Shown here: piece after piece, positions 1 to 64,000 of the stretch
Layout: each line of letters begins with the position of its first letter
Numbering within the stretch: position 1 is the stretch's first letter
Origin: Hyalangium minutum
GTDB lineage: Bacteria; Myxococcota; Myxococcia; Myxococcales; Myxococcaceae
DNA: 64,000 nucleotides
Reading direction: 5' to 3'
NCBI RefSeq assembly: GCF_000737315.1
Contig: NZ_JMCB01000022.1
Location: 1 to 64,000 of the forward strand
The notes under the pieces: generated by a model
Told to the model about the DNA's origin: nothing
Seen by the model: the letters and a program-made list of their open reading frames with translations, nothing else
Database searches by the model: none
Program-made: the position numbers and the translations under genes

Positions 1-2868
1 GACAAGGCCCGTGACGCCGCTCTCACTGCCATCGGCAATGATCCGGGCATCAAGGCTCAGCTGGAGAAGGCCGGCCTCACCCCTGAGGATCTCGTCGCCG
101 CTGGCAAGGCCGCTCCGGCCATCATGGATGCCTTCGAGAAGCTCCAGTCGGGCGACGTGAAGGGCGCCCTGAACGACTTCCAGAAGGCCGTGGAGACCTC
201 GCCCGAGCTGGCCGCCAAGCTGGGCCAGAAGCTGCTCGACAAGGTGCCCCAGGGCATCAAGGACCAGTTCGCCAAGCTCGGCATCACCTCCGAGGCTCTG
301 CAGAAGGCGGGCCCCGCCCTGCCCCACCTCTTCGAGGCCGCCGATGCCGCCTCGAAGGGCGAGTGGCAGGCCGCGTACTCTCACCTCAAGGATGCCGCCG
401 CCGCCGCTCCGGAGCTGGCGACCCAGGCCCTCAAGGGTCTCGCCAACCAGCTCCCGGACAGCCTCAGCGCCGTCAAGTCGCTCCTCACCAACGACGGCTT
501 CCTCAAGGAGCTCGTCACCAACAAGGAGCTACAGGGCTCGCTCGAGAAGCTCATCGGCGGGGACTCCAGCGCCATCCGCGAGCTGCTCAACAACGACAAG
601 GCCCGTGACGCCGCGCTCACCGCCATCGGCTCCGACAAGAACATCCAGGAGAAGCTGGCGAAGATCGGCCTGACTCCAGAGGACCTCGTCGAGGCTGGCA
701 AGGCCGCCCCGAAGCTCATCGAGGCCTTCGAGCAGTTCGCCAACGGCAACATCAAGGAGGGCCTGGCCAAGATCCAAGAGGCCGTCGAGGCCGCGCCCGA
801 GCTGGCCGCCAAGCTCGGCAACAAGGTCGTCGACGCCCTGCCCGCCGAGGTCAAGCAGCAGTTCGCCAAGCTCGGCATCACCGAGGACGCCCTGCGCACC
901 GCGGGCCCGGCGCTCCCGCACCTCTATGACGCCGTGGAGGCTGCCTCCATCGGTGACTGGAAGGGCGCGCTCAACTCCGTGCGCGAGGCCGCCATCGCCG
1001 CGCCGGACCTGGCCACCCAGGCCTTCAAGGGTCTGGCCAGCCAGCTCCCGGAGAACCTCGGCGCCCTCAAGTCGCTGCTCACCAACGACGGGTTCGTGAA
1101 GGAGCTCCTCACCAACAAGGACCTGCACGATCAGGTCGGCAAGCTCTTCAACGACTCCACGCGCATGGAGGGCATCCGCGGCCTGCTCGGCAACGACAAG
1201 GCCCGTGACGCCGCGCTCTCCGCCCTCGGCTCCGACCCGGGTGTGAAGGCGCAGCTCGAGAAGCTCGGCCTGACGCCGCAGGACCTCGTCGAGGCAGGCA
1301 AGGCCGCGCCGCACCTGTTCGACGCGATGAAGGCCTTCGGTGACGGCAAGATCGAGGACGGCGTCGCTGCACTGGGCAAGGCCGCCGAGGCCGCACCCGC
1401 CCTGCTCGACAAGCTCGGTCAGAAGATCCTCTCCAAGCTGCCCGAGAATGTCCGCAACGGCATCAACAGCCTGGGCCTGACGCCGTCCGAGCTCACCCAG
1501 GCCGCCAAGGCCCTGCCGGACCTCATCCGCGCGGGCCAGGCCATCGCCTCGAACGATCCGCAGGCGGCGCTCAAGAGCCTCAAGGACGCGGCCGGGAAGA
1601 TCCCCTCGGCGCTCGTCGAGAAGGCCATCACCACCATGGCCTCGAAGCTGCCGGAGACGGGCTTCGCGGGCATGGCGCGGTCACTGCTCACCGACCCCGC
1701 CTTCGTCAAGGAGCTGGTCAACAACAAGGACCTGCACGCCTCCTTCGACAAGATGATGCAGGGCGACTTCGTGAACGGGTTCCGGGAGCTGCTCGGCAAC
1801 TCGTCGGTGCGCACCGCCACCGCGAACGCCCTGGCCTCCAACCCGGAGATCATGGACAAGCTCAAGCCGTTCGGCATCCAGTCGGGTGCCGACATCGCGG
1901 CCTTGGGCGGCGCTGTGTTCGACGTGATGGATGCGGCCAAGCACCTGGCGCAGAACCCGCCCAACGGGCAGGCCGCGCTCCAGTCGCTGGCCAAGGCCGT
2001 GGGCGGCCTGTCGCCGGATCTCCGGGCCCGCATGGTGGGCGCGTTCGCCGACAAGCTCAACCTGCCGCCCTGGGCCAAGGACACGCTGGTGGCGGCCGCG
2101 GGCCTCATCGGCAACGAGGCCGTGGGCAAGTCGCTGGGTGAGGCGTTCGACGCGCTCAAGCGCGGCGACATCTCCAGCTTCGCGGCGAGCCTGGCGCACA
2201 CGGGCCGCACCATCGCGGAGACCTCGCCCGAGGTGGCCAAGGCGTTCCTCAACAGCCTGGCGAAGATCCCCGGCAGCGTCGGCAAGCTGTTCGCGGACAA
2301 GGAGCTCAACGAGGCCATGGTGGACTCGGGCGCGGCCGCCAACATGTTCAACGCGTTCGAGAAGATCGCGAAGGGCGACATCGGCGGGGCGCTCAACGAG
2401 GTCGCTTCGGCGGCGGGCAACCTGCTCAGCCACGGCAAGCACTTCGAGGTGGCCGGCAAGGAGCTGCCCTTCGGCCAGCAGGGCATCGAGAACTTCACCC
2501 GGCTGTTCGGGCGCTTCGTCGACGCGCTCCCGGACAAGATCAAGGCGAAGATCACCGAGGCCGCCGCGAAGTTCGCCGCCAAGGCGGGCCTGCAGTCCAT
2601 CCCCATCATCGGCAACGTGGCCAGCGGCATCAGCGCCATTGGCAGCGCGAAGGATCTGTGGGACGCGCTCGGCGAGGAGCCGAAGGACCCCGTCAAGGTG
2701 GCGCTGGCGGCCGGTCAGCTCGGCCTGGATGTGGCGGGCATGGTGCCCGGCCTCAACTCCGTCACCGGCCCGCTCAAGATGGTTCTCGGCACCGCCTCGG
2801 TCATCAAGGGCGCGGCGGACCTCATCGGCGACCTGCAAGAGTTCCAGCAGGGACTGATGGGCGGGTAG
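1..2868 (+). CDS. Large Ala/Leu/Lys-rich helical tandem-repeat protein, 5' end outside the window
   Basis: Frame is open from base 1 (DKARDAALTAIGNDPG...) into the 124..2868 ORF. The DKARDAAL motif recurs at about 1, 595 and 1195, with a diverged copy near 1800. Hydrophobic Gly-rich C-terminus. Confidence 0.85.
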   Translation, partial: DKARDAALTAIGNDPGIKAQLEKAGLTPEDLVAAGKAAPAIMDAFEKLQSGDVKGALNDFQKAVETSPELAAKLGQKLLDKVPQGIKDQFAKLGITSEALQKAGPALPHLFEAADAASKGEWQAAYSHLKDAAAAAPELATQALKGLANQLPDSLSAVKSLLTNDGFLKELVTNKELQGSLEKLIGGDSSAIRELLNNDKARDAALTAIGSDKNIQEKLAKIGLTPEDLVEAGKAAPKLIEAFEQFANGNIKEGLAKIQEAVEAAPELAAKLGNKVVDALPAEVKQQFAKLGITEDALRTAGPALPHLYDAVEAASIGDWKGALNSVREAAIAAPDLATQAFKGLASQLPENLGALKSLLTNDGFVKELLTNKDLHDQVGKLFNDSTRMEGIRGLLGNDKARDAALSALGSDPGVKAQLEKLGLTPQDLVEAGKAAPHLFDAMKAFGDGKIEDGVAALGKAAEAAPALLDKLGQKILSKLPENVRNGINSLGLTPSELTQAAKALPDLIRAGQAIASNDPQAALKSLKDAAGKIPSALVEKAITTMASKLPETGFAGMARSLLTDPAFVKELVNNKDLHASFDKMMQGDFVNGFRELLGNSSVRTATANALASNPEIMDKLKPFGIQSGADIAALGGAVFDVMDAAKHLAQNPPNGQAALQSLAKAVGGLSPDLRARMVGAFADKLNLPPWAKDTLVAAAGLIGNEAVGKSLGEAFDALKRGDISSFAASLAHTGRTIAETSPEVAKAFLNSLAKIPGSVGKLFADKELNEAMVDSGAAANMFNAFEKIAKGDIGGALNEVASAAGNLLSHGKHFEVAGKELPFGQQGIENFTRLFGRFVDALPDKIKAKITEAAAKFAAKAGLQSIPIIGNVASGISAIGSAKDLWDALGEEPKDPVKVALAAGQLGLDVAGMVPGLNSVTGPLKMVLGTASVIKGAADLIGDLQEFQQGLMGG

Positions 2869-2883
2869 TCCGCGCATGAAAAA

Positions 2884-2912
2884 CCGGGTGGCCTCTTCGC
2901 GGGGCCACCCGG
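2884..2912 (-). terminator. Rho-independent terminator between convergent genes
   Basis: CCGGGTGGCC (2884-2893) pairs with GGCCACCCGG (2903-2912). The A-run at 2879-2883 gives a U-tract on the minus strand. Confidence 0.75.
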
Positions 2913-2936
2913 CTCAGGCGCTGCATCGGATGGGGT

Positions 2937-3446
2937 TCAGCCCAGCTTGCGGATGAAGGCGGCGGCCAGCTCGGCCTTCTTCGCGTCGGACTCGTTCGTG
3001 GGCAGCACGAGGATGCGCTCCGGCGGTAGGTACTTGCGCGCCCGGTCCTGCATCTGCTTGCTGTACTTGGCCACGTAGTCGTCCACGTCCTGCTTCTTCA
3101 TGCCGCCGGCGAGCCCCTGCTGGCGCTGGGCCTCCAGCCCGGAGAAGTCCAGGACGCAGCCGTCCGCCTGCCCGAGGTAGAAGAGCCAGCTGTTGCTGTA
3201 GAGGCCGATGCGCGCCTCCTTGCCGGCCACCTTCTCCAGCGCCGCCTTGTAGTGGGGCGCCAGCGCCGCGTTCTCGCCCGGAGGGATGTTGGAGAGCAGC
3301 TGCTTCTGCGCCTCCGGGTTCTTGGAGAGCTCCGTGGTGATGGGATCGTTGTCCAGGTACGTCACCTTCGCGGCCTCACAGGCCCGGGGGATCCACGGGG
3401 CGGGCTCACTCGGCTCGTTGGAGAAGACAATGACGAAGCGCTTCAT
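2937..3446 (-). CDS. Hypothetical protein (169 aa)
   Basis: ATG start with GGAG-like site upstream, high GC3, natural composition, followed by a terminator; no family recognised. Confidence 0.75.
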   Translation of the reverse strand: MKRFVIVFSNEPSEPAPWIPRACEAAKVTYLDNDPITTELSKNPEAQKQLLSNIPPGENAALAPHYKAALEKVAGKEARIGLYSNSWLFYLGQADGCVLDFSGLEAQRQQGLAGGMKKQDVDDYVAKYSKQMQDRARKYLPPERILVLPTNESDAKKAELAAAFIRKLG

Positions 3447-3529
3447 CTCGGGGGCTCCCAGCGAAGGATGCGTCCATCATACCCTCCGCCCCGTCCTCCG
3501 CGAGTCCCCTCGCGCATCCTCCGAGGGCC

Positions 3530-5011
3530 TCACGCCACTCGGACCGTCCGGGTCTCTCCTGCCACGGTGAGCAGCCGCATCTCGCCGGCCACCCCCTTGA
3601 GCGCCACCGTCCCTACCTCCTGGACGCGGAAGGCCTCACCGAGCCGCCGTGCCACCTCCTCGCTGAAGAGCAGCGGCGGCCGGGGCTCGCGGGCCTGGCC
3701 CTCGATGCGCGAGGCCACGTTGACGGTGTGTCCAATGACCGTGAACTCCAGCCGATCCGGACTCCCCAGGTAGCCCGCCACCGCTTCGCCCGCGTGGATG
3801 CCGATGCCCGCGCGCAGCTGCACTCCGCGCTCGGCGAGCTTCGCGTTGTAGGCCTCCAGGCGCCGCTGCATCTCCAGCCCCGCGGAGACGGCCGCGACCG
3901 CCGGATCACCCTGCCCCGCCGTGAGTCCAAAGGTGGCGAGCACCGCGTCTCCGATGAACTTGTCCACCATGCCGCCGTGTTGCTGGATGGCGCCCACCAT
4001 CTCCTGGAAGTAGCCGTTGAGCACTTCGATGAGGACCTCGGGCGACAGGGACTCGGACAGCCGCGTGAAGTCGCGCAGGTCGCTGAAGAGGACCACCATG
4101 TCCCTCCGGCTGCCGCCGAGCACCGCTGCCTTGCCGTGCTGCGCGTACTTCTCGATGAACTCGGTGGCGACCTGGGGCGAGACGAAGCGGCCGAACGCCT
4201 CGCGAATGCGCTCGCGGAGCTGGAGCCCTCCCGCCATCTCGTTGATGCCGGCGGCCACGAGGGACAGCTCGTCCGGGCGGCTCGTCGCGGCTCCTGGCTG
4301 GAAGTCTCCCGTGCCCACCCGGCGTATCGCCTCCAGCAGCTGCTCCGAGTCCCGGCGCAGGCTGCGGCCATAGGCCATGGCCACCGCGAGCGCTCCGCCC
4401 GTGAAGCCGATGGCAAGCCCCGCTGCCTCGAGGAGGTACTGCCGGTCGCCCTGGAGCTCGTAGATGAACCGCTGAAGCGTGAGCAGCAGGATGACCACGG
4501 GCACGGTGGTGAAGATGACGTAGCCCTCGATCAGCCGGCGCCCGAGCCGCTCTCGCAGCTGCGCCTCGGGAGACTGGGTGGGGCTGGCCGGCAGCGCGTG
4601 CTCGAAGAGGAGGTACTCCACCTGCGCGAGCAGCCCACCGCCGAGCAACCAGTAGCCCACGGCGAACTTGAGATGGCTGGGGGCGGGGAAGGTGGGGTAG
4701 CGCGTGGCGTGCACGACGATGCCCACCAGCCCCGTCAGCCCCCACGAGAGCACCGACAACAGCCAGGCCCGGCGCGCGGGCGTGCTCTTCTCCACCGAGC
4801 CGGGGATGAACCGCAGCAGCAGCTCGCGCAGGACGATGTGGAACAGCGACAGCGCGATGACGGTGCGCGCCAGCACCGGCGGAGACAGGCTGCAGATGAA
4901 GGTGCAGACCAGCCGCGCATAGACGAAGGTGAAGAGTCCCACGACGATGGAGCCCCCGATGAGCACCAAGCGGAGGAGGGGCGGAAGTCGAAGGGCTGGG
5001 GCAGACATCAT
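3530..5011 (-). CDS. Membrane adenylate/guanylate cyclase (TM helices, HAMP, class III cyclase)
   Basis: FSDLRDFT, DKFIGDAV and TVNVASRIE cyclase motifs; HAMP-like segment (RPDELSLVAAGINEM); several TM segments. Confidence 0.9.
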   Translation of the reverse strand: MMSAPALRLPPLLRLVLIGGSIVVGLFTFVYARLVCTFICSLSPPVLARTVIALSLFHIVLRELLLRFIPGSVEKSTPARRAWLLSVLSWGLTGLVGIVVHATRYPTFPAPSHLKFAVGYWLLGGGLLAQVEYLLFEHALPASPTQSPEAQLRERLGRRLIEGYVIFTTVPVVILLLTLQRFIYELQGDRQYLLEAAGLAIGFTGGALAVAMAYGRSLRRDSEQLLEAIRRVGTGDFQPGAATSRPDELSLVAAGINEMAGGLQLRERIREAFGRFVSPQVATEFIEKYAQHGKAAVLGGSRRDMVVLFSDLRDFTRLSESLSPEVLIEVLNGYFQEMVGAIQQHGGMVDKFIGDAVLATFGLTAGQGDPAVAAVSAGLEMQRRLEAYNAKLAERGVQLRAGIGIHAGEAVAGYLGSPDRLEFTVIGHTVNVASRIEGQAREPRPPLLFSEEVARRLGEAFRVQEVGTVALKGVAGEMRLLTVAGETRTVRVA

Positions 5012-5062
5012 GAGGGCAGCCTCGGGCGCGCGGCGCGCCGGGAAGACCCCTCGACTTTACTC

Positions 5063-5575
5063 TCAGTGGGTAGGCGGGGAGTAGGTGACGTCCGTCACCG
5101 TGTACTCCACGGCTCCACGCGGCCGCTCCACCTGGACGGACTCGCCCACCTCCTTGCCGAGCAGCGCACGCGCGAGCGGTGACTCCACACTGAGCCGGCC
5201 CGCCTTCACGTCCGCCTCGTCCGGGCCGACGATGCGGTAGCGCACCTCGGCGCCATCCTCATCCTCCAGAGAGACCCAAGCGCCGAAGAAGACGTGCCCT
5301 TCTTGAGAGGGCTCGGGCGTCACCACCCGCACCTCCTCCAGCGTGTCCGCGAGCTGCTGCGCACGGCGCTCGCGCTCCCGCTTGCGCACGCCCGCGTCCA
5401 GCTCCGTCTGGCCCTCGGCGCTCGGCTCCGGAGCGAGCAGCACGGCGAGCTCCTCCTGCAGTGCCTGGTAGCCCTCCGCGGTGATGTAGCGCTTCTCACC
5501 CTGACCGGTGCGCGGCCGCACGGGGACGAGCCCCTCGTCGCCGCCGCTGTCTTCCTTGGTGAATGCCTTCGACAT
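5063..5575 (-). CDS. GreA/GreB family transcription elongation factor
   Basis: MSKAFTKED start, YITAEGYQALQEEL, VFFGAWVSLED, YRIVGPDEAD, LSVESPLARALLGK. Start placed at ATG 5575. Confidence 0.9.
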   Translation of the reverse strand: MSKAFTKEDSGGDEGLVPVRPRTGQGEKRYITAEGYQALQEELAVLLAPEPSAEGQTELDAGVRKRERERRAQQLADTLEEVRVVTPEPSQEGHVFFGAWVSLEDEDGAEVRYRIVGPDEADVKAGRLSVESPLARALLGKEVGESVQVERPRGAVEYTVTDVTYSPPTH

Positions 5576-5679
5576 GGCGCCTCCCCGCCTCTTCAATCTG
5601 GAGCACCTACGGCCGCTCCGCCAGCGGGAGCTGGCGGCCAGAAACTTGCCGCATGGAAACCCAGTGGCACGCTACAGGT

Positions 5680-6015
5680 ATGTACCGCCCACGAGTGATT
5701 CCGCGTTACTCCTACTGCCTCCCCGTGCGCTTGAAGGGGATGCTTCCGGTGTACACCTGGGATGTGTCCGGCCGGGGCTTCCAGGCCGAGATGCTCCAGC
5801 CGGTGAAGCCGGGCACGCCGCTGGAGGGCACCGTCAACCTCGGAGGCACGGAGTTCGCCTTCGAGGGCGAGGTGGTGTGGATGCGTCAACACGCCGGCGA
5901 GCGGGCGCGAGGCCGGTATGGCGTGCGCTTCCTCTCCCTGCCCGCGGACTTCCCGCGGCGGCTCGCGGAGTACAGGAGACGACAGGGCCGGCGTCTCGTC
6001 CGCTGGTTCCGCTGA
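5680..6015 (+). CDS. Stand-alone PilZ domain protein
   Basis: RxxxR (RVIPR) and DxSxxG (DVSGRG) motifs, GEVVW and YGVRF. Start uncertain (5653 or 5680). Confidence 0.75.
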   Translation: MYRPRVIPRYSYCLPVRLKGMLPVYTWDVSGRGFQAEMLQPVKPGTPLEGTVNLGGTEFAFEGEVVWMRQHAGERARGRYGVRFLSLPADFPRRLAEYRRRQGRRLVRWFR

Positions 6016-6084
6016 AGTCCCGCTTTCTCGCGTCCGCTTCGGGTCTATGGTGCCGCCTCCTGTCACTCACGAGGGGGCTGACCC

Positions 6085-6759
6085 ATGGCACAAGCGACGC
6101 AGCTGACTGGAACCGATGGCAAGGAAGTCCCGGGCTACTTGAGTGAGCCTTCTGGAGGCTCCTCGAAGGGTGCGGTGATCCTCATCCACGAGTGGTGGGG
6201 CGTGAACGAGCACATCCGGGGCGTGGCGGATCGGCTGGCGCGCGAGGGCTTCACGGTCTTCGCAGCGGATCTCTACGGCGGCAAGGTGGCCAAGGACGAG
6301 GCCACGGCGCAGCAGTACCTGAACTCGATGGACTGGCAACAGGCCGGAGAGGTGCTGCGGCGCGCGGCCGAGGCGCTGCGCCAGCGCAAGCCGGGAACGA
6401 AGGTGGGCGTGACGGGCTTCTGCATGGGCGGCGCCGTGGCGCTCTTCCTCGCGGCGAAAGATCCCGAGATCGCCGCGTGCGTGCCCTTCTACGGCATCCC
6501 GGGAGACGATAAGGCGGACGTGACGAAGATCCGCGCGCCGGTGCTCGGCCACTACGCGAAGATCGACAACTGGTGCTCGCCGGACCGCGTGGACGCGCTG
6601 GAGAAGAAGCTGAAGGGCGCGAACGTGCCCGCGGAGATCCACCGCTACGACGCGCAGCACGCCTTCTTCAATGACACGCGCCCCCAGGTGTACTCGCGGG
6701 ACAACGCCGAGCTGGCCTGGAAGCGCACGGTGGAGTTCTTCCACGCGAAGCTGGGCTGA
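6085..6759 (+). CDS. Dienelactone hydrolase family protein
   Basis: HEWWG, GFCMGG nucleophile elbow, PFYG, HAFFN. Confidence 0.93.
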   Translation: MAQATQLTGTDGKEVPGYLSEPSGGSSKGAVILIHEWWGVNEHIRGVADRLAREGFTVFAADLYGGKVAKDEATAQQYLNSMDWQQAGEVLRRAAEALRQRKPGTKVGVTGFCMGGAVALFLAAKDPEIAACVPFYGIPGDDKADVTKIRAPVLGHYAKIDNWCSPDRVDALEKKLKGANVPAEIHRYDAQHAFFNDTRPQVYSRDNAELAWKRTVEFFHAKLG

Positions 6760-7263
6760 TCACTTCCCAGGGTTGGGAGAAGCCGGAGCTTCGGGAGCCG
6801 GCGGCACGGCGGGGGTGTCCGGAGCCGACGGGCTCGAGGGCGCCAGGGAGCCCGTAGAGCCCGTGTTCTCCTCCGGGGCGGCCGGGGCCACCGGGGCCGC
6901 GGGCGGCGGGGACTCGGCCGGAAGCTCCACTTGGAACTGGTAGCTCTGCACGCCCTTGGGCAGCACCACCTCCACCAGCGGGTTCTCGTCGAGCAGCGCC
7001 TTGGCCACGGGCACGGAGATGCGGCCCTGGGCGTCGCTCGTCGTGGCCAGGCGCGTGCGGCCCCCGCCGGCGATCACCTTGGCGCCCTCGATGGGCTGTC
7101 CCGTGGCCGGGTTCACCACCCGCATTGTCAGGACCTGACCGTCCGCGGCCTTCGAGGCGCCTTCGGGCTGGACCATGTCCCTGTAATGCGGGCGCAGCGC
7201 ACAGGCGGACAACAGACTGACGGCAACCAGGACAATGCTCAACGAGGCACGGCGGAGGCTCAT
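6760..7263 (-). CDS. Lipoprotein with carboxypeptidase-regulatory-like (Ig/transthyretin-like) domain and Pro/Ala tail
   Basis: Signal peptide with lipobox LLSAC; TGQPIEGAKV and TTSDAQGR motifs. Start reassigned to ATG 7263. Confidence 0.7.
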   Translation of the reverse strand: MSLRRASLSIVLVAVSLLSACALRPHYRDMVQPEGASKAADGQVLTMRVVNPATGQPIEGAKVIAGGGRTRLATTSDAQGRISVPVAKALLDENPLVEVVLPKGVQSYQFQVELPAESPPPAAPVAPAAPEENTGSTGSLAPSSPSAPDTPAVPPAPEAPASPNPGK

Positions 7264-7464
7264 GGGCTTTCCATCCAGGGGTGAGAAACCGGTACAGCAG
7301 GGCGCGGCAGCATAGTCAGCTCTCAGGGCCACGTCCTGCTCCTCGCGGTGCCTCCCGGGAGACCGGGCCCTGGCTGTCCGCATGCAGGCCGGGTGGGCTC
7401 GCCCCCGTGCCGCTCCGGGAAGCGTGTCGCATCTTCAACAACACGCAACGAACCGGAGCCCCGC

Positions 7465-7941
7465 ATGTCAGACACCACCCTGATTCCTTCGGACCAGGAC
7501 AAGACCCCTCCCTCGTACGCCACGGAGCCGGCCCGGATTGAGACGTATGCCGACCTTCCCCCGGGCATCACGCTCAGGCCCGAGGGCATCTCGCTCAAGC
7601 ACAACATCACCGTGGTCAGCATCGCGGCCATGGTGCTCACGAGCTTCATCACCTTCTGGATGCCGGTCTTCAACGGCCTGCTGGGTGGATTGGTCGGCGG
7701 CTACCACGCGGGCAGCATGAAGCGGGCGCTGTTCGCGGCGGCGGTGACCTCGGTGGCCGTGCCCGGCCTCTTGTGGTTCCTCCACTTCATGAGCGAGCAG
7801 CCCAGTCTGCTCTTCTTGATGGGCCTCAGCTTCAAGGAGTGGCTCGTGGCCCACATCATCGGCACGTTCCTGGGCGCCATCTCCGGGGTGTACTCGCGGC
7901 AGCGCATCACCGAGCGGGACATGTACCCGAGCGCACGCTGA
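7465..7941 (+). CDS. Small integral membrane protein
   Basis: MSDTTLIP start; three to four hydrophobic segments with GGLVGG motif. Confidence 0.7.
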   Translation: MSDTTLIPSDQDKTPPSYATEPARIETYADLPPGITLRPEGISLKHNITVVSIAAMVLTSFITFWMPVFNGLLGGLVGGYHAGSMKRALFAAAVTSVAVPGLLWFLHFMSEQPSLLFLMGLSFKEWLVAHIIGTFLGAISGVYSRQRITERDMYPSAR

Positions 7942-7948
7942 CGCCGCG

Positions 7949-10702
7949 TCAGTTCAGCTCCAGGCCCAGGACGAGCCGCCGCTCCAGGGTGCTGTCGAGG
8001 CGGGACGCCAGCCGTCCCGCCCAACGGGCCTGGGCGCGAGGTGCCAGCAACAGCCGGTAGCGGCCGAGCTGTCCCACCGCGAGGTCCACCTGCAGCGTGC
8101 CTATGGCTTCGTGGGTGATGCCGTCGCCCATGCGCCAGAAGGGCGCGTACTCCGCCTCCAGTCGCACGGCGTTGGCGAGCGAGCCGGGCAAACCGGTGCG
8201 ATGTGAGAGTGAGAGCCGGGGCCCGAGCGCCGGAGCCAGGACGCCGGGCCCCCAATGCATTCCCGCCTTCATCCCCGCGCCCAGCACCGTGAAGTGGCGG
8301 AAGCGAGGCCCCTCGGACACCACCGCGAGCGCCTCGGCGAGGGCCGTCGCACGATATGGGACCGCGCGCTCCCGCTGGGTCTCCATCTGGGCCGCCATTC
8401 CCCACCCGAGCGCGTCTCTCACCGAGCGCTGGTGGATGGGCAGCTCGCGCATGAGGGTGCGGTAGCCCACCAGGGTGAACCGGGAGCTGAGCACCCGAGG
8501 GACCCCCTTCCGCGGCAGGAGCGACAGCTCGCCCTCCAGCGCGCGCAGCTCGCTCCCCGACTGGAAGCCGTGCAGGCGCGCATCTCCCAGCGACTCACTG
8601 AGCCCGGCGGACTGGAAGACGAGCACCGGCCGGGAGCCTCCTGCCGCTGGGAAGTCCACGCCCATCGCCATCACCATGCGGGCCGCACCCGACCTGACCA
8701 GGGCGCCATCGGCCCAGGCTTGCGCACTCTCCACTTTCTGGCGGTGGTCCTCCGCGAGGAAGGTTCCTGGATCCACGCTGGCCAGCGCTCCCTCCTGCAG
8801 CGCGCCCTGGGCCTCGGTCGAGGCAATGAACGCGGCCTCCGTCACCTCCGCCTGCTCCAGGATGCGCAGCTCCTCGGAAGTCGCCGGGCGCCGCGGGGCC
8901 TTGGCGAGTGCCTCTTGAAGCAGGCTGATCCGATCGAGCACCGCCAGGCGGCGCTGCAGCTCGTCCTCCCGCTCGAACTGGCGCTGGCGGTCCCGTACGC
9001 CCTCGGCCGCGGAGGGGACTCGCACGCGCACGGCGAGGACGCGGTTCCGTTCGATCTCCAGCTTCTCGCCCTCCGCACGGTCCGCGGCGCCTCGCTCCAC
9101 GCGGACCGACCAGGCCATGTAGGCGTGGAGCTGTCGGCGGACCTCGTCCACCTGCTCGGGAGGCACCGCCTGGAGCAGCTCCGTGAGGACCTCGGGCATC
9201 CTTATATAGGTAGCGCGGCGCACCTCGGGGCTGGCCGAGCGCAGGCGCCAGTGCAGCAGCCGCAGCCGGGCGCGCGCCGCGGACGGCAGTTGGGCGGAGA
9301 GCCCGCTCAGGAGCTCCTCGCGCGACACATGCGCCCGCTCCGCCCGGGCTTCGGTGGACTCGAAGTCATCCGGGATGTACTCGAGGAGCGGCTGGGTCTC
9401 GCCCCCAGGAGCCTCCACCTCCACGCGGGAGATCATGTCCAAGGCAGCGGCGGGCAACACCCAGAGCGAGCCGGGCAGCCGCACCTTGCGGCCTCCTTCG
9501 AGCGCTCCATTGAGAAGGAAGACCAGCGCGCTTGCGCAGTTCTCGGTGAAGAAGCGGTAGGGGAAGTAGCCGCGCCGCTCCAGCTCCCAGATGCGCTCCA
9601 GAAGCCGCACCTGCTCAGTGGGAGTGAGCCGCAGTCGGAAGCGGCGCACGGAGCGCTGCTCCAGCTCCATCGTCTCGTGAGACACCTCTCCCATCGTCGT
9701 GGTGAGGAAGCCCGTGTCGTAGCCCCCGAGCAATCCCTTGAGGGAGTACTGCAGCCCGCGCGCCTCCAGCCCGGTGAGCGCCACCAGCTGCACCACCGGC
9801 GCGAACCCTGGCCCGCGAGGCACGGCGCCCTCGCGCCATACGGGGCGCAGCATCAGGTGGCCGAAGAGGGACTCGGGCTGCCGTCCCGACGCGGCCGCCA
9901 TCATCACCTCGAAGTGGGTGAGGTTCTCCAGCTCTGCCCAGGTGTCGAAGGCCGGGCAGCGCCCGCGCGGTGGCAGGGAGGCGAGCCCCTCGGCGGCGAG
10001 GCTCTCCGAGAGCGCCCGGGCCTTGGAGAACTCCTGGCAGCGCACCTGATCGTCCACGCCAAGCGCGTCGGGACGCAGGGACTCCACGGGGGCGAGCAGC
10101 TCCTCGGCGAAGGTGACGAGATCCAGCGACGCGCTCACCTGCCCTCTCGCGCGGCTGAAGGCGCCCGCGTAGCGCATGAGCACCTCCTCGTGGAAGGTGA
10201 ACAAGCGCTCGAAGGGCCCGACCCACCCATTCAGGCGGCGCCAGCGCGGGCCCTGGCTCCAGCCCCGCGCGTCATCCCAGCGCTGAACCACGGCATGCAC
10301 CACGGCGCGGCGGCGCCACAGCCGCTCGGCCTCCTCGTCCGTCAGGCGCGAGAGCCGGAAGGTCGCGCGCCGCTCCTTGGAAGGCGCGTAGCGATAGAGG
10401 TGAAAGCGCTGGTGGCCCTCGGTCCACTCCGGCCGGGTGACACTCCCATCACCCAGGCCCAGGGGAGAGGACTCACGGTGCAGTTCCAGTTCCAAGAGGC
10501 CACCCGGCGGACGGCGCAGCGCAGGAGGAAGCGAGGCCAGGCCCGCTTCGATCTCCGCTACGAGCGCCGCGTCCCAGGCCTCACGCGGACGCAGCACCAC
10601 GCCATGCTCCGCTTCCAGCGCGGCGATGCGCTCGGACAGAGGAAGCTCGGCACCGGCCGGGAGCGCCCCTAGCAGAACGCTCACCAGCGCCAGGAGCCTC
10701 AC
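7949..10702 (-). CDS. DUF4105 (Lnb-like) domain protein with probable C-terminal beta-barrel
   Basis: Signal peptide; FGHLMLR and YRFFTENCAS motifs typical of DUF4105; C-terminal alternating beta-strand pattern. Confidence 0.8.
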   Translation of the reverse strand: MRLLALVSVLLGALPAGAELPLSERIAALEAEHGVVLRPREAWDAALVAEIEAGLASLPPALRRPPGGLLELELHRESSPLGLGDGSVTRPEWTEGHQRFHLYRYAPSKERRATFRLSRLTDEEAERLWRRRAVVHAVVQRWDDARGWSQGPRWRRLNGWVGPFERLFTFHEEVLMRYAGAFSRARGQVSASLDLVTFAEELLAPVESLRPDALGVDDQVRCQEFSKARALSESLAAEGLASLPPRGRCPAFDTWAELENLTHFEVMMAAASGRQPESLFGHLMLRPVWREGAVPRGPGFAPVVQLVALTGLEARGLQYSLKGLLGGYDTGFLTTTMGEVSHETMELEQRSVRRFRLRLTPTEQVRLLERIWELERRGYFPYRFFTENCASALVFLLNGALEGGRKVRLPGSLWVLPAAALDMISRVEVEAPGGETQPLLEYIPDDFESTEARAERAHVSREELLSGLSAQLPSAARARLRLLHWRLRSASPEVRRATYIRMPEVLTELLQAVPPEQVDEVRRQLHAYMAWSVRVERGAADRAEGEKLEIERNRVLAVRVRVPSAAEGVRDRQRQFEREDELQRRLAVLDRISLLQEALAKAPRRPATSEELRILEQAEVTEAAFIASTEAQGALQEGALASVDPGTFLAEDHRQKVESAQAWADGALVRSGAARMVMAMGVDFPAAGGSRPVLVFQSAGLSESLGDARLHGFQSGSELRALEGELSLLPRKGVPRVLSSRFTLVGYRTLMRELPIHQRSVRDALGWGMAAQMETQRERAVPYRATALAEALAVVSEGPRFRHFTVLGAGMKAGMHWGPGVLAPALGPRLSLSHRTGLPGSLANAVRLEAEYAPFWRMGDGITHEAIGTLQVDLAVGQLGRYRLLLAPRAQARWAGRLASRLDSTLERRLVLGLELN

Positions 10703-11577
10703 CGGCTCAGCTCCCCTGCCTCGTACGCCGCCAGGAACGCGCGCCGGTCCTCCTCCAGCCGAGGATCCGTGGAGGCAAGCTCACCCACCCGCCGCATCCA
10801 CTCCACCGCACGCTCGGGCGTCAGTGCACGCGTGTCCGCCAGGGCCAACAGCTCCTGACGGTGGGCGCGCAACAGCCGGCCGAACACACTCAGGTTCTCA
10901 CGGCGGATGCGCGCCAGGGAGGCCAGCTCCTCGATGGTGGGCCCTGCCCCCAGCGCCAGGTCCTCGCGAAGCTGGTGCGTGCGAGAACGCAGATACGTCT
11001 GCGCGGCCCGGGAAACCTCCTGAGGCGGAGGCGGCGGCGCGGACGAAGGAGGTGGCTCCCTCATGGCGCGATGAGCAGCCTGCCAGAACACAGCGCCCAG
11101 CCCAGCTGCGGTGAGGCCGATGACAGTGGCCGAGGCCAAGGGGTTGTTGTTCTCGCCGCTCGTCCTCGAGTTGGAGTCGCCCGACGAGTTGTCGGAGTTC
11201 GAGTTGGCATCACCCGACGAGCCGCCCGACGAGTTGTCCGACGAGTTGTCGGAGTTCGAGCCCGCGTCACCCAACGAGTCATCCGACGAGTTGCCCGAGT
11301 CTGAGTTGGAATCCCCCGACGAGTTGCCCGAGTCCGAGTTGGAGTCGCCCGACGAGTTCCCAGACCCATCCGACGAGTTCCCGGAATCCGAGTTCGACCC
11401 GTCCGACGAAGCCCCCGAGTCCGACGAAGCCCCCGAGTCCGACGAATCCGCGGCGAAGGCCCCGGTCTCCGAGGCACTGTACTGCCGAGGCCTCATCACT
11501 CCGGGTGTCTGGCAACCTGACACTGTGAGGCAGACAGCCACTCCCCAGCAAGCCGCGCTCTTCTTGAGTGTTTTCAT
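10699..11577 (-). CDS. Lipoprotein with Ser/Asp/Gly repeat linker and DUF3015-like C-terminal domain
   Basis: Start reassigned to ATG 11577 (MKTLKK...VSGC lipobox); YLRSRTHQLREDLALGAGPTIEELASL resembles DUF3015; 4-nt overlap with the DUF4105 gene. Confidence 0.65.
   Translation of the reverse strand: MKTLKKSAACWGVAVCLTVSGCQTPGVMRPRQYSASETGAFAADSSDSGASSDSGASSDGSNSDSGNSSDGSGNSSGDSNSDSGNSSGDSNSDSGNSSDDSLGDAGSNSDNSSDNSSGGSSGDANSNSDNSSGDSNSRTSGENNNPLASATVIGLTAAGLGAVFWQAAHRAMREPPPSSAPPPPPQEVSRAAQTYLRSRTHQLREDLALGAGPTIEELASLARIRRENLSVFGRLLRAHRQELLALADTRALTPERAVEWMRRVGELASTDPRLEEDRRAFLAAYEAGELSR
11170..11450 (-). repeat. Intragenic imperfect tandem repeats encoding (G)DSNSDxxNSS and SSDSGA
   Basis: 18-nt unit TCCGACGAAGCCCCCGAG twice near 11402-11437; 33-nt CCGACGAGTTGCCCGAGT...GAGTTGGA units near 11283-11350; all in frame. 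Confidence 0.85.
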
Positions 11578-11676
11578 AGGTCGCCCCCCTGTTTGATAGA
11601 AAGGGGACATACTGGATCCCGCGACCCTGGATGAAGCGTTGGTTGACCTGTTCCCTCCCTGCCTACACATCCCCTG

Positions 11677-12087
11677 ATGCACGCCAGGCTCCAATCCCTT
11701 CAGGAAGACCACTCGCGGCTGCGAGCCCTGCTGCGAAATTGCGAGACTGCGGGCCCGAGAGAACTGGCTGCGGCCTTGCGCCGCCTGGAGGAGGTCTTCG
11801 TTCCCCACCACCAGGCCAAGCTGGCGCTCTATGACGCGACGCTTCAGGGCTTCCAGCAGGAGGGAGACAAGACGAGCGTCTCGGTCCTCACCATCTTCCG
11901 CGCGAACATGCGGGTGATGTCCGCGGCCATCATGGGCTTCCTTCAGTCCCCGGATCCGGATCCTGCCCGGTTCCATGAGCGCTTCCGCGCCGTGGCCTCC
12001 TCGCTGCGCTCGATGCTCACCACCGAGGAGAAGGTCGTCTTCCCGCTCTGCATCCGCTACGCCCAGCGGTCGGAGGTCCAGTCATGA
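11677..12087 (+). CDS. Hemerythrin/HHE-like four-helix protein with degenerate metal ligands
   Basis: LQEDHSRLRALL and EEKVVFP hallmark segments; several His/Glu ligands absent. Confidence 0.65.
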   Translation: MHARLQSLQEDHSRLRALLRNCETAGPRELAAALRRLEEVFVPHHQAKLALYDATLQGFQQEGDKTSVSVLTIFRANMRVMSAAIMGFLQSPDPDPARFHERFRAVASSLRSMLTTEEKVVFPLCIRYAQRSEVQS

Positions 12088-12773
12088 GCGGCAAGCTTCC
12101 CGAAGATCTCTCGGTCCTGGACGATGGAGCGCGGCTCCAGACCTTCGATGGAGGACTGCTCGACCGGACGCCGGACCCCGAGCTGGAGCGGCTGGTGGCC
12201 CGGGCCGCGGAGGTGAGCGGCTTCCCCATCGCGCTGGTGTCGCTGGTGGTGGATCAGATCCAGTTCTTCCGGGCGCACGTGGGGCTGCCGCCGGATCTGC
12301 GCGCGTCGCTCGCCACGGACCGCTGCACCTCGTTCTGCCAGTTCGTGGTGGCCGGGGATCGGCCCCTGCACATCGAGGACGCCCGGCAGGTCGCGGAGCT
12401 CCCCACGGATCTGGTGGAGCGCTACGGCATCCGCGCGTACGTGGGCTTCCCGCTGCGCGTCCAGGGGAAGACCGTGGGCTCCCTCTGCGTCATCGACGTG
12501 AAGCCCGGCACGCTGGCGCCGGAGAGGCTCGAGGAACTCTCGCGGCTGGCGGAGGCCGCGCGCACGCGCCTGGAAGTACTCGCCTCGAAGTGGGCGCCTC
12601 CCGCGAACGCCGCGGAGGAGAAGTCCCACCGCGCGTGGATGGCGGTGGCCGAGTCCCAGTCGCTCGCCAGCCTGGGCGAGCAGTTCGCCGAGGGGCGGCT
12701 CACGTTCGAGGAGTTCCAGCGCGGGCTTGGCGCGCTGGCGTCCTTGGCTGGCAGGCTCGAGCAGAAGCCCTGA
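12084..12773 (+). CDS. Stand-alone GAF domain protein
   Basis: LERLVARAAEVSGFPIALVSLV, SFCQFVV, IRAYVGFPL, GSLCVID; ATGA overlap with upstream gene. Confidence 0.85.
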   Translation: MSGKLPEDLSVLDDGARLQTFDGGLLDRTPDPELERLVARAAEVSGFPIALVSLVVDQIQFFRAHVGLPPDLRASLATDRCTSFCQFVVAGDRPLHIEDARQVAELPTDLVERYGIRAYVGFPLRVQGKTVGSLCVIDVKPGTLAPERLEELSRLAEAARTRLEVLASKWAPPANAAEEKSHRAWMAVAESQSLASLGEQFAEGRLTFEEFQRGLGALASLAGRLEQKP

Positions 12774-12782
12774 GGGGCGCCG

Positions 12783-14375
12783 TCACACGAAGCGGAAGTA
12801 CGCCTCGAAGTCCGGCGTCCCCTTGCGGCGCTGGCCGTTGGGTCCCACCTGGGGCAGGTAGTTGGCCAGCACGTTCGCGGTGTCGGGCTCCTCCAGGCTC
12901 CCGAGCGGTACGGGCAGGTGCTCGCGGATGTCCGGCAGGCCCACCACGTTGCCCAGCACGCGCGGCAGCGTGCGCGGGTCCACCATCTGGCCCGCGGTGA
13001 GCTCGGGCTCGGAGACTTCGTCCAGCGCGTCGTGCAGCGTCTCGCGCTCCGCGCCCTCCAGCCGATAGGCCTTGAAGACGCGCAGCAGCGACAGCCCCAC
13101 CGCATGCGCGGTGAGCGTCAGGTGCACGGGGTTGGTGCCCAGGTTGTCGTCTCCGTAGCAGCGCCAGACGAAGCCGGTGGCGCTCTGGACCCACAGGCCC
13201 TGGACGTTCTCCTCGTCGTGCATCTTCCGCGTGGGCAGCGCGCCCGGCAGCCCCACGAGCGCATCCCTCGGCACGCGGAGGTGACCCGAGGCGAAGGCAT
13301 CCGTGAGGAAGTGATCCGCGAAGGCGTTGCGCACCAGCGCCGCGTCCAAGTCCCTGTCGAGCGCCAGCCGCAGGGCCTCCGCATGGTGCACCAGGTAGCG
13401 CGACCAGCTCCGGGGCGCGAAGTGGTCCTGGTTCTCATTGGCCAGCGAGGCGTAGTCGAACCAGCCCCGGTGGGTGTTGAGCAGGAAGGTGCCCTCGTCA
13501 TGGGGCGTCACACTGCGGATGGCCTTGGCCACGGCCGGGGTCACCTCCGCGGCCAGCTCCTCCGGCGTGGCGTAGTAGTCCCCCGCCAGCGCCACCACAT
13601 CGCCATAGGTGAGCGTGAGGCCGGGGCGGACTTCCAGCTCCGTGAGCGGGCGGTAGTTGGCCATGAGGTTCTCGAGCCGGGCCTGGAAGGGCTCTCGCCA
13701 GGACGGCTCCGCGCTGGCCACGGAGAGGCGGGAGCGCTCGATCACCGCGTCGGGCGCGAGCTCCGGGTTGGCCACGCGCAGCAGCACATGCGTTTGCCTC
13801 CCGACGGCCTTGGGGAAGACGGCCTCGCCCTTGAGCATGCGATCCAGCTGCTCGGCGGAGGCCCGGTGCTCGGAGGTGCCGAAGTAGTCCGGCCGCACCA
13901 TGGCGGAGGTCCGCTTCGACGTCTCCTTGCGCAGGGCAGCGAGCCGATCGCGCTCCCGCTGCTCGAGCTTCTTCGGATCCTCGGCGGGCCTACCTGCGTC
14001 CATGAGACCTCCTCTCAAGCCCAGTGACACCCCTCGAGGCGCGGCGGGACGCGGCCTCGGCGGCGCGGGCTGCTGGGACATGACTGCCTCGAACCCCCGG
14101 CGAGCCACCTGGCCCCGCATCACGGAGGCCTCTGCCGAGCGCACCTGGTCGGGCGGAGGCAGCTCGGAGGTGCGGCTGCCGAACGCCAGGGGCGCTCCTG
14201 AGGGCGAGCCCTCCAGGACCGCCGGGGGCGTGGCCGCGGCGGGAGCCTTGCGCGCAGGCGCCTTGCGAGCCCCCCGAGCCTTCTTGCTCGCCGGACTCTT
14301 GCTCTTCGCTGGGCCTCTTCCCTTCGACTTGCTCGAAGCGCCTCGGCCGGTGCCTCGGGGCTTGCGTGCACTCAT
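12783..14375 (-). CDS. Zinc metallophospholipase C (Legionella PlcA/PlcB-like) with basic disordered N-terminal extension
   Basis: LAGDYY, NQDHF, AFADHFLTDAFASGH, MHDEEN and YGDD motifs. Start reassigned to ATG 14375, overlapping the upstream stop (ATGA). Confidence 0.75.
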   Translation of the reverse strand: MSARKPRGTGRGASSKSKGRGPAKSKSPASKKARGARKAPARKAPAAATPPAVLEGSPSGAPLAFGSRTSELPPPDQVRSAEASVMRGQVARRGFEAVMSQQPAPPRPRPAAPRGVSLGLRGGLMDAGRPAEDPKKLEQRERDRLAALRKETSKRTSAMVRPDYFGTSEHRASAEQLDRMLKGEAVFPKAVGRQTHVLLRVANPELAPDAVIERSRLSVASAEPSWREPFQARLENLMANYRPLTELEVRPGLTLTYGDVVALAGDYYATPEELAAEVTPAVAKAIRSVTPHDEGTFLLNTHRGWFDYASLANENQDHFAPRSWSRYLVHHAEALRLALDRDLDAALVRNAFADHFLTDAFASGHLRVPRDALVGLPGALPTRKMHDEENVQGLWVQSATGFVWRCYGDDNLGTNPVHLTLTAHAVGLSLLRVFKAYRLEGAERETLHDALDEVSEPELTAGQMVDPRTLPRVLGNVVGLPDIREHLPVPLGSLEEPDTANVLANYLPQVGPNGQRRKGTPDFEAYFRFV

Positions 14376-15346
14376 GGAAGTCCTCCGTCGATGCCTTGCA
14401 GGCGCACGCCCAGCTTGATGCTGGCCAGCACGTGCGCGGGGCGATTCGGAACGACGTACGCCACCTGAAGCGTGCTGCCCACGCGAGGCGCACCTCGGCG
14501 CGTGGGCGACAGGTTCTCCCGCGCATAGGCGCACTGCGCGAGGAACACGCAGTAGTCCACCGCCGCCTGCAGGGAGAAGTGCTCGGAGAGCGGCTCCTGC
14601 GCCGGAGAGAAGAACGCCGCGCGCAGCACGCGCCGCGCATAACGCCGGGACAGCGCCTGGGCATCTGCGTTGGACAGGGGCAGGGAGGGAGTGCCCGTCC
14701 GGCGCGCCTCCTGGGCCAGCTGCTCCAGCAACCCAGGCGGCGCATCCTCCGCGTCCGTGCCCGCCAGCAACACCGCCAGCTTCTCGGGCAGCGCCGGGTC
14801 GAATCCCTCGACGAAGCGGGCCACGGCCTCCGTCACCCCGGCATAGTGGACGCCGAAGGCGTGCTTGATGTCGCTCCCATCCTCCTCGGTGTGGAGGATG
14901 GGCGTGGGCGTGGTGGGAATGTTGGGGTCCACGCTCCACTGGATGGACCAGAGGGTGGGCGGCTCCACGCCCTCCTTCGGCGGGGGCGCGAAGCCTCCAA
15001 TGATGAGGTGGAAGGGACGCGGCAGCGCCCCCAACTTGCGGAGGGCCTGGGCCTCCAGCTCCACATGCAGCCGCCGCGCGTAGTCTCCCACGGACTCGCC
15101 CTCTCGCAGGGGCGCTCGGTCATCGAAGGCGCGCAGCGAGGTGGCCACTGTCCCGCCGCCAATCGAGCCCACCCCGTTGAACATGGCGAGCAGCCGGTCG
15201 TGGGACAGCGGCACCAGCTTCTCCACGTTGGCCATGTTCGAGAGGAAGCGCTCCTGGCCACGGCCATCCACCTCCATCACCGTGGCGAGCCCGTCCGTAG
15301 CGAACACGAGCGCATCGGGCGTCTTGAAGGCGATGTCGATGGTCAT
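14372..15346 (-). CDS. Proteasome-beta-like N-terminal nucleophile hydrolase
   Basis: After Met removal: Thr1, Asp17 (FATDG), EKL Lys, NGVG; C-terminal SLQAAVDYCVFL and RVGSTLQVAYV. Confidence 0.65.
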   Translation of the reverse strand: MTIDIAFKTPDALVFATDGLATVMEVDGRGQERFLSNMANVEKLVPLSHDRLLAMFNGVGSIGGGTVATSLRAFDDRAPLREGESVGDYARRLHVELEAQALRKLGALPRPFHLIIGGFAPPPKEGVEPPTLWSIQWSVDPNIPTTPTPILHTEEDGSDIKHAFGVHYAGVTEAVARFVEGFDPALPEKLAVLLAGTDAEDAPPGLLEQLAQEARRTGTPSLPLSNADAQALSRRYARRVLRAAFFSPAQEPLSEHFSLQAAVDYCVFLAQCAYARENLSPTRRGAPRVGSTLQVAYVVPNRPAHVLASIKLGVRLQGIDGGLP

Positions 15347-15657
15347 GGCGCCCCCTCAGCATACAAGGACAGGGGACTTCTCCCCGGCCGCACAAAAGGC
15401 AACGCGCGTCAGGCCTGGTGGGACCTGGCGCGCGTCTGATGGGACAGCAGACCTTTGAAAGTGGCCCTCCCCCCCGGCGAGCCGATAAGTAGTTTCTCGC
15501 CGATGAGCCATTAGATTCCATGCGTGGAACCCCTGAGGTCGGGTAACACCTGGAAAGCTATTAACTTCCAAGAATCTGAGAGACGACACATGGAGTGATT
15601 TGGACCCACCGGTGCATCCAGTTGTCACGCAAACCCGTATACTCGGAAATCGTGAAT

Positions 15658-16773
15658 ATGTTCGATTCCAGGGACAAGGGCCTCATTGCGGACCTCCAAG
15701 GCCGGTTGGACACGGTCGAGCCGGGGGCAGATGTGCTCCACGGGTTGATGGACGGTCTCCGGGAGGGACTGCGCGCGGAGCGGATGGTGGCCTACGGCGT
15801 GGAGCTGGCGCCGGACCATTACGCGGCCAGCTTCTGCCACAGCGCGGGCTTTCCGCAGCCGCAGGGAGAGCTGCTCGGCACCCTCAACGGCTTCCTGCGC
15901 CAGCAGCCCAACCCTTGGGGTTACTTCGATCCCGCACGTCCCGCTGCCGCGCAGCGCAACCGGGCGCTGCACTTCCGGCCTCACGAGGAGACGGAGACGC
16001 GGGAGACGCCGCTGCATGATCTGAAGGCCGGGGCGTGGCGGCGGCTGGGCATTGGGCCCACGGAGGAGGCCCGGGTCCGTGAGCGGGTGACCGGGGGTAC
16101 GGTGACCCTCTACCGCCAGTTGAAGATGGAGCACATGTTCCAGCTTCGGGCGCTCGTGTGCGAGGGCTCCACGCTGCTGGCGTGGGTGGGCGCGCTGCGC
16201 TCGGAGCCGTTCACGCCTCGCGAGCAGCGGCTGCTCCAGGAGCTGGTGCCCTCGCTGCAGCGGCGGCTGGAGCTGGAGACGCGGCTGCGGGAGGCAGGGC
16301 TGCTGGGCTCGGCACTGGAGGCGGCGCTGGAGGCACTCGGGCAGCCGGCCTACGTGCTCTCCTCCAAGGGGCGGGTGGTGTACGCCAACAGCGCGGGGCG
16401 GGCCCTGGCGGAGCGCGCCTCTCCGTCGCTGGCGGAGATCATCCGCCGGCATGGCCAGGGCGAGCCCCCGCCTCCCGGTACTTCCGTCACCGCACTGCAG
16501 GTGCGGGGACTGTCTCCCCACTACCTGGTGGTGGATCGCAGCACGGAGGCACAGGCAAGCGCCCGGGTCCACGTGCTGGCCAGCCGCTGGGGGCTGACGG
16601 TGCGCGAGGCCGAGGTGCTCGAGCACATCATCCAAGGCACGAGCAACAAGGCCATCGCGGCGCGGCTGGGCTGCGCGGAGCGCACGGTGGAAGTGCACGT
16701 CACCCACGTGCTGAGCAAGGCCCAGGTGGAGAGCCGCTCGGCGCTCATCGCGAAGTTCTTCCAGGCGACCTAA
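15658..16773 (+). CDS. LuxR-family HTH transcriptional regulator with uncharacterised N-terminal sensor region
   Basis: C-terminal LTVREAEVLEHIIQGTSNKAIAARLGCAERTVEVHVTHVLSK; start at ATG 15658. Confidence 0.88.
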   Translation: MFDSRDKGLIADLQGRLDTVEPGADVLHGLMDGLREGLRAERMVAYGVELAPDHYAASFCHSAGFPQPQGELLGTLNGFLRQQPNPWGYFDPARPAAAQRNRALHFRPHEETETRETPLHDLKAGAWRRLGIGPTEEARVRERVTGGTVTLYRQLKMEHMFQLRALVCEGSTLLAWVGALRSEPFTPREQRLLQELVPSLQRRLELETRLREAGLLGSALEAALEALGQPAYVLSSKGRVVYANSAGRALAERASPSLAEIIRRHGQGEPPPPGTSVTALQVRGLSPHYLVVDRSTEAQASARVHVLASRWGLTVREAEVLEHIIQGTSNKAIAARLGCAERTVEVHVTHVLSKAQVESRSALIAKFFQAT

Positions 16774-16832
16774 GAAGCCGTCCTCGGCAGAGAAAACATG
16801 CGGGCGGCAGAGCCCGTGTTTAGGATGCACGG

Positions 16833-17987
16833 GTGACGTCACCTCGCCTCCAGGCCGCGCTGGATCGGGCCGCCGCCTGCGCGTCAGGGGCTCCCCGCTC
16901 CGCGCCCCCCGAGTCCTCTCCTCCCGAGCGGCGACTGCGGGTCGCCATCGGAGATCCGCAGGCGGACCTCACGCGCTTCCTGGCCATCCTGGACCACCAC
17001 GGCCTGCTGACGGAGCAGGGATGGCTGCGTCCGGAGGTGCAGCTGGTGTCGGTGGGGGACCACTTCGACTGGGGCAAGGCACCCGAGCGGGAGGCCGTGG
17101 CCCAGAGCGCCCTGCGGCTCGTGGCGTGGCTCGCGGCGCATCCGCCCGATCAGGCGGTCATCCTCGCGGGGAACCATGATCTCGGGCGCGTGGGAGAGCT
17201 GGCGGAGTTCAGCGATGCCACCTTCGCCGAGGCCCAGCGGGAGGCGGATGCCCTCTACGACGGCGACGACACGGACGAGATGCGGGAGCGGGCCTTCCTC
17301 GGCCGGTTTCCGCAGGTGCCTACCGTGGAGCTGGTCGCGCGGGACTTCAGCACGTTCCGGGAGGAGCAGCGCACGTGGATCACCCACCTCCTCCGGGAGC
17401 GCCGCCTGCGCACAGCGTATGCGGCCGGACCGGAGCTGCTCGTCCTGCACGCAGGGGTGACGCGGGAGGACCTGGCGGCCGCCGGTGTCTCCGAGGAGCA
17501 CGCCGCGGATGCCCCGCGGATAGCGGCCGCGTTGAACGGGGCGCTCGATGCGGCGGTGGATGTCTGGAAGGGCGGACGGCTTATTGTCCCCCAGCTGCAC
17601 CACCCGGGCAGCGCGGACTATGGCGAGGGCCGAGGCATCTTCTACCACCGCCCGAGCCTCCACCCAGACGATGCCGAGCGCACGCGTGTCACGCCTCGCC
17701 GCCGCTTCGATCCGAGGCGTCTGCCCGCGGGGCTGACACAGGTGGTGGGGCACACGCGGGACAAGCGCAGCCGCGAGCTGCTGGGCCTGCCGGGAGAGGT
17801 GCGAGACGGAGTGCTGCGGCACCTCGTGACGGACGGGGAGCGCATCGCCTACGCGCACGGCACTCCCGCGAAGCTCGGTTCTCGGGAAGCCGCGCTCATC
17901 TTCACCGATGGCGGCATGGGCCACGCGCGGGTCGAGGCCTATGAGCTGCTGGACCTCGACACCCGCATGGCGGCACAGCCGCGATAG
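16833..17987 (+). CDS. Calcineurin-like metallophosphoesterase
   Basis: GDPQA, GDHFDWG, GNHD, LHAG and VGHT motifs. Confidence 0.85.
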   Translation: MTSPRLQAALDRAAACASGAPRSAPPESSPPERRLRVAIGDPQADLTRFLAILDHHGLLTEQGWLRPEVQLVSVGDHFDWGKAPEREAVAQSALRLVAWLAAHPPDQAVILAGNHDLGRVGELAEFSDATFAEAQREADALYDGDDTDEMRERAFLGRFPQVPTVELVARDFSTFREEQRTWITHLLRERRLRTAYAAGPELLVLHAGVTREDLAAAGVSEEHAADAPRIAAALNGALDAAVDVWKGGRLIVPQLHHPGSADYGEGRGIFYHRPSLHPDDAERTRVTPRRRFDPRRLPAGLTQVVGHTRDKRSRELLGLPGEVRDGVLRHLVTDGERIAYAHGTPAKLGSREAALIFTDGGMGHARVEAYELLDLDTRMAAQPR

Positions 17988-17998
17988 CCCGGCCGTGC

Positions 17999-19354
17999 CT
18001 ACTTTGCCTTCAGCTCCGTGAGCTTCTTCTCCAGGGCCTCACGCTGGCGCGGGGACACCTGGGCCTCGGACAGTGACTTGGCGTAGGCAATCGCCTCTTC
18101 GATCGTCTTTACGGCACCGGCCTTATCCCCGCGAGCGGCCAGGATGGCCGAGCGGTCCGAGAGGACTCGCAGCCGCCGCGCACCCTGAACCTTCGCCAGG
18201 GCCCGATCGCTGGCGGCCATCGCGTCATCCAGCCGCCCCAGCATCCGGTAGAGCACGGCCAGCCGAGCGGGCGGATTGTAGTCGTTGGGGAGATCCTTCT
18301 CGCTCTGCTCGATGGCCGGGACCGCGCGCATGGGCTCTTCGAGGATCATCGCCGCGGACATGCGGTGCGAGTCGAAGACGGAGCGTGCATCGGGGTTGGG
18401 GGCCTTGGCGGCCTCAGCCTCGAGGAACGTGAGCCACTCCTGGGCCAGGGCCTTGCCTCCAGCCTCGTCGCCCAGCTCGGACCGGCCCTCGACCATGGCC
18501 TCATAGAGGCCGGAGCGGTCATCCGCGGGCATGTCAATGAGTGGAGGCGCGAGGATCTCCTTCCCCTTGGCATCGAACGCGCTCAGCAGGGCCTTGCGCT
18601 GCGGATTCTCCGGAGCCATTGAGGCCGCGCAGCCGATGGCCATGGTCGTCGCGTTGGCCAGGGACGGCGAGCGCGGCAAGCGTGGCAGCTCTTCGGCCGC
18701 CTTCTGCGCGCAGACGTCGTACTGCTTCGCGCCCCATAGGGCGACCAGCAGCGACTCCACCGTCCGGCCCCGGCGGGACCAGTCGTGCGGAGCCTCGGCG
18801 AGCGCCTGGGAGAAGGCTTGTGCTGCCTCGGCCGGCTTGCCTGCGCCATAGAGCGCATCGCCCCGGGCCAGGTCGGCCTCGGCGCCCTTCGCGTCACCGC
18901 GGTAGGCACGTTCTCCATCCTCGAAGAGCTTCTCGAGCTGCGCCACGGTGGCGCTGCCCGCGAAGCGCACGAGGGCCTTCTCCTCCCTCGGGTCGATGAT
19001 GAAGAAGGTAGGCCAGTTCTCGACCGGGTACTTCTCCTGAAAGATGGCGTTCTTCGGAAGGTCCGTGTTGATCTCGAGCCAGACGAACCGTCCGGCGTGC
19101 CGCGCGAGCGCCTTGTCCGTGAAGACGTAGGCCCGCATCGAGCGGCAGGTGTGACACCACGGGGCCCAGATGTCGGCGAAGAGGGGCAGCCCCTTCGCCT
19201 TGGCCTCCGTGAGCGCACGGTCGTAATCATCCTCGATGAACGGCAGCGGGGCTCCCTCATGGGCAGCGGCCGCGGTGGCATCGGGCTCGGAGGTGCGCGA
19301 GGCGGTGCAGGCCAGGAGCCCCACGACGAACAAGCTGGCAACGTGGGTACGCAT
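17999..19354 (-). CDS. Thioredoxin-fold lipoprotein with TPR-like repeats
   Basis: Lipobox LLAC; WAPWCHTC CxxC; WPTF cis-Pro loop; helical repeats downstream. Confidence 0.85.
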   Translation of the reverse strand: MRTHVASLFVVGLLACTASRTSEPDATAAAAHEGAPLPFIEDDYDRALTEAKAKGLPLFADIWAPWCHTCRSMRAYVFTDKALARHAGRFVWLEINTDLPKNAIFQEKYPVENWPTFFIIDPREEKALVRFAGSATVAQLEKLFEDGERAYRGDAKGAEADLARGDALYGAGKPAEAAQAFSQALAEAPHDWSRRGRTVESLLVALWGAKQYDVCAQKAAEELPRLPRSPSLANATTMAIGCAASMAPENPQRKALLSAFDAKGKEILAPPLIDMPADDRSGLYEAMVEGRSELGDEAGGKALAQEWLTFLEAEAAKAPNPDARSVFDSHRMSAAMILEEPMRAVPAIEQSEKDLPNDYNPPARLAVLYRMLGRLDDAMAASDRALAKVQGARRLRVLSDRSAILAARGDKAGAVKTIEEAIAYAKSLSEAQVSPRQREALEKKLTELKAK

Positions 19355-19449
19355 GGCGGAGGACCATAGCGTCGTCCCTGCGCTGTGTCCCCTATGGACA
19401 GAGGGGCGAAGAAGAACTGGGCGCGGCGGGCGGTGCGTGCTGTGCTCCG

Positions 19450-21198
19450 GTGAACGCGATGATTGCTCTGCCCGCGCTGCGCGCTGTCCTGGAGTCTGCC
19501 CTCGCCGCCCTGCCCTCGCCCGAGCGCTTTCCTCGGGGCGAGGATGCGGAGGCCGCGCGGCGCCTCACCGAGCGCCTGCGCCGGGATTTGCTGCCCCGAC
19601 TGGGCGGAGACGCACCGCTGCTGCTGGTGGCCATCGCGGGGCCCAACAACGTGGGCAAGTCCACGCTCTTCAACTCACTCGTGGGGGCCGCGCTGTCTCC
19701 AGCGCGGCCGGAGGGAGGCCTGACGAAGCAGTGCCTTGCAGCGGCCCACCCGGAGACGTGGACAGGCGAGCTGAAAGAGTTCCTCACCCGCCGCTACGAC
19801 GTCGTCCCGGTGGCGCCGGGTGCGGATGCTCCCGTGGACCAGCCCGGCCCGGCGGGACGGCTCTACCTGGCGCTGGCGGAGGCCGTACCTCGGGGGCTGC
19901 TGGTGATGGACACGCCGGACTTCGACAGCGTGTACCGGGACAACCGCGAGCGCACCGAGGCGCTGCTCGTCACGGTGGACGTGCTCGTCTTCGTGGTGAG
20001 CCGGCAGACGTACCAGAACGCGGCGCTGGTGGACTTCCTGCGCGCGGCGGTGGGACGCGGCCGACCCTACCTGATCATCTATAACGAGGCCACGCGCGAA
20101 GAGGTTGCTCGGGGCCACCTGGACAAGCTGGCCTCGGATGTGGGGCACCCACCGCTGGCGCGCTACCTCGCGCCTCACCAGCCGGAGGTGGAGGCGGGGC
20201 AACGCCCGTTGGCCACACAGCCGCTGGACGGCGGACCCTCGCTCGGCGCGCTTCTGGGAGAGACCGAGCACGCCCGGAAGCTCAAGGCGCAGGCGCTGGC
20301 CGCCTCGCTTGCGGATGCACGCGCGGAATTGGAGACCCTGTCCCGGGCCGCACGGGAAGCCGCGCACGAGCCCGAGCGGTTGCGACAGCGGCTGCGCCAC
20401 GAGCTGGCGGCAGTAGGCAAGAGCGCAGCGCTCAAGGGAGTGCCCGCGGATGTGCTGGTGGACGCGTTCCGGGACGAGCTGGATGCGCGCAGCTCCTTCC
20501 ACCGTTACGTGCGGCTGCCTTTCCGAGCGGTTGCCACGGCGCTGACGTTCGTCTCGCGGAAGGTGCGCGAGTCCTTCACAGGCCCGCAGCCCACGGCGGC
20601 CCCGGTGCTCCATGCCACGGACGAGACGCTGCGGGACGGCATGCGGCGGCTGGTGGACGTGCTCGCTCCAGAGGTAGCGGCGTGGCACGGCGACGCCAGC
20701 ACACGGGCGAAACTGTCGGAGTCCTTCGGTCCGGGGACACTGGCACGGCTGGAGGAGCCGCTGGGCTTCGAGGCGCTGCATGCGCACGCGGCGGATCGCG
20801 AGAGCCTCTACACGTTCTGCCGGAGCCTGGTGGGCGCGGAGCTGCAGGGGAGCATGCGCGAGGAGCTGCTCCAAGCGCTCACCACATTGGTGTACTCGGT
20901 GCCCTCGGGGGCGGCAGCGGTGGTGACAGTGGCCACCGGCGGTGTGGGGCACGACGCCGTCATCTGGGCGGGTACCCTGCTGTCCACACCGCTGTTGGAG
21001 CGCTTCGTGGATCTGCTGGGAGCGGACATCCGCGCTCACGTCACGCAGAAGTGGGCGGACGCCCACGGCGCCACCCTGGCCCGAGCCCTGGAGAAGCGCT
21101 TCTTCCAGGAGGTGCTGACGCACCTCGACACGGAGGCTACCGGCTGGGTCCGCACGACCCAGGTTCTGGAGGAGAGCGCCCGAAGGCTCGCGGAGTAG
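19450..21198 (+). CDS. Dynamin-like / YfjP-type GTPase
   Basis: G1 GPNNVGKS, G3 DTPD, long helical stalk, hydrophobic C-terminal segment. Confidence 0.85.
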   Translation: MNAMIALPALRAVLESALAALPSPERFPRGEDAEAARRLTERLRRDLLPRLGGDAPLLLVAIAGPNNVGKSTLFNSLVGAALSPARPEGGLTKQCLAAAHPETWTGELKEFLTRRYDVVPVAPGADAPVDQPGPAGRLYLALAEAVPRGLLVMDTPDFDSVYRDNRERTEALLVTVDVLVFVVSRQTYQNAALVDFLRAAVGRGRPYLIIYNEATREEVARGHLDKLASDVGHPPLARYLAPHQPEVEAGQRPLATQPLDGGPSLGALLGETEHARKLKAQALAASLADARAELETLSRAAREAAHEPERLRQRLRHELAAVGKSAALKGVPADVLVDAFRDELDARSSFHRYVRLPFRAVATALTFVSRKVRESFTGPQPTAAPVLHATDETLRDGMRRLVDVLAPEVAAWHGDASTRAKLSESFGPGTLARLEEPLGFEALHAHAADRESLYTFCRSLVGAELQGSMREELLQALTTLVYSVPSGAAAVVTVATGGVGHDAVIWAGTLLSTPLLERFVDLLGADIRAHVTQKWADAHGATLARALEKRFFQEVLTHLDTEATGWVRTTQVLEESARRLAE

Positions 21199-21380
21199 GC
21201 AACCGGCCCCTTCGGGAAGCCTGGGATAAGTCGATCCTCTGGAGGCAGCCCATTAGGATGACCGATGGCGAGGCACGCCCGATACCGTGCCAGAACCCCA
21301 GTGGGAGCTGAGCCCTGCAGACCTCACGCCCAGAGACTCCAGCAGCGGGTCCGATACCCTCCTCCCGCCTTTCTCTCGCC

Positions 21381-23111
21381 GTGCGGCTGCTGCTGCTCAT
21401 GCTCGCGGTGGCGGTGCCGCCGCTGGTGGGGCTGGGGCTGGTGATGATGAACGTCAACGCGGACGCGCTCCGGCTGGCCGCGCGCGAGCTGCACCTGGCC
21501 ATCGCGGGGGACGTGCGCCGCACGCTGCGAGGCGAGCTGGAGCGCGCACAACAGGAACTCGATGGCGTGGGCTATCTGCTGCTCGCCCCGGGGCTGGGCT
21601 CGGGGGAGGAGCGGGATGCCCTCGTCGCATCGAAGCTCACCGCCTCCGCGGCCATCGACTTCGTCACGCTCTACTCTCCCCAGGGTGAGCGGCTGGGGAC
21701 ACTGAAAGAGAAGGAGCTCCCCCTCCCAGCAGTCCCGGAGATGCTGCCGACCTCCGTGCTCCAGGCCCATCCGGAGTCCCAGCAGGGCCTGCAGGTGCTG
21801 GACGTCGTGATGAAGAACGGCGTGCCTTCGCTGCGAGTGGTGCAGCGAGCCCGGAAGGACGGCGCGACGCAGGCCCTCCTCCTGACGCACCTTCGGCTGG
21901 AGCCCCTGCTGGAGCAGCTGCGGACGCTGGGAGAGGATCGGTTGGGCTCGCGCAACGCCATCTCCGTGGTGAACGACGCCCGGCAGGTGGTGCTGCACGC
22001 GGACCCGGCGCGGATCGGCACCTCTCGAAAGGAGCACGGCATCTTCATGGCGGTGGCGGGAGACGCGTCCTTCCGTTCCCCTTTCGGTGTCTCGCCCGAG
22101 TTCAACGACGACGGCGAGCCAATGGTAGGCGCGCTGGAGACGCTTCCCGAGCTGGGATGGGCTGTGGTGGTGCAGCGGCCTCGCGCGCTCGCCTACGCGT
22201 CGCTGGGATGGATGCGAACGGGCGTGGGCGTAGCGCTGGCGATCTGCGCGGTGGTGGCGCTGGCTGGCGCTCTGCTGGGAGCCCGGCAGCTCGCGCGGCC
22301 CATCGAGGCGCTGGTGCGGGCCACCCGGGACATCGCGGGGCGGCGCTTCACGCGGGTAGAGGGCGGAGTAGAGGAGCGCCAGGACGAGCTGGGACACCTG
22401 GGGCGCTCCCTGGGGGAGATGGCCCGCTCGCTCGAGTCCTCCGAGAAGGAGCTGGTGGAGCAGACGCGCGTGCGGACCGCGCTGAGCCGCTACCTGTCCT
22501 CGGATGTGGTGGAGCTGATCGCCCGGGAGCCGGAGCGGCTGCGGCTGGGAGGCGAGCGCCGGGAGGTGACGGTGCTCTTCTCGGACGTGTGCGGCTTCAC
22601 GCGGCTGTCGGAGTCCCTGCCGCCTGAAACCGTGGTGGCGCTGCTCAACGAGCTGTTCACCTTCGCCACGGAGATCATCCACCGGCGAGGGGGCATCATC
22701 GACAAGTTCATCGGCGACAGCGTGATGGCGGTGTGGGGCACGCCGGAGTCCAAGCCGGACGATGCTCGGCAGGCGGTGGAGGCGGCCATGGAGCTGCGAC
22801 GCTGGGTGGAGACGGGGAATCGGCGCTGGCGTCAGAAGTGGGGCGTGGAGGTCCAGCTTGCCATGGGCCTCCACACGGGCACGGTGGTGGCCGGCAACCT
22901 CGGCAGCGAGAAGCGCATGGAGTACACCGTCATCGGCGACACGGTGAACGTGGCTGCTCGGTTGGAGTCCATGGCGCAGCCTGGGCAGATCCTCGTGAGC
23001 GCGGCCACGCGGGAGAAGCTGGGCCCGGACGCAGAGGTGCTGCGTCACCTGGGCGAGCGTGCGCTCCACGGCCGTAACGCCACGACGTCGGTCTTCGAGG
23101 TGGCCGCATGA
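21381..23111 (+). CDS. Adenylate/guanylate cyclase with extracytoplasmic Cache-like sensor and HAMP
   Basis: Two TM segments; FSDVCGFT, DKFIGDSV and YTVIGDTVNVAARLE motifs. Start codon uncertain (GTG 21381). Confidence 0.9.
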   Translation: MRLLLLMLAVAVPPLVGLGLVMMNVNADALRLAARELHLAIAGDVRRTLRGELERAQQELDGVGYLLLAPGLGSGEERDALVASKLTASAAIDFVTLYSPQGERLGTLKEKELPLPAVPEMLPTSVLQAHPESQQGLQVLDVVMKNGVPSLRVVQRARKDGATQALLLTHLRLEPLLEQLRTLGEDRLGSRNAISVVNDARQVVLHADPARIGTSRKEHGIFMAVAGDASFRSPFGVSPEFNDDGEPMVGALETLPELGWAVVVQRPRALAYASLGWMRTGVGVALAICAVVALAGALLGARQLARPIEALVRATRDIAGRRFTRVEGGVEERQDELGHLGRSLGEMARSLESSEKELVEQTRVRTALSRYLSSDVVELIAREPERLRLGGERREVTVLFSDVCGFTRLSESLPPETVVALLNELFTFATEIIHRRGGIIDKFIGDSVMAVWGTPESKPDDARQAVEAAMELRRWVETGNRRWRQKWGVEVQLAMGLHTGTVVAGNLGSEKRMEYTVIGDTVNVAARLESMAQPGQILVSAATREKLGPDAEVLRHLGERALHGRNATTSVFEVAA

Positions 23112-24406
23112 GCACGGCGCCCGACGCGCGACTGGGGCGAATCCTGGGGGGCCGCTACCACTTGCTGAGCGTGCTCGGCCACGGCGGCACGGGAACGGTG
23201 TACGAGGCGGAGCAGACGGGGCTCTCCCGCCGCGTGGCCCTCAAGGTGCTGCACGCCCATGTGGCCTCCTCGCCGGGAGCCGTGGCGCGCTTCCAGCGCG
23301 AAGCCATGCTGATGGCGCGGCTCCAGCATCCGGGCGCGGCACACGTCTACGACTTTGGGGAGGAGGGAGGCGAACTCTTCCTCGCGATGGAGCGCCTGCA
23401 CGGGGAGACGCTGGACGCGGCGACCTTCCGCGAGGGCCCGCTGCCCATCCCCGTAGCGGTGGACGTGGTGACGCAGGTGCTGGAGGTGCTGGAGGCCGCC
23501 CACACGCTGGGCGTTGTCCACCGGGACCTGAAGCCCTCCAACATCATGCTCACGGGGGAGCTGTCCTCCCCTCGCGTGAAGGTGCTGGACTTCGGGCTGG
23601 CGCAGCTGATGGAGGGCTGGCTGCAGCCTCGCATCACGGCGGCGGGGATGGTGCACGGCACGCCCGCCTACATGTCTCCCGAGCAGTGCCGGGGAGAGAC
23701 GCTGGACGGGCGCTCAGATCTCTACTCACTGGGGTGCGTGCTCCACGAGCTCATCATCGGGCAGCCCCCCTTCCCGGAGGAGTCTCCTGCGGAGACCATG
23801 AGTGGCCACCTGTACCGTCCCGCTCCGCCGATGCGCCAGCTTCGGCCCCGCCTGGAGATTTCGCCAGCCTTGGAGGCGCTGGTGCTGGCGTGCCTGGCGA
23901 AGGTGAAAGAGCAGCGTCCAGAGAACGCCCAGGTGTTGCGCCTGCGGCTGCGCCAAACGCTCACCGAGTCCAGCCCCTCCCCTCAAGCGCCACGAGGCGA
24001 GGGCAAGAAGAAGGAGCGCCCGCTCCCCTCAACGGCCCCTGCGGGGCTGGAGGTTCCCTCGGAGCTTCCCGTGGGCGTCTTGGAGGCAGGGAAGGCCTCG
24101 CCCTCCCTGGCGGCCAGCACGGCGCTCGCGGCGGTAGGCTTCCAGGTAGTGCCCTTGAGCGAGGGAGCGCCGCTGGGAGACATCCGCGCCCTGGTCATCG
24201 TCCCTGCGCCCGGAAGCGACGGGCTGGAGCTGGCGAGGAAGCTGGCCGGGACACCCCAGGCCCCGCCCGTGTTGCTGTGCGGTGAGGATGATCTCACGGT
24301 CATGACCCGTGCCATCGAAGGTGGAATCTATGACTACGTACCCCTGCCGCTCGATCCGCTGGAGCTCTGCCGCAAGGTGGCACGGGCACTCCGGGCGCGC
24401 CGCTGA
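23108..24406 (+). CDS. Ser/Thr protein kinase with C-terminal pseudo-receiver domain
   Basis: GHGGTGTV, VALK, HRDLKPSN, DFG, GTPAYMSPE; C-terminal PGSDGLELARKL...GIYDYVPLPLDPLEL is receiver-like. Confidence 0.9.
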   Translation: MSTAPDARLGRILGGRYHLLSVLGHGGTGTVYEAEQTGLSRRVALKVLHAHVASSPGAVARFQREAMLMARLQHPGAAHVYDFGEEGGELFLAMERLHGETLDAATFREGPLPIPVAVDVVTQVLEVLEAAHTLGVVHRDLKPSNIMLTGELSSPRVKVLDFGLAQLMEGWLQPRITAAGMVHGTPAYMSPEQCRGETLDGRSDLYSLGCVLHELIIGQPPFPEESPAETMSGHLYRPAPPMRQLRPRLEISPALEALVLACLAKVKEQRPENAQVLRLRLRQTLTESSPSPQAPRGEGKKKERPLPSTAPAGLEVPSELPVGVLEAGKASPSLAASTALAAVGFQVVPLSEGAPLGDIRALVIVPAPGSDGLELARKLAGTPQAPPVLLCGEDDLTVMTRAIEGGIYDYVPLPLDPLELCRKVARALRARR

Positions 24407-25928
24407 GCGGCTGCTGGCGCTGGGACTGCTGCTGGCCTCGGCCCTCGCGGGCGCACAGGAGCGTCCCGCTGCGGAGGACGAGTTCACCGTCGCGCAGCCC
24501 GGCGACACCTGCCAGACCATCGGCACACGGGTGTGGGGGAAAACGGAGGCGTACCGCCAGCTCCACGAGCTGAACGCCTTGAAGAACGGTCACCCGGCCC
24601 TGGTGCCCGGCACACGCTTGCGCATCAAGCCCGAGCCCGAGGCGCACCTCACCTACGTGAAGCCCGAGGTCAACACGCGCCCGGCCCAGGAGCCGCAGTG
24701 GAAGCCCGGGAAGCAGGGCGAGGCCCTGTACCGGCTCTATCAGGTGAACACGCTGCGAGGCGCGGGAGCGGAAGTGACGCTGAAGGACACCTCGAAGCTG
24801 CAGCTCCGTGAGAACGCGCTCGTCGTCATCTACGGGACGCAGCAGACCGCCGTCCCGAAGCAGCCCGCCCAATCGAGCGGCGTGGAGCTGGTGCAGGGAG
24901 ACCTCCATCTGCGGCTGGCGGCGCTGCGTGGAGAAGCTCTCCCGCTGACGACTCCCGCGGCGAAGGTGGCGGCGAACGGGCAGGAGCTCTTCGTGGGGGT
25001 GGACGCACAACGCATGAGCCGCGTGGCGGTGTTCAATGGCAAGGCGCAGGTCGCCGGGAAGGGCGCCCAGGTGGAGGTGCCGGGGGGGAAAGGTACGCGC
25101 GTGGAGCCTGGGAAACCCCCCGAGCCTCCCAGGGCGTTACTCGCTGCTCCAGCTTGGAGTGGGCTGGGTGCCCAGGAGGTACTGATGGCGCTTGGAGGTG
25201 CCCCCCAGCCCTACGCGCTGAAGTGGCAGCCCGTGTCAGGGGCGGTGAGCTACCGCGCGGTCCTGGCGCGTGACGAGAGCCTCAACGAGGTTGTGGCCGA
25301 AGGGGCTCCCGAGGCGAACGCGGCACAGGTTCTCGACCCGGGAGTGCTGCCTCCGGGCCGGTACTTCGCACGGGTGCAGGCAGTGGACGCGGTGGGTTTG
25401 CCAGGCATGCCTTCCCGTCCCCGGAGGGTGGAGATCGTCGCGGTGAAGGTGGAGCGCGGCGAAGTAGGAGCCCCAGGCCAGGTGAAGGGCCGCGGCCAGG
25501 TGAAGCTCACGGTGGACCCGACCCTGGGAGTCCCACTCCGGGTCAAGGGAAAGCCCGTCGGCCCCGAAGCGGTGCTACTGGCCCCCGGGCTCCACACCGT
25601 GGACATGGAAGGAGCTGTCCAGCCCGTGAGTGTCGAGGTCCTGCCGGACGTGGCAGCACAGCTGGTGCTGAAGCCCAAGGCAGGGCGCTTCGAACTGGAG
25701 ATTGCCGCCCGTCCGAAGGAGGCAGGAGCCCCGCCCATCGCCGACGGAGCCGTGCAGGTAAAGGGCCTGGAAGGTGCTTCCGTGTCAAACCTGGTGCGCC
25801 ATGGAGAGACCCGCTGGACGGCGACCGTGACGCCCGCGAGTGCGGAGAAGAAGGGCCTCGCCGTGGTGGAAGTCTGGGTGTACGGCGAGCCTGTGGGACG
25901 TGCGAGCGCGACGTCCGAAGCTGACTGA
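24330..25928 (+). CDS. LysM-like plus FecR domain exported protein with FN3/Ig-like tail
   Basis: Signal-like LLALGLLLASALAGA; VAQPGDTC...LVPGTRLRI (LysM-like); VNTLRGAGAEVTLKDTSKLQLRENA (FecR). True start unclear between 24330 and about 24410. Confidence 0.75.
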   Translation: MTTYPCRSIRWSSAARWHGHSGRAAERLLALGLLLASALAGAQERPAAEDEFTVAQPGDTCQTIGTRVWGKTEAYRQLHELNALKNGHPALVPGTRLRIKPEPEAHLTYVKPEVNTRPAQEPQWKPGKQGEALYRLYQVNTLRGAGAEVTLKDTSKLQLRENALVVIYGTQQTAVPKQPAQSSGVELVQGDLHLRLAALRGEALPLTTPAAKVAANGQELFVGVDAQRMSRVAVFNGKAQVAGKGAQVEVPGGKGTRVEPGKPPEPPRALLAAPAWSGLGAQEVLMALGGAPQPYALKWQPVSGAVSYRAVLARDESLNEVVAEGAPEANAAQVLDPGVLPPGRYFARVQAVDAVGLPGMPSRPRRVEIVAVKVERGEVGAPGQVKGRGQVKLTVDPTLGVPLRVKGKPVGPEAVLLAPGLHTVDMEGAVQPVSVEVLPDVAAQLVLKPKAGRFELEIAARPKEAGAPPIADGAVQVKGLEGASVSNLVRHGETRWTATVTPASAEKKGLAVVEVWVYGEPVGRASATSEAD

Positions 25929-26102
25929 GTCCCGGCTCGGATGAGGTGGCAAATCATTCTTGTTGGGTAGGAAGTCGCAGCAAGACCAGAAAGGTTATGA
26001 CCTGACCGGTCACCTCCGAATCACTACCCCGCGTGTCCTTGGAGCCCAACGTTGTAAGTCCTATGTATCGCGACGACCATTCGCGGTGGGCATGGGACAA
26101 TC

Positions 26103-26561
26103 ATGGACAAGGAGCTGACCGAGACCCTCAAGAAGGTCATCGGACCGAACATCCGGAAGGCTCGGCAGCGCCAGGGGCTCTCTCAGGCTCGGCTCGCCGA
26201 GATGGTCGAGATGTCGACCGAGGTGCTGGGGCGCATGGAGCGCAAGAAGGTCCTGCCCCGGCTCGAGCGGCTCGTCCTCCTGCGCAAGATCCTCGGAATG
26301 ACCCCGGACCAGATGCTCGGCTTCTCCTCGGGCCCGGGCAGCTCCGCGGCCCTCAAGGTCTCTCCGGCCTATGACGAGATGATGACGGTGATGCGTCACT
26401 TCTTCACGCAAATGGAGTCGCGGCTGTCCGAGCAAGAGCGCCGGGAACTGATGCAGACGCTGTCTCATCTCCAGCGGCTCATCACGCTCATCAAGAAGAA
26501 GCGATCCTCCAGCCAGCCGCGTCGCGTCGCCTCCGACAAGAAGCGAAGCCCGAAGAGGTGA
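26103..26561 (+). CDS. XRE-family HTH regulator (paralogue 1)
   Basis: NIRKARQRQGLSQARLAEMVEMSTEVLGRMERKKVLP. Confidence 0.9.
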   Translation: MDKELTETLKKVIGPNIRKARQRQGLSQARLAEMVEMSTEVLGRMERKKVLPRLERLVLLRKILGMTPDQMLGFSSGPGSSAALKVSPAYDEMMTVMRHFFTQMESRLSEQERRELMQTLSHLQRLITLIKKKRSSSQPRRVASDKKRSPKR

Positions 26562-26716
26562 GGGGCTCGACCCCCCCTATCAGGTAGGCAAGGCAGAGGG
26601 AACCGGTAAAGTTCTAACCTGGGTGGTCCTTCGCTCATCGCGACCTCCGGTGTCCTTGCGAATCCAACTCATTACGTCTTACCTATGCGCCCAACTTTTC
26701 AAGGTGGGCGAGGTTC

Positions 26717-27148
26717 ATGAACAAAGAACGTGTGAAGGCGCTCAGGAAGACACTGGGCGCGAACATCCGGAAGGCCCGGACACGGCTGGCCATTACCCAG
26801 GAACGGATGGCTGAGCAGCTCGAGATGTCACCCGAGGTGTACGGGCGCATGGAACGGGGACTCATCTTCCCGCGGGTGGAGCGGTTGGTGGACATCTGCG
26901 AGAAGCTCGGGGTGTCGTCGGATCAGTTGCTGGGGCTGTCGGTGTTGGAGGTGGCCGCGACGCCGTCGGTCCGTCAGGACGAGTGGCTCGGGCTGATGCA
27001 GCGCCTCACGCCGGTGATGCCACGGCTGACGCAGCCCCAGCGCAAGGCGGTGCGACGGCACATGACGGACTTCCACCGGCTACTGGTGACCTTCACCGAG
27101 CCGAAGCCCAAAGCGAAGCGGGAGCGGCGCGGACGGCATCCCACCTAG
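26717..27148 (+). CDS. XRE-family HTH regulator (paralogue 2)
   Basis: NIRKARTRLAITQERMAEQLEMSPEVYGRMERGLIFP. Confidence 0.9.
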   Translation: MNKERVKALRKTLGANIRKARTRLAITQERMAEQLEMSPEVYGRMERGLIFPRVERLVDICEKLGVSSDQLLGLSVLEVAATPSVRQDEWLGLMQRLTPVMPRLTQPQRKAVRRHMTDFHRLLVTFTEPKPKAKRERRGRHPT

Positions 27149-27190
27149 TGGGTAACCTGCTATCTTCCCTACCTGGCACATTCTGTGACC

Positions 27191-27235
27191 CCAACCCATG
27201 ACGTTGTATGCCATCCATCCAACCCATCATGTTGG
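27191..27235. promoter_or_regulatory. Tandem palindromic operator-like sites CAAC-N7-GTTG
   Basis: CCAACCCATGACGTTG (27191-27206) and CCAACCCATCATGTTGG (27219-27235) directly upstream of XRE paralogue 3; degenerate pairs occur upstream of paralogues 1 and 2. Confidence 0.6.
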
Positions 27236-27258
27236 GTCGCTTCCGGAGGTGAAAACAC

Positions 27259-27768
27259 GTGGACGGCCTCGATAAGAAGAGACTGGGCAGGAACATCCGT
27301 CAGGCCCGGTACCGGCTGGGACTGACGCAGGAGCAAATGGCCGAGCTGATTGACATGGCGCCCGAAGTCTACGGGCGTATGGAGCGGGGACAGCTGGTGC
27401 CCCGGCTGGAGCGCTTCGTGGCTCTCTGCCGGGCGCTGGGAGAGTCCCCGGATAAACTGATTTTCCCGTTGGATGCCCAGGAAGCTCTGGAATCCTTGGA
27501 GGAAATCAAAGTCGGAACGGAGGCCTCGATCAAAGCCCTGAGAGAGGCGTTCGCCACGAACCTGCGCGACTCCCGCCAGCGCGTGGGATGGACGCAAGCG
27601 GAGATCGCGGAGAAAGCCCGGATGTCCGTGGACGTCTACGGGCGCATCGAGCGAGGGACGATACTTCCAACGCTGGAGGCGTTCGTGGACATCTGCCGGG
27701 TGCTCGGAGAGATGTCGGATCGGCTGCTGGGTCTGCCACCTCCCAAGCGCATGCGTCGGCGCCGCTAA
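27259..27768 (+). CDS. XRE-family regulator with two tandem HTH domains (paralogue 3)
   Basis: Two copies: LTQEQMAELIDMAPEVYGRMERG and WTQAEIAEKARMSVDVYGRIERG. Confidence 0.88.
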   Translation: MDGLDKKRLGRNIRQARYRLGLTQEQMAELIDMAPEVYGRMERGQLVPRLERFVALCRALGESPDKLIFPLDAQEALESLEEIKVGTEASIKALREAFATNLRDSRQRVGWTQAEIAEKARMSVDVYGRIERGTILPTLEAFVDICRVLGEMSDRLLGLPPPKRMRRRR

Positions 27769-27779
27769 GGGACCGATGA

Positions 27780-27814
27780 CCTGACAGGGCGTCTACTGGA
27801 GTCGACCTGTCAGG
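27780..27814. promoter_or_regulatory. Inverted repeat (terminator or protein-binding site) between the XRE cluster and traA
   Basis: CCTGACAGG (27780-27788) and CCTGTCAGG (27806-27814) form a perfect 9-bp inverted repeat. Confidence 0.4.
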
Positions 27815-28014
27815 ACCGAGGAGGTAGGCTACGGGACTGCGCTGGCGGGAGCAAGACTCCCGCCAGCACGGGGGAGGTGTACCCAACCTCTGACGTCAGT
27901 TTCGTGCGGTCGAAGTGGGGTGCCTGGGGAGGGCCCAGGCATCCCTGCATATATAAGGAGCTGCTTCGCCCAGAACATTGATCGGGTCTGGGGGATAGCA
28001 GAAGATGCAACCCC

Positions 28015-30141
28015 TTGTTCTCGCTACCGTTTCGATGCGCCTCGGCGCTGTCCCTGGTGGTGGTGTGCCTGGCGGGTCCCGCCTGGGCCGCCAAGCTGCC
28101 TGACGTCGTCGTCACTGGAGACCCGGTGGCGCCGTCACCAACGCAGCCGGGCACAGGTCTGTGCGTGGGCAACAGCGTCTCCACGGACCCGGCTGCGGAC
28201 TTTCCCCAAAGCACGTCGTCCTACATCGGCGGCATGAACGACTTCATGGAGCGGACGGTCTCCAGCAGGACCACGTACGTCCTCCGTACGCCGTTTGACC
28301 TGTCCAATAACAGTACGGGCGGCACCCAGGCCAGCCGTGGTGACTTCGTAGATGCCGTGCAGGGGTGTGGCAGCTACGGTTGTAGCTTCTTCATCAATGA
28401 CCCGTTTACGTCATTTGGGTCACGTTTCCGCGGATACCTGAACGTCACCCCGGAGATGATAAACAGGCCGCTGCACTTCGGCTTCTACACCGACGATGCG
28501 GTGAGCCTTGTCATCTTCGACAAGAACAACGTCCAGTATCAGGTCATCAACCGGCCGCCACAGCTCGGCGCAGCAACTTGGCGCACTACCAACAGCGTCA
28601 CCTTCCTGACATCTGGTCTCTACCCCATCGAGATTCTCTACGCGGAGGTTACTGACCACTCCGCACTCGAATTGGCCGTCCTTGATGGCACATTTACTGA
28701 CTTCGAGCGCACCATCACGCAGACCCCCATCGTCAGGCTGAACGACTCAGGCTTCCTCCTCGTTCCTCCCGAGAAGTTCTTCCAGACCGAGACGGGGCGC
28801 CCGTCCTTCCCGGACGATCCCTCCACGCCGGGCGATGAACTCAGCAAGTGTCAGCAGTGCAACCGGGCCAACGCGAATGCGCCGGGCAACGGAGGCTGCG
28901 GCTTCAACTCAGGCTACTACTGCAACGGGGCCGCACTGTGTGCTCCCTGTGACACTTCCCGCGTCTGTGGCCCGAGCTGTTCCCCCTGCGGCCAGGGCAC
29001 CCCCAACTGCGTCAACGTCAACGGCACCTATGCCTGTGTCGAATGCACCGATGATTCCCAGTGCGGTGGCCGCAAGTGCGACCTGACCACCAACACCTGC
29101 AAGGGGTGCCTCGAGGATCGCGCCTGTGGCTCCGGCCAGGTCTGCGACAAGCTCAACTACGCCTGCGTCGAGTGCAACCGCGACGAGGACTGCCCTCCTG
29201 ACGAAGTCTGCGCTCCCGAAATCAAGGAGTGCCGCGAGTGCAACCAGGACTCCGACTGCGAGCGCGGCAAGAGCTGCAGTGGCCACCAGTGCGTCACCTG
29301 CTCCAGCAACGCCAGCTGCGCCGGCAACTCCTGCAACTGCTGCCCCTCGGGCACCCAGTGCGCCGCCCCGACTCCCGGCGCCCAGCCCTCCTGCGTCGAG
29401 TGCACCACCGACAGCCAGTGCGCCGACGGTCAGAAGTGTGACTCCATCAACGGCCGCTGCGTCGATGCCCTCCCCGAATGCAACACCTCCGACCGCTGCG
29501 GCGCCCAGTGCGTCAAGTGCCCCACCGACCGCCCCATCTGCCTCGATGGCCAGGTCTGCGTCGCCTGCCGCAATGACCTCGAGTGCAGCACCGGGCAGTT
29601 CTGTCTCAGTGGCGAGTGCGCCTCCTGCACCACCGACCGACACTGCGGCCCTCGCTGTGCCGCCTGTGACTCGGACAAGCCCTTCTGTCTCACCGACGGA
29701 ACCACCGCCGGCAGCGCCTGCGTCGCCTGCCGCAATAATGCCGACTGCCCCGGTGGCCAGTGCAACCCCTCCACCTTCACCTGCGTCAACACCACCGGCT
29801 GCGAGGAGAACTGCGCCGAGCAGGGCAAGGTCTGCAACGGCTCCTCCTGCGTCGAGTGCTTCGCTGATGCCCACTGCCCCTGCGGTGGCTCGTGTGACGT
29901 GAGCACCGGCACCTGCACCACCACCTGTGCCGACAGCGGAGACTGTCTGGGCGTCGAGTACTGCTCCACCACCACCCAGGAGTGCGAGCGCGGCCGCCGC
30001 AAGCCGGGCACCGCTCCCCAAGGTGGCTCGTTCTGCTGCGAGACCACCCCAACGGACCACCTCGCCTCCACCGGCACCGGCGCCTTCTTCGCCATGCTGC
30101 TCGTAGGCTTCCTCCTCCTCTACTCCCGCCGGGCCTCATGA
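28015..30141 (+). CDS. traA: Outer-membrane-exchange receptor TraA
   Basis: Signal peptide; PA14-like region (SFGSRFRGYLNV, GFYTDDAVSL, GLYPIEILY); many Cys-rich CVECxxDxxC repeats; C-terminal sorting tail (CC...TM...SRRAS); coupled to an OmpA-family gene. TTG start uncertain. Confidence 0.9.
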   Translation: MFSLPFRCASALSLVVVCLAGPAWAAKLPDVVVTGDPVAPSPTQPGTGLCVGNSVSTDPAADFPQSTSSYIGGMNDFMERTVSSRTTYVLRTPFDLSNNSTGGTQASRGDFVDAVQGCGSYGCSFFINDPFTSFGSRFRGYLNVTPEMINRPLHFGFYTDDAVSLVIFDKNNVQYQVINRPPQLGAATWRTTNSVTFLTSGLYPIEILYAEVTDHSALELAVLDGTFTDFERTITQTPIVRLNDSGFLLVPPEKFFQTETGRPSFPDDPSTPGDELSKCQQCNRANANAPGNGGCGFNSGYYCNGAALCAPCDTSRVCGPSCSPCGQGTPNCVNVNGTYACVECTDDSQCGGRKCDLTTNTCKGCLEDRACGSGQVCDKLNYACVECNRDEDCPPDEVCAPEIKECRECNQDSDCERGKSCSGHQCVTCSSNASCAGNSCNCCPSGTQCAAPTPGAQPSCVECTTDSQCADGQKCDSINGRCVDALPECNTSDRCGAQCVKCPTDRPICLDGQVCVACRNDLECSTGQFCLSGECASCTTDRHCGPRCAACDSDKPFCLTDGTTAGSACVACRNNADCPGGQCNPSTFTCVNTTGCEENCAEQGKVCNGSSCVECFADAHCPCGGSCDVSTGTCTTTCADSGDCLGVEYCSTTTQECERGRRKPGTAPQGGSFCCETTPTDHLASTGTGAFFAMLLVGFLLLYSRRAS

Positions 30142-31772
30142 AGCGTTCGCTCTTCCAGGCCCTCGCTCTGGCGCTGGGCCTCGCCACCACCTCCGCCGCC
30201 GCCCAGGACGCCCGCTTCGACGTCCAGCTCTTCCGTCCGTCCGGGGCTCCCCAGGACGTCGTCATGGTCGGTCAGTCCCGGCCCCTCGCGAACCTGTCCG
30301 CTTCCGGTGGCTTCTTCTTCAACTTCTCCTTGGACCCGCTGGTCCTCGTGAACAAGAAGGAGGGCGGCTCCTCCAACAAGATCCTCAGCATCATCGGCAG
30401 CCGCCTCCAGCTCGATGCCATCGCCAGTGTCGGCCTCTTCGATTGGGCCGAGGTCGGCGTCGACATGCCCCTCGTGCTCGCCCAGACCGGAGACAACCTG
30501 GAGGCCATCGGCACCGAGGGCTCTGTCCAAGGCTACGTCCTCGGAGACCTGCGCCTCACCGGCAAGGTCGCCATCCCGGGCCTGCGCCGCCGCGCGGAGG
30601 ACTCGGGCCTGGGCGCCGCCCTCACCCTGGGCCTCAGCCTCCCCACCGGGGACCAGCTGGCCTTCGCCAGCGACGGCGCGCTCACCTATACGCCCGGCCT
30701 CATCGTCGACTACCGCTTCGACAGCGGCATCCTGGTCTCCGCATCCGGTGGCCTCTGGAGCCGCCCGGACCGCATCTTCAATGGCACGCTCGTCGGAGAC
30801 ATGGCGCCCTTCGGGCTCGCGACCGAGATCCCCATCCTCCGCGGCCGCGGCATCACCGCCGTCGGCATGGTCCACGGCGCAGTGGGCCTGGACAAGCTGC
30901 CTTCTCAGCCTCGAGACATCCCCGCGGAGCTGCTCTTCGGCCTGCGCTGGTACAGCTCCACCGGTCTCACCTTCACCGTTGGCGGCGGTGGCGGCTGCGG
31001 CTGCTCGCTCCAGGCGCCCACGCTGCGCTTCTTCAGCTCCATCGTCTGGGTGCCCGCGAAGACCTCCGAGTGGGAGGCACTCGAGAAGTTCAAGCAGCCT
31101 CCCGAGCCTCCACCTCCGCCCCCACCCGACACGGACGGTGACGGTGTCTCCGACGACAAGGACGTCTGCCCGAAGGAGCCCGGCCTGCTCGATCGCGGCG
31201 GCTGTCCCATCCGTGACGCCGATGGCGATGGTGTGGAGGACAGTGTCGACCGCTGCCCGAATGTCGCCGCCGGCCCCGGTGGCAAGAACGGCTGCCCGAT
31301 GGCGCGCATCGCGGGCAACAAGATCCTCATCCTCGAGCCGGTGAACTTCGCCACCGACCAGGACGTCATCCTCTCCGAGTCCTTCCCTGTCCTGGAGGAG
31401 GTATCTCAGGTGCTCAAGACGCACCCGGAGATCCACCTCGTCCTCATCGAGGGCCACACGGACTCGCGCGCGGGAGAGACCTACAACCTCGATCTCTCCA
31501 AGCGCCGCGCGGCCAGCGTGCGCACATACCTGGAAGAGGGTGGCGTGGAGCCCGAGCGCCTGTGCTCGCAAGGCTTCGGCCAGAGCCGTCCCGTGGCGGA
31601 GAACGACAACGAGGAGGGCATGGCCCGCAACCGGCGCGTCGAGTTCACCATCCTCCCGCCACCCGCCGAGGGCGCCCCGCGCTGCCCTGGAGATCCTCCG
31701 CCCGGCAAGAAGAAGGGCGCCACCAAGCGTCCCGCTCCGGCGCCCAAGGCCCCAGCACCGCCGAAGCCGTGA
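30138..31772 (+). CDS. traB: TraB: N-terminal beta-barrel, thrombospondin type-3 repeats, OmpA-like peptidoglycan-binding domain
   Basis: ATGA overlap with traA; DTDGDGVSDDKDVCP repeats; IEGHTDS, LSKRRAASV and NRRVEF. Confidence 0.9.
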   Translation: MKRSLFQALALALGLATTSAAAQDARFDVQLFRPSGAPQDVVMVGQSRPLANLSASGGFFFNFSLDPLVLVNKKEGGSSNKILSIIGSRLQLDAIASVGLFDWAEVGVDMPLVLAQTGDNLEAIGTEGSVQGYVLGDLRLTGKVAIPGLRRRAEDSGLGAALTLGLSLPTGDQLAFASDGALTYTPGLIVDYRFDSGILVSASGGLWSRPDRIFNGTLVGDMAPFGLATEIPILRGRGITAVGMVHGAVGLDKLPSQPRDIPAELLFGLRWYSSTGLTFTVGGGGGCGCSLQAPTLRFFSSIVWVPAKTSEWEALEKFKQPPEPPPPPPPDTDGDGVSDDKDVCPKEPGLLDRGGCPIRDADGDGVEDSVDRCPNVAAGPGGKNGCPMARIAGNKILILEPVNFATDQDVILSESFPVLEEVSQVLKTHPEIHLVLIEGHTDSRAGETYNLDLSKRRAASVRTYLEEGGVEPERLCSQGFGQSRPVAENDNEEGMARNRRVEFTILPPPAEGAPRCPGDPPPGKKKGATKRPAPAPKAPAPPKP

Positions 31773-31781
31773 CGTCTTGCG

Positions 31782-32963
31782 CTACAACCCGCTAGAGCCG
31801 TGGGGGATACACCCCCACCGGCTCATGTCTTCCGCGGAGGTGGTGCACGTGCTCCCCTCGCCACAGGAGTCCGGGTCCATGGGATCACATCGGCGGTAGC
31901 AGGTGTTCACCGCCCCTCCGCCAATGCCGCAAATCTCGTTGGCGGCGCAGCTCTCCGCACGAAGAGGATCGCAGAGCCGCGCGCACCAGAAGACTCCGCG
32001 GCCATGCACCACCCGCATGTTGCACCGCTCTCCCTCCGCGCAGGGCGTCTCGGGGCACTCCCCCTGTACCTCCTTGAGGCACTGATACTCCTGGCCGCCG
32101 ACGGACTTGCAACGCTGCCCACCGGGACAGCCCAGCGCGCGGCAGTCGGGGAAGCAGGCCGCGCCGTCATCGCTCGCCTCGCAGGAATGGCCTTCCGGAC
32201 AGCTGGCCTCATCCTCCAGCCGGCACGGGATGCTGCAGCGGCCCCGGTGGCACAGAAGCCCCTCCTGGCAAGCCCCTGCCGCGGAGACGAACTGGGTGTC
32301 ACAGGTCTCCCCCTCGCGGCGAAGCCCCATGGGGACACACCGGCGGATGACAGAGCTGCTGTCCCACCGTGAGACGCGGCGGCAGACGAGCCCTGGAAAG
32401 CAGTGCCCATCCTCCTCGCACTCGGAATCCAAGCACTCGAAGCGGCGCGTCTCCCGGTTGGCGACACACCCTCTTCCCGCCGGACAATCGCTGTCCTTCT
32501 GGCAAGTGCCACACTGAAAGCCCCCCCCTGCCCGAGAGCAGCGCAGCCCCGAGGAGGGAAGCCCGTCCGCCGCAGAATCCAAGGAGGTGGATGGCAGGCT
32601 CACTCCCGAACTGGGAACGGATTCGCGGGGCGCCGAGGCGTTCTCTGGCACGCTCCGAGGTCCATCCATTCCAGAGAAGGACGCGGTCTGAACGAGACTC
32701 GCGGGGCTCCTCGCGAGACCCGAGGCGAGCCGGGTGGTGGCCTGCATCGGGTACGATTTCCGAGCAGGCACGGATGTCTCAAGAGGAACAAGGGAATTCC
32801 CTGGCTCAGCCCTCGAGCTGTCCACTGCCGGGAGTTCCTGCTCCGTTGGCACCCATACCCCGGCGGCTCCCAAGGCCAGGGCCAGCACGGCAAGGGCGAG
32901 CACCACCGTCTTACGAGAGAACGTGCGCTTCACAAAGAGTCCCCCAGGCGCCGTGACGCTCAT
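31782..32963 (-). CDS. Membrane-anchored or secreted Cys-rich protein
   Basis: N-terminal TM segment, Ser/Pro linker, then dense Cys repeats (CGTCQKDSDCPAGRGC...). Start placed at ATG 32963, overlapping the upstream stop. Confidence 0.75.
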   Translation of the reverse strand: MSVTAPGGLFVKRTFSRKTVVLALAVLALALGAAGVWVPTEQELPAVDSSRAEPGNSLVPLETSVPARKSYPMQATTRLASGLARSPASLVQTASFSGMDGPRSVPENASAPRESVPSSGVSLPSTSLDSAADGLPSSGLRCSRAGGGFQCGTCQKDSDCPAGRGCVANRETRRFECLDSECEEDGHCFPGLVCRRVSRWDSSSVIRRCVPMGLRREGETCDTQFVSAAGACQEGLLCHRGRCSIPCRLEDEASCPEGHSCEASDDGAACFPDCRALGCPGGQRCKSVGGQEYQCLKEVQGECPETPCAEGERCNMRVVHGRGVFWCARLCDPLRAESCAANEICGIGGGAVNTCYRRCDPMDPDSCGEGSTCTTSAEDMSRWGCIPHGSSGL

Positions 32964-33136
32964 CAACAGGATACTTCGGAACAGCACATGAGGGAGCTTC
33001 CATCGGGCGAACAGCCACATGGTCTACAGTCGTAACATCGGGGCATCTGTGGACGGGTCACAGCTCCGCCCAGCAGCGCACCACTCGCAGCGATGATCAG
33101 CAGCCAGCGCAGGCCCGGTCTCTTCATTGGTTCCAT
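32963..33136 (-). CDS. Unannotated 57-aa secreted cysteine-rich peptide
   Basis: Hand translation: MEPMKRPGLRWLLIIAASGALLGGAVTRPQMPRCYDCRPCGCSPDGSSLMCCSEVSC*. G-rich RBS-like sequence upstream; TGATG overlap with the next gene. Confidence 0.7.
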   Translation of the reverse strand: MEPMKRPGLRWLLIIAASGALLGGAVTRPQMPRCYDCRPCGCSPDGSSLMCCSEVSC

Positions 33137-33256
33137 GGAAGTCCCCCCCAGCCACGATTTGCAGCGGCGGCGGGGTATAAGCCAAGAAACCCAGGTTGGG
33201 CGATATGACCTCGGGAGTAGGGGGCCGTTGCAAACAACACAGGTGCCGGCTGCCTT

Positions 33257-34990
33257 CTAGAGAACTCGGGGTCCAGGCTGCGACACGTCACGGCGAATCC
33301 GCGGGCGGCCGTCACGCCCCATCGCCAGGGGCGGCACGTAGAGCCCCAGCCGCTCGCGCGTCCACCAATCCCCCGAGCTCCGCCTCGTGGCGAGATCCGT
33401 CATCCGGTAGTCGTACACCACCGCCCGGATGAAGCGTGGTGGGTGCTCCGGGAAAGGATTCTCGGCGAGCAATCCCAGCACGTCCGGCGAGCCCTCCAGC
33501 AGCCGCACCAGCAGCGACAGGAACCAGCCCGGCGGTGAGCCCAGCGCCGCGAACCACATCTGCCAGTCCAGGCGTGGTTGGTGCGGCGCCACTTGCCTCG
33601 GTGCCTTGTCCAGCCGCGACACCTTGTAGCGGAACACATACTCGCGCCAGTGCTCTCCATCGTCCGAACCTTCGACGGCGATCTCCGGCCTCCGCACGGT
33701 CATCACGCTGAAGAGGCCATAGGGATTCACCCAGCGCAGCGGACGGGCCCACTCGGCCAGGCGCTCCACGAGGCTCAGCTTCCCTCGCGAGAACTCGAAG
33801 CGCTGCGACAGCTCGCGGGCTCCCAGCGCGAGCACAGGCGCCGCCGCAACCCCCGCCAGTGCCGAGCTCCAGAGCGGCCGGGCCCGAGCCGACTCCGCAG
33901 GTAGCCTGGGGAACACTCGCGCCAGGGCTTCGTCATCCAGCAGCCAGAACCCCAACACCAGCGACTGCACATTGAAGAAGCCGTAGTTGCCAGTGGCCAT
34001 GATGGCCGCTTGCAGCAGGTTGAACAGCCAGAAGGCGAGATGCCTCAGCTGCCGAGGCGCGAAGACCAGGAACGGCACCGCCGACTCCAGCACCAGCGTC
34101 GCGGCCGTGGAGAACTTCTGCACCCGCTCGGGCAGGTGGTGCGCATACCAGCCGCCCCGCGTGGGAAGTGGCGCGGTCTCGTAGTAGTGGTTCATGGCGG
34201 TCAGCTCGCGCCACGTGCGATCAACCGACTGGAGCTTGCTCACACCAGAGCCCAGGTAGAGCCGGAAGATGAGCGCTCGAGCAAGCGCCACATGCCACGC
34301 GGAGGGTGCTTCGCGCCCTGGCCCTGGCCGCAGCCCTGGAGGTGCCGTCAGCACTCCGAGCAATCCCATCTCCAGCAGCAGCACATCCCACTGGAAGGAG
34401 AGAAACTCCCGGCCCGCCGAGACATAGGAGAGGTACAGCCCCGAGAGCAGCAGTGTGCACAGCCGCGGGGCCACGTTGAACATCAGCGCAAGCGAGAGCA
34501 CCTGCCCCACCCGGCAGCCTCGCACCAACGCCGCATCGGAGGCACCCCGCCAGAACACCGATGGGATGAGACGAAAGCGCTCGGCCCCCAGCTCCCGCAG
34601 ACGCTCTGAATCCACCAGCTCCCGCATCGGGCTGATGCCCCGCTCACCGTAGAGCCCCAGCACCTGTCTCCCCAGCGACGTGAACGCGATGAAGAAGGTG
34701 CCACCCAACATCCGCATGAACAGCCACCGGGCCAGGCGATACTCAGAAGGCCCCACGTAACGCCGCCCGAAGAGGAGCCGATCCACCCGAGAAGCCGCGA
34801 TCCGATGGCGCGCGATGAACCGGTCTGCGGCGCCTGCGACCGACCTCACGCCAGGCAGCCACCCCAGCCACGCGGCGGCCCTCGTGGCGCGCCCAGGCGA
34901 GAGGCGGAGCATCCGGGCCACCCACCGCCGGCAGAACCCACAGCCCGTGTCATAGAGCACGAGTGGCGTCATCGTCAGGCTCCCACGCAT
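33257..34990 (-). CDS. Lipase maturation factor (LMF) family membrane protein with shortened N-terminal DCC1/DUF393 CxxC segment
   Basis: FLSFQWDVLLLE, HYYETAPLP, GNYGFFN, YGLFSVMT and PHQPRLDWQMWF motifs; VLYDTGCGFC at the N-terminus. Start at 34990 (GGGGAGAG upstream) or 34972. Confidence 0.9.
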   Translation of the reverse strand: MRGSLTMTPLVLYDTGCGFCRRWVARMLRLSPGRATRAAAWLGWLPGVRSVAGAADRFIARHRIAASRVDRLLFGRRYVGPSEYRLARWLFMRMLGGTFFIAFTSLGRQVLGLYGERGISPMRELVDSERLRELGAERFRLIPSVFWRGASDAALVRGCRVGQVLSLALMFNVAPRLCTLLLSGLYLSYVSAGREFLSFQWDVLLLEMGLLGVLTAPPGLRPGPGREAPSAWHVALARALIFRLYLGSGVSKLQSVDRTWRELTAMNHYYETAPLPTRGGWYAHHLPERVQKFSTAATLVLESAVPFLVFAPRQLRHLAFWLFNLLQAAIMATGNYGFFNVQSLVLGFWLLDDEALARVFPRLPAESARARPLWSSALAGVAAAPVLALGARELSQRFEFSRGKLSLVERLAEWARPLRWVNPYGLFSVMTVRRPEIAVEGSDDGEHWREYVFRYKVSRLDKAPRQVAPHQPRLDWQMWFAALGSPPGWFLSLLVRLLEGSPDVLGLLAENPFPEHPPRFIRAVVYDYRMTDLATRRSSGDWWTRERLGLYVPPLAMGRDGRPRIRRDVSQPGPRVL

Positions 34991-35132
34991 GTCTCTCCCC
35001 CGGTGACTCACGGGAAAGATGGGAACCCCAGGCGCTCCTGCCGCTCAGGGGTCAATGCCTGCCCGCCCGGTGAGCAGGGGTCCTATTCCGGCCTCGACTT
35101 TCCTCCCATGGACGATGCGTAGCTTTGCCTGC

Positions 35133-35786
35133 ATGAGTGAGCCGAAGGCGAAAGCGAAGAACCTGGAGGAGGTCGTCCCCGGTGTCTACAACTGGCACGT
35201 CCGCGACGACCGGATCGGCGGAGCCCGCAGCGATGCCTACGCAGTGGTCGACCGGGATGGCGCCGTCGTCCTCATCGACCCGCTCCCCATCGACGAAAAG
35301 CTGCTCCGGCCGCTCGGCAGCATCACGGCCATCGTCCTGACCGCGGGCAACCACCAGCGCTCGGCCTGGCGCTTCCGCAAGCTCTTCAACATCCCGGTGT
35401 GGGCTCCGGAGAACGCGCATGGGCTCGAAGAGGAGCCCGACAACTTCTACACCAGCGGTGACACCCTGCCTGGAGGCCTGACTGCGTTCCACACGCCCGG
35501 TCCCGCCGAGGCCATGTTCACGCTGTGGCTGCAGCAGCACCCCCGGGGCATCGTCTTCCTCTCGGACCTGCTCACTCACGAGGGCCGTGGTCGTCCCGAG
35601 TTCGTCCCAGGCAAGTACCAGGATGATCCGATGCGCACGCGGGCCAGCGTCCGGCGGGTGTTCGATCACCTGCCCGCGGACACGCTCTGCTTCGCCCACG
35701 GCGAGCCCATCGTGGGCGCGGGCAAGTCCGCGCTCAAGCTCGCGCTCGAGCTGGACGACGAGCAGCCCTCCGCTCCAGCGCCGTGA
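35133..35786 (+). CDS. Metallo-beta-lactamase-fold hydrolase with non-canonical motif
   Basis: VVLIDP, LTAGNHQRS, FHTPG, FLSD and FAHG; start at ATG 35133. Confidence 0.75.
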   Translation: MSEPKAKAKNLEEVVPGVYNWHVRDDRIGGARSDAYAVVDRDGAVVLIDPLPIDEKLLRPLGSITAIVLTAGNHQRSAWRFRKLFNIPVWAPENAHGLEEEPDNFYTSGDTLPGGLTAFHTPGPAEAMFTLWLQQHPRGIVFLSDLLTHEGRGRPEFVPGKYQDDPMRTRASVRRVFDHLPADTLCFAHGEPIVGAGKSALKLALELDDEQPSAPAP

Positions 35787-35789
35787 GGC

Positions 35790-36593
35790 TCACAGGCCAG
35801 GTCCGCTGCCCTCTCGGAGCGGACCCTCGTGCACCAGGATGCGCCCGGCCTCCACTCCTGGCGGGACGAGGTGCAGCACCTCTCCCTCCTCGGCGCGGCG
35901 CAGCAGCGCACCCAGCGCGGCCGTGTCGTCCACGGGAACCCGGAGCGTCGGCGGAAGGACGAGCTTCCGCTCCATGGCCGCGACCTGCCGCACCTCGTCC
36001 ATGAGCTCCGTCTCATAGAGGAAGCTGCGGTCCGCATACTCGTGCTCGCCGGGGACGCTCCCCACCAGCCGGAGCGGTCCCAGGCGCGTGTGGACTCGCA
36101 GGCTTGGGTTGTTCCACTGCGCCACACCTCGCATGCGCTTCGCGCGCAGCATCCGCAGCGTCAGCATCTTCACCCACGAGCCCGCCCGGATGCCGCGCAC
36201 GAAGCTCAGCAGCGAGACGCCGATGAAGAGCCCCGGCACCACCGAGGGCGCCGCGTAGTAGGCCGCGCCGATGGCCAGCGCCTCGTCCGAGAGCCCCAAG
36301 CGCTGACGTGCCGCATCCTCGAGCATCCGCGCCGGGCAGCGCAGCAGGCCGATGACTCCGGGCAACAGGTAGAGATCCGACAGCACCCAGTTCGGCACTC
36401 CGATGGAACCGAAGGCGAGCTGGTTCAGCTCCCGGTATTGCCGCACCACCGCCGCGTGGTGCTCGGCGGGGAGGAACCTCACGGGGACGCCCGCGGGCTT
36501 CAGCTCCAGCGCCGCTTCGTTGGCGGAGGCGCCCAGCGCCGCGAGCGACAGCTCCGGGTGGCGCGCGAAGAAGCCGTCGGCCAGCAGATGCAT
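35790..36593 (-). CDS. Hypothetical protein, possible GNAT-like fold
   Basis: Starts 2 nt after the upstream stop; coding-like GC3; no firm family. Confidence 0.7.
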   Translation of the reverse strand: MHLLADGFFARHPELSLAALGASANEAALELKPAGVPVRFLPAEHHAAVVRQYRELNQLAFGSIGVPNWVLSDLYLLPGVIGLLRCPARMLEDAARQRLGLSDEALAIGAAYYAAPSVVPGLFIGVSLLSFVRGIRAGSWVKMLTLRMLRAKRMRGVAQWNNPSLRVHTRLGPLRLVGSVPGEHEYADRSFLYETELMDEVRQVAAMERKLVLPPTLRVPVDDTAALGALLRRAEEGEVLHLVPPGVEAGRILVHEGPLREGSGPGL

Positions 36594-36594
36594 G

Positions 36595-37494
36595 TCAGCC
36601 CTCTGCCTCCATCCGGGCCGCTACCGCTGCCAGCCGGTTCTCCTCCGGCACCTGGAAGGAGCCCGGCTCCAGGCGCCCGTGATTGACCAGACACCGCGTG
36701 GCGCCCCCGCCCTTCTCGCACAGCTCGCTCAGGACGAAGCTCGTCACCTTCATCCCCAGACCCTCGACCAGGGCGCGTATCCGTTCCGGCAGGACGCTCG
36801 GAGCCAGCAGCTCCTTCCCGAGCGGCAAGCAATTGGTCGCATACGAGCGGATCTCATCCTTTGTCACAGTCACCAGCCGCTCGCGCCCAAAGCGCTTCTC
36901 CAGCAGCGCGTACGACGGCGGTGCAATGACCTCCGGACACACCAGCAGCCGATCCACGACGGACAGGGGCAACAGCGCCATGTTGCCGTGGAAGGCGGGC
37001 GCGAGCAGTTCCAAGCGCATCACCTCGCCTGGGAAGTAGCGCGTGGCGGCCTCCATCCCTTCCCGGGTCGTGCGGACGCCATGGAAGACGATCGTCACGC
37101 CGTCAAAGGTGGCCACATCCCCCTGGGCCTCCCAGATGCCCGCTCCCGGATCCACCACCTCCAGGCCCATGCGCCGCGCCAGCTGCCCCCAGTGCTCACG
37201 CTCACCGCGACGGTGAGGGCTGATCATCCGGGGTAACAGGAAGAGCGGAGCGGCGCCCGAGCGCGCCAGCATGAGGCCGCCCTCGGCTGCGTAGGGCAGA
37301 CCCGTGAGGTCCTCCGAGGGCGAGGGCAGTGCCACCACCACCCCACCGCGTGACTCCAGGGCCCGCGCGAAGATCAACCACTCGCGACGGGCCTGCTGCG
37401 CATCCACCGGAGGCGCATCCTTGCTGCGGAAGTTGGAGCGGCCCCGCAGCGTCCAGCCCCGCCCCGGCGGCGACATCAGGAAGAGATCGATCAT
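36595..37494 (-). CDS. Amidinotransferase / dimethylarginine dimethylaminohydrolase (pentein) family protein
   Basis: FLMSPP, HRRGE, WEAQGD, FHGNM and C-terminal KGGGATRC catalytic Cys motif. Confidence 0.85.
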   Translation of the reverse strand: MIDLFLMSPPGRGWTLRGRSNFRSKDAPPVDAQQARREWLIFARALESRGGVVVALPSPSEDLTGLPYAAEGGLMLARSGAAPLFLLPRMISPHRRGEREHWGQLARRMGLEVVDPGAGIWEAQGDVATFDGVTIVFHGVRTTREGMEAATRYFPGEVMRLELLAPAFHGNMALLPLSVVDRLLVCPEVIAPPSYALLEKRFGRERLVTVTKDEIRSYATNCLPLGKELLAPSVLPERIRALVEGLGMKVTSFVLSELCEKGGGATRCLVNHGRLEPGSFQVPEENRLAAVAARMEAEG

Positions 37495-37615
37495 CGTTCC
37501 TGCCTCTGCGGTATGGGTTTCAACTCACCCCTGGAAAACCCCAAGAATCCTCTAGCCCCGAGACTCCTTCCCAATCCGTTGTATGTCCAGCCATCCCCCG
37601 AACAAGGAAGGATGA

Positions 37616-40600
37616 ATGATGCGAGTAAAACAACTGCTAGCACCGCTCTTGGTTGTGCTCGTGCTGCAGGCGCAGACCGCCCAGGGGGCGATTGCCGCCG
37701 CGCACGTCTACCACAACCACATGCCCAACTTCTGGCCGTACTACGACGTGACGCGGTACGCCGCGACGCCCGTCGGGAGTCCCATCCGCTACGCGTATGA
37801 CGGCCAGGTCATCAACCTGAAGCAGAGCCCGCCCTCGAACTACACCTACTTCCTGCCATCGGGCGCGCCCATGCCGCACGATGACCTCGTCACCTACTAC
37901 TCGCACAACGCGAAGACGGGCGCGTACCTGTACTGGCCTCCGGCCGTCGCGTCGGACATGAGCTCCAACGCGAACACCGGGCAGGTCCACGTGACCATGT
38001 CCGGCGCCGTGGTGAACAACGTGCAGGATCTCACCACGCTGCAGAACGTGCCGGGTTACAACAACACCTCGTGGGGCACCTCGTGGAGGGACAAGTACAA
38101 CACGCTGCGCACGCCCGCGGGCAACCGGACGCTGGACCTCATCCACTTCACCGGCCACCACTCCATGGGTCCGCTGGTGGGCCCGGACTACTTCCTCAAG
38201 GACCTCATCTACCAGAGCGCCACCCTGGCGCAGCCGTACTTCCTGGGCAGTGATTTCCGCTCGTCCAAGGGCTTCTTCCCCACCGAGCTGGGCTTCTCCG
38301 AGCGCATCATCCCCACGCTGGCGAAGCTCGGCATCCAGTGGTCCGTCATCGGTGACAACCACTTCTCGCGCACCCTCAAGGACTACCCGTTCTTGAATGA
38401 TCCGGGCTCGGACACGCTCGTGTCTCCGCCCAACCGCGCGGATCTTCAGAACACCAGCAACGTGGGAAGTTGGGTCAGCCTGCAGATGGCGCATGAGCAG
38501 CAGACCATCCGCAACAAGTACCCGTTTGCCTCCACGCCGCACTGGGTGCGCTACGTGGACCCGGCCACCGGCACCGAGTCGCGCGTGGTGGGCATCCCCG
38601 TGAACCAGAACGGCTCGTGGGAAGAAGGCTGGGAGGGCCAGGTCACCGTGGGTGTGGTGGGTCTCCAGAACTTCGAGGGTCTGGTGCCGCAGAAGCAGTT
38701 CTTCGTCATCGCCCATGACGGCGACAACTCGGGCGGCCGCGCGGGCTCGGATTCCACCTGGTACAACGGCCGCAGCGTCACCTGCACTGCGGGCGTGCAG
38801 TGCCTGGGCATCAGCGAGTACCTCGTCAGCAACACGCCGGCCACCACGGATGTCGTCCACGTGCAGGATGGCTCGTGGGTGGATACGCGCGACTCCTCGT
38901 CGGATCCGCAGTGGCACCACTGGAAGCTGCCGTTCGGCATCTGGAAGGGCCAGTTCCCCGCGTTCAACTCGGCCACGGGCCTGAACCTCGCTCCGAAGAC
39001 GAACCTCAGCGGCGTCCAGGAGGGGATGACTGTCTCCTTCGAGCACGGGTGGCACTACCTGGAGCGCAACTTCGCTCTGCTCCAGGCCGCCCTCAACTAC
39101 GCCAAGACCGCCGAGCAGATCTGGCTGGATGACCACCCCAACCACTGGCAGCCCACCACCACCGTGGACAACCAGATCACCCACCCGGGCAACCAGCTCA
39201 ACCCGTGGATGATGTCCTTCCCCGTCAAGGGCAACCCCAGCAGCGATTGGGCCGGCGGTGCCAACCCCGCCGAGCTCGCCTGGTACTTCCTGCTGCCCGC
39301 CATGGACTCGGGCTTCGGCTACTACGACGAGAACCAGGACGACAACGTCAAGCCCACGCTGTCCTTCAACCAGTCGCTCTACTTCGCCAAGCCGTATGTG
39401 CAGGACCGCGTCACCCAGGACCGCACCGGCCCGTCCGTGTGGTGGCCGCAGCGCTGGCCCTACAACCCCGGCAGCGCCAACACCGACAAATCCGAGGGCT
39501 GGACGCTCCACCACTTCAACAACACCTTCGCCATCTACACCTACGCCTATGACGTGAGCGGCCTGTACAACATCAAGGTCCGCATCCGCACGCACGCCAA
39601 CAAGAGCATCGACCCACTCGACAACACCCACAAGGTGTATGACCCAGCCGCGCGCAAGGCCGCTGGCGTGCCCAACATCGACACCACCCGCGTGAGCGCC
39701 TGGGTGGACTACCCGATGAACAAGCGCGACCTGAAGCCGGTGATCAACGGCGTCTCCTGGCAGCCCGCCTACCTGCCCGTCATGGCGAAGGTGCCCGCGC
39801 AGGAGATCGGTGACCTCTACTACACGTACCTCGGCAACTACCGCGACCAGCTCATCGACTACTACATCGAGGCCACCGACACGCGGGGCAATGTCACCCG
39901 CAGCGAGATCCAGTCCGTCTACGTCGGCGCGGGCACGTACACCCTCACGGGCGGCAAGTACGTCGAAGACATCAACGGCACCGTCCAGGGCACCCACCCG
40001 TTCCTCGTCGTGGACACCACTGTGCCCTCCGCGCCCACTGGGCTGGCGGCAGCCACCGTGACGGATCGCTCCGTGAAGCTCACGTGGAACGCAGCCTCGG
40101 ACAACGTGGGCGTCACGGGCTACACCGTGTTCCGCGGCGGTACGCAGGCCGGCACGAGCACCTCCACCAGCTACACCGACAGCGGGCTCACCGCGAGCAC
40201 CGCGTACAGCTACACCGTGAAGGCGCGCGATGCTGCGGGCAATCTCTCCGCAGCCAGCGCAACCCTGAACGTCACCACCCAGGCGCCGGACACCACCGCG
40301 CCCTCCGCACCCACGGGGCTGGCGGCCGCGGGCGTGACGAGCTCCTCGGCCACGCTGAGCTGGACGGCCGCCACCGACAACTACGGCGTTGCGGGCTACT
40401 ACGTGTATCGGAATGGGACGCAGATCGCCGCCCCGACTGCAACGAGCTACACGGACAGCAGCCTGTCTCCGAGCACCCCGTACAGCTACACCGTGAAGGC
40501 GGCAGATGCGGCGGGGAACCTCTCGGCGGCCAGCTCGGCCGTGAGCGTCACCACCGGCGCCGGTAACGCCAGCACCGTGTATTACAAGAAGGGCTTCACC

Positions 40601-41971
40601 ACACCGTACCTCCACTACCGCCCGGCGGGTGGCACGTGGACGACTGCGCCCGGCGTCGCCATGCCGGACTCGGAGGTCGCGGGCTACGCGAAATACACCG
40701 TGAACCTGGGCGCAGCCACGCAGCTCGAGGCGGACTTCAACAACGGCAGCGGCACCTGGGACAGCAACAACGGCTCCAACTACTTCTTCGCCACCGGCAC
40801 CTCCACCTTCAACGCGGGCACCATCACCTCGGGCGCCCCTGTGGTCGATACGACGGCCCCCTCCGCTCCTTCCAACCTCGCCTCGCCGTCGAAGACTCCC
40901 AACTCCGTGACGCTCTCGTGGACGGCCTCCACGGATGACTTCGGCGTGACGGGCTACCTCATCTTCCGCGGCAGCACGCAGGTGGGCACGAGCACCTCCA
41001 CCAGCTTCACGGACAACGGGCTGGCCTCGAGCACCACGTACAGCTACACCGTGAAGGCCCGGGATGCCGCAGGCAACACGTCGGCAGCCAGCACAGCGCT
41101 GAGCGTCACCACCAGCTCGGGCAGCTCTGTCACCGTCTATTACAAGAAGGGCTTCACCACCCCGTACATCCACTACCGCCCCGCAGGCGGCACGTGGACG
41201 ACCGCTCCCGGTGTGCTCATGCCGGATGCAGAGGTCGCCGGTTATGCCAAGTACACGGTGAGCCTGGGCTCCGCCACGCAGCTCGAGTGCGACTTCAACA
41301 ACGGCAGCGGCACCTGGGACAACAACGGCGGCCTGAACTACTTCATCCCCGCCGGCATCCAGACCTTCAATGCGGGCACCCTCACCGCGGGCGCTCCGTC
41401 CACGGATGTGTCCTCGCCTGCTGCCCCCACCGGTCTGGCGGTGTCATCCACGACGTCCACCGCCGTCTCGCTCACCTGGAACGCGGTGACCGACCCCAGC
41501 GGCATCGCGGGCTACAACGTGTATCGCGGAGGCACGCTGGTGGGCTCGCCCACCTCGACCAGCTACACCGATACCGGCCTCACGGCGGGCACGGCCTATA
41601 GCTACACCGTGAAGGCGCGGGACACCGTGGGCAACCTCTCGGCTGCCAGCGCCGCCCTGAGCGTCACGACGAGCTCTACCGGCGCCACCGTCACCTTCAA
41701 TGAGACGGCCAGCACCGCGATGGGCCAGAACATCTACGTCGTCGGCAGCATCGCGGCGCTCGGGAGCTGGAGCACGGGCTCGGCCATCCAGCTGTCGCCG
41801 GCCAACTACCCGACGTGGAGCGTGGCGGTGAGCCTGCCCGGCTCGACGGCCTTCGAGTACAAGTACATCAAGAAGGACGGCAGCGGGAACGTCATCTGGG
41901 AGAGCGGCGCCAACCGCGTCTACACCACTCCCTCGACAGGCACCGCGACGCTCAACGATACCTGGAAGTAG
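37616..41971 (+). CDS. Secreted multi-module alpha-amylase-like glycoside hydrolase (GH119/GH57-like) with four FN3, two CBM25-like and one CBM20 modules
   Basis: Signal peptide; HNHMP and FFPTELGFS motifs; FN3 repeats (W...DN.GV.GY.V.R); YYKKGFTTPY.HYRPAGGTW twice; C-terminal CBM20 (GQNIYVVGS, EYKYIKK, WESGANR). Confidence 0.85.
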   Translation: MMRVKQLLAPLLVVLVLQAQTAQGAIAAAHVYHNHMPNFWPYYDVTRYAATPVGSPIRYAYDGQVINLKQSPPSNYTYFLPSGAPMPHDDLVTYYSHNAKTGAYLYWPPAVASDMSSNANTGQVHVTMSGAVVNNVQDLTTLQNVPGYNNTSWGTSWRDKYNTLRTPAGNRTLDLIHFTGHHSMGPLVGPDYFLKDLIYQSATLAQPYFLGSDFRSSKGFFPTELGFSERIIPTLAKLGIQWSVIGDNHFSRTLKDYPFLNDPGSDTLVSPPNRADLQNTSNVGSWVSLQMAHEQQTIRNKYPFASTPHWVRYVDPATGTESRVVGIPVNQNGSWEEGWEGQVTVGVVGLQNFEGLVPQKQFFVIAHDGDNSGGRAGSDSTWYNGRSVTCTAGVQCLGISEYLVSNTPATTDVVHVQDGSWVDTRDSSSDPQWHHWKLPFGIWKGQFPAFNSATGLNLAPKTNLSGVQEGMTVSFEHGWHYLERNFALLQAALNYAKTAEQIWLDDHPNHWQPTTTVDNQITHPGNQLNPWMMSFPVKGNPSSDWAGGANPAELAWYFLLPAMDSGFGYYDENQDDNVKPTLSFNQSLYFAKPYVQDRVTQDRTGPSVWWPQRWPYNPGSANTDKSEGWTLHHFNNTFAIYTYAYDVSGLYNIKVRIRTHANKSIDPLDNTHKVYDPAARKAAGVPNIDTTRVSAWVDYPMNKRDLKPVINGVSWQPAYLPVMAKVPAQEIGDLYYTYLGNYRDQLIDYYIEATDTRGNVTRSEIQSVYVGAGTYTLTGGKYVEDINGTVQGTHPFLVVDTTVPSAPTGLAAATVTDRSVKLTWNAASDNVGVTGYTVFRGGTQAGTSTSTSYTDSGLTASTAYSYTVKARDAAGNLSAASATLNVTTQAPDTTAPSAPTGLAAAGVTSSSATLSWTAATDNYGVAGYYVYRNGTQIAAPTATSYTDSSLSPSTPYSYTVKAADAAGNLSAASSAVSVTTGAGNASTVYYKKGFTTPYLHYRPAGGTWTTAPGVAMPDSEVAGYAKYTVNLGAATQLEADFNNGSGTWDSNNGSNYFFATGTSTFNAGTITSGAPVVDTTAPSAPSNLASPSKTPNSVTLSWTASTDDFGVTGYLIFRGSTQVGTSTSTSFTDNGLASSTTYSYTVKARDAAGNTSAASTALSVTTSSGSSVTVYYKKGFTTPYIHYRPAGGTWTTAPGVLMPDAEVAGYAKYTVSLGSATQLECDFNNGSGTWDNNGGLNYFIPAGIQTFNAGTLTAGAPSTDVSSPAAPTGLAVSSTTSTAVSLTWNAVTDPSGIAGYNVYRGGTLVGSPTSTSYTDTGLTAGTAYSYTVKARDTVGNLSAASAALSVTTSSTGATVTFNETASTAMGQNIYVVGSIAALGSWSTGSAIQLSPANYPTWSVAVSLPGSTAFEYKYIKKDGSGNVIWESGANRVYTTPSTGTATLNDTWK

Positions 41972-41981
41972 CTCCGGCCCG

Positions 41982-42017
41982 GCTCCGGCGCGAGGAATGT
42001 TCACCTCGTGCCGGGGC
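41982..42017 (+). terminator. GC-rich hairpin after the amylase gene
   Basis: GCTCCGGCGCGAGG pairs with CCTCGTGCCGGGGC (two G-U pairs), 8-nt loop; no U-tract. Confidence 0.4.
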
Positions 42018-42058
42018 AGCCGTTGGCGGTTCGATTGAGTGGCCTTAAAATAGAGAGC

Positions 42059-42289
42059 ATGAACGCACTCAAGGCCCGAGTCACCCAAGGTCGGTTGGTC
42101 GTCGAGGAGCCTGTGGAGTTCCCAGAGGGTACCGTCCTCGAGTTGGCCATCGTGGACCCGGGAGACGACCTTGATGAGGCCGAGCGTGCGGACCTTCACT
42201 CAGCTCTTTCCAAGGGGTGGGAGAGCGTGAAGGCTGGCAAGGGACGGCCTGCCGAGGAGCTGATTCAGAAGCTCCGTTCCCGGAAATGA
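42059..42289 (+). CDS. Putative type II antitoxin (76 aa)
   Basis: ATG 42059; MNALKARVTQGRLVVEEPVEFPEGT, acidic core; ATGA overlap with a RelE/ParE-like gene. Confidence 0.7.
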   Translation: MNALKARVTQGRLVVEEPVEFPEGTVLELAIVDPGDDLDEAERADLHSALSKGWESVKAGKGRPAEELIQKLRSRK

Positions 42290-42600
42290 AGGCACATGTC
42301 GTCGTCCAACCTGAGGCAGACGAACAGGCGCTGGTGATTGATAGCTGGTGGCGCGAGAACCGTCTTGCGGCCCCGGATCTCTTCGCCAATGAGTTAACAG
42401 CCGCACTGGGCTTACTGGCTGACGCTCCTGGTGTCGGGCGCCGCTATTCTGCCCAAGGGCTCCCAGGACTCCGAAGATTGATGCTCCCGGCGTCGCGCTA
42501 TCACGTCTACTACGTGCATGATCCTGAAGCAGGGATCGTACATGTGATCGCCATCTGGAGCGCCGTGCGCGGAAAAGGGCCTTCTCTCCGCCGGCCTTGA
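42286..42600 (+). CDS. RelE/ParE family toxin (104 aa)
   Basis: VVVQPEADEQ..., LLADAPGVGR, LRRLML, YHVYY and VHVIAIW match the RelE/ParE pattern. Confidence 0.8.
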   Translation: MKAHVVVQPEADEQALVIDSWWRENRLAAPDLFANELTAALGLLADAPGVGRRYSAQGLPGLRRLMLPASRYHVYYVHDPEAGIVHVIAIWSAVRGKGPSLRRP

Positions 42601-42695
42601 GTTCGCTCGGCCCTGAAGCGGGCAGTGCACGCTGACAGACCCTCCGTGCATTCGAGGCTGGCCTCGCGCTTGCGTCTCGGTGAGGCTCTGGGTGC

Positions 42696-44402
42696 GTGGA
42701 CGAGACGAAACTGCCTGACCCCGAGGATCTTCAGCCCCTGATCTCCGCAGCCCTCGCGCTGCCGGCGCTCCAGCCTCACGCCGCACGCCTGGAGCGGCTG
42801 CGTCAGGACTACGCCCGAGGCGTTGCTCAGAAAGATGCGCCCCTCTCTGTCGCCCTCGTGGGCGCCACTGGCGCGGGCAAGTCCACCCTGCTCAATGCCC
42901 TCGCTGGGCAGCACCTGGCTCGCGAGGGCGAGAACCGCCCCACCAGCACCACCGCCACCGTCTTTGCTCCCGCTGGCGCGGACTTGGATGCGCTCTCTCG
43001 CGTGGGCGCCAGCGTGACGCGCTACACCGCCACGCCCCACGGAGTCTGGGGCGGGCAGATCTTCATCGACACGCCGGACCTCAACAGCGTCGCCACCACT
43101 CACCGCGAGGTGGCTCGCGCCGCACTCGAGTTGGCGGATGTGGCCCTCGTCGTCATGCACCGCGGCAGTGTGGCCGAGGCCACCCAGGTGGAGTTCCTCG
43201 CCGAGTTCGCCCGCCGCCGCGCCCTCGTATTCCTCATCAACTTCGCGGATGAGCTGTCCGCCGACTCTCGCGAGTCCCTCAAGGCCCAGGCTCGCAAGCT
43301 CGCCTCGGAGCAGTTCGGCCTGCCTCAGGAATCCATCCCCACCTTCGCCATCAGCGCCCGCGCCGCTCGCGAGGGCAAGGACCCCTCGGGCGAGTTCGGC
43401 GCCTTCCTCTTCCACCTGCGCGAGCTCGCCTCTCAGGCGGTGGCCGCTCGCGTGCGCCGGGGCAATGCGCTGGGTGCGCTGGAAGAGCTGGCCACCCGCG
43501 TAGACACCGCGCTCCAGGAGACCGAAGGCCTGCTGGCTCGCACCCGGACTGCTCTGGAAGCAGGCATCAGCCGGACCAGTGAGGGACTCCGCAAGGACTT
43601 CGACTCACGCTTGGAGCTGGCTCACGGGCACCTCGCCTCAGAGGTCCGCAGGCAGGCGGCGGGCCGATTCTGGGGGCCCGCGGCGTGGGGGCTGCGCCTC
43701 TCGTTCTGGGGTGCTGGAGGCATGGGCGCGGCGACGCTGCTCGCCCGCCGCAGCCTCCCTGTGGGACTGGCGGTCGCGGCCGCCTCCACCGCGCTCGACG
43801 TGGTGCGCGACAAGACTCGCGCACGCGCCGCCGAGGTCGCCGTCGTGGAGCCCTTCGAGGATGATCTCGCCGTGGAGTCCGCCGCACGCGCCGCGCTCAC
43901 CGAGGCACGCACCGTCGCTCACACGAGCGGGCTGCCTCCGGAAACTCTCGGCATCCCTGACACGGACACGCTCCTCGTGGAGCTTCAGTCCGTCCGCTCC
44001 AGCACGTGGCGCTACACCGCCACCACGGCTGTCGCGGAGGCGGTGTCGACCTGGTGGCGCGTGGCAAGGTGGCTGGTGCTGCCGCTCATCAACCTGCCCC
44101 TCTTCGCACTGCTGGGGCACGTGGGCTACCGCGTCGTCCGCGCGTACCTCGAGGGCCCGCTGTTGACGATGGAGTACTTCGTCAACGCGGGCGCGCTCTT
44201 CCTGCTGCTCGCGGCCGGCGGCGCGCTGCTCGCCTCAGCGAGTCTCTCGGGCGCTGGCCGAGCTGTTCACCGGGCTGGCCGGACGCGGTTTACGGAGGCC
44301 CTCGCCGCCCAGAGCGGGAGGCTCGGAGAAGCCGTCGAGAACAGCCTTCGCTCCGGGCGGGATGCTGCTCGGAGACTTCTGGGCCTCATCCGCGGCCGGT
44401 GA
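42696..44402 (+). CDS. Dynamin-like / YfjP-type GTPase (second copy)
   Basis: G1 GATGAGKS, G3 DTPD, C-terminal TM pairs. Confidence 0.85.
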   Translation: MDETKLPDPEDLQPLISAALALPALQPHAARLERLRQDYARGVAQKDAPLSVALVGATGAGKSTLLNALAGQHLAREGENRPTSTTATVFAPAGADLDALSRVGASVTRYTATPHGVWGGQIFIDTPDLNSVATTHREVARAALELADVALVVMHRGSVAEATQVEFLAEFARRRALVFLINFADELSADSRESLKAQARKLASEQFGLPQESIPTFAISARAAREGKDPSGEFGAFLFHLRELASQAVAARVRRGNALGALEELATRVDTALQETEGLLARTRTALEAGISRTSEGLRKDFDSRLELAHGHLASEVRRQAAGRFWGPAAWGLRLSFWGAGGMGAATLLARRSLPVGLAVAAASTALDVVRDKTRARAAEVAVVEPFEDDLAVESAARAALTEARTVAHTSGLPPETLGIPDTDTLLVELQSVRSSTWRYTATTAVAEAVSTWWRVARWLVLPLINLPLFALLGHVGYRVVRAYLEGPLLTMEYFVNAGALFLLLAAGGALLASASLSGAGRAVHRAGRTRFTEALAAQSGRLGEAVENSLRSGRDAARRLLGLIRGR

Positions 44403-45011
44403 CAGCGACACCATCGCCTCGCCCGCGCGCGACGGCTGCTGCGCCGCCATCAGGCTGTCTTGCGAATCGCGGCACACCGGCGCCGCGATGCGCGTGTCGC
44501 GCACCGGATCACCGTAGCCCACGATGCGCGCCGGCACGGAGGGGTTGTTCCAGCCCCGGCCCGTCTCCGTCGCCACCTTGAAGTGCAGGTGCGGACCGCA
44601 CGACCAGCCCGTCGCACCCGAGAAGCCGAGCAGCTGGCCCTGCTTCACGCGCTCGCCGGGCTTCACCACCACCGCGCTGAAGTGGAGGTACTGCGTCTCC
44701 AGTCCATCGCCGTGAGAGAGGACGACATAGTTGGCCTTGGGCGCGAACTTCTCGTCACAGCCGCCCTCGGTGCTATCGCCGCGCGCCATGCGCACCATCC
44801 CGTCGCGAGCCGCAACGATGGGCGTGCCCTCGGGCATGCGAAAATCCCAAGCGTACGTATCGTTGTACTTGTGACTCCCCGTGTCGTGACCTTGGCTCAC
44901 CGTATAGATGCGGCCACAGGCAAACGGGACACCCACTTCAGGCATGTCCACCACGGTGTTGGGGGAGACCACCGGAACCGACGCAAGAACCAGCAGGGTG
45001 GGAATGATCAT
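44235..45011 (-). CDS. M23 family metallopeptidase
   Basis: Signal peptide; HxxxD (H...AWDF), YLHF, GPHLHF; low-complexity tail overlaps the GTPase 3' end. Confidence 0.88.
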   Translation of the reverse strand: MIIPTLLVLASVPVVSPNTVVDMPEVGVPFACGRIYTVSQGHDTGSHKYNDTYAWDFRMPEGTPIVAARDGMVRMARGDSTEGGCDEKFAPKANYVVLSHGDGLETQYLHFSAVVVKPGERVKQGQLLGFSGATGWSCGPHLHFKVATETGRGWNNPSVPARIVGYGDPVRDTRIAAPVCRDSQDSLMAAQQPSRAGEAMVSLSPAADEAQKSPSSIPPGAKAVLDGFSEPPALGGEGLRKPRPASPVNSSASARETR

Positions 45012-45146
45012 GGTTGGGGCCGCCTCTCAACGGAGAGATCCGCGCGCGAAATTCCGTGACGATTTTCCCCTCACAGCCTGTCCAGTGCATCGCCTGCACG
45101 CCGAGCCCCTGCCCCCTCGGCTGCTTCGCCCCGCACCCGCCTCATG

Positions 45147-45164
45147 AGTGACTGACTGGTCACT
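45147..45164. promoter_or_regulatory. Palindromic TetR operator candidate
   Basis: AGTGAC-TGACTG-GTCACT, 28 nt upstream of the TetR ATG. Confidence 0.6.
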
Positions 45165-45192
45165 TTTTAAGTCCTCTGTTACAAGGGGAGGC

Positions 45193-45852
45193 ATGGCACA
45201 GCGGAAGGCTCGCCAGGGGAACACGGCCCGTCCTCCTCGCAGGACGCAGGAGCAGCGGCGCGAGGAGACTCGCCGCCGCCTGCTCGATGCCACCATCACC
45301 GTGCTGGTGGAGCAGGGCTACGCCCAGCTGACCACCGTCGAGGTGGCCAAGCGGGCCGGCGTCTCCCAGGGTGCCATCTTCACGCACTTCGACACCAAGG
45401 CTGATCTGCTGTGTGCGTCCGTCGAGCACCTCTTTCCCCGGCTCATCCAGGACTACCTCACCGGGCTCGGGGGCCTGCCGAGCGGCCGGGATCGGATCAG
45501 CGCCGCCATCCAGATGCTCTGGGTGGTCTTCCAGCGTCCGGAGCTGCAGGCCGCCATCGAGCTCTACGTGGCCGCGCGCACCGACCCAGAGCTGCAAGCC
45601 GCCTTGGCCGCCATGGAGGGCCCCCACCGCGACAACCTGGTGCGCGTGGCGCGCGAGCTGTTCCCCGAGGCCGCCTCGCATCATGAGTTCGAGGCCGTCA
45701 TCGAGCTCGTCATTGACGCCGTGCAGGGAGGCGCCATCGCCCGCGTCGCCCGGCCGGACCATCCCGCCATCCAGCGGATGCTCAAGGTCCTCACCCGCTT
45801 CGTCCACCGCAGCTTTGCCCGAGGCCGGCCCCGCCTCCTCAAGAAAGCCTAA
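45193..45852 (+). CDS. TetR/AcrR family regulator
   Basis: TRRRLLDATITVLVEQGYAQLTTVEVAKRAGVSQGAIFTHFDTK; GGGGAGG RBS before ATG 45193. Confidence 0.92.
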   Translation: MAQRKARQGNTARPPRRTQEQRREETRRRLLDATITVLVEQGYAQLTTVEVAKRAGVSQGAIFTHFDTKADLLCASVEHLFPRLIQDYLTGLGGLPSGRDRISAAIQMLWVVFQRPELQAAIELYVAARTDPELQAALAAMEGPHRDNLVRVARELFPEAASHHEFEAVIELVIDAVQGGAIARVARPDHPAIQRMLKVLTRFVHRSFARGRPRLLKKA

Positions 45853-45863
45853 CGAGGTCTCCC

Positions 45864-46748
45864 ATGGATACCACCCACATGCCCGACCTCATCACCCCCG
45901 CCATCCCCTTCTTCATCCTCTCGCTCATCATCGAGGGGTTCGTGGTGAAGCGGATGCGGGACGAGAGGCGCGACGTCCGGGGACACACGCTCAAGGACAC
46001 CGCCGCCAGCCTCTCCATGGGGCTCGGCAACCTCATCATCGGCCTCGTGTGGAAGGGCATCGCCTTCGCCTTCTACATCGCGCTCTACCAGCTCACGCCG
46101 CTGCGCATGGGCTCGGGGCCCTGGGTCTGGGTGCTGCTCTTCCTGGGCGATGACCTCTGCTACTACTGGTTCCACCGCGTCCATCACGAGTGCCGCTTCC
46201 TCTGGGCCGGCCACGTGGTCCACCACTCGAGCCAGCACTACAACCTGTCCACCGCCCTGCGGCAGCCGTGGACCACGCCCATCACCGGTGTGCCCTTCTG
46301 GGCCCCGCTGGCGCTGCTCGGGTTCAACCCCGCGTATATCGTCGCCATGCAGTCCATCAGCCTGCTCTACCAGTATTGGATTCACACCGAGTCCATCGGG
46401 AAGCTCGGGCCCCTGGAGTGGGTGCTCAACACGCCCTCGCACCACCGCGTGCACCACGCCTCCAACACGCAGTACCTCGACAAGAACCACGGCGGCATCC
46501 TCATCATCTGGGACCGGCTGTTCGGCACCTTCGCCCCCGAGGTGGAGCGCCCCGTCTATGGGCTGACCACGAACATCCACACCTACAATCCCTTCCGCAT
46601 CGCCGCCCATGAGTACGCCGCCATCGCGAAGGACTTGAAGCGCCCCGAGCCCCTGCGCATCCGGCTCGCCCGCGTCTTCCGAAACCCCGCGTGGAAGCCC
46701 CCCGAGGAGGAGCGCGTGCCGCCGCCTCCGTCGACGCTTCCGGCCTGA
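45864..46748 (+). CDS. Sterol desaturase / fatty-acid hydroxylase superfamily protein, alkylglycerol-monooxygenase-like
   Basis: His boxes YYWFHRVHH, HVVHHSS, YQYWIH and TPSHHRVHH; YNLSTALRQ. Confidence 0.88.
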   Translation: MDTTHMPDLITPAIPFFILSLIIEGFVVKRMRDERRDVRGHTLKDTAASLSMGLGNLIIGLVWKGIAFAFYIALYQLTPLRMGSGPWVWVLLFLGDDLCYYWFHRVHHECRFLWAGHVVHHSSQHYNLSTALRQPWTTPITGVPFWAPLALLGFNPAYIVAMQSISLLYQYWIHTESIGKLGPLEWVLNTPSHHRVHHASNTQYLDKNHGGILIIWDRLFGTFAPEVERPVYGLTTNIHTYNPFRIAAHEYAAIAKDLKRPEPLRIRLARVFRNPAWKPPEEERVPPPPSTLPA

Positions 46749-46836
46749 ACGTCTCCGCCTTTCCTCCCGGGAAGAGGCAGACTCCCTCCCCTGTTGGGCG
46801 CGCCGCGCCGCCAACGGCGCTGGGAGGGCACTGCAC

Positions 46837-48267
46837 ATGACGTCGCATTCCGGGAGAGGCTCGTGGGGTTGGCTCGCGCTGGGGCTCTGGCTCGCTGGGT
46901 GCGCGACCGCGCAGACGGCTCAGCCCCCTCAGCCCGCCCCCGGGGCTCCTCCTGCCGCTGCGGGCACTCCGGTGGTTGCCTTCGTGGGCGTCTCCGTCCT
47001 CCCGCTCGACTCCGATCGGGTGCTCGAGGACCAGACCGTGGTGGTGCGCGGCGATCGCATCGAGGCCATGGGTCCCAAGGCCTCCACCCCCGTCCCCGCG
47101 GGTGCCACTCAGCTCGACGGGCGCGGCCGCTACCTCATGCCCGGACTGGTGGACATGCACATCCACTTGATGCCCGGTGAGGGCGCACCCACGGACCCTG
47201 CGGGACAACAGCTCAGCCTGCTCCTCGCCAATGGCATCACCACCGCGCGCGCCCTGGTGGCCCCTCCGAGTGGCCTGGCCCTGAGGGACCGCGTGGCTCG
47301 CGGCGAGGTGTCCGGCCCCACGCTCCGGGTGGCGGGGCCCTCCTTCCACGGCAAGTCCGTGCAGAGCCCAGAGCAAGCCCGGCAGCGGGTGCGCGAGCAG
47401 AAGGCCGCGGGCTATGACTTGCTCAAGACCCACGGCGGCCTCAGCCGCGAGACGTACGATGCCATGGTCGCCGAGGCCAAGGCCCAGGGCCTGCGCGTCA
47501 GCGGCCATGTCACTCAGGAGGTCGGCCTCCTGCATGCGCTCGAGTCGGGACAGCAGATCGAGCACCTCGATGGCTACCTCGCCGCGCTGCTGCCTCCCGG
47601 AGACACGACGCCCGTGGAACAGGTGGAGTTCGGCGCGGCCCTCGCGAAGATGAGCCCGGCCCGTATCCCCACGCTCGCCGAGGCCACGAAGAAGGCGGGC
47701 ATCTTCAACTCCCCCACCCTCGCCCTCTTCGAGATTGTCGCCAGCGACGGCGCCGTCCCCGAGCTGCGCTCCTCGCGGGAGCTGCGCTACGTGCCCTCCA
47801 CCGCCGTGGATGCGTGGACGAAGGAGCTGCTCACCGGCCCGCTCTCTCAGGCCCCCGTGTCCGGCAAGCACCGGTTCCTCGAGCTGCGCCGCCAGGTGGT
47901 CCAAGGCCTGCACGCGGCCGGGACGCCACTGCTGGTGGGCTCGGACTCGCCCCAGCTCTTCATGGTGCCCGGCTTCGCCCTCCACCAGGAGATGGAGGCG
48001 ATGACGGCCGCCGGTCTGCCCCCCCTCACCGTGCTCCAGGCCGCCACGCGCAACGCCTCCGCGTACTTCGGCGAGAGCGACCAGTGGGGCTCGGTCGCTC
48101 CCGGCCAGCGCGCGGACCTGCTGCTGCTCAATACCAACCCGCTCCAGGACGTGAAGCTCACCCGGGCCCTCGTGGGCGTCATGGTGCGCGGCCAGTGGCT
48201 CCCTCGAACCGAGCTGGATGCCCGCCTCGAACAGGTCGCCGCCGCCGCCAAGGCCGCCAAAAACTGA
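46837..48267 (+). CDS. Exported amidohydrolase family protein
   Basis: LMPGLVDMHIH, SGH, IEH, LLVGSD, GQRADLLLL; signal peptide or lipobox LAGC. Confidence 0.88.
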   Translation: MTSHSGRGSWGWLALGLWLAGCATAQTAQPPQPAPGAPPAAAGTPVVAFVGVSVLPLDSDRVLEDQTVVVRGDRIEAMGPKASTPVPAGATQLDGRGRYLMPGLVDMHIHLMPGEGAPTDPAGQQLSLLLANGITTARALVAPPSGLALRDRVARGEVSGPTLRVAGPSFHGKSVQSPEQARQRVREQKAAGYDLLKTHGGLSRETYDAMVAEAKAQGLRVSGHVTQEVGLLHALESGQQIEHLDGYLAALLPPGDTTPVEQVEFGAALAKMSPARIPTLAEATKKAGIFNSPTLALFEIVASDGAVPELRSSRELRYVPSTAVDAWTKELLTGPLSQAPVSGKHRFLELRRQVVQGLHAAGTPLLVGSDSPQLFMVPGFALHQEMEAMTAAGLPPLTVLQAATRNASAYFGESDQWGSVAPGQRADLLLLNTNPLQDVKLTRALVGVMVRGQWLPRTELDARLEQVAAAAKAAKN

Positions 48268-48407
48268 CCGCCTCCCGCCCAGGGGCATATGTGTTCAATG
48301 TCGGGCTTAACACCTACCTCTTAGGTTAGGAACGTTCTCCTCGCTTTTCCCGATGAACGTGAGGCGCTAAGGACTCCCAGGGAAATCCAATGGCCGGTGA
48401 GGGAGTC

Positions 48408-49997
48408 ATGAGTCAGCGTGAGCTGTGGGAGCGGTACAAGAAGTACCTCTGCATCTGCCCGACGGTGGGTTTCACGCTCGATATCTCCAGGATGAACTTC
48501 GCTGACGGCTTCCTGGATCAGATGAGCGGGCCCCTGCAGGCGGCCTTCGCCGCCATGGAGGCCCTGGAGAAGGGCGCCATCGCCAACCCGGACGAGAACC
48601 GCCGCGTGGGCCACTACTGGCTGCGCGCCCCGGAGATGTCCCCGGAGGCCGGCATTGGCCGCGCCATCCGGGACACGCTCGCGGACGTGCACTGGTTCGC
48701 GGAGGAGCTCCACGAGGGCCGCATTGCCCCGCAAACGGCCGAGCGCTTCACGCAGTTGCTCGTCATTGGCATCGGCGGCTCGGCGCTGGGGCCTCAGCTC
48801 GTCGCGGACGCGCTGGGTGGCCCCTCGGACAAGATGCGCGTCTTCTTCTTCGACAACACGGATCCAGATGGCATGGACCGCGTGCTGGCGCAGGTGGGCG
48901 ACAAGCTGCCGGAGACGCTCACCCTCGTGGTCAGCAAGTCCGGCGGCACCAAGGAGACGCGCAACGGCATGCTGGAGGCCGAGCGCGCGTACCAGGCCCG
49001 CGGCCTCACCTTCGGCGCCCACGCCGTGGCCATCACCGGCGAGCACAGTGAGCTCGACCAGTACGCCAAGAAGAACGGTTGGCTGCGCGCCTTCCCCATG
49101 TGGGACTGGGTTGGCGGGCGCACCTCCGTCATGTCCGCCGTGGGCATGCTGCCCGCACGGCTGCAGGGGCTCGACATCGATGGGATGCTGTCGGGCGCTC
49201 GGGACATGGACCGCGAGACGCGCCAGCGGGACGTGCTCCGCAACCCGGCCGCGCTGCTGGCGCTCATGTGGTACCACGCCGGTAAGGGCCGCGGCACCCA
49301 GGACATGGTCATCCTGCCGTACAAGGACCGGCTGCTGTTGATGTCCCGCTACCTCCAGCAGCTGGTGATGGAGTCGCTGGGCAAGGAGAAGGCGCTGGAC
49401 GGCAAGGTGGTGAACCAGGGCATCGCCGTCTACGGCAACAAGGGCTCCACGGATCAGCACGCCTACGTGCAGCAGCTGCGCGAGGGGGTGCACAACTTCT
49501 TCGTCACCTTCATCGAGGTGCTCAAGGACCGCGAGGGTGCCTCCCTGCCCGTGGAGGAGAACGCCACCAGCGGGGACTACCTGCTGGGCTTCCTGCTCGG
49601 CACCCGGAGGGCCCTCTTCGAGAAGGGCCGCGAGTCCATCACCCTCACCGTGCCGGACGTGAGCGCGCGCACGCTGGGTGCCCTCATCGCGCTGTACGAG
49701 CGCGCCGTCGGGTTCTACGCCTCGCTGGTCAACATCAACGCCTACCACCAGCCGGGCGTCGAGGCCGGGAAGAAGGCAGCCGGCTCCGTGCTGGAGATTC
49801 AGCGCAAGCTGCTCTCGCACCTTCGCGGGACCAAGGGTACTCCGGGCACGGCGGAGGAGCTGGCCGCCGCCATGGGCGCCACGGACGAGGTGGAGACGGT
49901 GTTCAAGGTGCTCGAGCATCTGGCCGCCAACCCCCACCACGGGGTGAAACGCACCGAGGGCACCACGCCGTTCGGCGCGCGCTTCAGCGTGAAGTAG
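48408..49997 (+). CDS. pgi: Glucose-6-phosphate isomerase
   Basis: [41 protein letters not shown] and QPGVEAGK; start at ATG 48408. Confidence 0.96.
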
Positions 49998-49998
49998 C

Positions 49999-52146
49999 TC
50001 ACCGCTCCAGGGGCCCGAGCTGCACCTGGAGCACCTGGGCCGTGGGCCAGGGCGGAGTGAACTCGGGGCGCGCGGTGAGCACCGCGCACAGCCGCGCGCC
50101 GGAGGCCTCCTTCACCAGCTGCGCCAGCAGATCCAAGGTGACCGGATCAGCCCAGTGCACGTCCTCCACCACCATCAGCACGGGCTGCCGCTGGGCCATC
50201 TCGAAGAACAGGTCCAGCAGCGCCTGCACGGTCTGCTCCTGCTGGCGCCGCGCGGACATGGCCTGCACCGGATGGTGGACCGAGGCACCCGGAACGGCGA
50301 GGAGCGCGGCGAACAGCGGGAGGAACTCGGCGGTCTCGAAGCCGTACTGGGAGAGCAGCGCCTCGATCGCGGCGGTGGCCTGCTCCGAGGTCGAGTCCTG
50401 GCTCAGCCCCAGCAACCGCTCCAGCAGATCCACCACGGGCCGCAAGGGGCTGTCGCGCCCCTCGGAGGTGCAGCGGCACTCCAGGAAGGTGTGCGGCGTG
50501 TGGCGCGCTTGCAGCACGAGTTCCTGCGCCAGGCGGGACTTGCCGATGCCGGGCTCGCCTCGGATCAGGATGCCCTGCCCCGTGCCGGCCTGCACCTGCC
50601 TCCAGCGCTGCACCAGCAGCTCCAGTTCCAGGGTGCGGCCGAGCAGCGGATTCACGGGTGTCCGCTCCAGGCCCGCCGTGGAGGCACGCTGCCGGCCTCG
50701 GAGGCGGAACACCGGCATGGAGTTCGCCCCCACGCCCACACGGTGCTCTCCCGAAGGTTCGAGGACAAAGCCCTCGCGCAGCACCTGGGCGGTGGCCTCA
50801 CTGACGAGCAACTCTCCGGGCTGAGCGAGCGCCTCCAGCCGCTCCGCCACTCCGGGCGTGTGGCCCACCAGCACGGGCAGCCCCGAGAGGCCCTGCCCTC
50901 GCAGCTCGCGACTGAGGACGGGACCGGTGTGGATGCCGACGCGGACCTCGGCCTTCAGTCCGTGGGCACGTGCCAGCTCCGCACCGCGCTTCTCCATCTG
51001 CGCCATCAGCTCCAGGGCCGTGAAGGCCGCGCGCTGGGCGTCGTCCTCGTGCGCCTTGGGATAGCCGAAGTACAGCAGCACCCGCTCTCCCCAGACGCTG
51101 CCCAGCCAGCCCTCCCGCTTGCGGGCCAGCTCGACCCAGGCGGCGTGCTGCTTCCATAGCAGCGCGTCCAGCTCCTCGGCCTTCGCGGTGGCCGCGCTCC
51201 CGCCCACCAGCCGCAGGCTGCAGCAGACAGCCGTGAGGTGCCGGCGCTCATCCTCGGCGGAGGCCAGGGGCTGCTCCACCAGGACCGGGGACATGGGCGT
51301 CTCCGCCGAGGGCCACCCCTGCGTCGCGCACGACTCCAGCTCCAGCAGCAGGCCCTGCGCGGTGACGTCCCGTGCCTGGGGGTTCTTCTCCGTGGCGCGC
51401 CGCAGCAGCCGGCCGAGGCGATGACTGGAGAGCCACTCGGGCAGGACGACGGGCTCCGGGCCCAGCTGCTTGAAGATGAGGTCCTGCAGCCGGGAGCCCT
51501 CCACCACCCGCCTGCCCGTGAGACACTCCACGAAGATGAGGCCCCACGCGTAGAGGTCCGTACGCGCCGTTACCGGCTCACCCCGGAGTTGCTCGGGCGC
51601 GGCGTAAGCGGGCGTGCCCAGCGTGTCCCGCGTCCGGGTGATGCGTGACAGCTCCTCGCGCCGGTCCTCGTCGGAGAGCGTGCCCAGTCCGAAGTCGAGC
51701 ACCATGGCATTGCGCCGCAGGCCCGTGCTGGTGAGCATGATGTTCTGCGGCTTCAGGTCCCGGTGGACGATGCCCAGCTTGTGCGCGCACCCCAGCGCGT
51801 CCAGCACCTGCAACATGAGATGCGCGGCCTCCCATGGCGGCAGCGCCCCCTCCGTCGCAAGCACGTCTCCTAACGTTCGGCCGGGCACATACTCGAAGAC
51901 GGTGTAGAGCCGCCCGGTCGCTGTCCGCCCGGAGTCGATGAGCCGGACGATGTGCGGGTGATAGAGCCGGGCGCACAGCCGCATCTCGCGCTGAAAGCGG
52001 GCAATGAGCCCCTCGTCCGCCGCATGCAGTGGCTGGAGGATTTTGACGGCCACCTCCTGACCGGTGGCCCGCTGGCGCGCCTTGAAGACCTGGCTGAAGC
52101 CTCCCTCGCCCAGCTTGGAGAGCACCTCGTAGCGCTCCTGGAACAC
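49999..52146 (-). pseudogene. Truncated paralogue of the kinase/cyclase/ATPase fusion
   Basis: Colinear with the first roughly 735 aa of 52229..56263, then stops at QVQLGPLER* one base from the pgi stop. No ATG upstream of GTG 52146 although the frame stays open. Confidence 0.65.
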
Positions 52147-52228
52147 CTTATCGTTGGCGATGGATTGCAGGCGGAGCCTCTGGGACGAACCGTGGGGAGT
52201 GCTGCTTATCCCAGAACCTATATCGGCG

Positions 52229-55200
52229 TCAGGACCCCCACTCCTCCATCACGGCCCGAGCTCGCTGGAGATCCAACGTGTCGAAGCCTTCCGTGAACTG
52301 TCCATAAAGAGGCATCAACAGCTCACGGGCCTCCGCGTGTTGTCCCTTGCGCAGCAATTGCTTGCACAGCGGTACGGCGGCGCGCAGCTCCACCATCCTC
52401 GCGCTCCGCTCGCGCGCTAGGGCGATGGCCTCTCGCAGCTTGGCTTCGCCCTCATTGGAGTCTGGGTTCTGGGCCAGCAGCGCATTGCCATACCGGTACA
52501 GCACGTGCAGCTGCGAGAATCCCTCCCCGGAGGCCTGGGCCCGGCGCAGCGCCTCCTCAAGCCGCTGGAGCGCCGCCTCATGATGGCCGAGTGAGGACTC
52601 GACCTCGGCCACGATGGAAGCATAACTGGACCAGTAGAGCGCACTGCCATGTTCCTCCAGCAGGGCGAGGATCCGCTGCATCCCTTGCAGATCCCGCGTG
52701 GCCACGCAGCGCAGCAGCTGCGCGTACGCCCCTTGCGACACGAGCCGCTGGCGAGTGGTCAGCTCGACGAGCTCGCTAGAGAGGGTGTCGAGCCGGGCGA
52801 ACTCCAGCCGCAGGTGGTACAGCACCAGGGTGTAGATGCTGGCCACGGCGCGTGTGCTCATGTGATTCAAGTCTCGAGCCCTGGCGAGGGCAGACTCCAT
52901 CACCCTCAAGCCCTCATCCGGAAATCCCAGGTGCCACCGCACGAACCCTAGGGACAGCATTGCCTGGACGCGAGGATCGAGCGCGTACATGGAAGCAGCG
53001 CTGGGAACAGCGTCTTCGCGCAGTGACAAGGCCCGGCCGAGGCATTCTCCCGACTCGACGAACAGTCCCTGGGCACAGAGAGAATCTCCCAGGAGCGGGA
53101 GTGTCACGGCCTGGTGGCTGGCGTGCTGCGTCAGCCCCTCCATGGAAACCAGCCGCTCCGCCAACGCGCGCGCCTGAGTATGTTGGGCACGCAGGTGATG
53201 GTAACTGGCCAGCGCCCACAGCGTTGGGACAACGCGCGGGCTGTCGCCCAGCAGATCGATCAACGCCTGGCTGCGCTCCACGTGTGCTTTGACCGCAGCG
53301 TCGGTCCAGCCCCGAGTCGCCATGAGCGCGGGGGTGATGACTTCGTTGAACTCGAGTTCCACCTTCGCGCGCTCGCGCTCGTCGGAGATAGCACCGAGCC
53401 ACTCCAGCGCCTCCGTGGCGTGGCTCAAGGCTTCGGCATGGGCCGAACGCATGAGGGCCCCCACCGCTGCCTTGAGGGCATACCCCAGCGCCTCGCGCTT
53501 CTGCTCCGCTCCAGCATGGTGGCGAGCCAACACGTCTGGACGTTGCTGGACCAGCTCGGGGAAGCGCTGCTCCAGCGCCGCCGCGATGCGCGCATGCATC
53601 TGCCGGCGCATCTGCTTGGGCATGGCCTCGTAGGCGGTGTCGCGGATGAGGGCATGCTTGAAGGCGTAGCCCGAGCCGCGCGCCCCGCGCCGCCGGTGGA
53701 CGAGATCCGCCACCACCAGAGCCTCCAAGTCCTTCTTCAGCATCGCCTCGTCCGACGCGGAGGCCGCCAGGAGCACCTCGTAGCTGAAATCACGCCCCAG
53801 CGCGGAGGCGAGCTGTGCCGTGGCCTTGGCCACGCCGAGCCGGTCCAGCCGGGCCATCAGTAAGTCGCGCAGGGTGCTCGGAACCTCCAGGCTCCCCACC
53901 TTGCGCGGCGTGTCTCCTTGCCGAGACAGGGACTCCACCACCATCCGGGTCAGCTCCTCGACGAACAGCGGCACCCCATCCGTGCGCTCCAGGATGCGCT
54001 CCACCACCTCAGCGGAAAGCAGGACCCCCTGCGTCAGGCGCTTCACCATCTCCTCCACCTGAGACCGCTCCAGCCGCCCCAGCTGCACCTGGAGCACCTG
54101 GGACGCGGACCCGGGCGGCGTAAACTCGGGACGCGCGGTGAGCAGCGCGCACAGGCGCGCGCCCGAGACGTCCCCCACCAGCTGCCCCAGCAGCTCCAGG
54201 GTCGTCGGGTCGGCCCAGTGGAGGTCTTCCACCAGCAGCAGCACGGGCTGTTGCTGGGCCATCTCGAACAGCAGCCCCAGCAGCGCCTGGAACGTCTCCT
54301 CCTTCTGGCGCTGCGGAGACATGGGCGGCGGCGGATAGCGGCCCGAGGGATCCTTGAGCGACAGCAGCGCGGCGAACAGCGGCAGGAACTCGGCCAGCAC
54401 GAAGCCGTAGCGCAGCAGCAGCGCTTCGAGCGCCGCCACGGCTTGCTCCGGCGTGGAGCCCCGGTCTAGCCCCAGCAGCCGCTCCAGCAGATCCACCACC
54501 GGGCGCAGGGTGCTGTGGCGCCACTCGGGAGAGCACCGGCACTCCAGGAAGGTGTGCGGCACGTCGCGCGCCTGTTGCGCCAGCTCCTGCGCCAGCCGCG
54601 ATTTGCCGATGCCCGGCTCTCCGGTGATGAGGAGGGCCTGCCCCACGCCCGCCACCACCTGCCGCCAGCGCTGCCGCAGCAGCTCCGTCTCCCAGAGGCG
54701 CCCGAACAGCGGTGCCACCTGGCCGTGCGAGGCTGTGCGCAGCTCGGGGCCCAGCTCGAACGACTGCATCGACCAGCTGCCGGCTTGGGCCTCCTGAGCG
54801 GGCATCAGCTCGAAGGCGTCCCTCAGCAGCTTCGCCGTCTGGGTGCTCACGAGGATGGCTCCTGGGCTGGCTCGCTCCGCCAGTCGCGAGGCCACGCTGG
54901 GCACAGGCCCCACCGGGGCGGACGACAAGGCGCTGCTGCCGCCCAGGACACTGGGACTGACCACCAGCCCGGTGTGGATGCCCACGCGTACCTCCAGCGA
55001 GGCCCCGTGCTTCTCCGCCAGCTCCTGGGCCCGCTGCTCCAGTTCCGACACCATCTCCAGTGCCATCCGCGCCGCGCGCCGCGCATCGTCCTCTCGCGCC
55101 GTGGGGTAGCCCATGAACACCACCATCCGCTCCGCCAGCACCCCTCCCACGTGCGCTTCGAGGCGCCGGGCGATCTCCGCGAGCGCCACATACAGGCCTC

Positions 55201-56263
55201 GGTGCAGCTGATCCGCCTCCTCGACGTCCTCGCGCTCCTCCAGCCCCGCCAGCGTCACCCCGATGCAGACAGCGGTCAGCTGGCGGTGCTCCCCATCCGC
55301 CTTCATGATGACCGTCTCGACCAGAGCCTGCCCCGCCCCCATACCGGCCCCCATCTGCGGCGCTCCGCTGCCCCCGCCCTCCCTGGCCCTGGACTCCAGC
55401 TCCTGGATCAGCCCCTGCGCCGTCACCTCACGCGCCTTCGGATCCTTCTGCGTCACCTTGCGCAGCAGCGGGCCCAGCCGGTGCCGCTCCAGCCAGTCCG
55501 GGAAAGGAATTGGATCCGGTCCGAGCTGCTTGTAGAGCACCTCCTGCAGCGTGGCGCCGCTCATGGCCCGCTGACCGGTGAGGCACTCCAGGAACGTGAG
55601 CCCCCAGGCATACAGGTCCGTGCGCTCGGTGACCAACTCGGAGCGCAGTTGCTCGGGCGCGGCATAGGCGGGCGTGCCCAGCACCTCCCGCGAGCGCGTG
55701 AGCGGGGCTGCGCCTCCCATCATGGCCTCCTGCGGCAGCGTGCCCAGCCCGAAGTCGAGCACCAGCGCGTTGCGCCGCACTCCCGTCATCGCCACCATGA
55801 TGTTCTGCGGCTTGAGGTCCCGGTGGATAATGCCCAGCTTGTGTGCGGCCCCCAACGCGTCCAGCACCTGCAGCATCAGGTGCGTGGCCTCCTCGGCTGC
55901 TATCGGCCCCTGGGCCACCACCTCCGCCAGCGAGCGGCCCGGCACGTACTCGAAGACGGAGTAGAGCTGGTTGTCCGCCGTCACTCCCGAGTCGATGAGC
56001 CGGACGATGTGCGGGTGGTAGAGCCGGGCGCATAGCTGCATCTCGCGACGGAAGCGGGCCACATGGTGCTCGTCCTCCAAGTGCGCGGTCTTCAGCAGCT
56101 TGATGGCCACATCTTGATTCGTGGAGCGGTGCCGGGCCCGGTAGACCTGACCGAAGCCGCCCTCGCCCAGCGGGGAGAGAATCTCGTAGCGCTCCTGGAA
56201 CACCGTCCCTGCAGCAATCGATGCCACCGCGGCCCTCCTTAGGAGGCCGCGATTCAATCCCAC
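52229..56263 (-). CDS. Ser/Thr kinase - cyclase-like - STAND ATPase - TPR fusion (TOMM kinase/cyclase fusion family)
   Basis: HRDLKPQN, DFG, GEPGIGKS Walker A, LLVEDLHWAD Walker B, TDGVPLFVEEL, FKHALIRDTAY; 1344 aa. Confidence 0.9.
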   Translation of the reverse strand: MGLNRGLLRRAAVASIAAGTVFQERYEILSPLGEGGFGQVYRARHRSTNQDVAIKLLKTAHLEDEHHVARFRREMQLCARLYHPHIVRLIDSGVTADNQLYSVFEYVPGRSLAEVVAQGPIAAEEATHLMLQVLDALGAAHKLGIIHRDLKPQNIMVAMTGVRRNALVLDFGLGTLPQEAMMGGAAPLTRSREVLGTPAYAAPEQLRSELVTERTDLYAWGLTFLECLTGQRAMSGATLQEVLYKQLGPDPIPFPDWLERHRLGPLLRKVTQKDPKAREVTAQGLIQELESRAREGGGSGAPQMGAGMGAGQALVETVIMKADGEHRQLTAVCIGVTLAGLEEREDVEEADQLHRGLYVALAEIARRLEAHVGGVLAERMVVFMGYPTAREDDARRAARMALEMVSELEQRAQELAEKHGASLEVRVGIHTGLVVSPSVLGGSSALSSAPVGPVPSVASRLAERASPGAILVSTQTAKLLRDAFELMPAQEAQAGSWSMQSFELGPELRTASHGQVAPLFGRLWETELLRQRWRQVVAGVGQALLITGEPGIGKSRLAQELAQQARDVPHTFLECRCSPEWRHSTLRPVVDLLERLLGLDRGSTPEQAVAALEALLLRYGFVLAEFLPLFAALLSLKDPSGRYPPPPMSPQRQKEETFQALLGLLFEMAQQQPVLLLVEDLHWADPTTLELLGQLVGDVSGARLCALLTARPEFTPPGSASQVLQVQLGRLERSQVEEMVKRLTQGVLLSAEVVERILERTDGVPLFVEELTRMVVESLSRQGDTPRKVGSLEVPSTLRDLLMARLDRLGVAKATAQLASALGRDFSYEVLLAASASDEAMLKKDLEALVVADLVHRRRGARGSGYAFKHALIRDTAYEAMPKQMRRQMHARIAAALEQRFPELVQQRPDVLARHHAGAEQKREALGYALKAAVGALMRSAHAEALSHATEALEWLGAISDERERAKVELEFNEVITPALMATRGWTDAAVKAHVERSQALIDLLGDSPRVVPTLWALASYHHLRAQHTQARALAERLVSMEGLTQHASHQAVTLPLLGDSLCAQGLFVESGECLGRALSLREDAVPSAASMYALDPRVQAMLSLGFVRWHLGFPDEGLRVMESALARARDLNHMSTRAVASIYTLVLYHLRLEFARLDTLSSELVELTTRQRLVSQGAYAQLLRCVATRDLQGMQRILALLEEHGSALYWSSYASIVAEVESSLGHHEAALQRLEEALRRAQASGEGFSQLHVLYRYGNALLAQNPDSNEGEAKLREAIALARERSARMVELRAAVPLCKQLLRKGQHAEARELLMPLYGQFTEGFDTLDLQRARAVMEEWGS

Positions 56264-56282
56264 GATTGGCGGGACTGTCGAG

Positions 56283-57287
56283 TCAGTGCCGGGGCGGCGC
56301 CTGGAAGACGCGCAGCAGCAGCACGAGCGAGGGCACCACGGTCACCAGGCCCACGGCCAGCGCCACCATCAGCACGCGCAACACTCCGGGACTGGCCGCT
56401 GCGGACTGGACGGTGAGGTCCGGCACCACGAGGTACGGGTACTGTGACACGGCCCACCCCAGCACGATGAACCCCGCCTGCGCCGCCGCCGTCACACGGG
56501 CCAGCCGGAAGCGCCTGCGCCACAGCAGCGCGAACGTGGTCACCGCCGTCACCGCTGTGACTCCGTGCAACGCCAGCGCGGAGGGCGCGTGCAGCAGGCC
56601 CTCCCAGACACGGGAGGCTCCGTCCCTCGCGAACAGCAGCACGCCCAGCGCCGCGAGAAAGACCGCCACCCCCGAGGCCAGCGCCCGGCGCCGGAAGTCC
56701 TCGCGCAGCGGATCCGTGGTGGCCTCCGCCGTCAGGTACACGGCCGCGAGAAAGGCAAAGAGGCACAGCGCCAGCACGCCCACCGCCACGGCGAACGGCG
56801 TCAGCCACGAAGCGAAGAAGCCGCTCACCACCGCCCGGCCCTCCACGCGGATCTGCCCGCTCACCACCGCTCCCACGCACATGCCGAGCAGCAGCGGAGA
56901 GATGACACTGGCAATGCTGAACACCAGTCCCCAGCGCTTCTGCACCCGGTCTCCTCGCGCGTCGTAGGTGCGGAAGGTGAACGCGGTGCCCCGGAAGACA
57001 ATGCCGAGCAGCAGCAGCGTCAACGGGACATGCAGCGCCACGGTGAGCGCCGCGAAGGCCCGAGGGAAACCGCCGAACAGCAGCACGAGCCCTACGATGA
57101 GCCAGACATGGTTCACCTCCCACACCGGGCCCAGCGCCTTGGCGATGAGCTCGCGCTGCTCCGCCTTGCGAGGCCCTGCGGCGAGCAGGTCCCACACCCC
57201 GCCGCCGAAGTCCGCTCCGCCGAAGAGCGAGTAAAGGACGAATGTCCCCGCCACCGCCCCCGCGAGGATGAGCTCAGTGGGCATCAT
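56283..57287 (-). CDS. cydB: Cytochrome bd ubiquinol oxidase subunit II
   Basis: GADFGGGVW, PVWEVNHVWL, LLGIVFRG; many TM helices. Confidence 0.92.
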   Translation of the reverse strand: MMPTELILAGAVAGTFVLYSLFGGADFGGGVWDLLAAGPRKAEQRELIAKALGPVWEVNHVWLIVGLVLLFGGFPRAFAALTVALHVPLTLLLLGIVFRGTAFTFRTYDARGDRVQKRWGLVFSIASVISPLLLGMCVGAVVSGQIRVEGRAVVSGFFASWLTPFAVAVGVLALCLFAFLAAVYLTAEATTDPLREDFRRRALASGVAVFLAALGVLLFARDGASRVWEGLLHAPSALALHGVTAVTAVTTFALLWRRRFRLARVTAAAQAGFIVLGWAVSQYPYLVVPDLTVQSAAASPGVLRVLMVALAVGLVTVVPSLVLLLRVFQAPPRH

Positions 57288-58593
57288 CCGCCTCCCGGCC
57301 CGGCAGCGTCCCAGCCACCTGGCGCGCGAGCAGGAACGTCACCACCACGCCCAGGAAGAGGTACACGAGCGTGAAGGTCCAGAACGGCGCGGCCAGGTGT
57401 GGCACCGGCGTCACCGCCTCGGCCGTGCGCATCACCCCGTGGAGGATCCATGGCTGCCGTCCCCACTCGGTGACGAGCCAGCCCGCCTCCAGCGCCAGCA
57501 GCCCCAGCGGCGACGCCCACAGCCATGCCCGCATCATCCACCGGCTCGCAGGCCACTCGCGCTTGCGCCAGCGCAGCAGCAGCGTCACCACGGACAACAG
57601 GGCCATCGCGCTGCCCGCCCCCACCATCACCTGGAAGGACACGTGCACCTTCGCCACCGGAGGCCAGTCCTCTCGGGGGAACTCCTTCAAGCCCCTCACC
57701 TCGGCGTCCGGATCTCCGAACGCCAGGATGGACAGCCCCTTGGGGATATCCAACGCGTACGGCGTGGTGGCCGTCTCCACATCCGGCAGCCCGCCCAGCC
57801 GCAGCGGTGCACCCCGCTCCGTGTCGAAGTGTCCTTCCATCGCAGCCAGCTTCACCGGCTGCTCCTTCGCGGTGTGCTTCGCCAGGAAGTCTCCCACCAG
57901 CGGCTGCAGGAGCGCGGTGAGGCATGCCACCGGCAGCGCCACCGACAGCGCCTTGCGGTGGAACCCCGAGCCCGGGTGCTTGAGCAGCACGAAGGCGTGG
58001 ATGCCCGCCATCGCGAAGGCGCTCGCTTGGTAGCACGAGATGAGCACGTGGACCGTCTGGTACTTCCACCCCGAGCTGAACATCGCCGCCAGCGGCTCGA
58101 TGTTCATCGGCCCCACCGCTGTGGGCGTGAAGCCGGAAGGGTCGTTCATGAAGACGTTGACCAGCGTGACGAAGAAGGCGCTCGCCGCGCCGCTCAGCGC
58201 CACCATCACTCCCGAGAACAGGTGGAGCCCCGGAGATACCCGCTCCCGTCCATACAGGTAGATGCCCAGAAAGATGGCCTCGGTGAAGAAGGCCACGCCC
58301 TCCAATGCGAAGGGCAGCCCAATCACTTCACCGTATTGCCCCATGAACTCGGGCCAGAGCAGGCCCAGCTCGAACGAGAGCACCGTGCCGCTCACCGCCC
58401 CGACCGCGAACAGGATGGCCGTGCCCTTGGCCAACTTCTGGCTCAAAAGCCGGTAGTCCGCGTCGCCCGTGCGCCGCGCCTTCCAGTCGCTGATCACCAT
58501 CAGCACCGGCAGCGCCACCCCCGCGGCGGCGAAGACGATGTGGAACGCCAGCGACAGCCCCATCTGGGCCCGCGCATAGAGCAGATCCGTCAC
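57274..58593 (-). CDS. cydA: Cytochrome bd ubiquinol oxidase subunit I (short Q-loop)
   Basis: ARAQM...FHIVF, GTVLSFELG, EGVAFFTE, QPVKLAAMEG and GWLVTEWGRQPW. Confidence 0.93.
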   Translation of the reverse strand: MTDLLYARAQMGLSLAFHIVFAAAGVALPVLMVISDWKARRTGDADYRLLSQKLAKGTAILFAVGAVSGTVLSFELGLLWPEFMGQYGEVIGLPFALEGVAFFTEAIFLGIYLYGRERVSPGLHLFSGVMVALSGAASAFFVTLVNVFMNDPSGFTPTAVGPMNIEPLAAMFSSGWKYQTVHVLISCYQASAFAMAGIHAFVLLKHPGSGFHRKALSVALPVACLTALLQPLVGDFLAKHTAKEQPVKLAAMEGHFDTERGAPLRLGGLPDVETATTPYALDIPKGLSILAFGDPDAEVRGLKEFPREDWPPVAKVHVSFQVMVGAGSAMALLSVVTLLLRWRKREWPASRWMMRAWLWASPLGLLALEAGWLVTEWGRQPWILHGVMRTAEAVTPVPHLAAPFWTFTLVYLFLGVVVTFLLARQVAGTLPGREADDAH

Positions 58594-58638
58594 GTGGATG
58601 AGTCTGCTTTATGCGCGATCTTTAAGCAATTAAAACAA

Positions 58639-59103
58639 CTACTGAGCCTTCTGAGGCTCGGTGCGGTTTCTGGGCACGAGCGACTGGACCGAGTTCTTCG
58701 CGATGTTCGTGGCCAGCGCGGTGGCGAAGATGAGGATGAGCTTGCGGCCCAGTTCCACCGGCAGCGGCCGCTCCTCGGCGGAGGAGGCCACGCGGTCCGG
58801 GTGCTGCCACGCCCGCTCCAGGGCCTTCAGCCGGTGCCGCGCGAGGATCTGCTCGCGGTGGCGCGCACGCCAGATGGCCACGCCCACGCCGATGCCCGTC
58901 AGCACCGCCGCGGTGATGGCCACGCCGACAAGCAGGTCCTGGTGCCGCGTGGCCTGGTAGCGCACGTCCAGCACCCGCTCCCGGCGCCGCTCCAGTTCCT
59001 CCAGCGTCAGCAGCAGCTCGTCGCGGATGCGATCCGCCGTGCGCTCGACCTGCTCGCGGTCGCTCAGGCCCTTGGTGATGTGCGTCTTGTCCCCGGCGTT
59101 CAT
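58639..59103 (-). CDS. Hypothetical membrane-anchored protein (DUF3618/YqjK-like)
   Basis: Start reassigned to ATG 59103 overlapping the upstream stop; QVERTADRIRDELLLTLEEL coiled coil plus one TM. Confidence 0.65.
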   Translation of the reverse strand: MNAGDKTHITKGLSDREQVERTADRIRDELLLTLEELERRRERVLDVRYQATRHQDLLVGVAITAAVLTGIGVGVAIWRARHREQILARHRLKALERAWQHPDRVASSAEERPLPVELGRKLILIFATALATNIAKNSVQSLVPRNRTEPQKAQ

Positions 59104-59504
59104 TGCAGACTCTCCCGTGCCAGGTCGAAGTCCGCCTTGAGACGCTCCTGGGTGTGAGGCAGCGGCTTCTTGGGCAGCCGCTTCACCCCGAACCAGCCCA
59201 GCCCGCCCGCGATGAGCAGGACGGCCACCCCCACCAGCAGCACCCCGAGCCACGAGCTCAGCGGCAGCGCCAGACCGATGGCCACGAAGAGGGCCGCCAG
59301 GCCACACAGGGCCAGCGTGAAGCCCACGCCCAGCAAGATGCCGCTGGTGCGCGCGGCCTTCACCTCGTCGCGCAGCTCCTTCTTGGCGTGCAGCAGCTCC
59401 GCTTTGACGAGCAGCTTCGTCTCGGCGAGGGCATGCCGGACCAGCTCGGCGGTACTCAGGGTCTCCAGTTGGCTTCGCTCCAGCCGCTCCGATTCGAGTT
59501 CCAC
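59100..59504 (-). CDS. Phage-holin-family (holin-X/YqjE-like) membrane protein
   Basis: GTG 59504 with GGAGG RBS; ELVRHALAETKLLVKAELLHAKKEL, two TM helices, LPHTQERLKAD. Confidence 0.8.
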   Translation of the reverse strand: MELESERLERSQLETLSTAELVRHALAETKLLVKAELLHAKKELRDEVKAARTSGILLGVGFTLALCGLAALFVAIGLALPLSSWLGVLLVGVAVLLIAGGLGWFGVKRLPKKPLPHTQERLKADFDLARESLQ

Positions 59505-59690
59505 GTCTCCGCCTCCGGACTCCAGAGGCCCGGGCGTGCGCCTCGCACGCACCCGCTGCCCCTGCTCTGGCTGAAGGTGGGCAGGGGTCTTCCTGCGGTG
59601 AAGTTCCTCCGTGGATGCGAACCCCTGTCCGCCTGCCTGCCCTCCGGCTAGCAGGGGAAATCCCCCGGCTTTCGTCCAGGAAGCAGCGCG

Positions 59691-62279
59691 TCAGGGCGGA
59701 GGCGGCGTGGCCGAGACGGGAGGAGCCACCTCCGCCAGGGCAGCCTCGAGGGACTCTCCGCCTCGAACCACCCGCGCCAGCCGGCCCGAGGCGTCGTAGA
59801 GCAGCACCGTGGGGAGGGCAAGCTGGCCGCCAGGAGAGAGCGGATCCGCCACCTCGGGCATCAGCGCCGCCACCGGGTAGCCGATGCCCATCTTCGTGGC
59901 CTCGGCCTGGGCCTGCTCAGGCGGGTGGGCCGCCAAGCCGCGCACCTGCCACCGGCCTTCTTGCGCCAGCTTGCTCAGGACGGGCACCTCCTTGAGGCAG
60001 GGCTTGCACCACGAGGCGAACAGCTGCACCGCAGTGGGCCGGCCATCCTTCGTGCCGCCCGCCTGCTCCAGGCTCAGGGGCAGCTTGGGCACGGGCGCGC
60101 GAGGCGGGCGGGCCGCGAACGCGGTGGAGTCCTTGGCTCCGCCCTCCGTGAGTGCCCACCGGCGGCCTGCCTGAAGCGCCCCGAAGGACTCGGTCACGCC
60201 CGGCCGCCACGTCACCTCGACTTCGGCCTGCGTCTCCGTCCCGAGCCCCACGTGGATGGTGGGGTCCACCGAGCTCACATACCCGCGCGTCAGCAGCACG
60301 GGGAACGCCCGGAGGCCCGCGGCCGTCTTCACCTTCACCGTGGCCGTGCTCGCCTCGGGGTCTCCCTTCGTGGCGCGCAGCCGCAGCTCCATGGAGTTAC
60401 CGGGGACGCCCTCATTCACGAAGAGCTGCAAGCGCGGCTTGGCGCGGTTGAGCATGAGCAGCTCCTGGTGCCCATCCCCATCGAGGTCCTGCGCCACCAG
60501 GGCCCGGCCATCCGCGCGGGACTCGAAGCCGTCCGAGAAGGCGCACTCCTCGAAGGTGCCATCCTCCCGCTGCAGCCAGAGCTTCTTGGGCTCCCAGCCG
60601 GAGAAGGACTGCTCGAAGCCCGTCTGCCCCACCTTCTTCAGTGGCGAGGGCCCCACGGACTGCACCGACGCGTACGGAGCCGTCGCGACCGCCGGGTTAT
60701 TGCGGCCGATGGACTTCTTTTCGAGTGCGAGCGCCAGGACCTGGCGCCAGTAGACACTTCAAAGGTCTTTTCGATTGGGCGCGCTGTAGAAGCCATTCGC
60801 GACGGCGAGGTCCAACCTCCCATCGTCGTCCGCGTCGAGGAAGATGGCGCCAAAGGCCCACAAGCCCCGGTTGACGCCTCGGGCGCGGGCCACCTCGTCG
60901 AAGCCGCCGTCCGCACGCGCCAGGTAGAGCGTGTTGCCGGCGGCGAACTTGTCCAGCCGGGCCTTCAGCTTGGGGTCCACCTGGGTGGCGGCCAGCACGC
61001 GGGTGCCCGCCTTGGAGAACATGTTGGCGACATAGAGGTCCAACCGGCCATCGCCGTTCACGTCGCCCACGTCGGCGCTCATACCGTTGCCGGGGTCCCT
61101 CAGACCGTGCGCGTCCGTCACGTCCCGAGGTGTTCCACCCTCCTCGAAGCGCCACAGGTCGTTGTCGCCAAAGTCGTTGGCCACGTAGATCTGCGGCCGG
61201 CCCTCTCCAAGCAGATCCCCCGCGACGGCCGCGAGTCCCCAGCGCCGGTGCAGCTCGGCCTTGGGCGGCGACACTTCTTGGAAGGTGAAGTCTCCCATGC
61301 CCCGGAAGAAGCGAGCCGGACGCCCATCCCGCGCATCGAGGAAGTTGTCCGGGCCGAACTTCATCGGGTAGTGCAGGAGCACCAGGTCGAGCTTGCCGTC
61401 CCCATCGAAGTCCGTGACGAGCGAGGCGTGCGAGTTGGCAGGCGGGAGCTTCGTGGGAATCGCGGTGAAGGTCCCCGCGTCGTTGCGGAGCACCACGGGC
61501 ACCGAGTCCGCGTTCCACGCCGTCTGGGTGGTGGCGATGACGTCCGGGTCGCCATCCGCGTCGAAGTCCCCCGCGGCCAGCGAGGAGAACCAGGCGCCCT
61601 TGGGCGGCGCCACGCTCAAGCGCGTGCGCTCGTAGTGGAGCGGCTCCTTGCCACGGAACAGGTAGAGGGCGCGAGGGTCCGCGAACAGGACCTCCTGGAT
61701 GCCATCTCCATTGAAGTCGCGCACCGCGAGGGCGCCGCTGTTCATCGCCGCCTGCATGCCCGCGGCCTCACCGTCGGCCTCGGCCGGGACCACCAGCCCC
61801 GCGCTCTCCGCGCGCTCGACGAAGCGAGGCTCGGGCCGGATGGACTCGGTCCTCCAGGCGGGCTCGACCTTCTCCAGCCTCCAGGCATCCGCGCGGGGAC
61901 GGCTCAGGGTGGCGGCCGCCTCGCCTCGGATGGACTGGCGCGCACCCTCCCGGTTCACCCCATCCAGCTCGAAGAGGAGACGGATGGTGGCGCTCTGAGC
62001 GGTGGGCTCGAAGGCGAGCGCACGCACGCTGCACCCGGAGATCCACACGAACGTCTCGGTGGGGAGCTGCACGCCGGGCGCGGCCACCTCCTCCGAGAAA
62101 GAGAAGCGGCCCTGCTTGATGGGGGTGCACAGCCGGGTGTCGAAGAACGACTCCAGTGAGTCCTGCAGCGCCTCGCGTGTGTCCAGCTGGTGGATCACCT
62201 TGTACGAGCCCCGCTCCGAAGCACCGGAAGCAGGCGACACGGTGAGACTCAACAGGGCTACCAGTCCGAAGGACTTCAT
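59691..62279 (-). CDS. Candidate selenoprotein (862 aa, Sec507): signal peptide, FG-GAP/VCBS propeller, ASPIC/UnbV domain, TlpA-like redoxin
   Basis: ORFs 60759..62279 and 59691..60665 are in the same frame, separated by TGA plus 31 sense codons. DFNGDG/DFDADG/DVNGDG repeats; SFSGWE, RGYVSS, WCKPC; SECIS-like hairpin after the TGA. Confidence 0.75.
60731..60761 (-). other. In-frame UGA plus bacterial SECIS-like stem-loop
   Basis: Minus strand: TGA AGTGTCTACTG GCGCCAG-GTC-CTGGCGC; 11-nt spacer, 7-bp stem, G-first loop. Confidence 0.75.
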
Positions 62280-62322
62280 CTAAGAGTGAACCCTAGCACA
62301 CTTCCGCTCTATCCTTGGATCC

Positions 62323-63135
62323 ATGAGCGACCCCAGGCGTCTTCTGCCCGTATGGCTGGTTGCGGGACTGCTGGCCGTTGGAGTGCTGCCGCGTCCCGCC
62401 GATGCACAAGGAGCACGAAGCAAGTTCGAGCGTCACCTCACCGCGGCAGCCCGGCTCTACGAAGCCCTGGAGTACGAGCGCGCCCTCACGCAGATCGAGC
62501 TCGCGCGCAAGCAGCCGCACAGCTCGGATCAAGAGGTGGAGCTGTCCCTCTACGAGGGCATCATCCTCGCCGAGTCCGGCAAGCAGGAGTCCAGCACCGC
62601 CGCGTTCAAGTCGGCGCTCCTCGTGCAGCCGGACGCGAAGCTGCCCGTGAAGGTCTCTCCGAAGGTGAACACCTTCTTCGAGTCCGTCCGCGAACAGGTG
62701 AAGCGCGAGCTGGCCGCCTTGGCTCCCAAGGAGCCGCCCAAGGCCGAGCCGCCGCCACCGCAACCCGTGGCCGCGCCCCCTGCAGCCGTGGCCACCCAGA
62801 GCCCCGTGCTGAAGGGTCTGCGCAGCGCCGCGCCCGTCACCGCCATCGCTGGGGGCACCCTGTTCGTGGCGGGTGGAATCACCTACGCGCTCTCTCGGAG
62901 CGAGCTGGGGCGCCTGCGCGACAATGACGCGGCCCTCGACAGCCAGGAGGCCGTGGACAAGACGGTGTCGAAGGGCCGCACCTTGCAGACGGTGGGCGTG
63001 GGGCTCGCGGTCGCAGGCACCGCGGGGCTGCTCGCCGCGGCGGGAGGCTTCCTGCTGGGCTCGCCAGAAGCGCCCGTGGCGGTGGGGCTGGGGACGGACG
63101 GGACATCCGCATTCGTGTTCGGGAGGTGGCCATGA
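62323..63135 (+). CDS. Exported TPR-like protein with Pro linker and C-terminal hydrophobic segments
   Basis: Signal peptide; [15 protein letters not shown]..., [21 protein letters not shown]; common myxobacterial architecture. Confidence 0.7.
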
Positions 63136-64000
63136 GCGCCGTGAATCAGCGTAGGAGCATTCAAGCCGTGCGGTTCGCGGCAGGGCTCCTGCTCGCCAGT
63201 GTCCTCGGGTGCGCGGACTTCGATGCGGAGGGCAAGGCCTACTGCGAGCGCAACCCCGCCAACTGCAACCCGGACAAGACGCCTCCCACCTTCACCGGGA
63301 GCGAGCAGTCCGCCGCCCGCGTCCTCGGGCCGCAAACGGTGACCTTGAGCGTCACGGCGCAGGATGCGGAGACCCAGCAGCTCCACTTCACGTGGACGGC
63401 CAGCGCGGGCACGCTCGGGGAGCCGGCCCATACGAACACGGCGAGCCAGATCACCTGGACCTCTCCCCCCTGTCTGCCTTCCGGCAACTCCGTGACCCTC
63501 TCCGTGACCGTGACGGATGACGGCGGCTTCACGGCCCAGAAGGACTTCACCCTCTCCATCAACCCCTGCCCCACCCCCACCGTGTCCGCAGGCGACAGCC
63601 ACTCGCTGGCCCTGCGCGCCGATGGCACGCTCCTGGCCTGGGGATCCAACGACTCTGGCCGGCTGGGGCTGGGCTCGCCCATCGCCCTCTCCGCCACCCC
63701 GACGAAGGTCCCCGGGCTGAACGCGCTCACGGCCGTGTCAGCGGGCGACCTCTTCTCGCTGGCCCTGCGTGCCGATGGCACCGTCTGGGCCTGGGGCTAC
63801 AACTTCAGCGGTATCCTTGGCGTGGGGGCCACCTCCGACTTCGTCGCGACCCCGACGATGGTGCCCAACCTGACGGACGTGAAGGCAGTGGACGCAGGCG
63901 CGACCCACTCTCTGGCCCTGGCCAGCGACGGCACCGTCTGGGCCTGGGGCTTCAACGATTACGGCCAGCTCGGGGACGGCACCACCACCCTCCGCAGTGC
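63132..64000 (+). CDS. Lipoprotein with Ig/PKD-like domain and RCC1 repeats, 3' end outside the window
   Basis: ATG 63132 (ATGA overlap); lipobox VLGC; repeats [28 protein letters not shown] and [21 protein letters not shown]. Absent from the ORF track because it has no stop in the window. Confidence 0.88.

What the first reader, a model, noticed from the sequence alone, without database searches (positions are those of the whole stretch)
12783..15346. Coupled two-gene operon: proteasome-beta-like Ntn hydrolase plus Zn-phospholipase C
Seen: 14372..15346 begins M-T-I-D-I-A-F-K-T-P-D-A-L-V-F-A-T-D, placing Thr1 and Asp17 exactly as in proteasome/HslV beta subunits, with a Lys (EKL) after a short insertion. 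Its stop overlaps the ATG of a PlcA-like phospholipase (ATGA, 14372-14375). No ATPase partner and no Anbu-type transglutaminase/ATP-grasp neighbours are present. Inference: a protease-gated effector module in which the Thr protease processes or activates the lipase. It could act in anti-phage abortive infection, programmed lysis or predation. I know of no described system with this pairing.
Basis: partly seen in the sequence, partly recalled or inferred. Interest (0 to 1): 0.7.

Follow-up and report, generated by a model that had tools for sequence, protein, structure and literature searches.

The report
Proteasome-like protease coupled to phospholipase C
A myxobacterial operon joins an orphan proteasome-family threonine protease to a zinc phospholipase C that carries a long disordered N-terminal extension; the pair is always found together, so the lipase is a concrete candidate partner or substrate for a class of proteasome homologs whose function is unknown.

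Summary
Gene A (14372-15346, minus strand, 324 aa) starts Met-Thr. Its Asp18, Lys43 and Gly58 are invariant in homologs. Its predicted fold matches 20S proteasome beta subunits (Foldseek probability 1.0), and a family profile aligns to the Thermoplasma beta subunit (hhalign 88.7%).

Gene B (12783-14375, minus strand, 530 aa) starts in the ATGA that ends A. It has no Pfam hit. It is a divergent member of the zinc metallophospholipase C family of Pseudomonas fluorescens PC-PLC/PlcC and Legionella PlcA/B/C. It also keeps the zinc-ligand motifs of classical Zn-PLC and P1 nuclease.

The pair is conserved. In 24 of 24 loci with enough downstream sequence, B follows A directly, down to 43-45% (A) and 35% (B) identity, while the flanking genes change. 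Distant A-like proteins and Pseudomonas-type PLCs lack the partner.

Neither protein has a signal peptide, an ATPase partner or a defence-island context.

Best model (inferred, not shown): A is a specific convertase that removes B's 164-residue basic, disordered N-terminal extension, perhaps at VRPDY|FGTSEH. This resembles Mpl activating Listeria PlcB.

Both families are already known. The pairing appears undescribed. I rate it a new variant of a known kind, of moderate interest.

The parts
14372..15346 (-). Gene A: 324-aa proteasome-family Ntn (Thr) hydrolase with no propeptide. It has a 9-10 residue insertion before the catalytic Lys and a ~70-residue three-helix insertion (about residues 181-258) between core helices H3 and H4.
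   Evidence: ORF and translation. AF2 model pLDDT 74. Foldseek against PDB gives 386 hits at E<=1e-3; all 50 listed are 20S proteasome subunits, best E 1e-6, probability 1.0. hhalign to T. acidophilum beta gives 88.7%, E 2.6e-6, and to HslV E 2.8e-4.
15341..15343 (-). Codon of Thr2, the predicted N-terminal nucleophile once Met1 is removed.
   Evidence: T2 is nearly invariant in 30 homologs, with one Ser. It aligns with HslV Thr1. No upstream start codon is possible.
15218..15295 (-). Stretch from the Asp18 codon (15293-15295) to the Lys43 codon (15218-15220), equivalent to proteasome Asp17 and Lys33. It includes the S3/S4 insertion VMEVDGRGQE.
   Evidence: D18 and K43 are invariant in A1 and in the 53-sequence A4 alignment. 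hhalign aligns them to E17/K33 of T. acidophilum beta and to D17/K33 of HslV.
14372..14375 (-). ATGA overlap: the stop codon of A and the start codon of B share these bases (translational coupling).
   Evidence: Read directly. An ATGA or GTGA overlap is seen in most related loci.
14381..14386 (-). GGAGGA ribosome-binding site for B, inside the 3' end of A.
   Evidence: Read directly from the sequence; 5-nt spacer to the ATG.
12783..14375 (-). Gene B: 530-aa zinc metallophospholipase C of the P. fluorescens PC-PLC / Legionella PlcA-C family.
   Evidence: Translation. phmmer E 1.3e-19 to the Pseudomonas-type PLC cluster P0096. BLASTP 2e-21 to P. protegens 'phospholipase'. Source names and the family link (PMC2613904). 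Foldseek top hits are B. cereus PC-PLC, alpha-toxin and Listeria PlcB, but weak (E 0.23).
13884..14375 (-). B residues 1-164: a mostly disordered N-terminal extension. It is Lys/Arg/Ala/Pro-rich, with net charge +23 over residues 1-165, and holds a conserved P-[RL]-[GA]-[FY]-x-[ST]-R motif and two predicted helices. This is the proposed propeptide or regulatory arm.
   Evidence: pLDDT is below 50 over 1-79, 112-128 and 152-163. Composition and charge. The architecture is conserved in A-associated homologs and absent from Pseudomonas-type relatives.
13866..13898 (-). VRPDY|FGTSEH: the junction between the extension and the catalytic domain. F165-x4-H170 has the same spacing as W1-x4-H6 of P1 nuclease. 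This is the candidate processing site (speculative).
   Evidence: Translation. Tyr at position -1 occurs in 26 of 27 A-associated sequences but is variable in 11 non-associated ones. P0098 and P0109 start with Met exactly at the position of the aromatic residue.
13281..13313 (-). HFLTDAFASGH: the H355-x3-D359-x5-H365 metal-binding motif, with the same spacing as H118/D122/H128 of B. cereus PC-PLC.
   Evidence: Translation. The residues are invariant across the family. The ligand positions were checked on the validated 1AH7 sequence.
15595..16773 (+). Divergently transcribed LuxR/GerE-type regulator. It is a possible local regulator of the pair and is context only.
   Evidence: Pfam GerE 1.5e-17. 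The same arrangement occurs in Stigmatella aurantiaca but not in Polyangia-type loci.

Best explanation
A and B form a dedicated two-protein module in the cytoplasm of Archangiaceae-type myxobacteria.

A is an active, ATPase-independent threonine protease of the proteasome family, made without a propeptide. Thr2 becomes the N-terminal nucleophile once Met1 is removed. A carries insertions before the catalytic Lys and between helices H3 and H4. In connectase and the PMI-type proteasome homologs, insertions at these sites are thought to confer substrate specificity and to prevent barrel assembly.

B is a zinc metallophospholipase C of the PlcA/PlcC / P. fluorescens PC-PLC family. It is made with a 164-residue basic, disordered N-terminal extension.

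I propose that full-length B is a latent pro-enzyme and that A is its cognate convertase. A would cut within or at the end of the extension, most specifically at VRPDY|FGTSEH. That cut would free the alpha-amino group of Phe165 to complete the tri-metal site, as Trp1 does in classical Zn-PLCs and P1 nuclease. The active PLC would then cleave membrane glycerophospholipids to diacylglycerol.

Shown: the identity of both proteins, conservation of their catalytic residues, strict coupling of the pair, and the clade-specific extension and junction motif.

Inferred: that A cleaves B, the site of cleavage, the direction of the effect (activation rather than destruction), and the physiological role (membrane remodelling or lysis during development or predation).
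For: Protein A:
- Fold and active-site residues match the proteasome family.

Protein B:
- It belongs to the PLC family, and its His/Asp residues are invariant.
- Lecithinase activity of relatives is reported in PMC2613904, and Zn2+-dependent PLC activity of Legionella PlcC is summarised in PMC7025538.
- Its motifs map one by one onto the Zn ligands of 1AH7.

Coupling:
- B lies immediately downstream of A in 24 of 24 checkable loci, usually with an ATGA/GTGA overlap, while the flanking genes differ.
- The partner is missing from distant A-like proteins and from Pseudomonas PLC loci.

Why A should act on B:
- An ATPase-less proteasome homolog can only attack unfolded chain, and B's only long disordered segment is the N-terminal extension.
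- That extension, and Tyr at -1 of the junction motif (26 of 27 versus variable), are specific to the A-associated clade.

Precedent:
- In Listeria PC-PLC, any residue added before W1 abolishes activity, W1F remains active, and the protease Mpl removes the 26-residue propeptide (PMC10576769; PMC2132530).
Against: No experiment or complex prediction links A to B.

Equimolar translational coupling fits a stoichiometric complex or a toxin-antitoxin-like pair better than an enzyme and its substrate.

The 385-aa Pseudomonas PlcC has about 17 residues before the equivalent Phe and was reported as secreted 'without cleavage' (PMC2613904, by SDS-PAGE mass only). A free N-terminus at that position may therefore not be required in this family.

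The structural link between B and classical Zn-PLC is weak: Foldseek E 0.23, no hhalign or Pfam signal.

The region around F165 is poorly modelled (pLDDT 42-55).

The equivalents of S129/D166/S169 in A (T172/E277/S280) come from my manual mapping, not from a tool alignment.
Confidence: 0.35

Rival explanations
1. Guardian or antitoxin model. A keeps B harmless in the producer cell, either by continuously degrading or clipping it through its disordered arm or by binding it one-to-one. B acts only when A is lost or inhibited, or when B leaves the cell. That would make the pair a kill switch for developmental lysis or abortive infection, or a self-protection device for an exported predation effector.
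For: The gene order (small upstream 'antidote', downstream effector) and the 4-nt overlap resemble type II toxin-antitoxin architecture and imply equimolar synthesis. The same PLC core occurs as the C-terminal module of DUF4157/PF13699-type toxin-like proteins. Relatives in Pseudomonas and Legionella are secreted effectors, some without any signal peptide (PMC2613904; PMC7025538). A is more conserved than B (85-92% versus 63-84% identity among the near-full-length close homologs).
Against: There is no defence-island or mobile-element context. The locus is syntenic with Stigmatella and has native GC content. PADLOC gave no hit. I know of no protease of this family that serves as an antitoxin. 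The junction motif conserved exactly at the start of the catalytic domain fits precise maturation better than bulk degradation.
Confidence: 0.2
2. Stable complex without proteolysis of B. A forms a ring or other oligomer, and B docks on it through its extension, occupying the operon position that HslU holds next to HslV. B would then recruit A to the membrane or deliver substrates. Alternatively, A works as a connectase-like sequence-specific ligase or transpeptidase on B or on a third protein.
For: Translational coupling implies 1:1 stoichiometry. Connectase shows that a proteasome homolog with an S3/S4 insertion can be a specific ligase (PMC8665760). B's +23 arm could bind anionic membranes.
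Against: B has no ATPase or unfoldase features. No third conserved gene exists in the neighbourhood. There is no evidence for a ligation motif.
Confidence: 0.12
3. The two genes are co-transcribed but functionally independent. A is a general quality-control protease for disordered proteins and B is an ordinary lipid-turnover enzyme.
For: Fuchs et al. suggest that orphan proteasome homologs may act without dedicated partners (PMC8665760). The functions of both genes are otherwise unknown.
Against: Strict adjacency persists in 24 of 24 loci through 43-45% and 35% identity while all other neighbours change. The start-stop overlap is conserved, and clade-specific features in B co-vary with the presence of A.
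Confidence: 0.1
4. Consecutive lipid catabolism. B removes the phospho-head group from a (sphingo)phospholipid, and A, acting as an Ntn amidase rather than a protease, hydrolyses the amide bond of the product (ceramidase-like activity). A minor variant: B is an S1/P1-type nuclease rather than a lipase.
For: The wider Ntn clan includes lipid amidases and phospholipase B (PMC8665760). From my own knowledge, myxobacteria make sphingolipids. The F-x4-H spacing and the metal motifs are shared with P1 nuclease, and S1/P1-type nucleases appear among the weak Foldseek hits.
Against: A keeps the full Thr1/Asp17/Lys33/Gly47 signature of the proteasome branch, whose characterised members all act on peptide bonds. 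B's closest characterised relatives are phospholipases C (PMC2613904).
Confidence: 0.06

Closest known systems
PMI-type proteasome homologs (probably PMI-5), or PHD, of Fuchs, Alva & Lupas 2021 (PMC8665760)
   Same: A bacterial proteasome-like protein with no propeptide, Thr1/Asp17/Lys33/Gly47 conserved, an insertion between S3 and S4 and a helical insertion between H3 and H4, and no AAA+ partner. PMI-5 is a small family (19 sequences at 90% identity) reported only from Proteobacteria, which then included the myxobacteria. Stigmatella aurantiaca, which carries the pair, was in the public databases before that survey (genome record CP002271; the date is from my own knowledge).
   Different: The authors reported no informative genomic context; the strict coupling to a PLC is new information.
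Listeria monocytogenes Mpl / PlcB (PC-PLC) proenzyme activation
   Same: A zinc PLC is made as an inactive pro-form. Its N-terminal extension must be removed by a protease encoded at the same locus (from my own knowledge; the papers read do not state it). The residue at the new N-terminus (W1; F is tolerated) is essential, and any added residue kills activity (PMC10576769; PMC2132530).
   Different: Mpl is a secreted thermolysin-type metalloprotease, and activation happens outside the cytoplasm. The Listeria propeptide is 26 residues, not 164. That PLC is a classical PF00882 enzyme. Here the protease is a cytoplasmic proteasome-family Thr hydrolase, and cleavage has not been shown.
Zinc metallophospholipase C family of P. 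fluorescens PC-PLC/PlcC and Legionella pneumophila PlcA, PlcB and PlcC/CegC1 (Preuss 2001; Aurass 2013; PMC2613904)
   Same: B shares the catalytic core (44% identity over 114 residues, BLASTP 2e-21) and all family-invariant His/Asp residues. The family also has fungal members, as its published description says.
   Different: B has a basic disordered N-terminal arm and a ~60-residue insertion after the EH motif, and it lacks the ~70-residue insertion of the Pseudomonas type. It has no secretion signal or known secretion route. It is paired with a protease, whereas Pseudomonas loci have only a 63-aa downstream ORF.
HslVU
   Same: A Thr1 protease encoded first in a two-gene operon, with Met-Thr at the N-terminus and no propeptide. 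The N-terminal 58 residues align (hhalign E 2.8e-4).
   Different: There is no HslU or any AAA+ partner. A is 324 aa against 176 aa for HslV and carries two insertions. The downstream gene is a lipase.
Connectase (archaeal proteasome homolog acting on MtrA)
   Same: A proteasome-fold enzyme with an insertion at the S3/S4 site that acts on one specific partner protein rather than as a bulk protease. This is the model for how A may work.
   Different: Connectase is archaeal and monomeric and acts as a ligase. Its insertion is a two-helix lid and it lacks helices H1/H2. Nothing indicates ligase chemistry here.

Membership tests
Proteasome-like Ntn hydrolases (20S beta, HslV, Anbu, BPH and the 2021 homologs) | Alpha-beta-beta-alpha Ntn sandwich fold of proteasome subunits | tested here: met
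   AF2 model with pLDDT 74 and pTM 0.65. Foldseek against PDB gives 386 hits at E<=1e-3; all 50 listed are 20S proteasome subunits, probability 1.0, TM (target) 0.41-0.62, 0.56-0.62 for the best. The BFVD library also returns phage proteasome/HslV-like proteins.
Proteasome-like Ntn hydrolases | Thr (or Ser) nucleophile at the mature N-terminus | tested here: met
   Met-Thr sits at the first possible start. T2 is nearly invariant, with one Ser. It aligns to HslV Thr1. Removal of Met1 is assumed, not tested.
Proteasome-like Ntn hydrolases | Asp/Glu17, Lys33 and oxyanion Gly47 | tested here: met
   D18, K43 and G58 are invariant in 30 close and 53 distant sequences. hhalign aligns D18 and K43 with E17/K33 of T. 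acidophilum beta (88.7%, E 2.6e-6), and D18, K43 and G58 with D17/K33/G45 of HslV. The alignment is gapped around G58.
Proteasome-like Ntn hydrolases | Ser129 / Asp166 / Ser169 supporting residues | tested here: inconclusive
   By manual mapping, T172, E277 and S280 are conserved candidates. The tool alignments stop before this region.
Proteasome-like Ntn hydrolases | Peptide-bond hydrolysis; ring or barrel assembly | not testable with these tools
   No multimer prediction or assay was available.
HslVU | Adjacent HslU AAA+ unfoldase; compact ~175-aa subunit | tested here: not met
   No AAA+ domain lies in 7949-23111. A is 324 aa with two insertions.
Anbu | Operon with ATP-grasp, transglutaminase-like and alpha-E proteins | tested here: not met
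   None of these domains is present in the window neighbourhood or in related loci.
PMI-5 (Fuchs et al. 2021) | Insertion between S3 and S4 plus an insertion between H3 and H4; small family restricted to Proteobacteria | tested here: met
   A 9-residue gap falls before K43 in both hhalign alignments. Three extra helices (186-245) lie between core helices. An exhaustive search finds only about 10 representatives at E<=1e-30, all of myxobacterial type.
PMI-5 (Fuchs et al. 2021) | Sequence similarity to the family representative WP_179179973.1 | not testable with these tools
   The sequence is not held. The accession is absent from the clusters I looked up.
PlcA/PlcB/PlcC - P. fluorescens PC-PLC zinc metallophospholipase C family | Significant sequence similarity of the catalytic core to family members | tested here: met
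   phmmer E 1.3e-19 against 5.8 billion proteins. BLASTP 2e-21 with 44% identity to the P. protegens 546-aa PLC. A profile search returns Pseudomonas proteins named 'phospholipase' or 'phosphatidylcholine-hydrolyzing phospholipase C'. The link to the characterised PlcC and to Legionella PlcA comes from Table 3 of PMC2613904.
PlcA/PlcB/PlcC - P. fluorescens PC-PLC zinc metallophospholipase C family | Conserved metal-binding and catalytic His/Asp/Glu residues | tested here: met
   H170, D266, N315, H318, H355, D359, H365, H386 and D409 are invariant, and E169, H331 and D387 are at least 90% conserved, across 15-38 diverse members. The published list of 15 essential residues (Aurass 2013) could not be read.
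PlcA/PlcB/PlcC - P. fluorescens PC-PLC zinc metallophospholipase C family | Zn2+-dependent PLC activity; secretion | not testable with these tools
   No assay was possible. No signal peptide or transmembrane segment was detected.
Classical Zn-dependent PLC / P1 nuclease superfamily (PF00882, PF02265) | Match to the family HMMs | tested here: not met
   B has no Pfam hit. One of 38 relatives hits PF00882 at E 0.019. The PDB profile search found nothing, and hhalign against 1AH7 found nothing.
Classical Zn-dependent PLC / P1 nuclease superfamily (PF00882, PF02265) | All-helical PLC fold | tested here: inconclusive
   The top Foldseek hits are B. cereus PC-PLC, alpha-toxin, Listeria PlcB and the nuclease SmNuc1, but at E 0.23-9 and probability <=0.41.
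Classical Zn-dependent PLC / P1 nuclease superfamily (PF00882, PF02265) | Nine Zn ligands in conserved motifs (W1, H14, D55, H69, H118, D122, H128, H142, E146) | tested here: met
   By inspection: F165..H170, AGD266YY (AAD55Y), DH318F (SH69F), H355-x3-D359-x5-H365 (identical spacing) and H386-D387. The reference sequence was validated. The W1 equivalent is internal, so it would need cleavage.
Known anti-phage defence systems (PADLOC 2.0) | Match of either protein or of the neighbourhood to defence models | tested here: not met
   A and B have no hits. The neighbours give only generic domain hits.

The most novel reading that the evidence does not exclude
A proteasome-family threonine protease that needs no ATPase has one dedicated physiological client, a latent cytoplasmic zinc phospholipase C. 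It controls that client by limited proteolysis of a disordered arm. This would be a self-contained protease-gated membrane-destroying switch (convertase or protease-antitoxin) used in myxobacterial developmental lysis, lipid-body formation or predation. It would also be the first assigned substrate and function for any of the orphan 'new proteasome homologs'.
Probability: 0.2. Interest if true: 0.8.

Novelty: new variant of a known kind. Interest (0 to 1): 0.55.

Why it matters
Twenty-two bacterial and archaeal proteasome homologs were catalogued in 2021 with no functional clue and, explicitly, no informative gene context. This locus supplies one: a strictly conserved, translationally coupled partner that has an obvious protease-accessible arm and a sharply conserved junction motif. 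That turns 'what do ATPase-less proteasome homologs do?' into a simple co-expression and mass-spectrometry experiment.

It also extends the PlcA/PlcC zinc-PLC family, known from Pseudomonas and Legionella virulence work, to a cytoplasmic and probably zymogen-like form in social, predatory bacteria. There, regulated phospholipid breakdown is relevant to developmental lysis and lipid-body formation.

The family is narrow (Archangiaceae-type and a few Polyangia genomes), which limits its breadth of interest.

Tried and rejected
Searches that found nothing for A or B: Pfam, NCBIfam, PADLOC and PHROGs scans and plain PDB sequence searches.

Profile searches against PDB sequences: A1 gave only a spurious ATP-synthase subunit hit. 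A2 gave nothing.

hhalign of the B family against the validated B. cereus PC-PLC sequence gave only a meaningless 16-column match.

hhalign of the narrow A1 profile against the T. acidophilum beta subunit failed. It worked only after distant relatives were added (A4).

I tried to place A in a named 2021 subfamily by accession. The clusters I looked up do not contain WP_179179973.1 or OGP72033.1, and the paper's supplement holds no sequences.

Aurass et al. 2013 could not be read.

P0095, an apparent A-B fusion, is a frameshifted mis-call and not a real fusion.

I considered a C-terminal HbYX-like docking tail in B (YFRFV). I rejected it because the motif is not at a fixed distance from the C-terminus in homologs and is confidently packed in the model.

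The gene upstream of a distant A-like protein (L021) is not a paralogous subunit.

The sigma-70 promoter scan found nothing. The terminator-like hits lie inside coding sequence.

A search for STAUR_0975/0976 in the literature found nothing, as did a search for proteasome homologs in phage defence.


Full report
**What is in the sequence**

On the minus strand, ORF 14372..15346 encodes a 324-aa protein (A) that begins MTIDIAFKTPDALVFATDG. ORF 12783..14375 encodes a 530-aa protein (B) that begins MSARKPRGTGRG. A's TGA (14374-14372) overlaps B's ATG (14375-14373). A GGAGGA run lies 5 nt upstream of B's start, and a GAGGGGG run precedes A's start. The ATG of A is the first start codon after an in-frame stop, so Thr2 cannot be preceded by a propeptide. 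The window has about 70% GC, and the best matches are Hyalangium/Archangiaceae-type myxobacteria.

**Protein A is a proteasome-family Ntn hydrolase**

Sequence libraries did not recognise A. Pfam, NCBIfam, PADLOC, PHROGs and the PDB sequence and profile searches gave nothing.

- **Conservation.** In 30 homologs down to 45% identity, D18, G19, K43 and G58 are invariant. T2 is nearly invariant, with one Ser.
- **Fold.** An AlphaFold2 model (pLDDT 74) matches 20S proteasome subunits. There are 386 PDB hits at E<=1e-3; all 50 listed are 20S proteasome subunits, with probability 1.0 and TM-scores normalised to the target of 0.41-0.62 (0.56-0.62 for the best). Among viral models, the best hits include a phage protein named as a proteasome beta subunit, followed by weaker HslV-like hits.
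- **Alignment to HslV.** The family profile aligns to E. coli HslV over the first 58 residues (E 2.8e-4). T2, D18, K43 and G58 fall on Thr1, Asp17, Lys33 and Gly45, with a 9-residue gap before the Lys.
- **Alignment to the archaeal beta subunit.** A broader profile that includes distant relatives aligns to the Thermoplasma beta subunit over 112 columns with 88.7% probability (E 2.6e-6).
- **Reference check.** I wrote both reference sequences from memory and checked them against the PDB. The Thermoplasma sequence is identical to its entry, and HslV differs at 1 of 176 residues.
- **Insertions.** A carries a short insertion between strands S3 and S4 and about 70 residues of extra helices (186-245) between the core helices. 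By manual mapping, T172, E277 and S280 are candidates for Ser129, Asp166 and Ser169.

**How A relates to known proteasome homologs**

An exhaustive HMM search of 1.84 billion representative proteins found only 114 hits at E<=1e-3, and only 10 at E<=1e-30. The rest are 260-360-aa proteins that also start MT[IF]. The ten scanned have no significant Pfam match.

Fuchs, Alva and Lupas (2021, PMC8665760) described 22 new proteasome homologs. These include the PMI groups ('multiple insertions') and PHD ('of Deltaproteobacteria').

- PMI-5 has an unstructured S3/S4 insertion and an H3/H4 insertion, and is a small family restricted to Proteobacteria.
- A fits that description, so it is probably PMI-5. 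I could not obtain the representative sequences to confirm this.
- The authors state that they found no genomic context or co-occurrence suggestive of function and no AAA+ partner.
- They argue that S3/S4 insertions can confer specificity, as in connectase, and that H3/H4 insertions may prevent double-ring assembly.

**Protein B is a zinc metallophospholipase C of the PlcA/PlcC type**

B has no Pfam, NCBIfam or PDB sequence hit.

- **Homologs.** Its homologs fall into two groups. The close, myxobacterial group includes Stigmatella aurantiaca STAUR_0976, which UniRef names 'Phospholipase C'. From E 1e-19 downward there are more distant proteins.
- **Profile search.** A profile of the catalytic core retrieves 777 proteins. 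The list is headed by Pseudomonas proteins that NCBI names 'phospholipase' or 'phosphatidylcholine-hydrolyzing phospholipase C'.
- **Direct comparison.** B against the 546-aa P. protegens protein gives BLASTP 2e-21, with 44% identity over the core.
- **Link to characterised enzymes.** PMC2613904 reports that the Pf-5 546-aa protein is 76% identical to PlcC of P. fluorescens MFN1032. PlcC is a secreted 385-aa lecithinase without a signal peptide. It is 98% identical to the enzyme characterised by Preuss et al. and 43% identical to Legionella PlcA. Equating the P. protegens protein (P0161) with the Pf-5 protein rests on matching species and length, so it is an inference.
- **Family definition.** Aurass et al. 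[quoted passage not shown] I know that paper only from its title and from summaries in PMC7025538 and PMC10149971. Fungal members also appear in my hit lists.
- **Invariant residues.** E169/H170, D266, N315/H318, H331, H355, D359, H365, H386/D387 and D409 are invariant or nearly so across the family.
- **Match to classical Zn-PLC motifs.** These residues line up with the zinc ligands of B. cereus PC-PLC: AGD266YY with AAD55Y, DH318F with SH69F, and H355-x3-D359-x5-H365 with H118-x3-D122-x5-H128. The reference sequence was validated and the positions checked.
- **Fold.** The AF2 model (pLDDT 75 overall, above 90 over most of the core) finds B. cereus PC-PLC, clostridial alpha-toxin, Listeria PlcB and an S1/P1-type nuclease as its best PDB matches. 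The scores are weak: E 0.23-9, probability at most 0.41.

I therefore file B in the PlcA/PlcC family. Its link to the classical PLC/P1 fold is plausible but not demonstrated.

**The pair is a conserved unit**

I collected loci through exact-protein look-ups and pattern scans of genome and metagenome collections.

- In every locus of the A family proper (43-92% identity) with at least 1.8 kb downstream, B follows directly. That is 23 loci plus the window.
- Loci without B are all cut by a contig end within 700 bp.
- Most loci have an ATGA or GTGA overlap. A Polyangia-type lineage has a gap of about 100 nt.
- In the most divergent lineage, A is 45% and B is 35% identical to the window proteins, and the overlap is still kept.
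- Flanking genes differ between lineages. Within Archangiaceae, the window is syntenic with Stigmatella aurantiaca DW4/3-1: LuxR-type regulator, phosphoesterase, thioredoxin-TPR protein and GTPase.
- Distant A-like proteins sit in unrelated contexts, including serpins, HicAB and others.
- Pseudomonas PLC genes have only a small 63-aa downstream ORF.
- A is more conserved than B among close relatives: 85-92% against 63-84% among the near-full-length close homologs.

**Cellular setting**

Neither protein has a signal peptide or a transmembrane segment. Neither protein matches a defence-system or phage family. The neighbours give only generic-domain or weak PADLOC matches. GC content is uniform. 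Nothing supports the anti-phage idea.

**What distinguishes the A-associated lipases**

All of them carry an N-terminal extension of up to about 165 residues.

- It has a Lys/Arg/Ala/Pro-rich head, a short conserved P-[RL]-[GA]-[FY]-x-[ST]-R motif, two predicted helices and low model confidence.
- In the window protein, the net charge of residues 1-165 is +23, against -14 for the rest.
- The extension ends in VR[PS][DE]Y-FG[TS]xEH. Tyr at the position before the aromatic residue occurs in 26 of 27 A-associated sequences, while the 11 non-associated relatives have seven different residues there.
- The aromatic-x4-His spacing is that of Trp1-x4-His6 in P1 nuclease (my recollection of the P1 structure).
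- Two relatives (P0098, P0109) begin with Met exactly at the aromatic position.

In Listeria PC-PLC, the N-terminal Trp1 must be exactly positioned, W1F is tolerated, one added residue abolishes activity, and the protease Mpl removes the 26-residue propeptide (PMC10576769; PMC2132530).

**Most likely mechanism**

I propose that B is made as a latent pro-enzyme and that A is its dedicated convertase. Lacking an unfoldase, A can only attack disordered chain, and B's extension is the one long disordered segment made alongside it. Cleavage after Tyr164 would suit a chymotrypsin-like proteasome-type active site and would expose Phe165 as the new N-terminus.

The steps shown are the identities of the two proteins, their catalytic residues, the coupling, and the clade-specific extension and junction motif. 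The cleavage itself, its site, its effect and the physiological role are all inferred. I put this at about 0.35.

The main rival (0.2) reverses the sign. In that model A keeps B harmless, like an antitoxin or guardian. This fits the equimolar coupling, the gene order, and the use of the same PLC core in DUF4157-type toxin-like proteins.

Other rivals are listed with their tests:
- a non-proteolytic complex or connectase-like ligase;
- mere co-transcription;
- a lipid-amidase role for A;
- a nuclease role for B.

**Caveats**

- The 385-aa Pseudomonas enzyme has about 17 residues before the equivalent Phe and was reported as uncleaved, though only from gel mobility.
- Both AF2 models are of moderate confidence.
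- No complex prediction could be run.

**Novelty and verdict**

Both protein families are already described, and protease-activated phospholipases are a known kind. The new element is the strict, conserved pairing of an orphan proteasome homolog with a PLC that carries a matching disordered arm. I found this pairing nowhere in the literature searched.

I rate it a new variant of a known kind, with interest 0.55. It is narrow in taxonomy, but it gives a direct experimental handle on an open question about proteasome homologs.

Noticed in passing
window 10699-11976 (-), likely true start near 11577: A lipoprotein-like gene (MKTLKKSAACWGVAVCLTVSGCQ) with a long Ser/Asp/Gly/Asn low-complexity run (SSDSGASSDSGASSDGSNSDSGNSS..., about 11100-11500) and a sub-threshold DUF3015 match.
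   Followed up: partly
window 11677-12087 (+) and 12084-12773 (+): A hemerythrin gene overlaps a GAF-domain gene by ATGA. This pair converges on the 3' end of B with only about 9 bp between the stops. A hemerythrin gene also lies near the A-B pair in the Polyangia locus L001.
   Followed up: no
window 21381-23111 (+): A HAMP plus class III nucleotide cyclase protein hits PADLOC PycC models (7e-34). This is probably a generic cyclase-domain match rather than a Pycsar system. A dynamin/GTPase-like gene lies just upstream (19450-21198).
   Followed up: no
proteins P0104, P0111, P0112, P0114: The same PLC catalytic core occurs at the C-terminal side of DUF4157/PF13699-type proteins and fused to OmpA. 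This looks like deployment as a toxin or effector module.
   Followed up: partly
proteins P0103 (Chaenotheca) and P0211 (Auricularia): Fungal members of the PLC family, in line with the published description of the family as present in bacteria and fungi.
   Followed up: no
proteins P0236-P0338; loci L007, L019, L021, L022: About 100 representative clusters of 260-360-aa proteins start MT[IF]..K..G.V.A.DS and are distantly related to A. The ten scanned have no significant Pfam match. Their contexts vary: two serpin genes downstream in L007, HicAB and large unknown proteins in L019.
   Followed up: partly
loci L039 and L040 (Pseudomonas): The Pseudomonas PLC genes are each followed, after 11-13 nt, by a conserved 63-aa ORF of unknown function.
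   Followed up: no
protein P0095: A 625-aa database entry that looks like an A-B fusion is an out-of-frame or frameshifted gene call, not a real fusion.
   Followed up: yes
window 7949-10702 (-): A 917-aa protein with an Lnb_N periplasmic domain. The long antisense ORFs throughout this region are high-GC artefacts.
   Followed up: no

Follow-up and report, generated by a model that had tools for sequence, protein, structure and literature searches.

In assembly GCA_000737315.1 of Hyalangium minutum DSM 14724, a minus-strand locus is carried as two called genes, 62279..60759 and 60665..59691, which most probably constitute a single gene with an internal UGA decoded as selenocysteine (Sec); comparative sequence evidence leads us to place the probability of this reading at roughly 0.85. 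An earlier sequence-only reading of the window (the whole 64,000-nucleotide stretch of DNA analysed here) had proposed that an in-frame UGA joins an FG-GAP open reading frame (ORF) to an ASPIC/UnbV-redoxin ORF, and the sequence bears this out. The 506-aa FG-GAP ORF terminates in ...NGFYSAPNRKDL-TGA, with the TGA at 60761..60759, and past this codon the unchanged frame runs through SVYWRQVLALALEKKSIGRNNPAVATAPYAS into the ORF called from the GTG at 60665, which stops at 59691. Read-through yields a product of 862 aa with the UGA at position 507 and 355 codons past the TGA (Table 1). The earlier count of 26 G/C-ending codons among the 31 between the two ORFs was reproduced, and the GTG at 60665, described as lacking a ribosome-binding site, indeed has no Shine-Dalgarno-like sequence upstream.

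Annotation pipelines had been expected to split such genes routinely, and they do: the ~89 closest N-terminal-half homologues recovered in two protein searches are cut at this point, with their C-terminal halves held as separate entries. In every record checked, NCBI and JGI name the two halves separately, as 'FG-GAP repeat protein' and as 'ASPIC/UnbV domain protein' or 'thioredoxin', and the called starts of the second half vary between genomes, giving products of 287-354 aa. A family model permitting U at position 507 would mend this annotation error in ~90 split protein clusters, and probably in more. A scan of 59300-62700 for promoters and terminators found none. Genes for a holin-X-like protein, cydAB and a Ser/Thr kinase adjoin the window gene but not its homologues, and a conserved neighbourhood or operon was rejected as a clue.

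Table 1. Features of the proposed selenoprotein gene, with positions in the window.
Feature	Position	Strand	Basis or remark
Proposed single recoded CDS, 862 codons, Sec507	59691..62279	-	Terminal stop TGA 59691-59693
Probable Sec-type signal peptide MKSFGLVALLSLTVSPASGAS	62217..62279	-	Predicted by reading of the sequence
N-terminal domain, ~residues 25-150	61830..62207	-	C51 and C83 invariant among myxobacterial homologues
FG-GAP/VCBS beta-propeller with DxDxDG calcium-type loops	60780..61718	-	Pfam FG-GAP_3 4.1e-39, FG-GAP 9.3e-22
Conserved rare-codon context AAT CGA AAA GAC CTT TGA AGT	60756..60776	-	Codon counts
In-frame UGA, proposed Sec507 codon	60759..60761	-	TGA in 46/46 sequences of the type
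Putative bSECIS upper stem-loop GGCGCCAG-GUC-CUGGCGCU, -12.9 kcal/mol	60730..60748	-	Encoded by W-R-Q-V-L-A-L codons
Optional lower stem, 3' strand GCACUCG	60722..60728	-	Can pair with UGA.AGUG, 60754-60761; MFE structure
UnbV_ASPIC domain, residues 646-708	60156..60344	-	Pfam PF07593 7.2e-11
C-terminal thioredoxin fold, TlpA/ResA/DsbE type	59727..60086	-	PDB sequence matches, AlphaFold model
CKPC redox motif (C758, C761; WCKPC)	59997..60008	-	N-terminus of first Trx helix

Conservation of the UGA and its cysteine counterparts

The 46 TGA-bearing sequences comprise the window, 33 myxobacterial loci and 12 loci from other phyla, and the TGA is hence not private to this strain; a TGA confined to the strain was the outcome that the sequence-only reading had named as counting against it. 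The codon at the Sec507 position is TGA in 33/33 myxobacterial homologues (38-79% identity), as well as in 10 loci of Verrucomicrobiota, Planctomycetota and other lineages and in two Rokubacteria-type loci, and it is never TAA or TAG. As a control, these genes end in varied terminal stops, TGA in 23 cases, TAG in six and TAA in four. The reading frame is identical in all 46 sequences, and coding conservation extends to both sides of this orthologue-conserved UGA. Right after the TGA stands a conserved S-x-[YFW]-W-R-Q-V-[LV]-A, and in tblastn with the C-terminal part, homology starts at the first residue past the TGA in 33/33 myxobacterial loci. On the upstream side, the ~89 N-terminal-half homologues (41-91% identity) stop at one aligned position, in ...RKDL or ...RKDS, and remoter ones terminate in ...DDA or ...GDA.

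Exchange of Sec and Cys at one position is a classical selenoprotein signature. Tabulation of the sense-codon homologues, suggested beforehand as a check, gave Cys at the Sec507 position in 16 uninterrupted Bryobacterales loci (KDL-C-SFFWR) and in homologue P0093, which carries TGT there and shares 51-56% identity with three TGA-bearing homologues, P0098, P0115 and P0120. The AlphaFold model of P0093 (pLDDT 88, pTM 0.91) places this Cys at the N-terminal end of helix 574-589. In remoter homologues the position is taken by A, G, S, M, E or H, so that not all members of the wider family require the residue. A second Cys (GWNC), ~26 residues downstream, is present in 16/16 Cys forms and is A, T or E in 19 non-Cys forms. 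Co-occurrence of a CxxC thioredoxin (Trx)-like domain with Sec was seen in the myxobacterial forms, in the verrucomicrobial loci L057 and L075, and in L074, L079, L080 and L084; a planctomycete subgroup lacks the Trx-like domain and has a U-x-C motif.

A SECIS-like hairpin downstream of the UGA

The UGA is followed by 11 nt (AGUGUCUACUG) and the hairpin GCGCCAG-GUC-CUGGCGC, just as described from the sequence, and one further G-U pair extends the stem. Measured from the UGA, the hairpin starts at 10-11 nt and its apical loop lies at 17-18 nt. Published criteria for bacterial SECIS elements (bSECIS) specify a loop of 3-9 nt with a G in its first two positions, a stem of 4-16 bp, a UGA-to-loop distance of 16-37 nt and a minimum free energy (MFE) of -7.5 kcal/mol or lower (PMC13188914). 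The window hairpin falls within every one of these limits, with a loop of 3-5 nt (GUC, GGUC or GGUCG), a stem of 7-8 bp, a spacing of 17-18 nt and an energy of -12.9 to -13.4 kcal/mol. The 76-nt fold at the site has a z-score of -1.19, which is not unusual given the G+C-rich sequence; a single-sequence fold proves nothing alone, and the case rests on comparative evidence. An Rfam scan of the locus matched neither SECIS nor any other family, a null result that carries little weight because Rfam, to our knowledge, holds no general bacterial SECIS model. The lower stem that had been proposed beneath the hairpin turns up in the predicted folds of the window and of its closest relatives, L001 and L002, its AGUG/CACU part being legible in L004, and is not conserved further. 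Given that its prediction is confined to these sequences, the lower stem is probably not essential, and we rejected it as a conserved part of the SECIS.

The upper hairpin, by comparison, is conserved in the TGA-bearing homologues, as the sequence-only reading had anticipated, with pairing kept through compensatory substitutions. Hairpins of -8 kcal/mol or lower were found in 42/43 Sec loci versus 12/37 non-Sec loci (4/16 Cys, 8/21 other), the difference in stability between Sec and non-Sec loci having a Mann-Whitney p of 2e-11 with phylogeny not corrected for. Across 34 myxobacterial genes the hairpin codons are fixed (CGC 34/34, CAG 33/33, GTC 34/34, GCG 34/34) against background usages in the same genes of 61%, 93%, 36% and 48%, respectively, and codon choice is free at invariant amino acids upstream of the hairpin. 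Synonymous entropy, computed over 228 conserved degenerate columns, reaches its minimum for the gene at residues 510-516 (0.13 bit versus a mean of 0.90, in 5-column windows). Stem variants that still pair include GGCGCAC-GGUC-GUGCGCU (WRTVVR), GGCGGCAG-GUC-CUGCCGC (WRQVLP), CGGCGC-GUG-GCGCCG and UGGCUGU-CGUGUC-ACAGCCG, some of which change the protein. In an ungapped alignment, double changes were observed at three pairs, a result equalled by 1/500 shuffles; the 4-nt-loop (GGUC) sequences L057, L074, L075 and L080 were scored as unpaired there, the 1-nt loop gap not having been opened, and form perfect hairpins when folded. Covariation is nil within the myxobacterial clade because the hairpin sequence is invariant there, and the signal comes from ~10 sequences of other phyla. 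Together, these comparisons indicate that the hairpin is under selection beyond the protein code, at the RNA level.

The same hairpin is present in some Cys and Met homologues (L038, L076, L035, L067 and P0093), and by this comparison it is necessary-looking and not exclusive to Sec forms. It is composed of codons for the conserved peptide WRQV[LV]A. This overlap of the SECIS with a peptide whose codons predispose to hairpin formation bears on Sec/Cys interconversion. The nearest Cys homologue (TGT) retains the hairpin. A covariance model built on the UGA and hairpin was rejected as a Sec/Cys discriminator: it found all main-type TGA loci at 39-73 bits and missed the planctomycete type, and, as its scores came mostly from conserved coding sequence, Cys homologues reached up to 48 bits.

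Codon usage immediately around the UGA is also distinctive. CGA occurs in 27/30 sequences (background 4.5%), AAA in 24/25 (7.2%), AAT in 20/25 (10.6%) and CTT or TTA in 22/22 (2.1% and 0.04%), and the Ser following the UGA is always encoded by AGY.

Domain architecture of the read-through protein

The probable signal peptide suggests that the window protein is probably extracytoplasmic, and lipobox-like N-termini are found in homologues L036, L057, L075 and L080. Its N-terminal domain is probably NTF2/SnoaL-like, by transfer from the P0093 AlphaFold model, for which Foldseek returned short (~150-190 column) matches to NTF2-like folds, among them LinA and ketosteroid isomerase; these matches were assigned to the N-terminal region by the model's secondary structure. 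FG-GAP_3, FG-GAP and UnbV_ASPIC all score above their Pfam cut-offs, in the propeller-then-domain arrangement of CRTAC1/ASPIC-UnbV proteins.

Sequence matches of the C-terminal domain in the PDB include 3or5 (1e-6), the PilB N-terminal domain (2h30), ResA (4nmu) and TlpA (1jfu). An AlphaFold model of the C-terminal 355 aa, unreliable over its first 57 residues, has a pLDDT mostly of at least 90 over the Trx domain and a beta-alpha-beta pattern, with a helix that begins at CKPC, and both CKPC cysteines are invariant in 56 C-terminal halves; the motif recurs in Sec forms from other phyla. NCBIfam DsbE/TlpA matches were all below cut-off (DsbE, 27 bits versus 123). The evidence supports a Trx fold of the general TlpA/ResA/DsbE type, outside those equivalogs.

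Selenocysteine machinery and prior catalogues

Neither sel genes nor a tRNA-Sec gene were found within the 64-kb window or the 43 homologue loci. Sec utilisation has been assigned to the related Cystobacter fuscus, Stigmatella aurantiaca, Myxococcus and Corallococcus (Peng 2016, PMC5029168, Table S2), and SelA has been recorded in C. fuscus and C. coralloides (Mariotti 2015, PMC4561486, supplement). The suggestion that the family is undescribed agrees with a catalogue of 119 prokaryotic selenoprotein families, which has no FG-GAP, UnbV_ASPIC or CRTAC1 entry (PMC13188914 Table 1, 2026). No NCBIfam selenoprotein model matches the read-through protein, and a full-text literature search linking selenoprotein or selenocysteine to FG-GAP, VCBS, ASPIC, UnbV or CRTAC1 returned nothing relevant. 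The present locus would add a well-supported family to the ~119 catalogued, from aerobic soil phyla in which few selenoproteins are known.

Alternative explanations

The conserved TGA, the Cys homologues and the SECIS-like hairpin support the original proposal that the UGA is read as Sec to give an 862-aa protein with Sec507. Sequencing error in the assembly, or a pseudogene, is refuted by the comparative data, and we give it virtually no weight: when a draft genome shows a lone in-frame stop, the cause is often an error or a nonsense mutation of recent origin, and two related loci from metagenome-assembled genomes, L036 and L083, do carry later frame disruptions, yet the same codon is TGA in 45 independent genomes and metagenomes of several phyla with frames intact on both sides, and the downstream protein is under strong purifying selection, its CxxC invariant throughout the 56 sequences. 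The TGA might instead be a true terminator, separating an FG-GAP protein from an UnbV_ASPIC-thioredoxin protein whose translation begins internally, for example at GTG 60665. Gene callers and the NCBI and JGI annotations show two genes wherever a record could be checked, and among the stops of these G+C-rich genomes TGA is the most frequent. Against this, no part of the linker is better conserved than the peptide directly past the TGA, and all candidate starts lie downstream of that peptide; the second-half starts are inconsistent, with no ribosome-binding site and no conserved start; uninterrupted homologues present both halves as one chain; and the shared frame and the absence of TAA and TAG among the 46 sequences are hard to reconcile with termination. 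We regard a true terminator as very improbable.

Recoding of the UGA without Sec, in which the hairpin and its A/U-rich surroundings would promote SelB-independent read-through by a near-cognate tRNA (Trp, Cys or Arg) or would set a regulated ratio of truncated, propeller-only product to full-length product, is unlikely, if somewhat less so. The hairpin, occurring as it does in some Cys and Met homologues, need not be a SelB site, and the rare-codon context, which no described bSECIS includes, could influence how efficiently translation terminates. Recoding of this kind, however, leaves aside that the sense-codon homologues nearest to the TGA forms have Cys specifically, that the hairpin geometry and GGUC loop agree with SelB-dependent elements, and that the Sec trait is present in relatives of the same family; moreover, we know of no programmed UGA read-through in bacteria that is conserved across four phyla. 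Decoding of the UGA as Sec within a single gene thus remains the reading that we prefer.

Proposed mechanism and implications

If the UGA is decoded as Sec, the mRNA hairpin would act as a bacterial SECIS and recruit SelB-GTP-Sec-tRNA(Sec) to the site. The exported product would consist, in order, of the signal peptide, the small N-terminal domain, the FG-GAP propeller, Sec507, the UnbV_ASPIC domain and the TlpA-like CKPC domain, with Sec507 opening a helix that follows the final propeller blade as an insertion. Most probably, Sec507 serves as a redox-active residue in catalysis. Its oxidised selenium, as a selenenic acid or as a selenenylsulfide with the substrate, would be resolved by the fused CxxC domain, with a membrane electron donor of the DsbD/CcdA type keeping that domain reduced. 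We put forward the partnership between Sec507 and CKPC as a proposal, with PilB as its working analogy.

More tentatively, and at somewhat less than even odds, the homologues may form a hitherto undescribed multi-phylum family of exported selenoenzymes, with the window gene as its founding example and with members in Myxococcota, Verrucomicrobiota, Planctomycetota and Rokubacteria-type lineages, in which Sec in the CRTAC1-like propeller helix would be the catalytic centre and would be recycled by a Cys partner. That partner could be the fused TlpA-like CxxC, the adjoining Cys in U-x-C forms, or the GWNC Cys in all-Cys forms. Archangiaceae and Myxococcaceae are credited with one to three selenoproteins each; were the family reading correct, these soil aerobes would harbour a large selenoprotein that has been overlooked, and redox enzymes would make up one branch of the ASPIC/UnbV/CRTAC1 superfamily. 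The first concrete hint of a redox site in a bacterial branch of this superfamily would come from three features: the position of Sec or Cys, the second Cys that co-varies with it, and the fused CxxC.

Comparison with known systems

The E. coli fdhF element consists of UGA, 11 nt (CACGGCCCAUC) and GGUUGCAGGUCUGCACC. The likeness to fdhF claimed by the sequence-only reading stands for the 11-nt spacing and the GGUC, and is qualified by a GGUC shifted 1 nt towards the UGA in the present hairpin and by the absence of the bulged U. As in fdhF, the coding region itself contains a G+C-rich stem-loop of 17-19 nt with a GGUC apex, immediately downstream of the UGA and at a position relative to it that is fixed across homologues. 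Unlike fdhF, the loop here is 3-5 nt and the lower stem is not conserved, and the SelB specificity of these phyla may differ; the two proteins are also unrelated, since the window protein is not a molybdopterin enzyme and its Sec is apparently no metal ligand.

In redox type, and in being predicted through a Sec/Cys pair and a bSECIS, the family resembles predicted extracytoplasmic TlpA/redoxin selenoprotein families. Whereas those carry Sec within the Trx fold, as UxxC or CxxU, the Trx domain here keeps an ordinary CKPC, and the Sec lies ~250 residues upstream in the inserted helix, with no UxxC or CxxU. The solved structures closest to the C-terminal domain include the TlpA-like Trx domain of Neisseria PilB (2h30, 2fy6, 2jzr). 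PilB combines MsrA/MsrB with this N-terminal domain, which recycles its extracytoplasmic catalytic domains; its domain order differs from that of the window protein, whose catalytic module is unrelated and which has no Msr domain.

The succession of an FG-GAP propeller and an UnbV_ASPIC domain is shared with murine CRTAC1 (crystal structure 9etn): the P0093 model matches 9etn_A in Foldseek with E = 6e-28 and a TM-score of 0.74, and the profile match is 1.8e-66. CRTAC1 is not known to carry out any redox chemistry. The Sec/Cys-helix insert (...DL-[U/C]-S-x-F-W-R-Q-V...) is missing from the mouse protein and from most bacterial proteins of the 'CRTAC1 family', and so are a fused thioredoxin domain and an N-terminal NTF2-like domain. 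A link of the Sec site to vertebrate CRTAC1 was rejected, the insert being missing in the mouse protein; a bacterial subfamily carries the Sec-bearing helix as an insertion.

A single reading frame across an in-frame UGA

The window lies on contig JMCB01000022.1 of GCA_000737315.1, and the JMCB prefix is that of Hyalangium minutum DSM 14724 (PMC5441343). The minus-strand gene is called as two ORFs, the first of which ends in ...VANGFYSAPNRKDL. Past its terminal TGA the same frame stays open to the end of the second ORF, yielding a read-through product of 862 residues, as anticipated by the sequence-only reading, which had proposed that an in-frame UGA joins an FG-GAP ORF to an ASPIC/UnbV-redoxin ORF. 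Two further observations of that reading were likewise borne out on the sequence: G/C is the last base in 26 of the 31 codons that separate the TGA from the GTG chosen by the gene caller, and no ribosome-binding site is present upstream of this GTG. The N-terminus of the read-through protein looks like a signal peptide, and the protein is apparently extracytoplasmic.

Features of the candidate selenoprotein gene and other genes in the window
Feature	Position	Strand	Description
First ORF	62279..60759	-	ATG start; 506 codons, then TGA
Candidate Sec codon	60761..60759	-	UGA, position 507
Rare A/U-ending codons	60756-60776	-	five before UGA, one after
Candidate bSECIS hairpin	60748..60730	-	includes one extra G-U pair
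Called start of second gene	60665	-	GTG, 32 codons past TGA
Stop of open frame	59691	-	355 further codons past TGA
FG-GAP_3 and FG-GAP repeats	residues ~188-500	-	Pfam
UnbV_ASPIC	residues 646-708	-	Pfam
Thioredoxin-like domain	C-terminal 120 residues	-	WCKPC motif; resembles TlpA, ResA, DsbE and PilB thioredoxin domain
Phage_holin_3_6 (holin-X-like) membrane protein	59103-59552	-	directly downstream of candidate selenoprotein gene
Cytochrome bd oxidase subunit I	57277-58593	-
Cytochrome bd oxidase subunit II	56286-57287	-
Ser/Thr kinase + adenylate/guanylate cyclase + AAA_16	52232-56263	-	1344 aa; extra TPR repeats
Ser/Thr kinase + adenylate/guanylate cyclase + AAA_16	50002-52146	-	715 aa; adjacent paralogue of the preceding gene
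Protein with two CBM_25, one CBM_20 starch-binding domain and four fn3	37616-41968	+	1451 aa
Lipase maturation factor domains	33260-35011	-	584 aa; LMF1 2.4e-50, LMF1_C 9.5e-48 (Pfam)
Second thioredoxin-like protein	18002-19354	-	Thioredoxin_7/Thioredoxin + TPR repeats, 451 aa

Conservation of the UGA codon among homologues

Used as a protein query, the read-through sequence identified ~89 homologues (41-91% identity), all of which stop at one aligned position (...RKDL or ...RKDS), and more distant homologues ending in ...DDA or ...GDA. The C-terminal halves have separate database entries, with arbitrary starts, lengths of 287-354 aa and names that differ between NCBI ('ASPIC/UnbV domain-containing protein') and JGI ('thiol-disulfide isomerase/thioredoxin'). 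The gene was split in two in every annotation checked, in agreement with the suggestion that pipelines divide it.

At the DNA level, the sample comprised 80 related loci on contigs from one genome per species. TGA occupies the candidate Sec codon in 33/33 myxobacterial loci, in 10 loci from Verrucomicrobiota, Planctomycetota, another Myxococcota lineage and unclassified MAGs, and in two additional loci, one of them on a Rokubacteria MAG; it is not private to this strain. The stop at this position was never TAA or TAG, and the terminal stops of the 34 genes of the myxobacterial set were TGA in 23, TAG in 6 and TAA in 4. Directly 3' of the TGA, the peptide S-x-[YFW]-W-R-Q-V-[LV]-A is encoded in frame in all TGA loci, and in each of the 33 myxobacterial loci a tblastn alignment with the C-terminal part from the window as query begins at the first residue of that query. 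In two MAG loci the frame is lost further on: L036 (~4940) shows a second in-frame TGA 34 codons after the Sec codon followed by apparently out-of-frame sequence, and L083 (~3950) reaches stops ~150 codons past it. Both are cases of assembly error or of a decayed copy.

A hairpin conforming to the bacterial SECIS model

The UGA is followed by 11 nt and the hairpin GCGCCAG-GUC-CUGGCGC (-12.9 kcal/mol with the extra G-U pair). Comparison with the sequence of E. coli fdhF, which reads UGA, 11 nt and GGUUGCAGGUCUGCACC, showed that the earlier description of the element was accurate, the 11-nt spacing being common to both. The bSECIS model prescribes a 3-9 nt apical loop with a G within its first two positions, a 4-16 bp stem, a UGA-to-loop distance of 16-37 nt and an MFE <= -7.5 kcal/mol (PMC13188914); the values here are a loop of GUC, GGUCG or GGUC, a stem of 7-8 bp, a spacing of 17-18 nt and ~-13 kcal/mol. 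Since the 76-nt fold around the site gave a single-sequence z of only -1.19, the question of chance was settled by comparative evidence.

Because the hairpin codons encode the conserved peptide W-R-Q-V-[LV]-A, we examined selection beyond the protein code. In the 34 myxobacterial genes these codons are invariant (CGC 34/34, CAG 33/33, GTC 34/34, GCG 34/34), compared with usages of 61%, 93%, 36% and 48%, respectively, elsewhere in the same genes, while invariant residues just upstream of the hairpin use two to five codons each. The lowest five-column synonymous entropy, computed over 228 conserved degenerate columns, falls at residues 510-516 (0.13 bit vs a gene mean of 0.90). In non-myxobacterial loci the stem sequence differs and the pairing stays, at times with an amino-acid change, as in GGCGCAC-GGUC-GUGCGCU (WRTVVR), GGCGCGC-GGUC-GUGCGCU, GGCGGCAG-GUC-CUGCCGC (WRQVLP), CGGCGC-GUG-GCGCCG and the planctomycete-type UGGCUGU-CGUGUC-ACAGCCG. 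Double changes at three pairs of an ungapped alignment were matched by 1/500 shuffles. When a stretch of 24 nt beginning at the Trp codon is folded, 42/43 Sec loci reach <= -8 kcal/mol (mean -11.8), against 4/16 Cys and 8/21 other non-Sec loci (p = 2e-11, uncorrected for phylogeny). The hairpin is conserved, with compensatory variants, in TGA-bearing homologues. A lower stem, also part of the sequence-only reading, is predicted for the window sequence and for the loci most closely related to it, and nowhere beyond those.

Rare A/U-ending codons flanking the UGA lie outside the hairpin and are synonymously conserved at the same positions in the myxobacterial loci L001-L033: CGA 27/30 (4.5% background), AAA 24/25 (7.2%), AAT 20/25 (10.6%) and CTT/TTA 22/22 (about 2%). 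For the Ser following the UGA, AGY is used without exception and TCN not once. The role of this stretch may lie in pausing, in the context for RF2 or in keeping the zone unstructured.

Sense codons at the UGA position

In uninterrupted homologues the two halves form a single chain. Cys aligns with the UGA in 16 Bryobacterales loci (KDL-C-SFFWR[RQ]VV; L038, L039, L041, L044, L047, L051, L052, L055, L056, L065, L070-L073, L076 and L078), which probably form one clade, and M, E, H, T, N, G, A or S in others. Among the uninterrupted homologues, P0093 (806 aa) lies closest to the TGA forms and shares 51-56% identity with the TGA-terminated P0098, P0115 and P0120. Codon 575 of its gene (L086) is TGT (Cys), one substitution from TGA, and the gene keeps the hairpin CGCCAA-GUG-UUGGCG (-10.9 kcal/mol), in which a G-C to A-U pair change is compensated. 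This combination suggests a recent Sec/Cys switch. The hairpin can also form in the non-Sec homologues L038, L076, L035 and L067, and we read these cases as codons of the conserved peptide predisposing to a hairpin, together with recent Sec/Cys switching.

Alternative readings of the UGA

The proposal that the UGA is read as selenocysteine is supported by TGA conservation, the Cys homologues, the fit of the hairpin and the selection acting on it, and we assign a probability of about 0.85 to this codon encoding selenocysteine. Were the TGA a genuine terminator, with two proteins made, there would be no account of why a peptide lying ahead of all candidate starts is conserved, why the frame does not change, why the stop is only ever TGA, or why single-chain homologues exist. 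This view is not favored. A pseudogene or sequencing error is excluded by 45 independent occurrences of the TGA. Read-through of the UGA independent of SelB is a much less probable reading. It gains a little from the rare-codon context and from the fact that certain Cys forms have the hairpin too, but it does not account for Cys being specifically the residue in the sense-codon relatives nearest the TGA forms.

No tRNA or sel genes of the Sec machinery lie within the 64-kb window, and no tRNA was found in the homologous loci sampled. Among relatives listed as Sec-utilizing, Cystobacter fuscus and Stigmatella aurantiaca have 1 selenoprotein each, Myxococcus xanthus 2, and Corallococcus coralloides and Haliangium 3 each (Peng et al., 2016; PMC5029168 Table S2), and SelA is recorded in C. 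fuscus and C. coralloides (Mariotti et al., 2015; PMC4561486 supplement). The Sec trait in H. minutum thus has family-level literature support, short of proof.

Protein structure and possible redox role

AlphaFold gives a confident model for P0093, the Cys homologue (pLDDT 88, pTM 0.91), with the murine CRTAC1 crystal structure 9etn as its top structural match (E = 6e-28); short matches to NTF2-like folds we would place in the N-terminal domain. Cys575, aligned with Sec, is modeled at the N-terminus of helix 574-589, just past the last propeller blade. A position of this kind is typical of reactive thiols or selenols.

A C-terminal thioredoxin-like domain with W/E-C-x-x-C is present in Sec forms from Myxococcota, in the verrucomicrobial L057 and L075, and in L074, L079, L080 and L084. 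The CxxC lies ~250-270 residues past Sec where located (L057, L075, L079, L080, L074 and three myxobacterial loci), neither of its Cys varies among 56 C-terminal halves, and the domain is modeled with pLDDT mostly >=90. The planctomycete-type Sec forms L034, L046, L066 and L069 are without this domain and carry the motif G-U-x-C-[VLI]-W (GUNCVW, GUACLW, GUPCIW). L034 is binned as Alcaligenaceae yet is close to the Gemmataceae locus L046, and may be mis-binned. In each of the 16 Bryobacterales Cys forms a second Cys, in GWNC, lies ~26 residues downstream; the position is A, T or E in the 19 homologues without Cys or Gly at the Sec position, and GWNC is kept in two homologues with Gly there. This may be a resolving Cys. 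Together, the fused CxxC domain, U-x-C and second Cys point to redox chemistry.

Other genes in the window

The holin-X/cytochrome bd neighborhood of the candidate selenoprotein gene is not common to the homologous loci. Elsewhere in the window, the lipase maturation factor domains belong to a family best known from eukaryotes, the 1451-aa protein is likely to be a secreted enzyme acting on starch or glycans, and the 451-aa thioredoxin-like protein shows no relation to the candidate selenoprotein gene in its sequence context.

Comparison with known selenoproteins and CRTAC1-like proteins

The 119 prokaryotic selenoprotein families and subfamilies tabulated in a 2026 review include no FG-GAP, UnbV_ASPIC or CRTAC1-like entry (PMC13188914). 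NCBIfam release 20 holds no model naming this protein, yielding only weak sub-threshold thioredoxin-type matches, and a full-text literature search linking selenoprotein or selenocysteine with FG-GAP, VCBS, ASPIC, UnbV or CRTAC1 found nothing relevant. Within the literature searchable, the family is probably undescribed, as the sequence-only reading had suggested. Recoding would follow the usual bacterial mechanism; the predicted selenoprotein is large, multi-domain and multi-phylum, with Sec outside any UxxC/CxxU motif. Mouse CRTAC1 differs in lacking the Sec/Cys helical insert in a profile alignment, the insert being a feature of the bacterial subfamily, and so the present results say nothing direct about vertebrate CRTAC1. 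As a working model, we envisage an exported enzyme in which Sec507 would act as nucleophile and would be recycled by the enzyme's own CxxC domain; such a part for the thioredoxin domain is put forward as a hypothesis by analogy with PilB, in which a thioredoxin domain is fused to MsrA/B.
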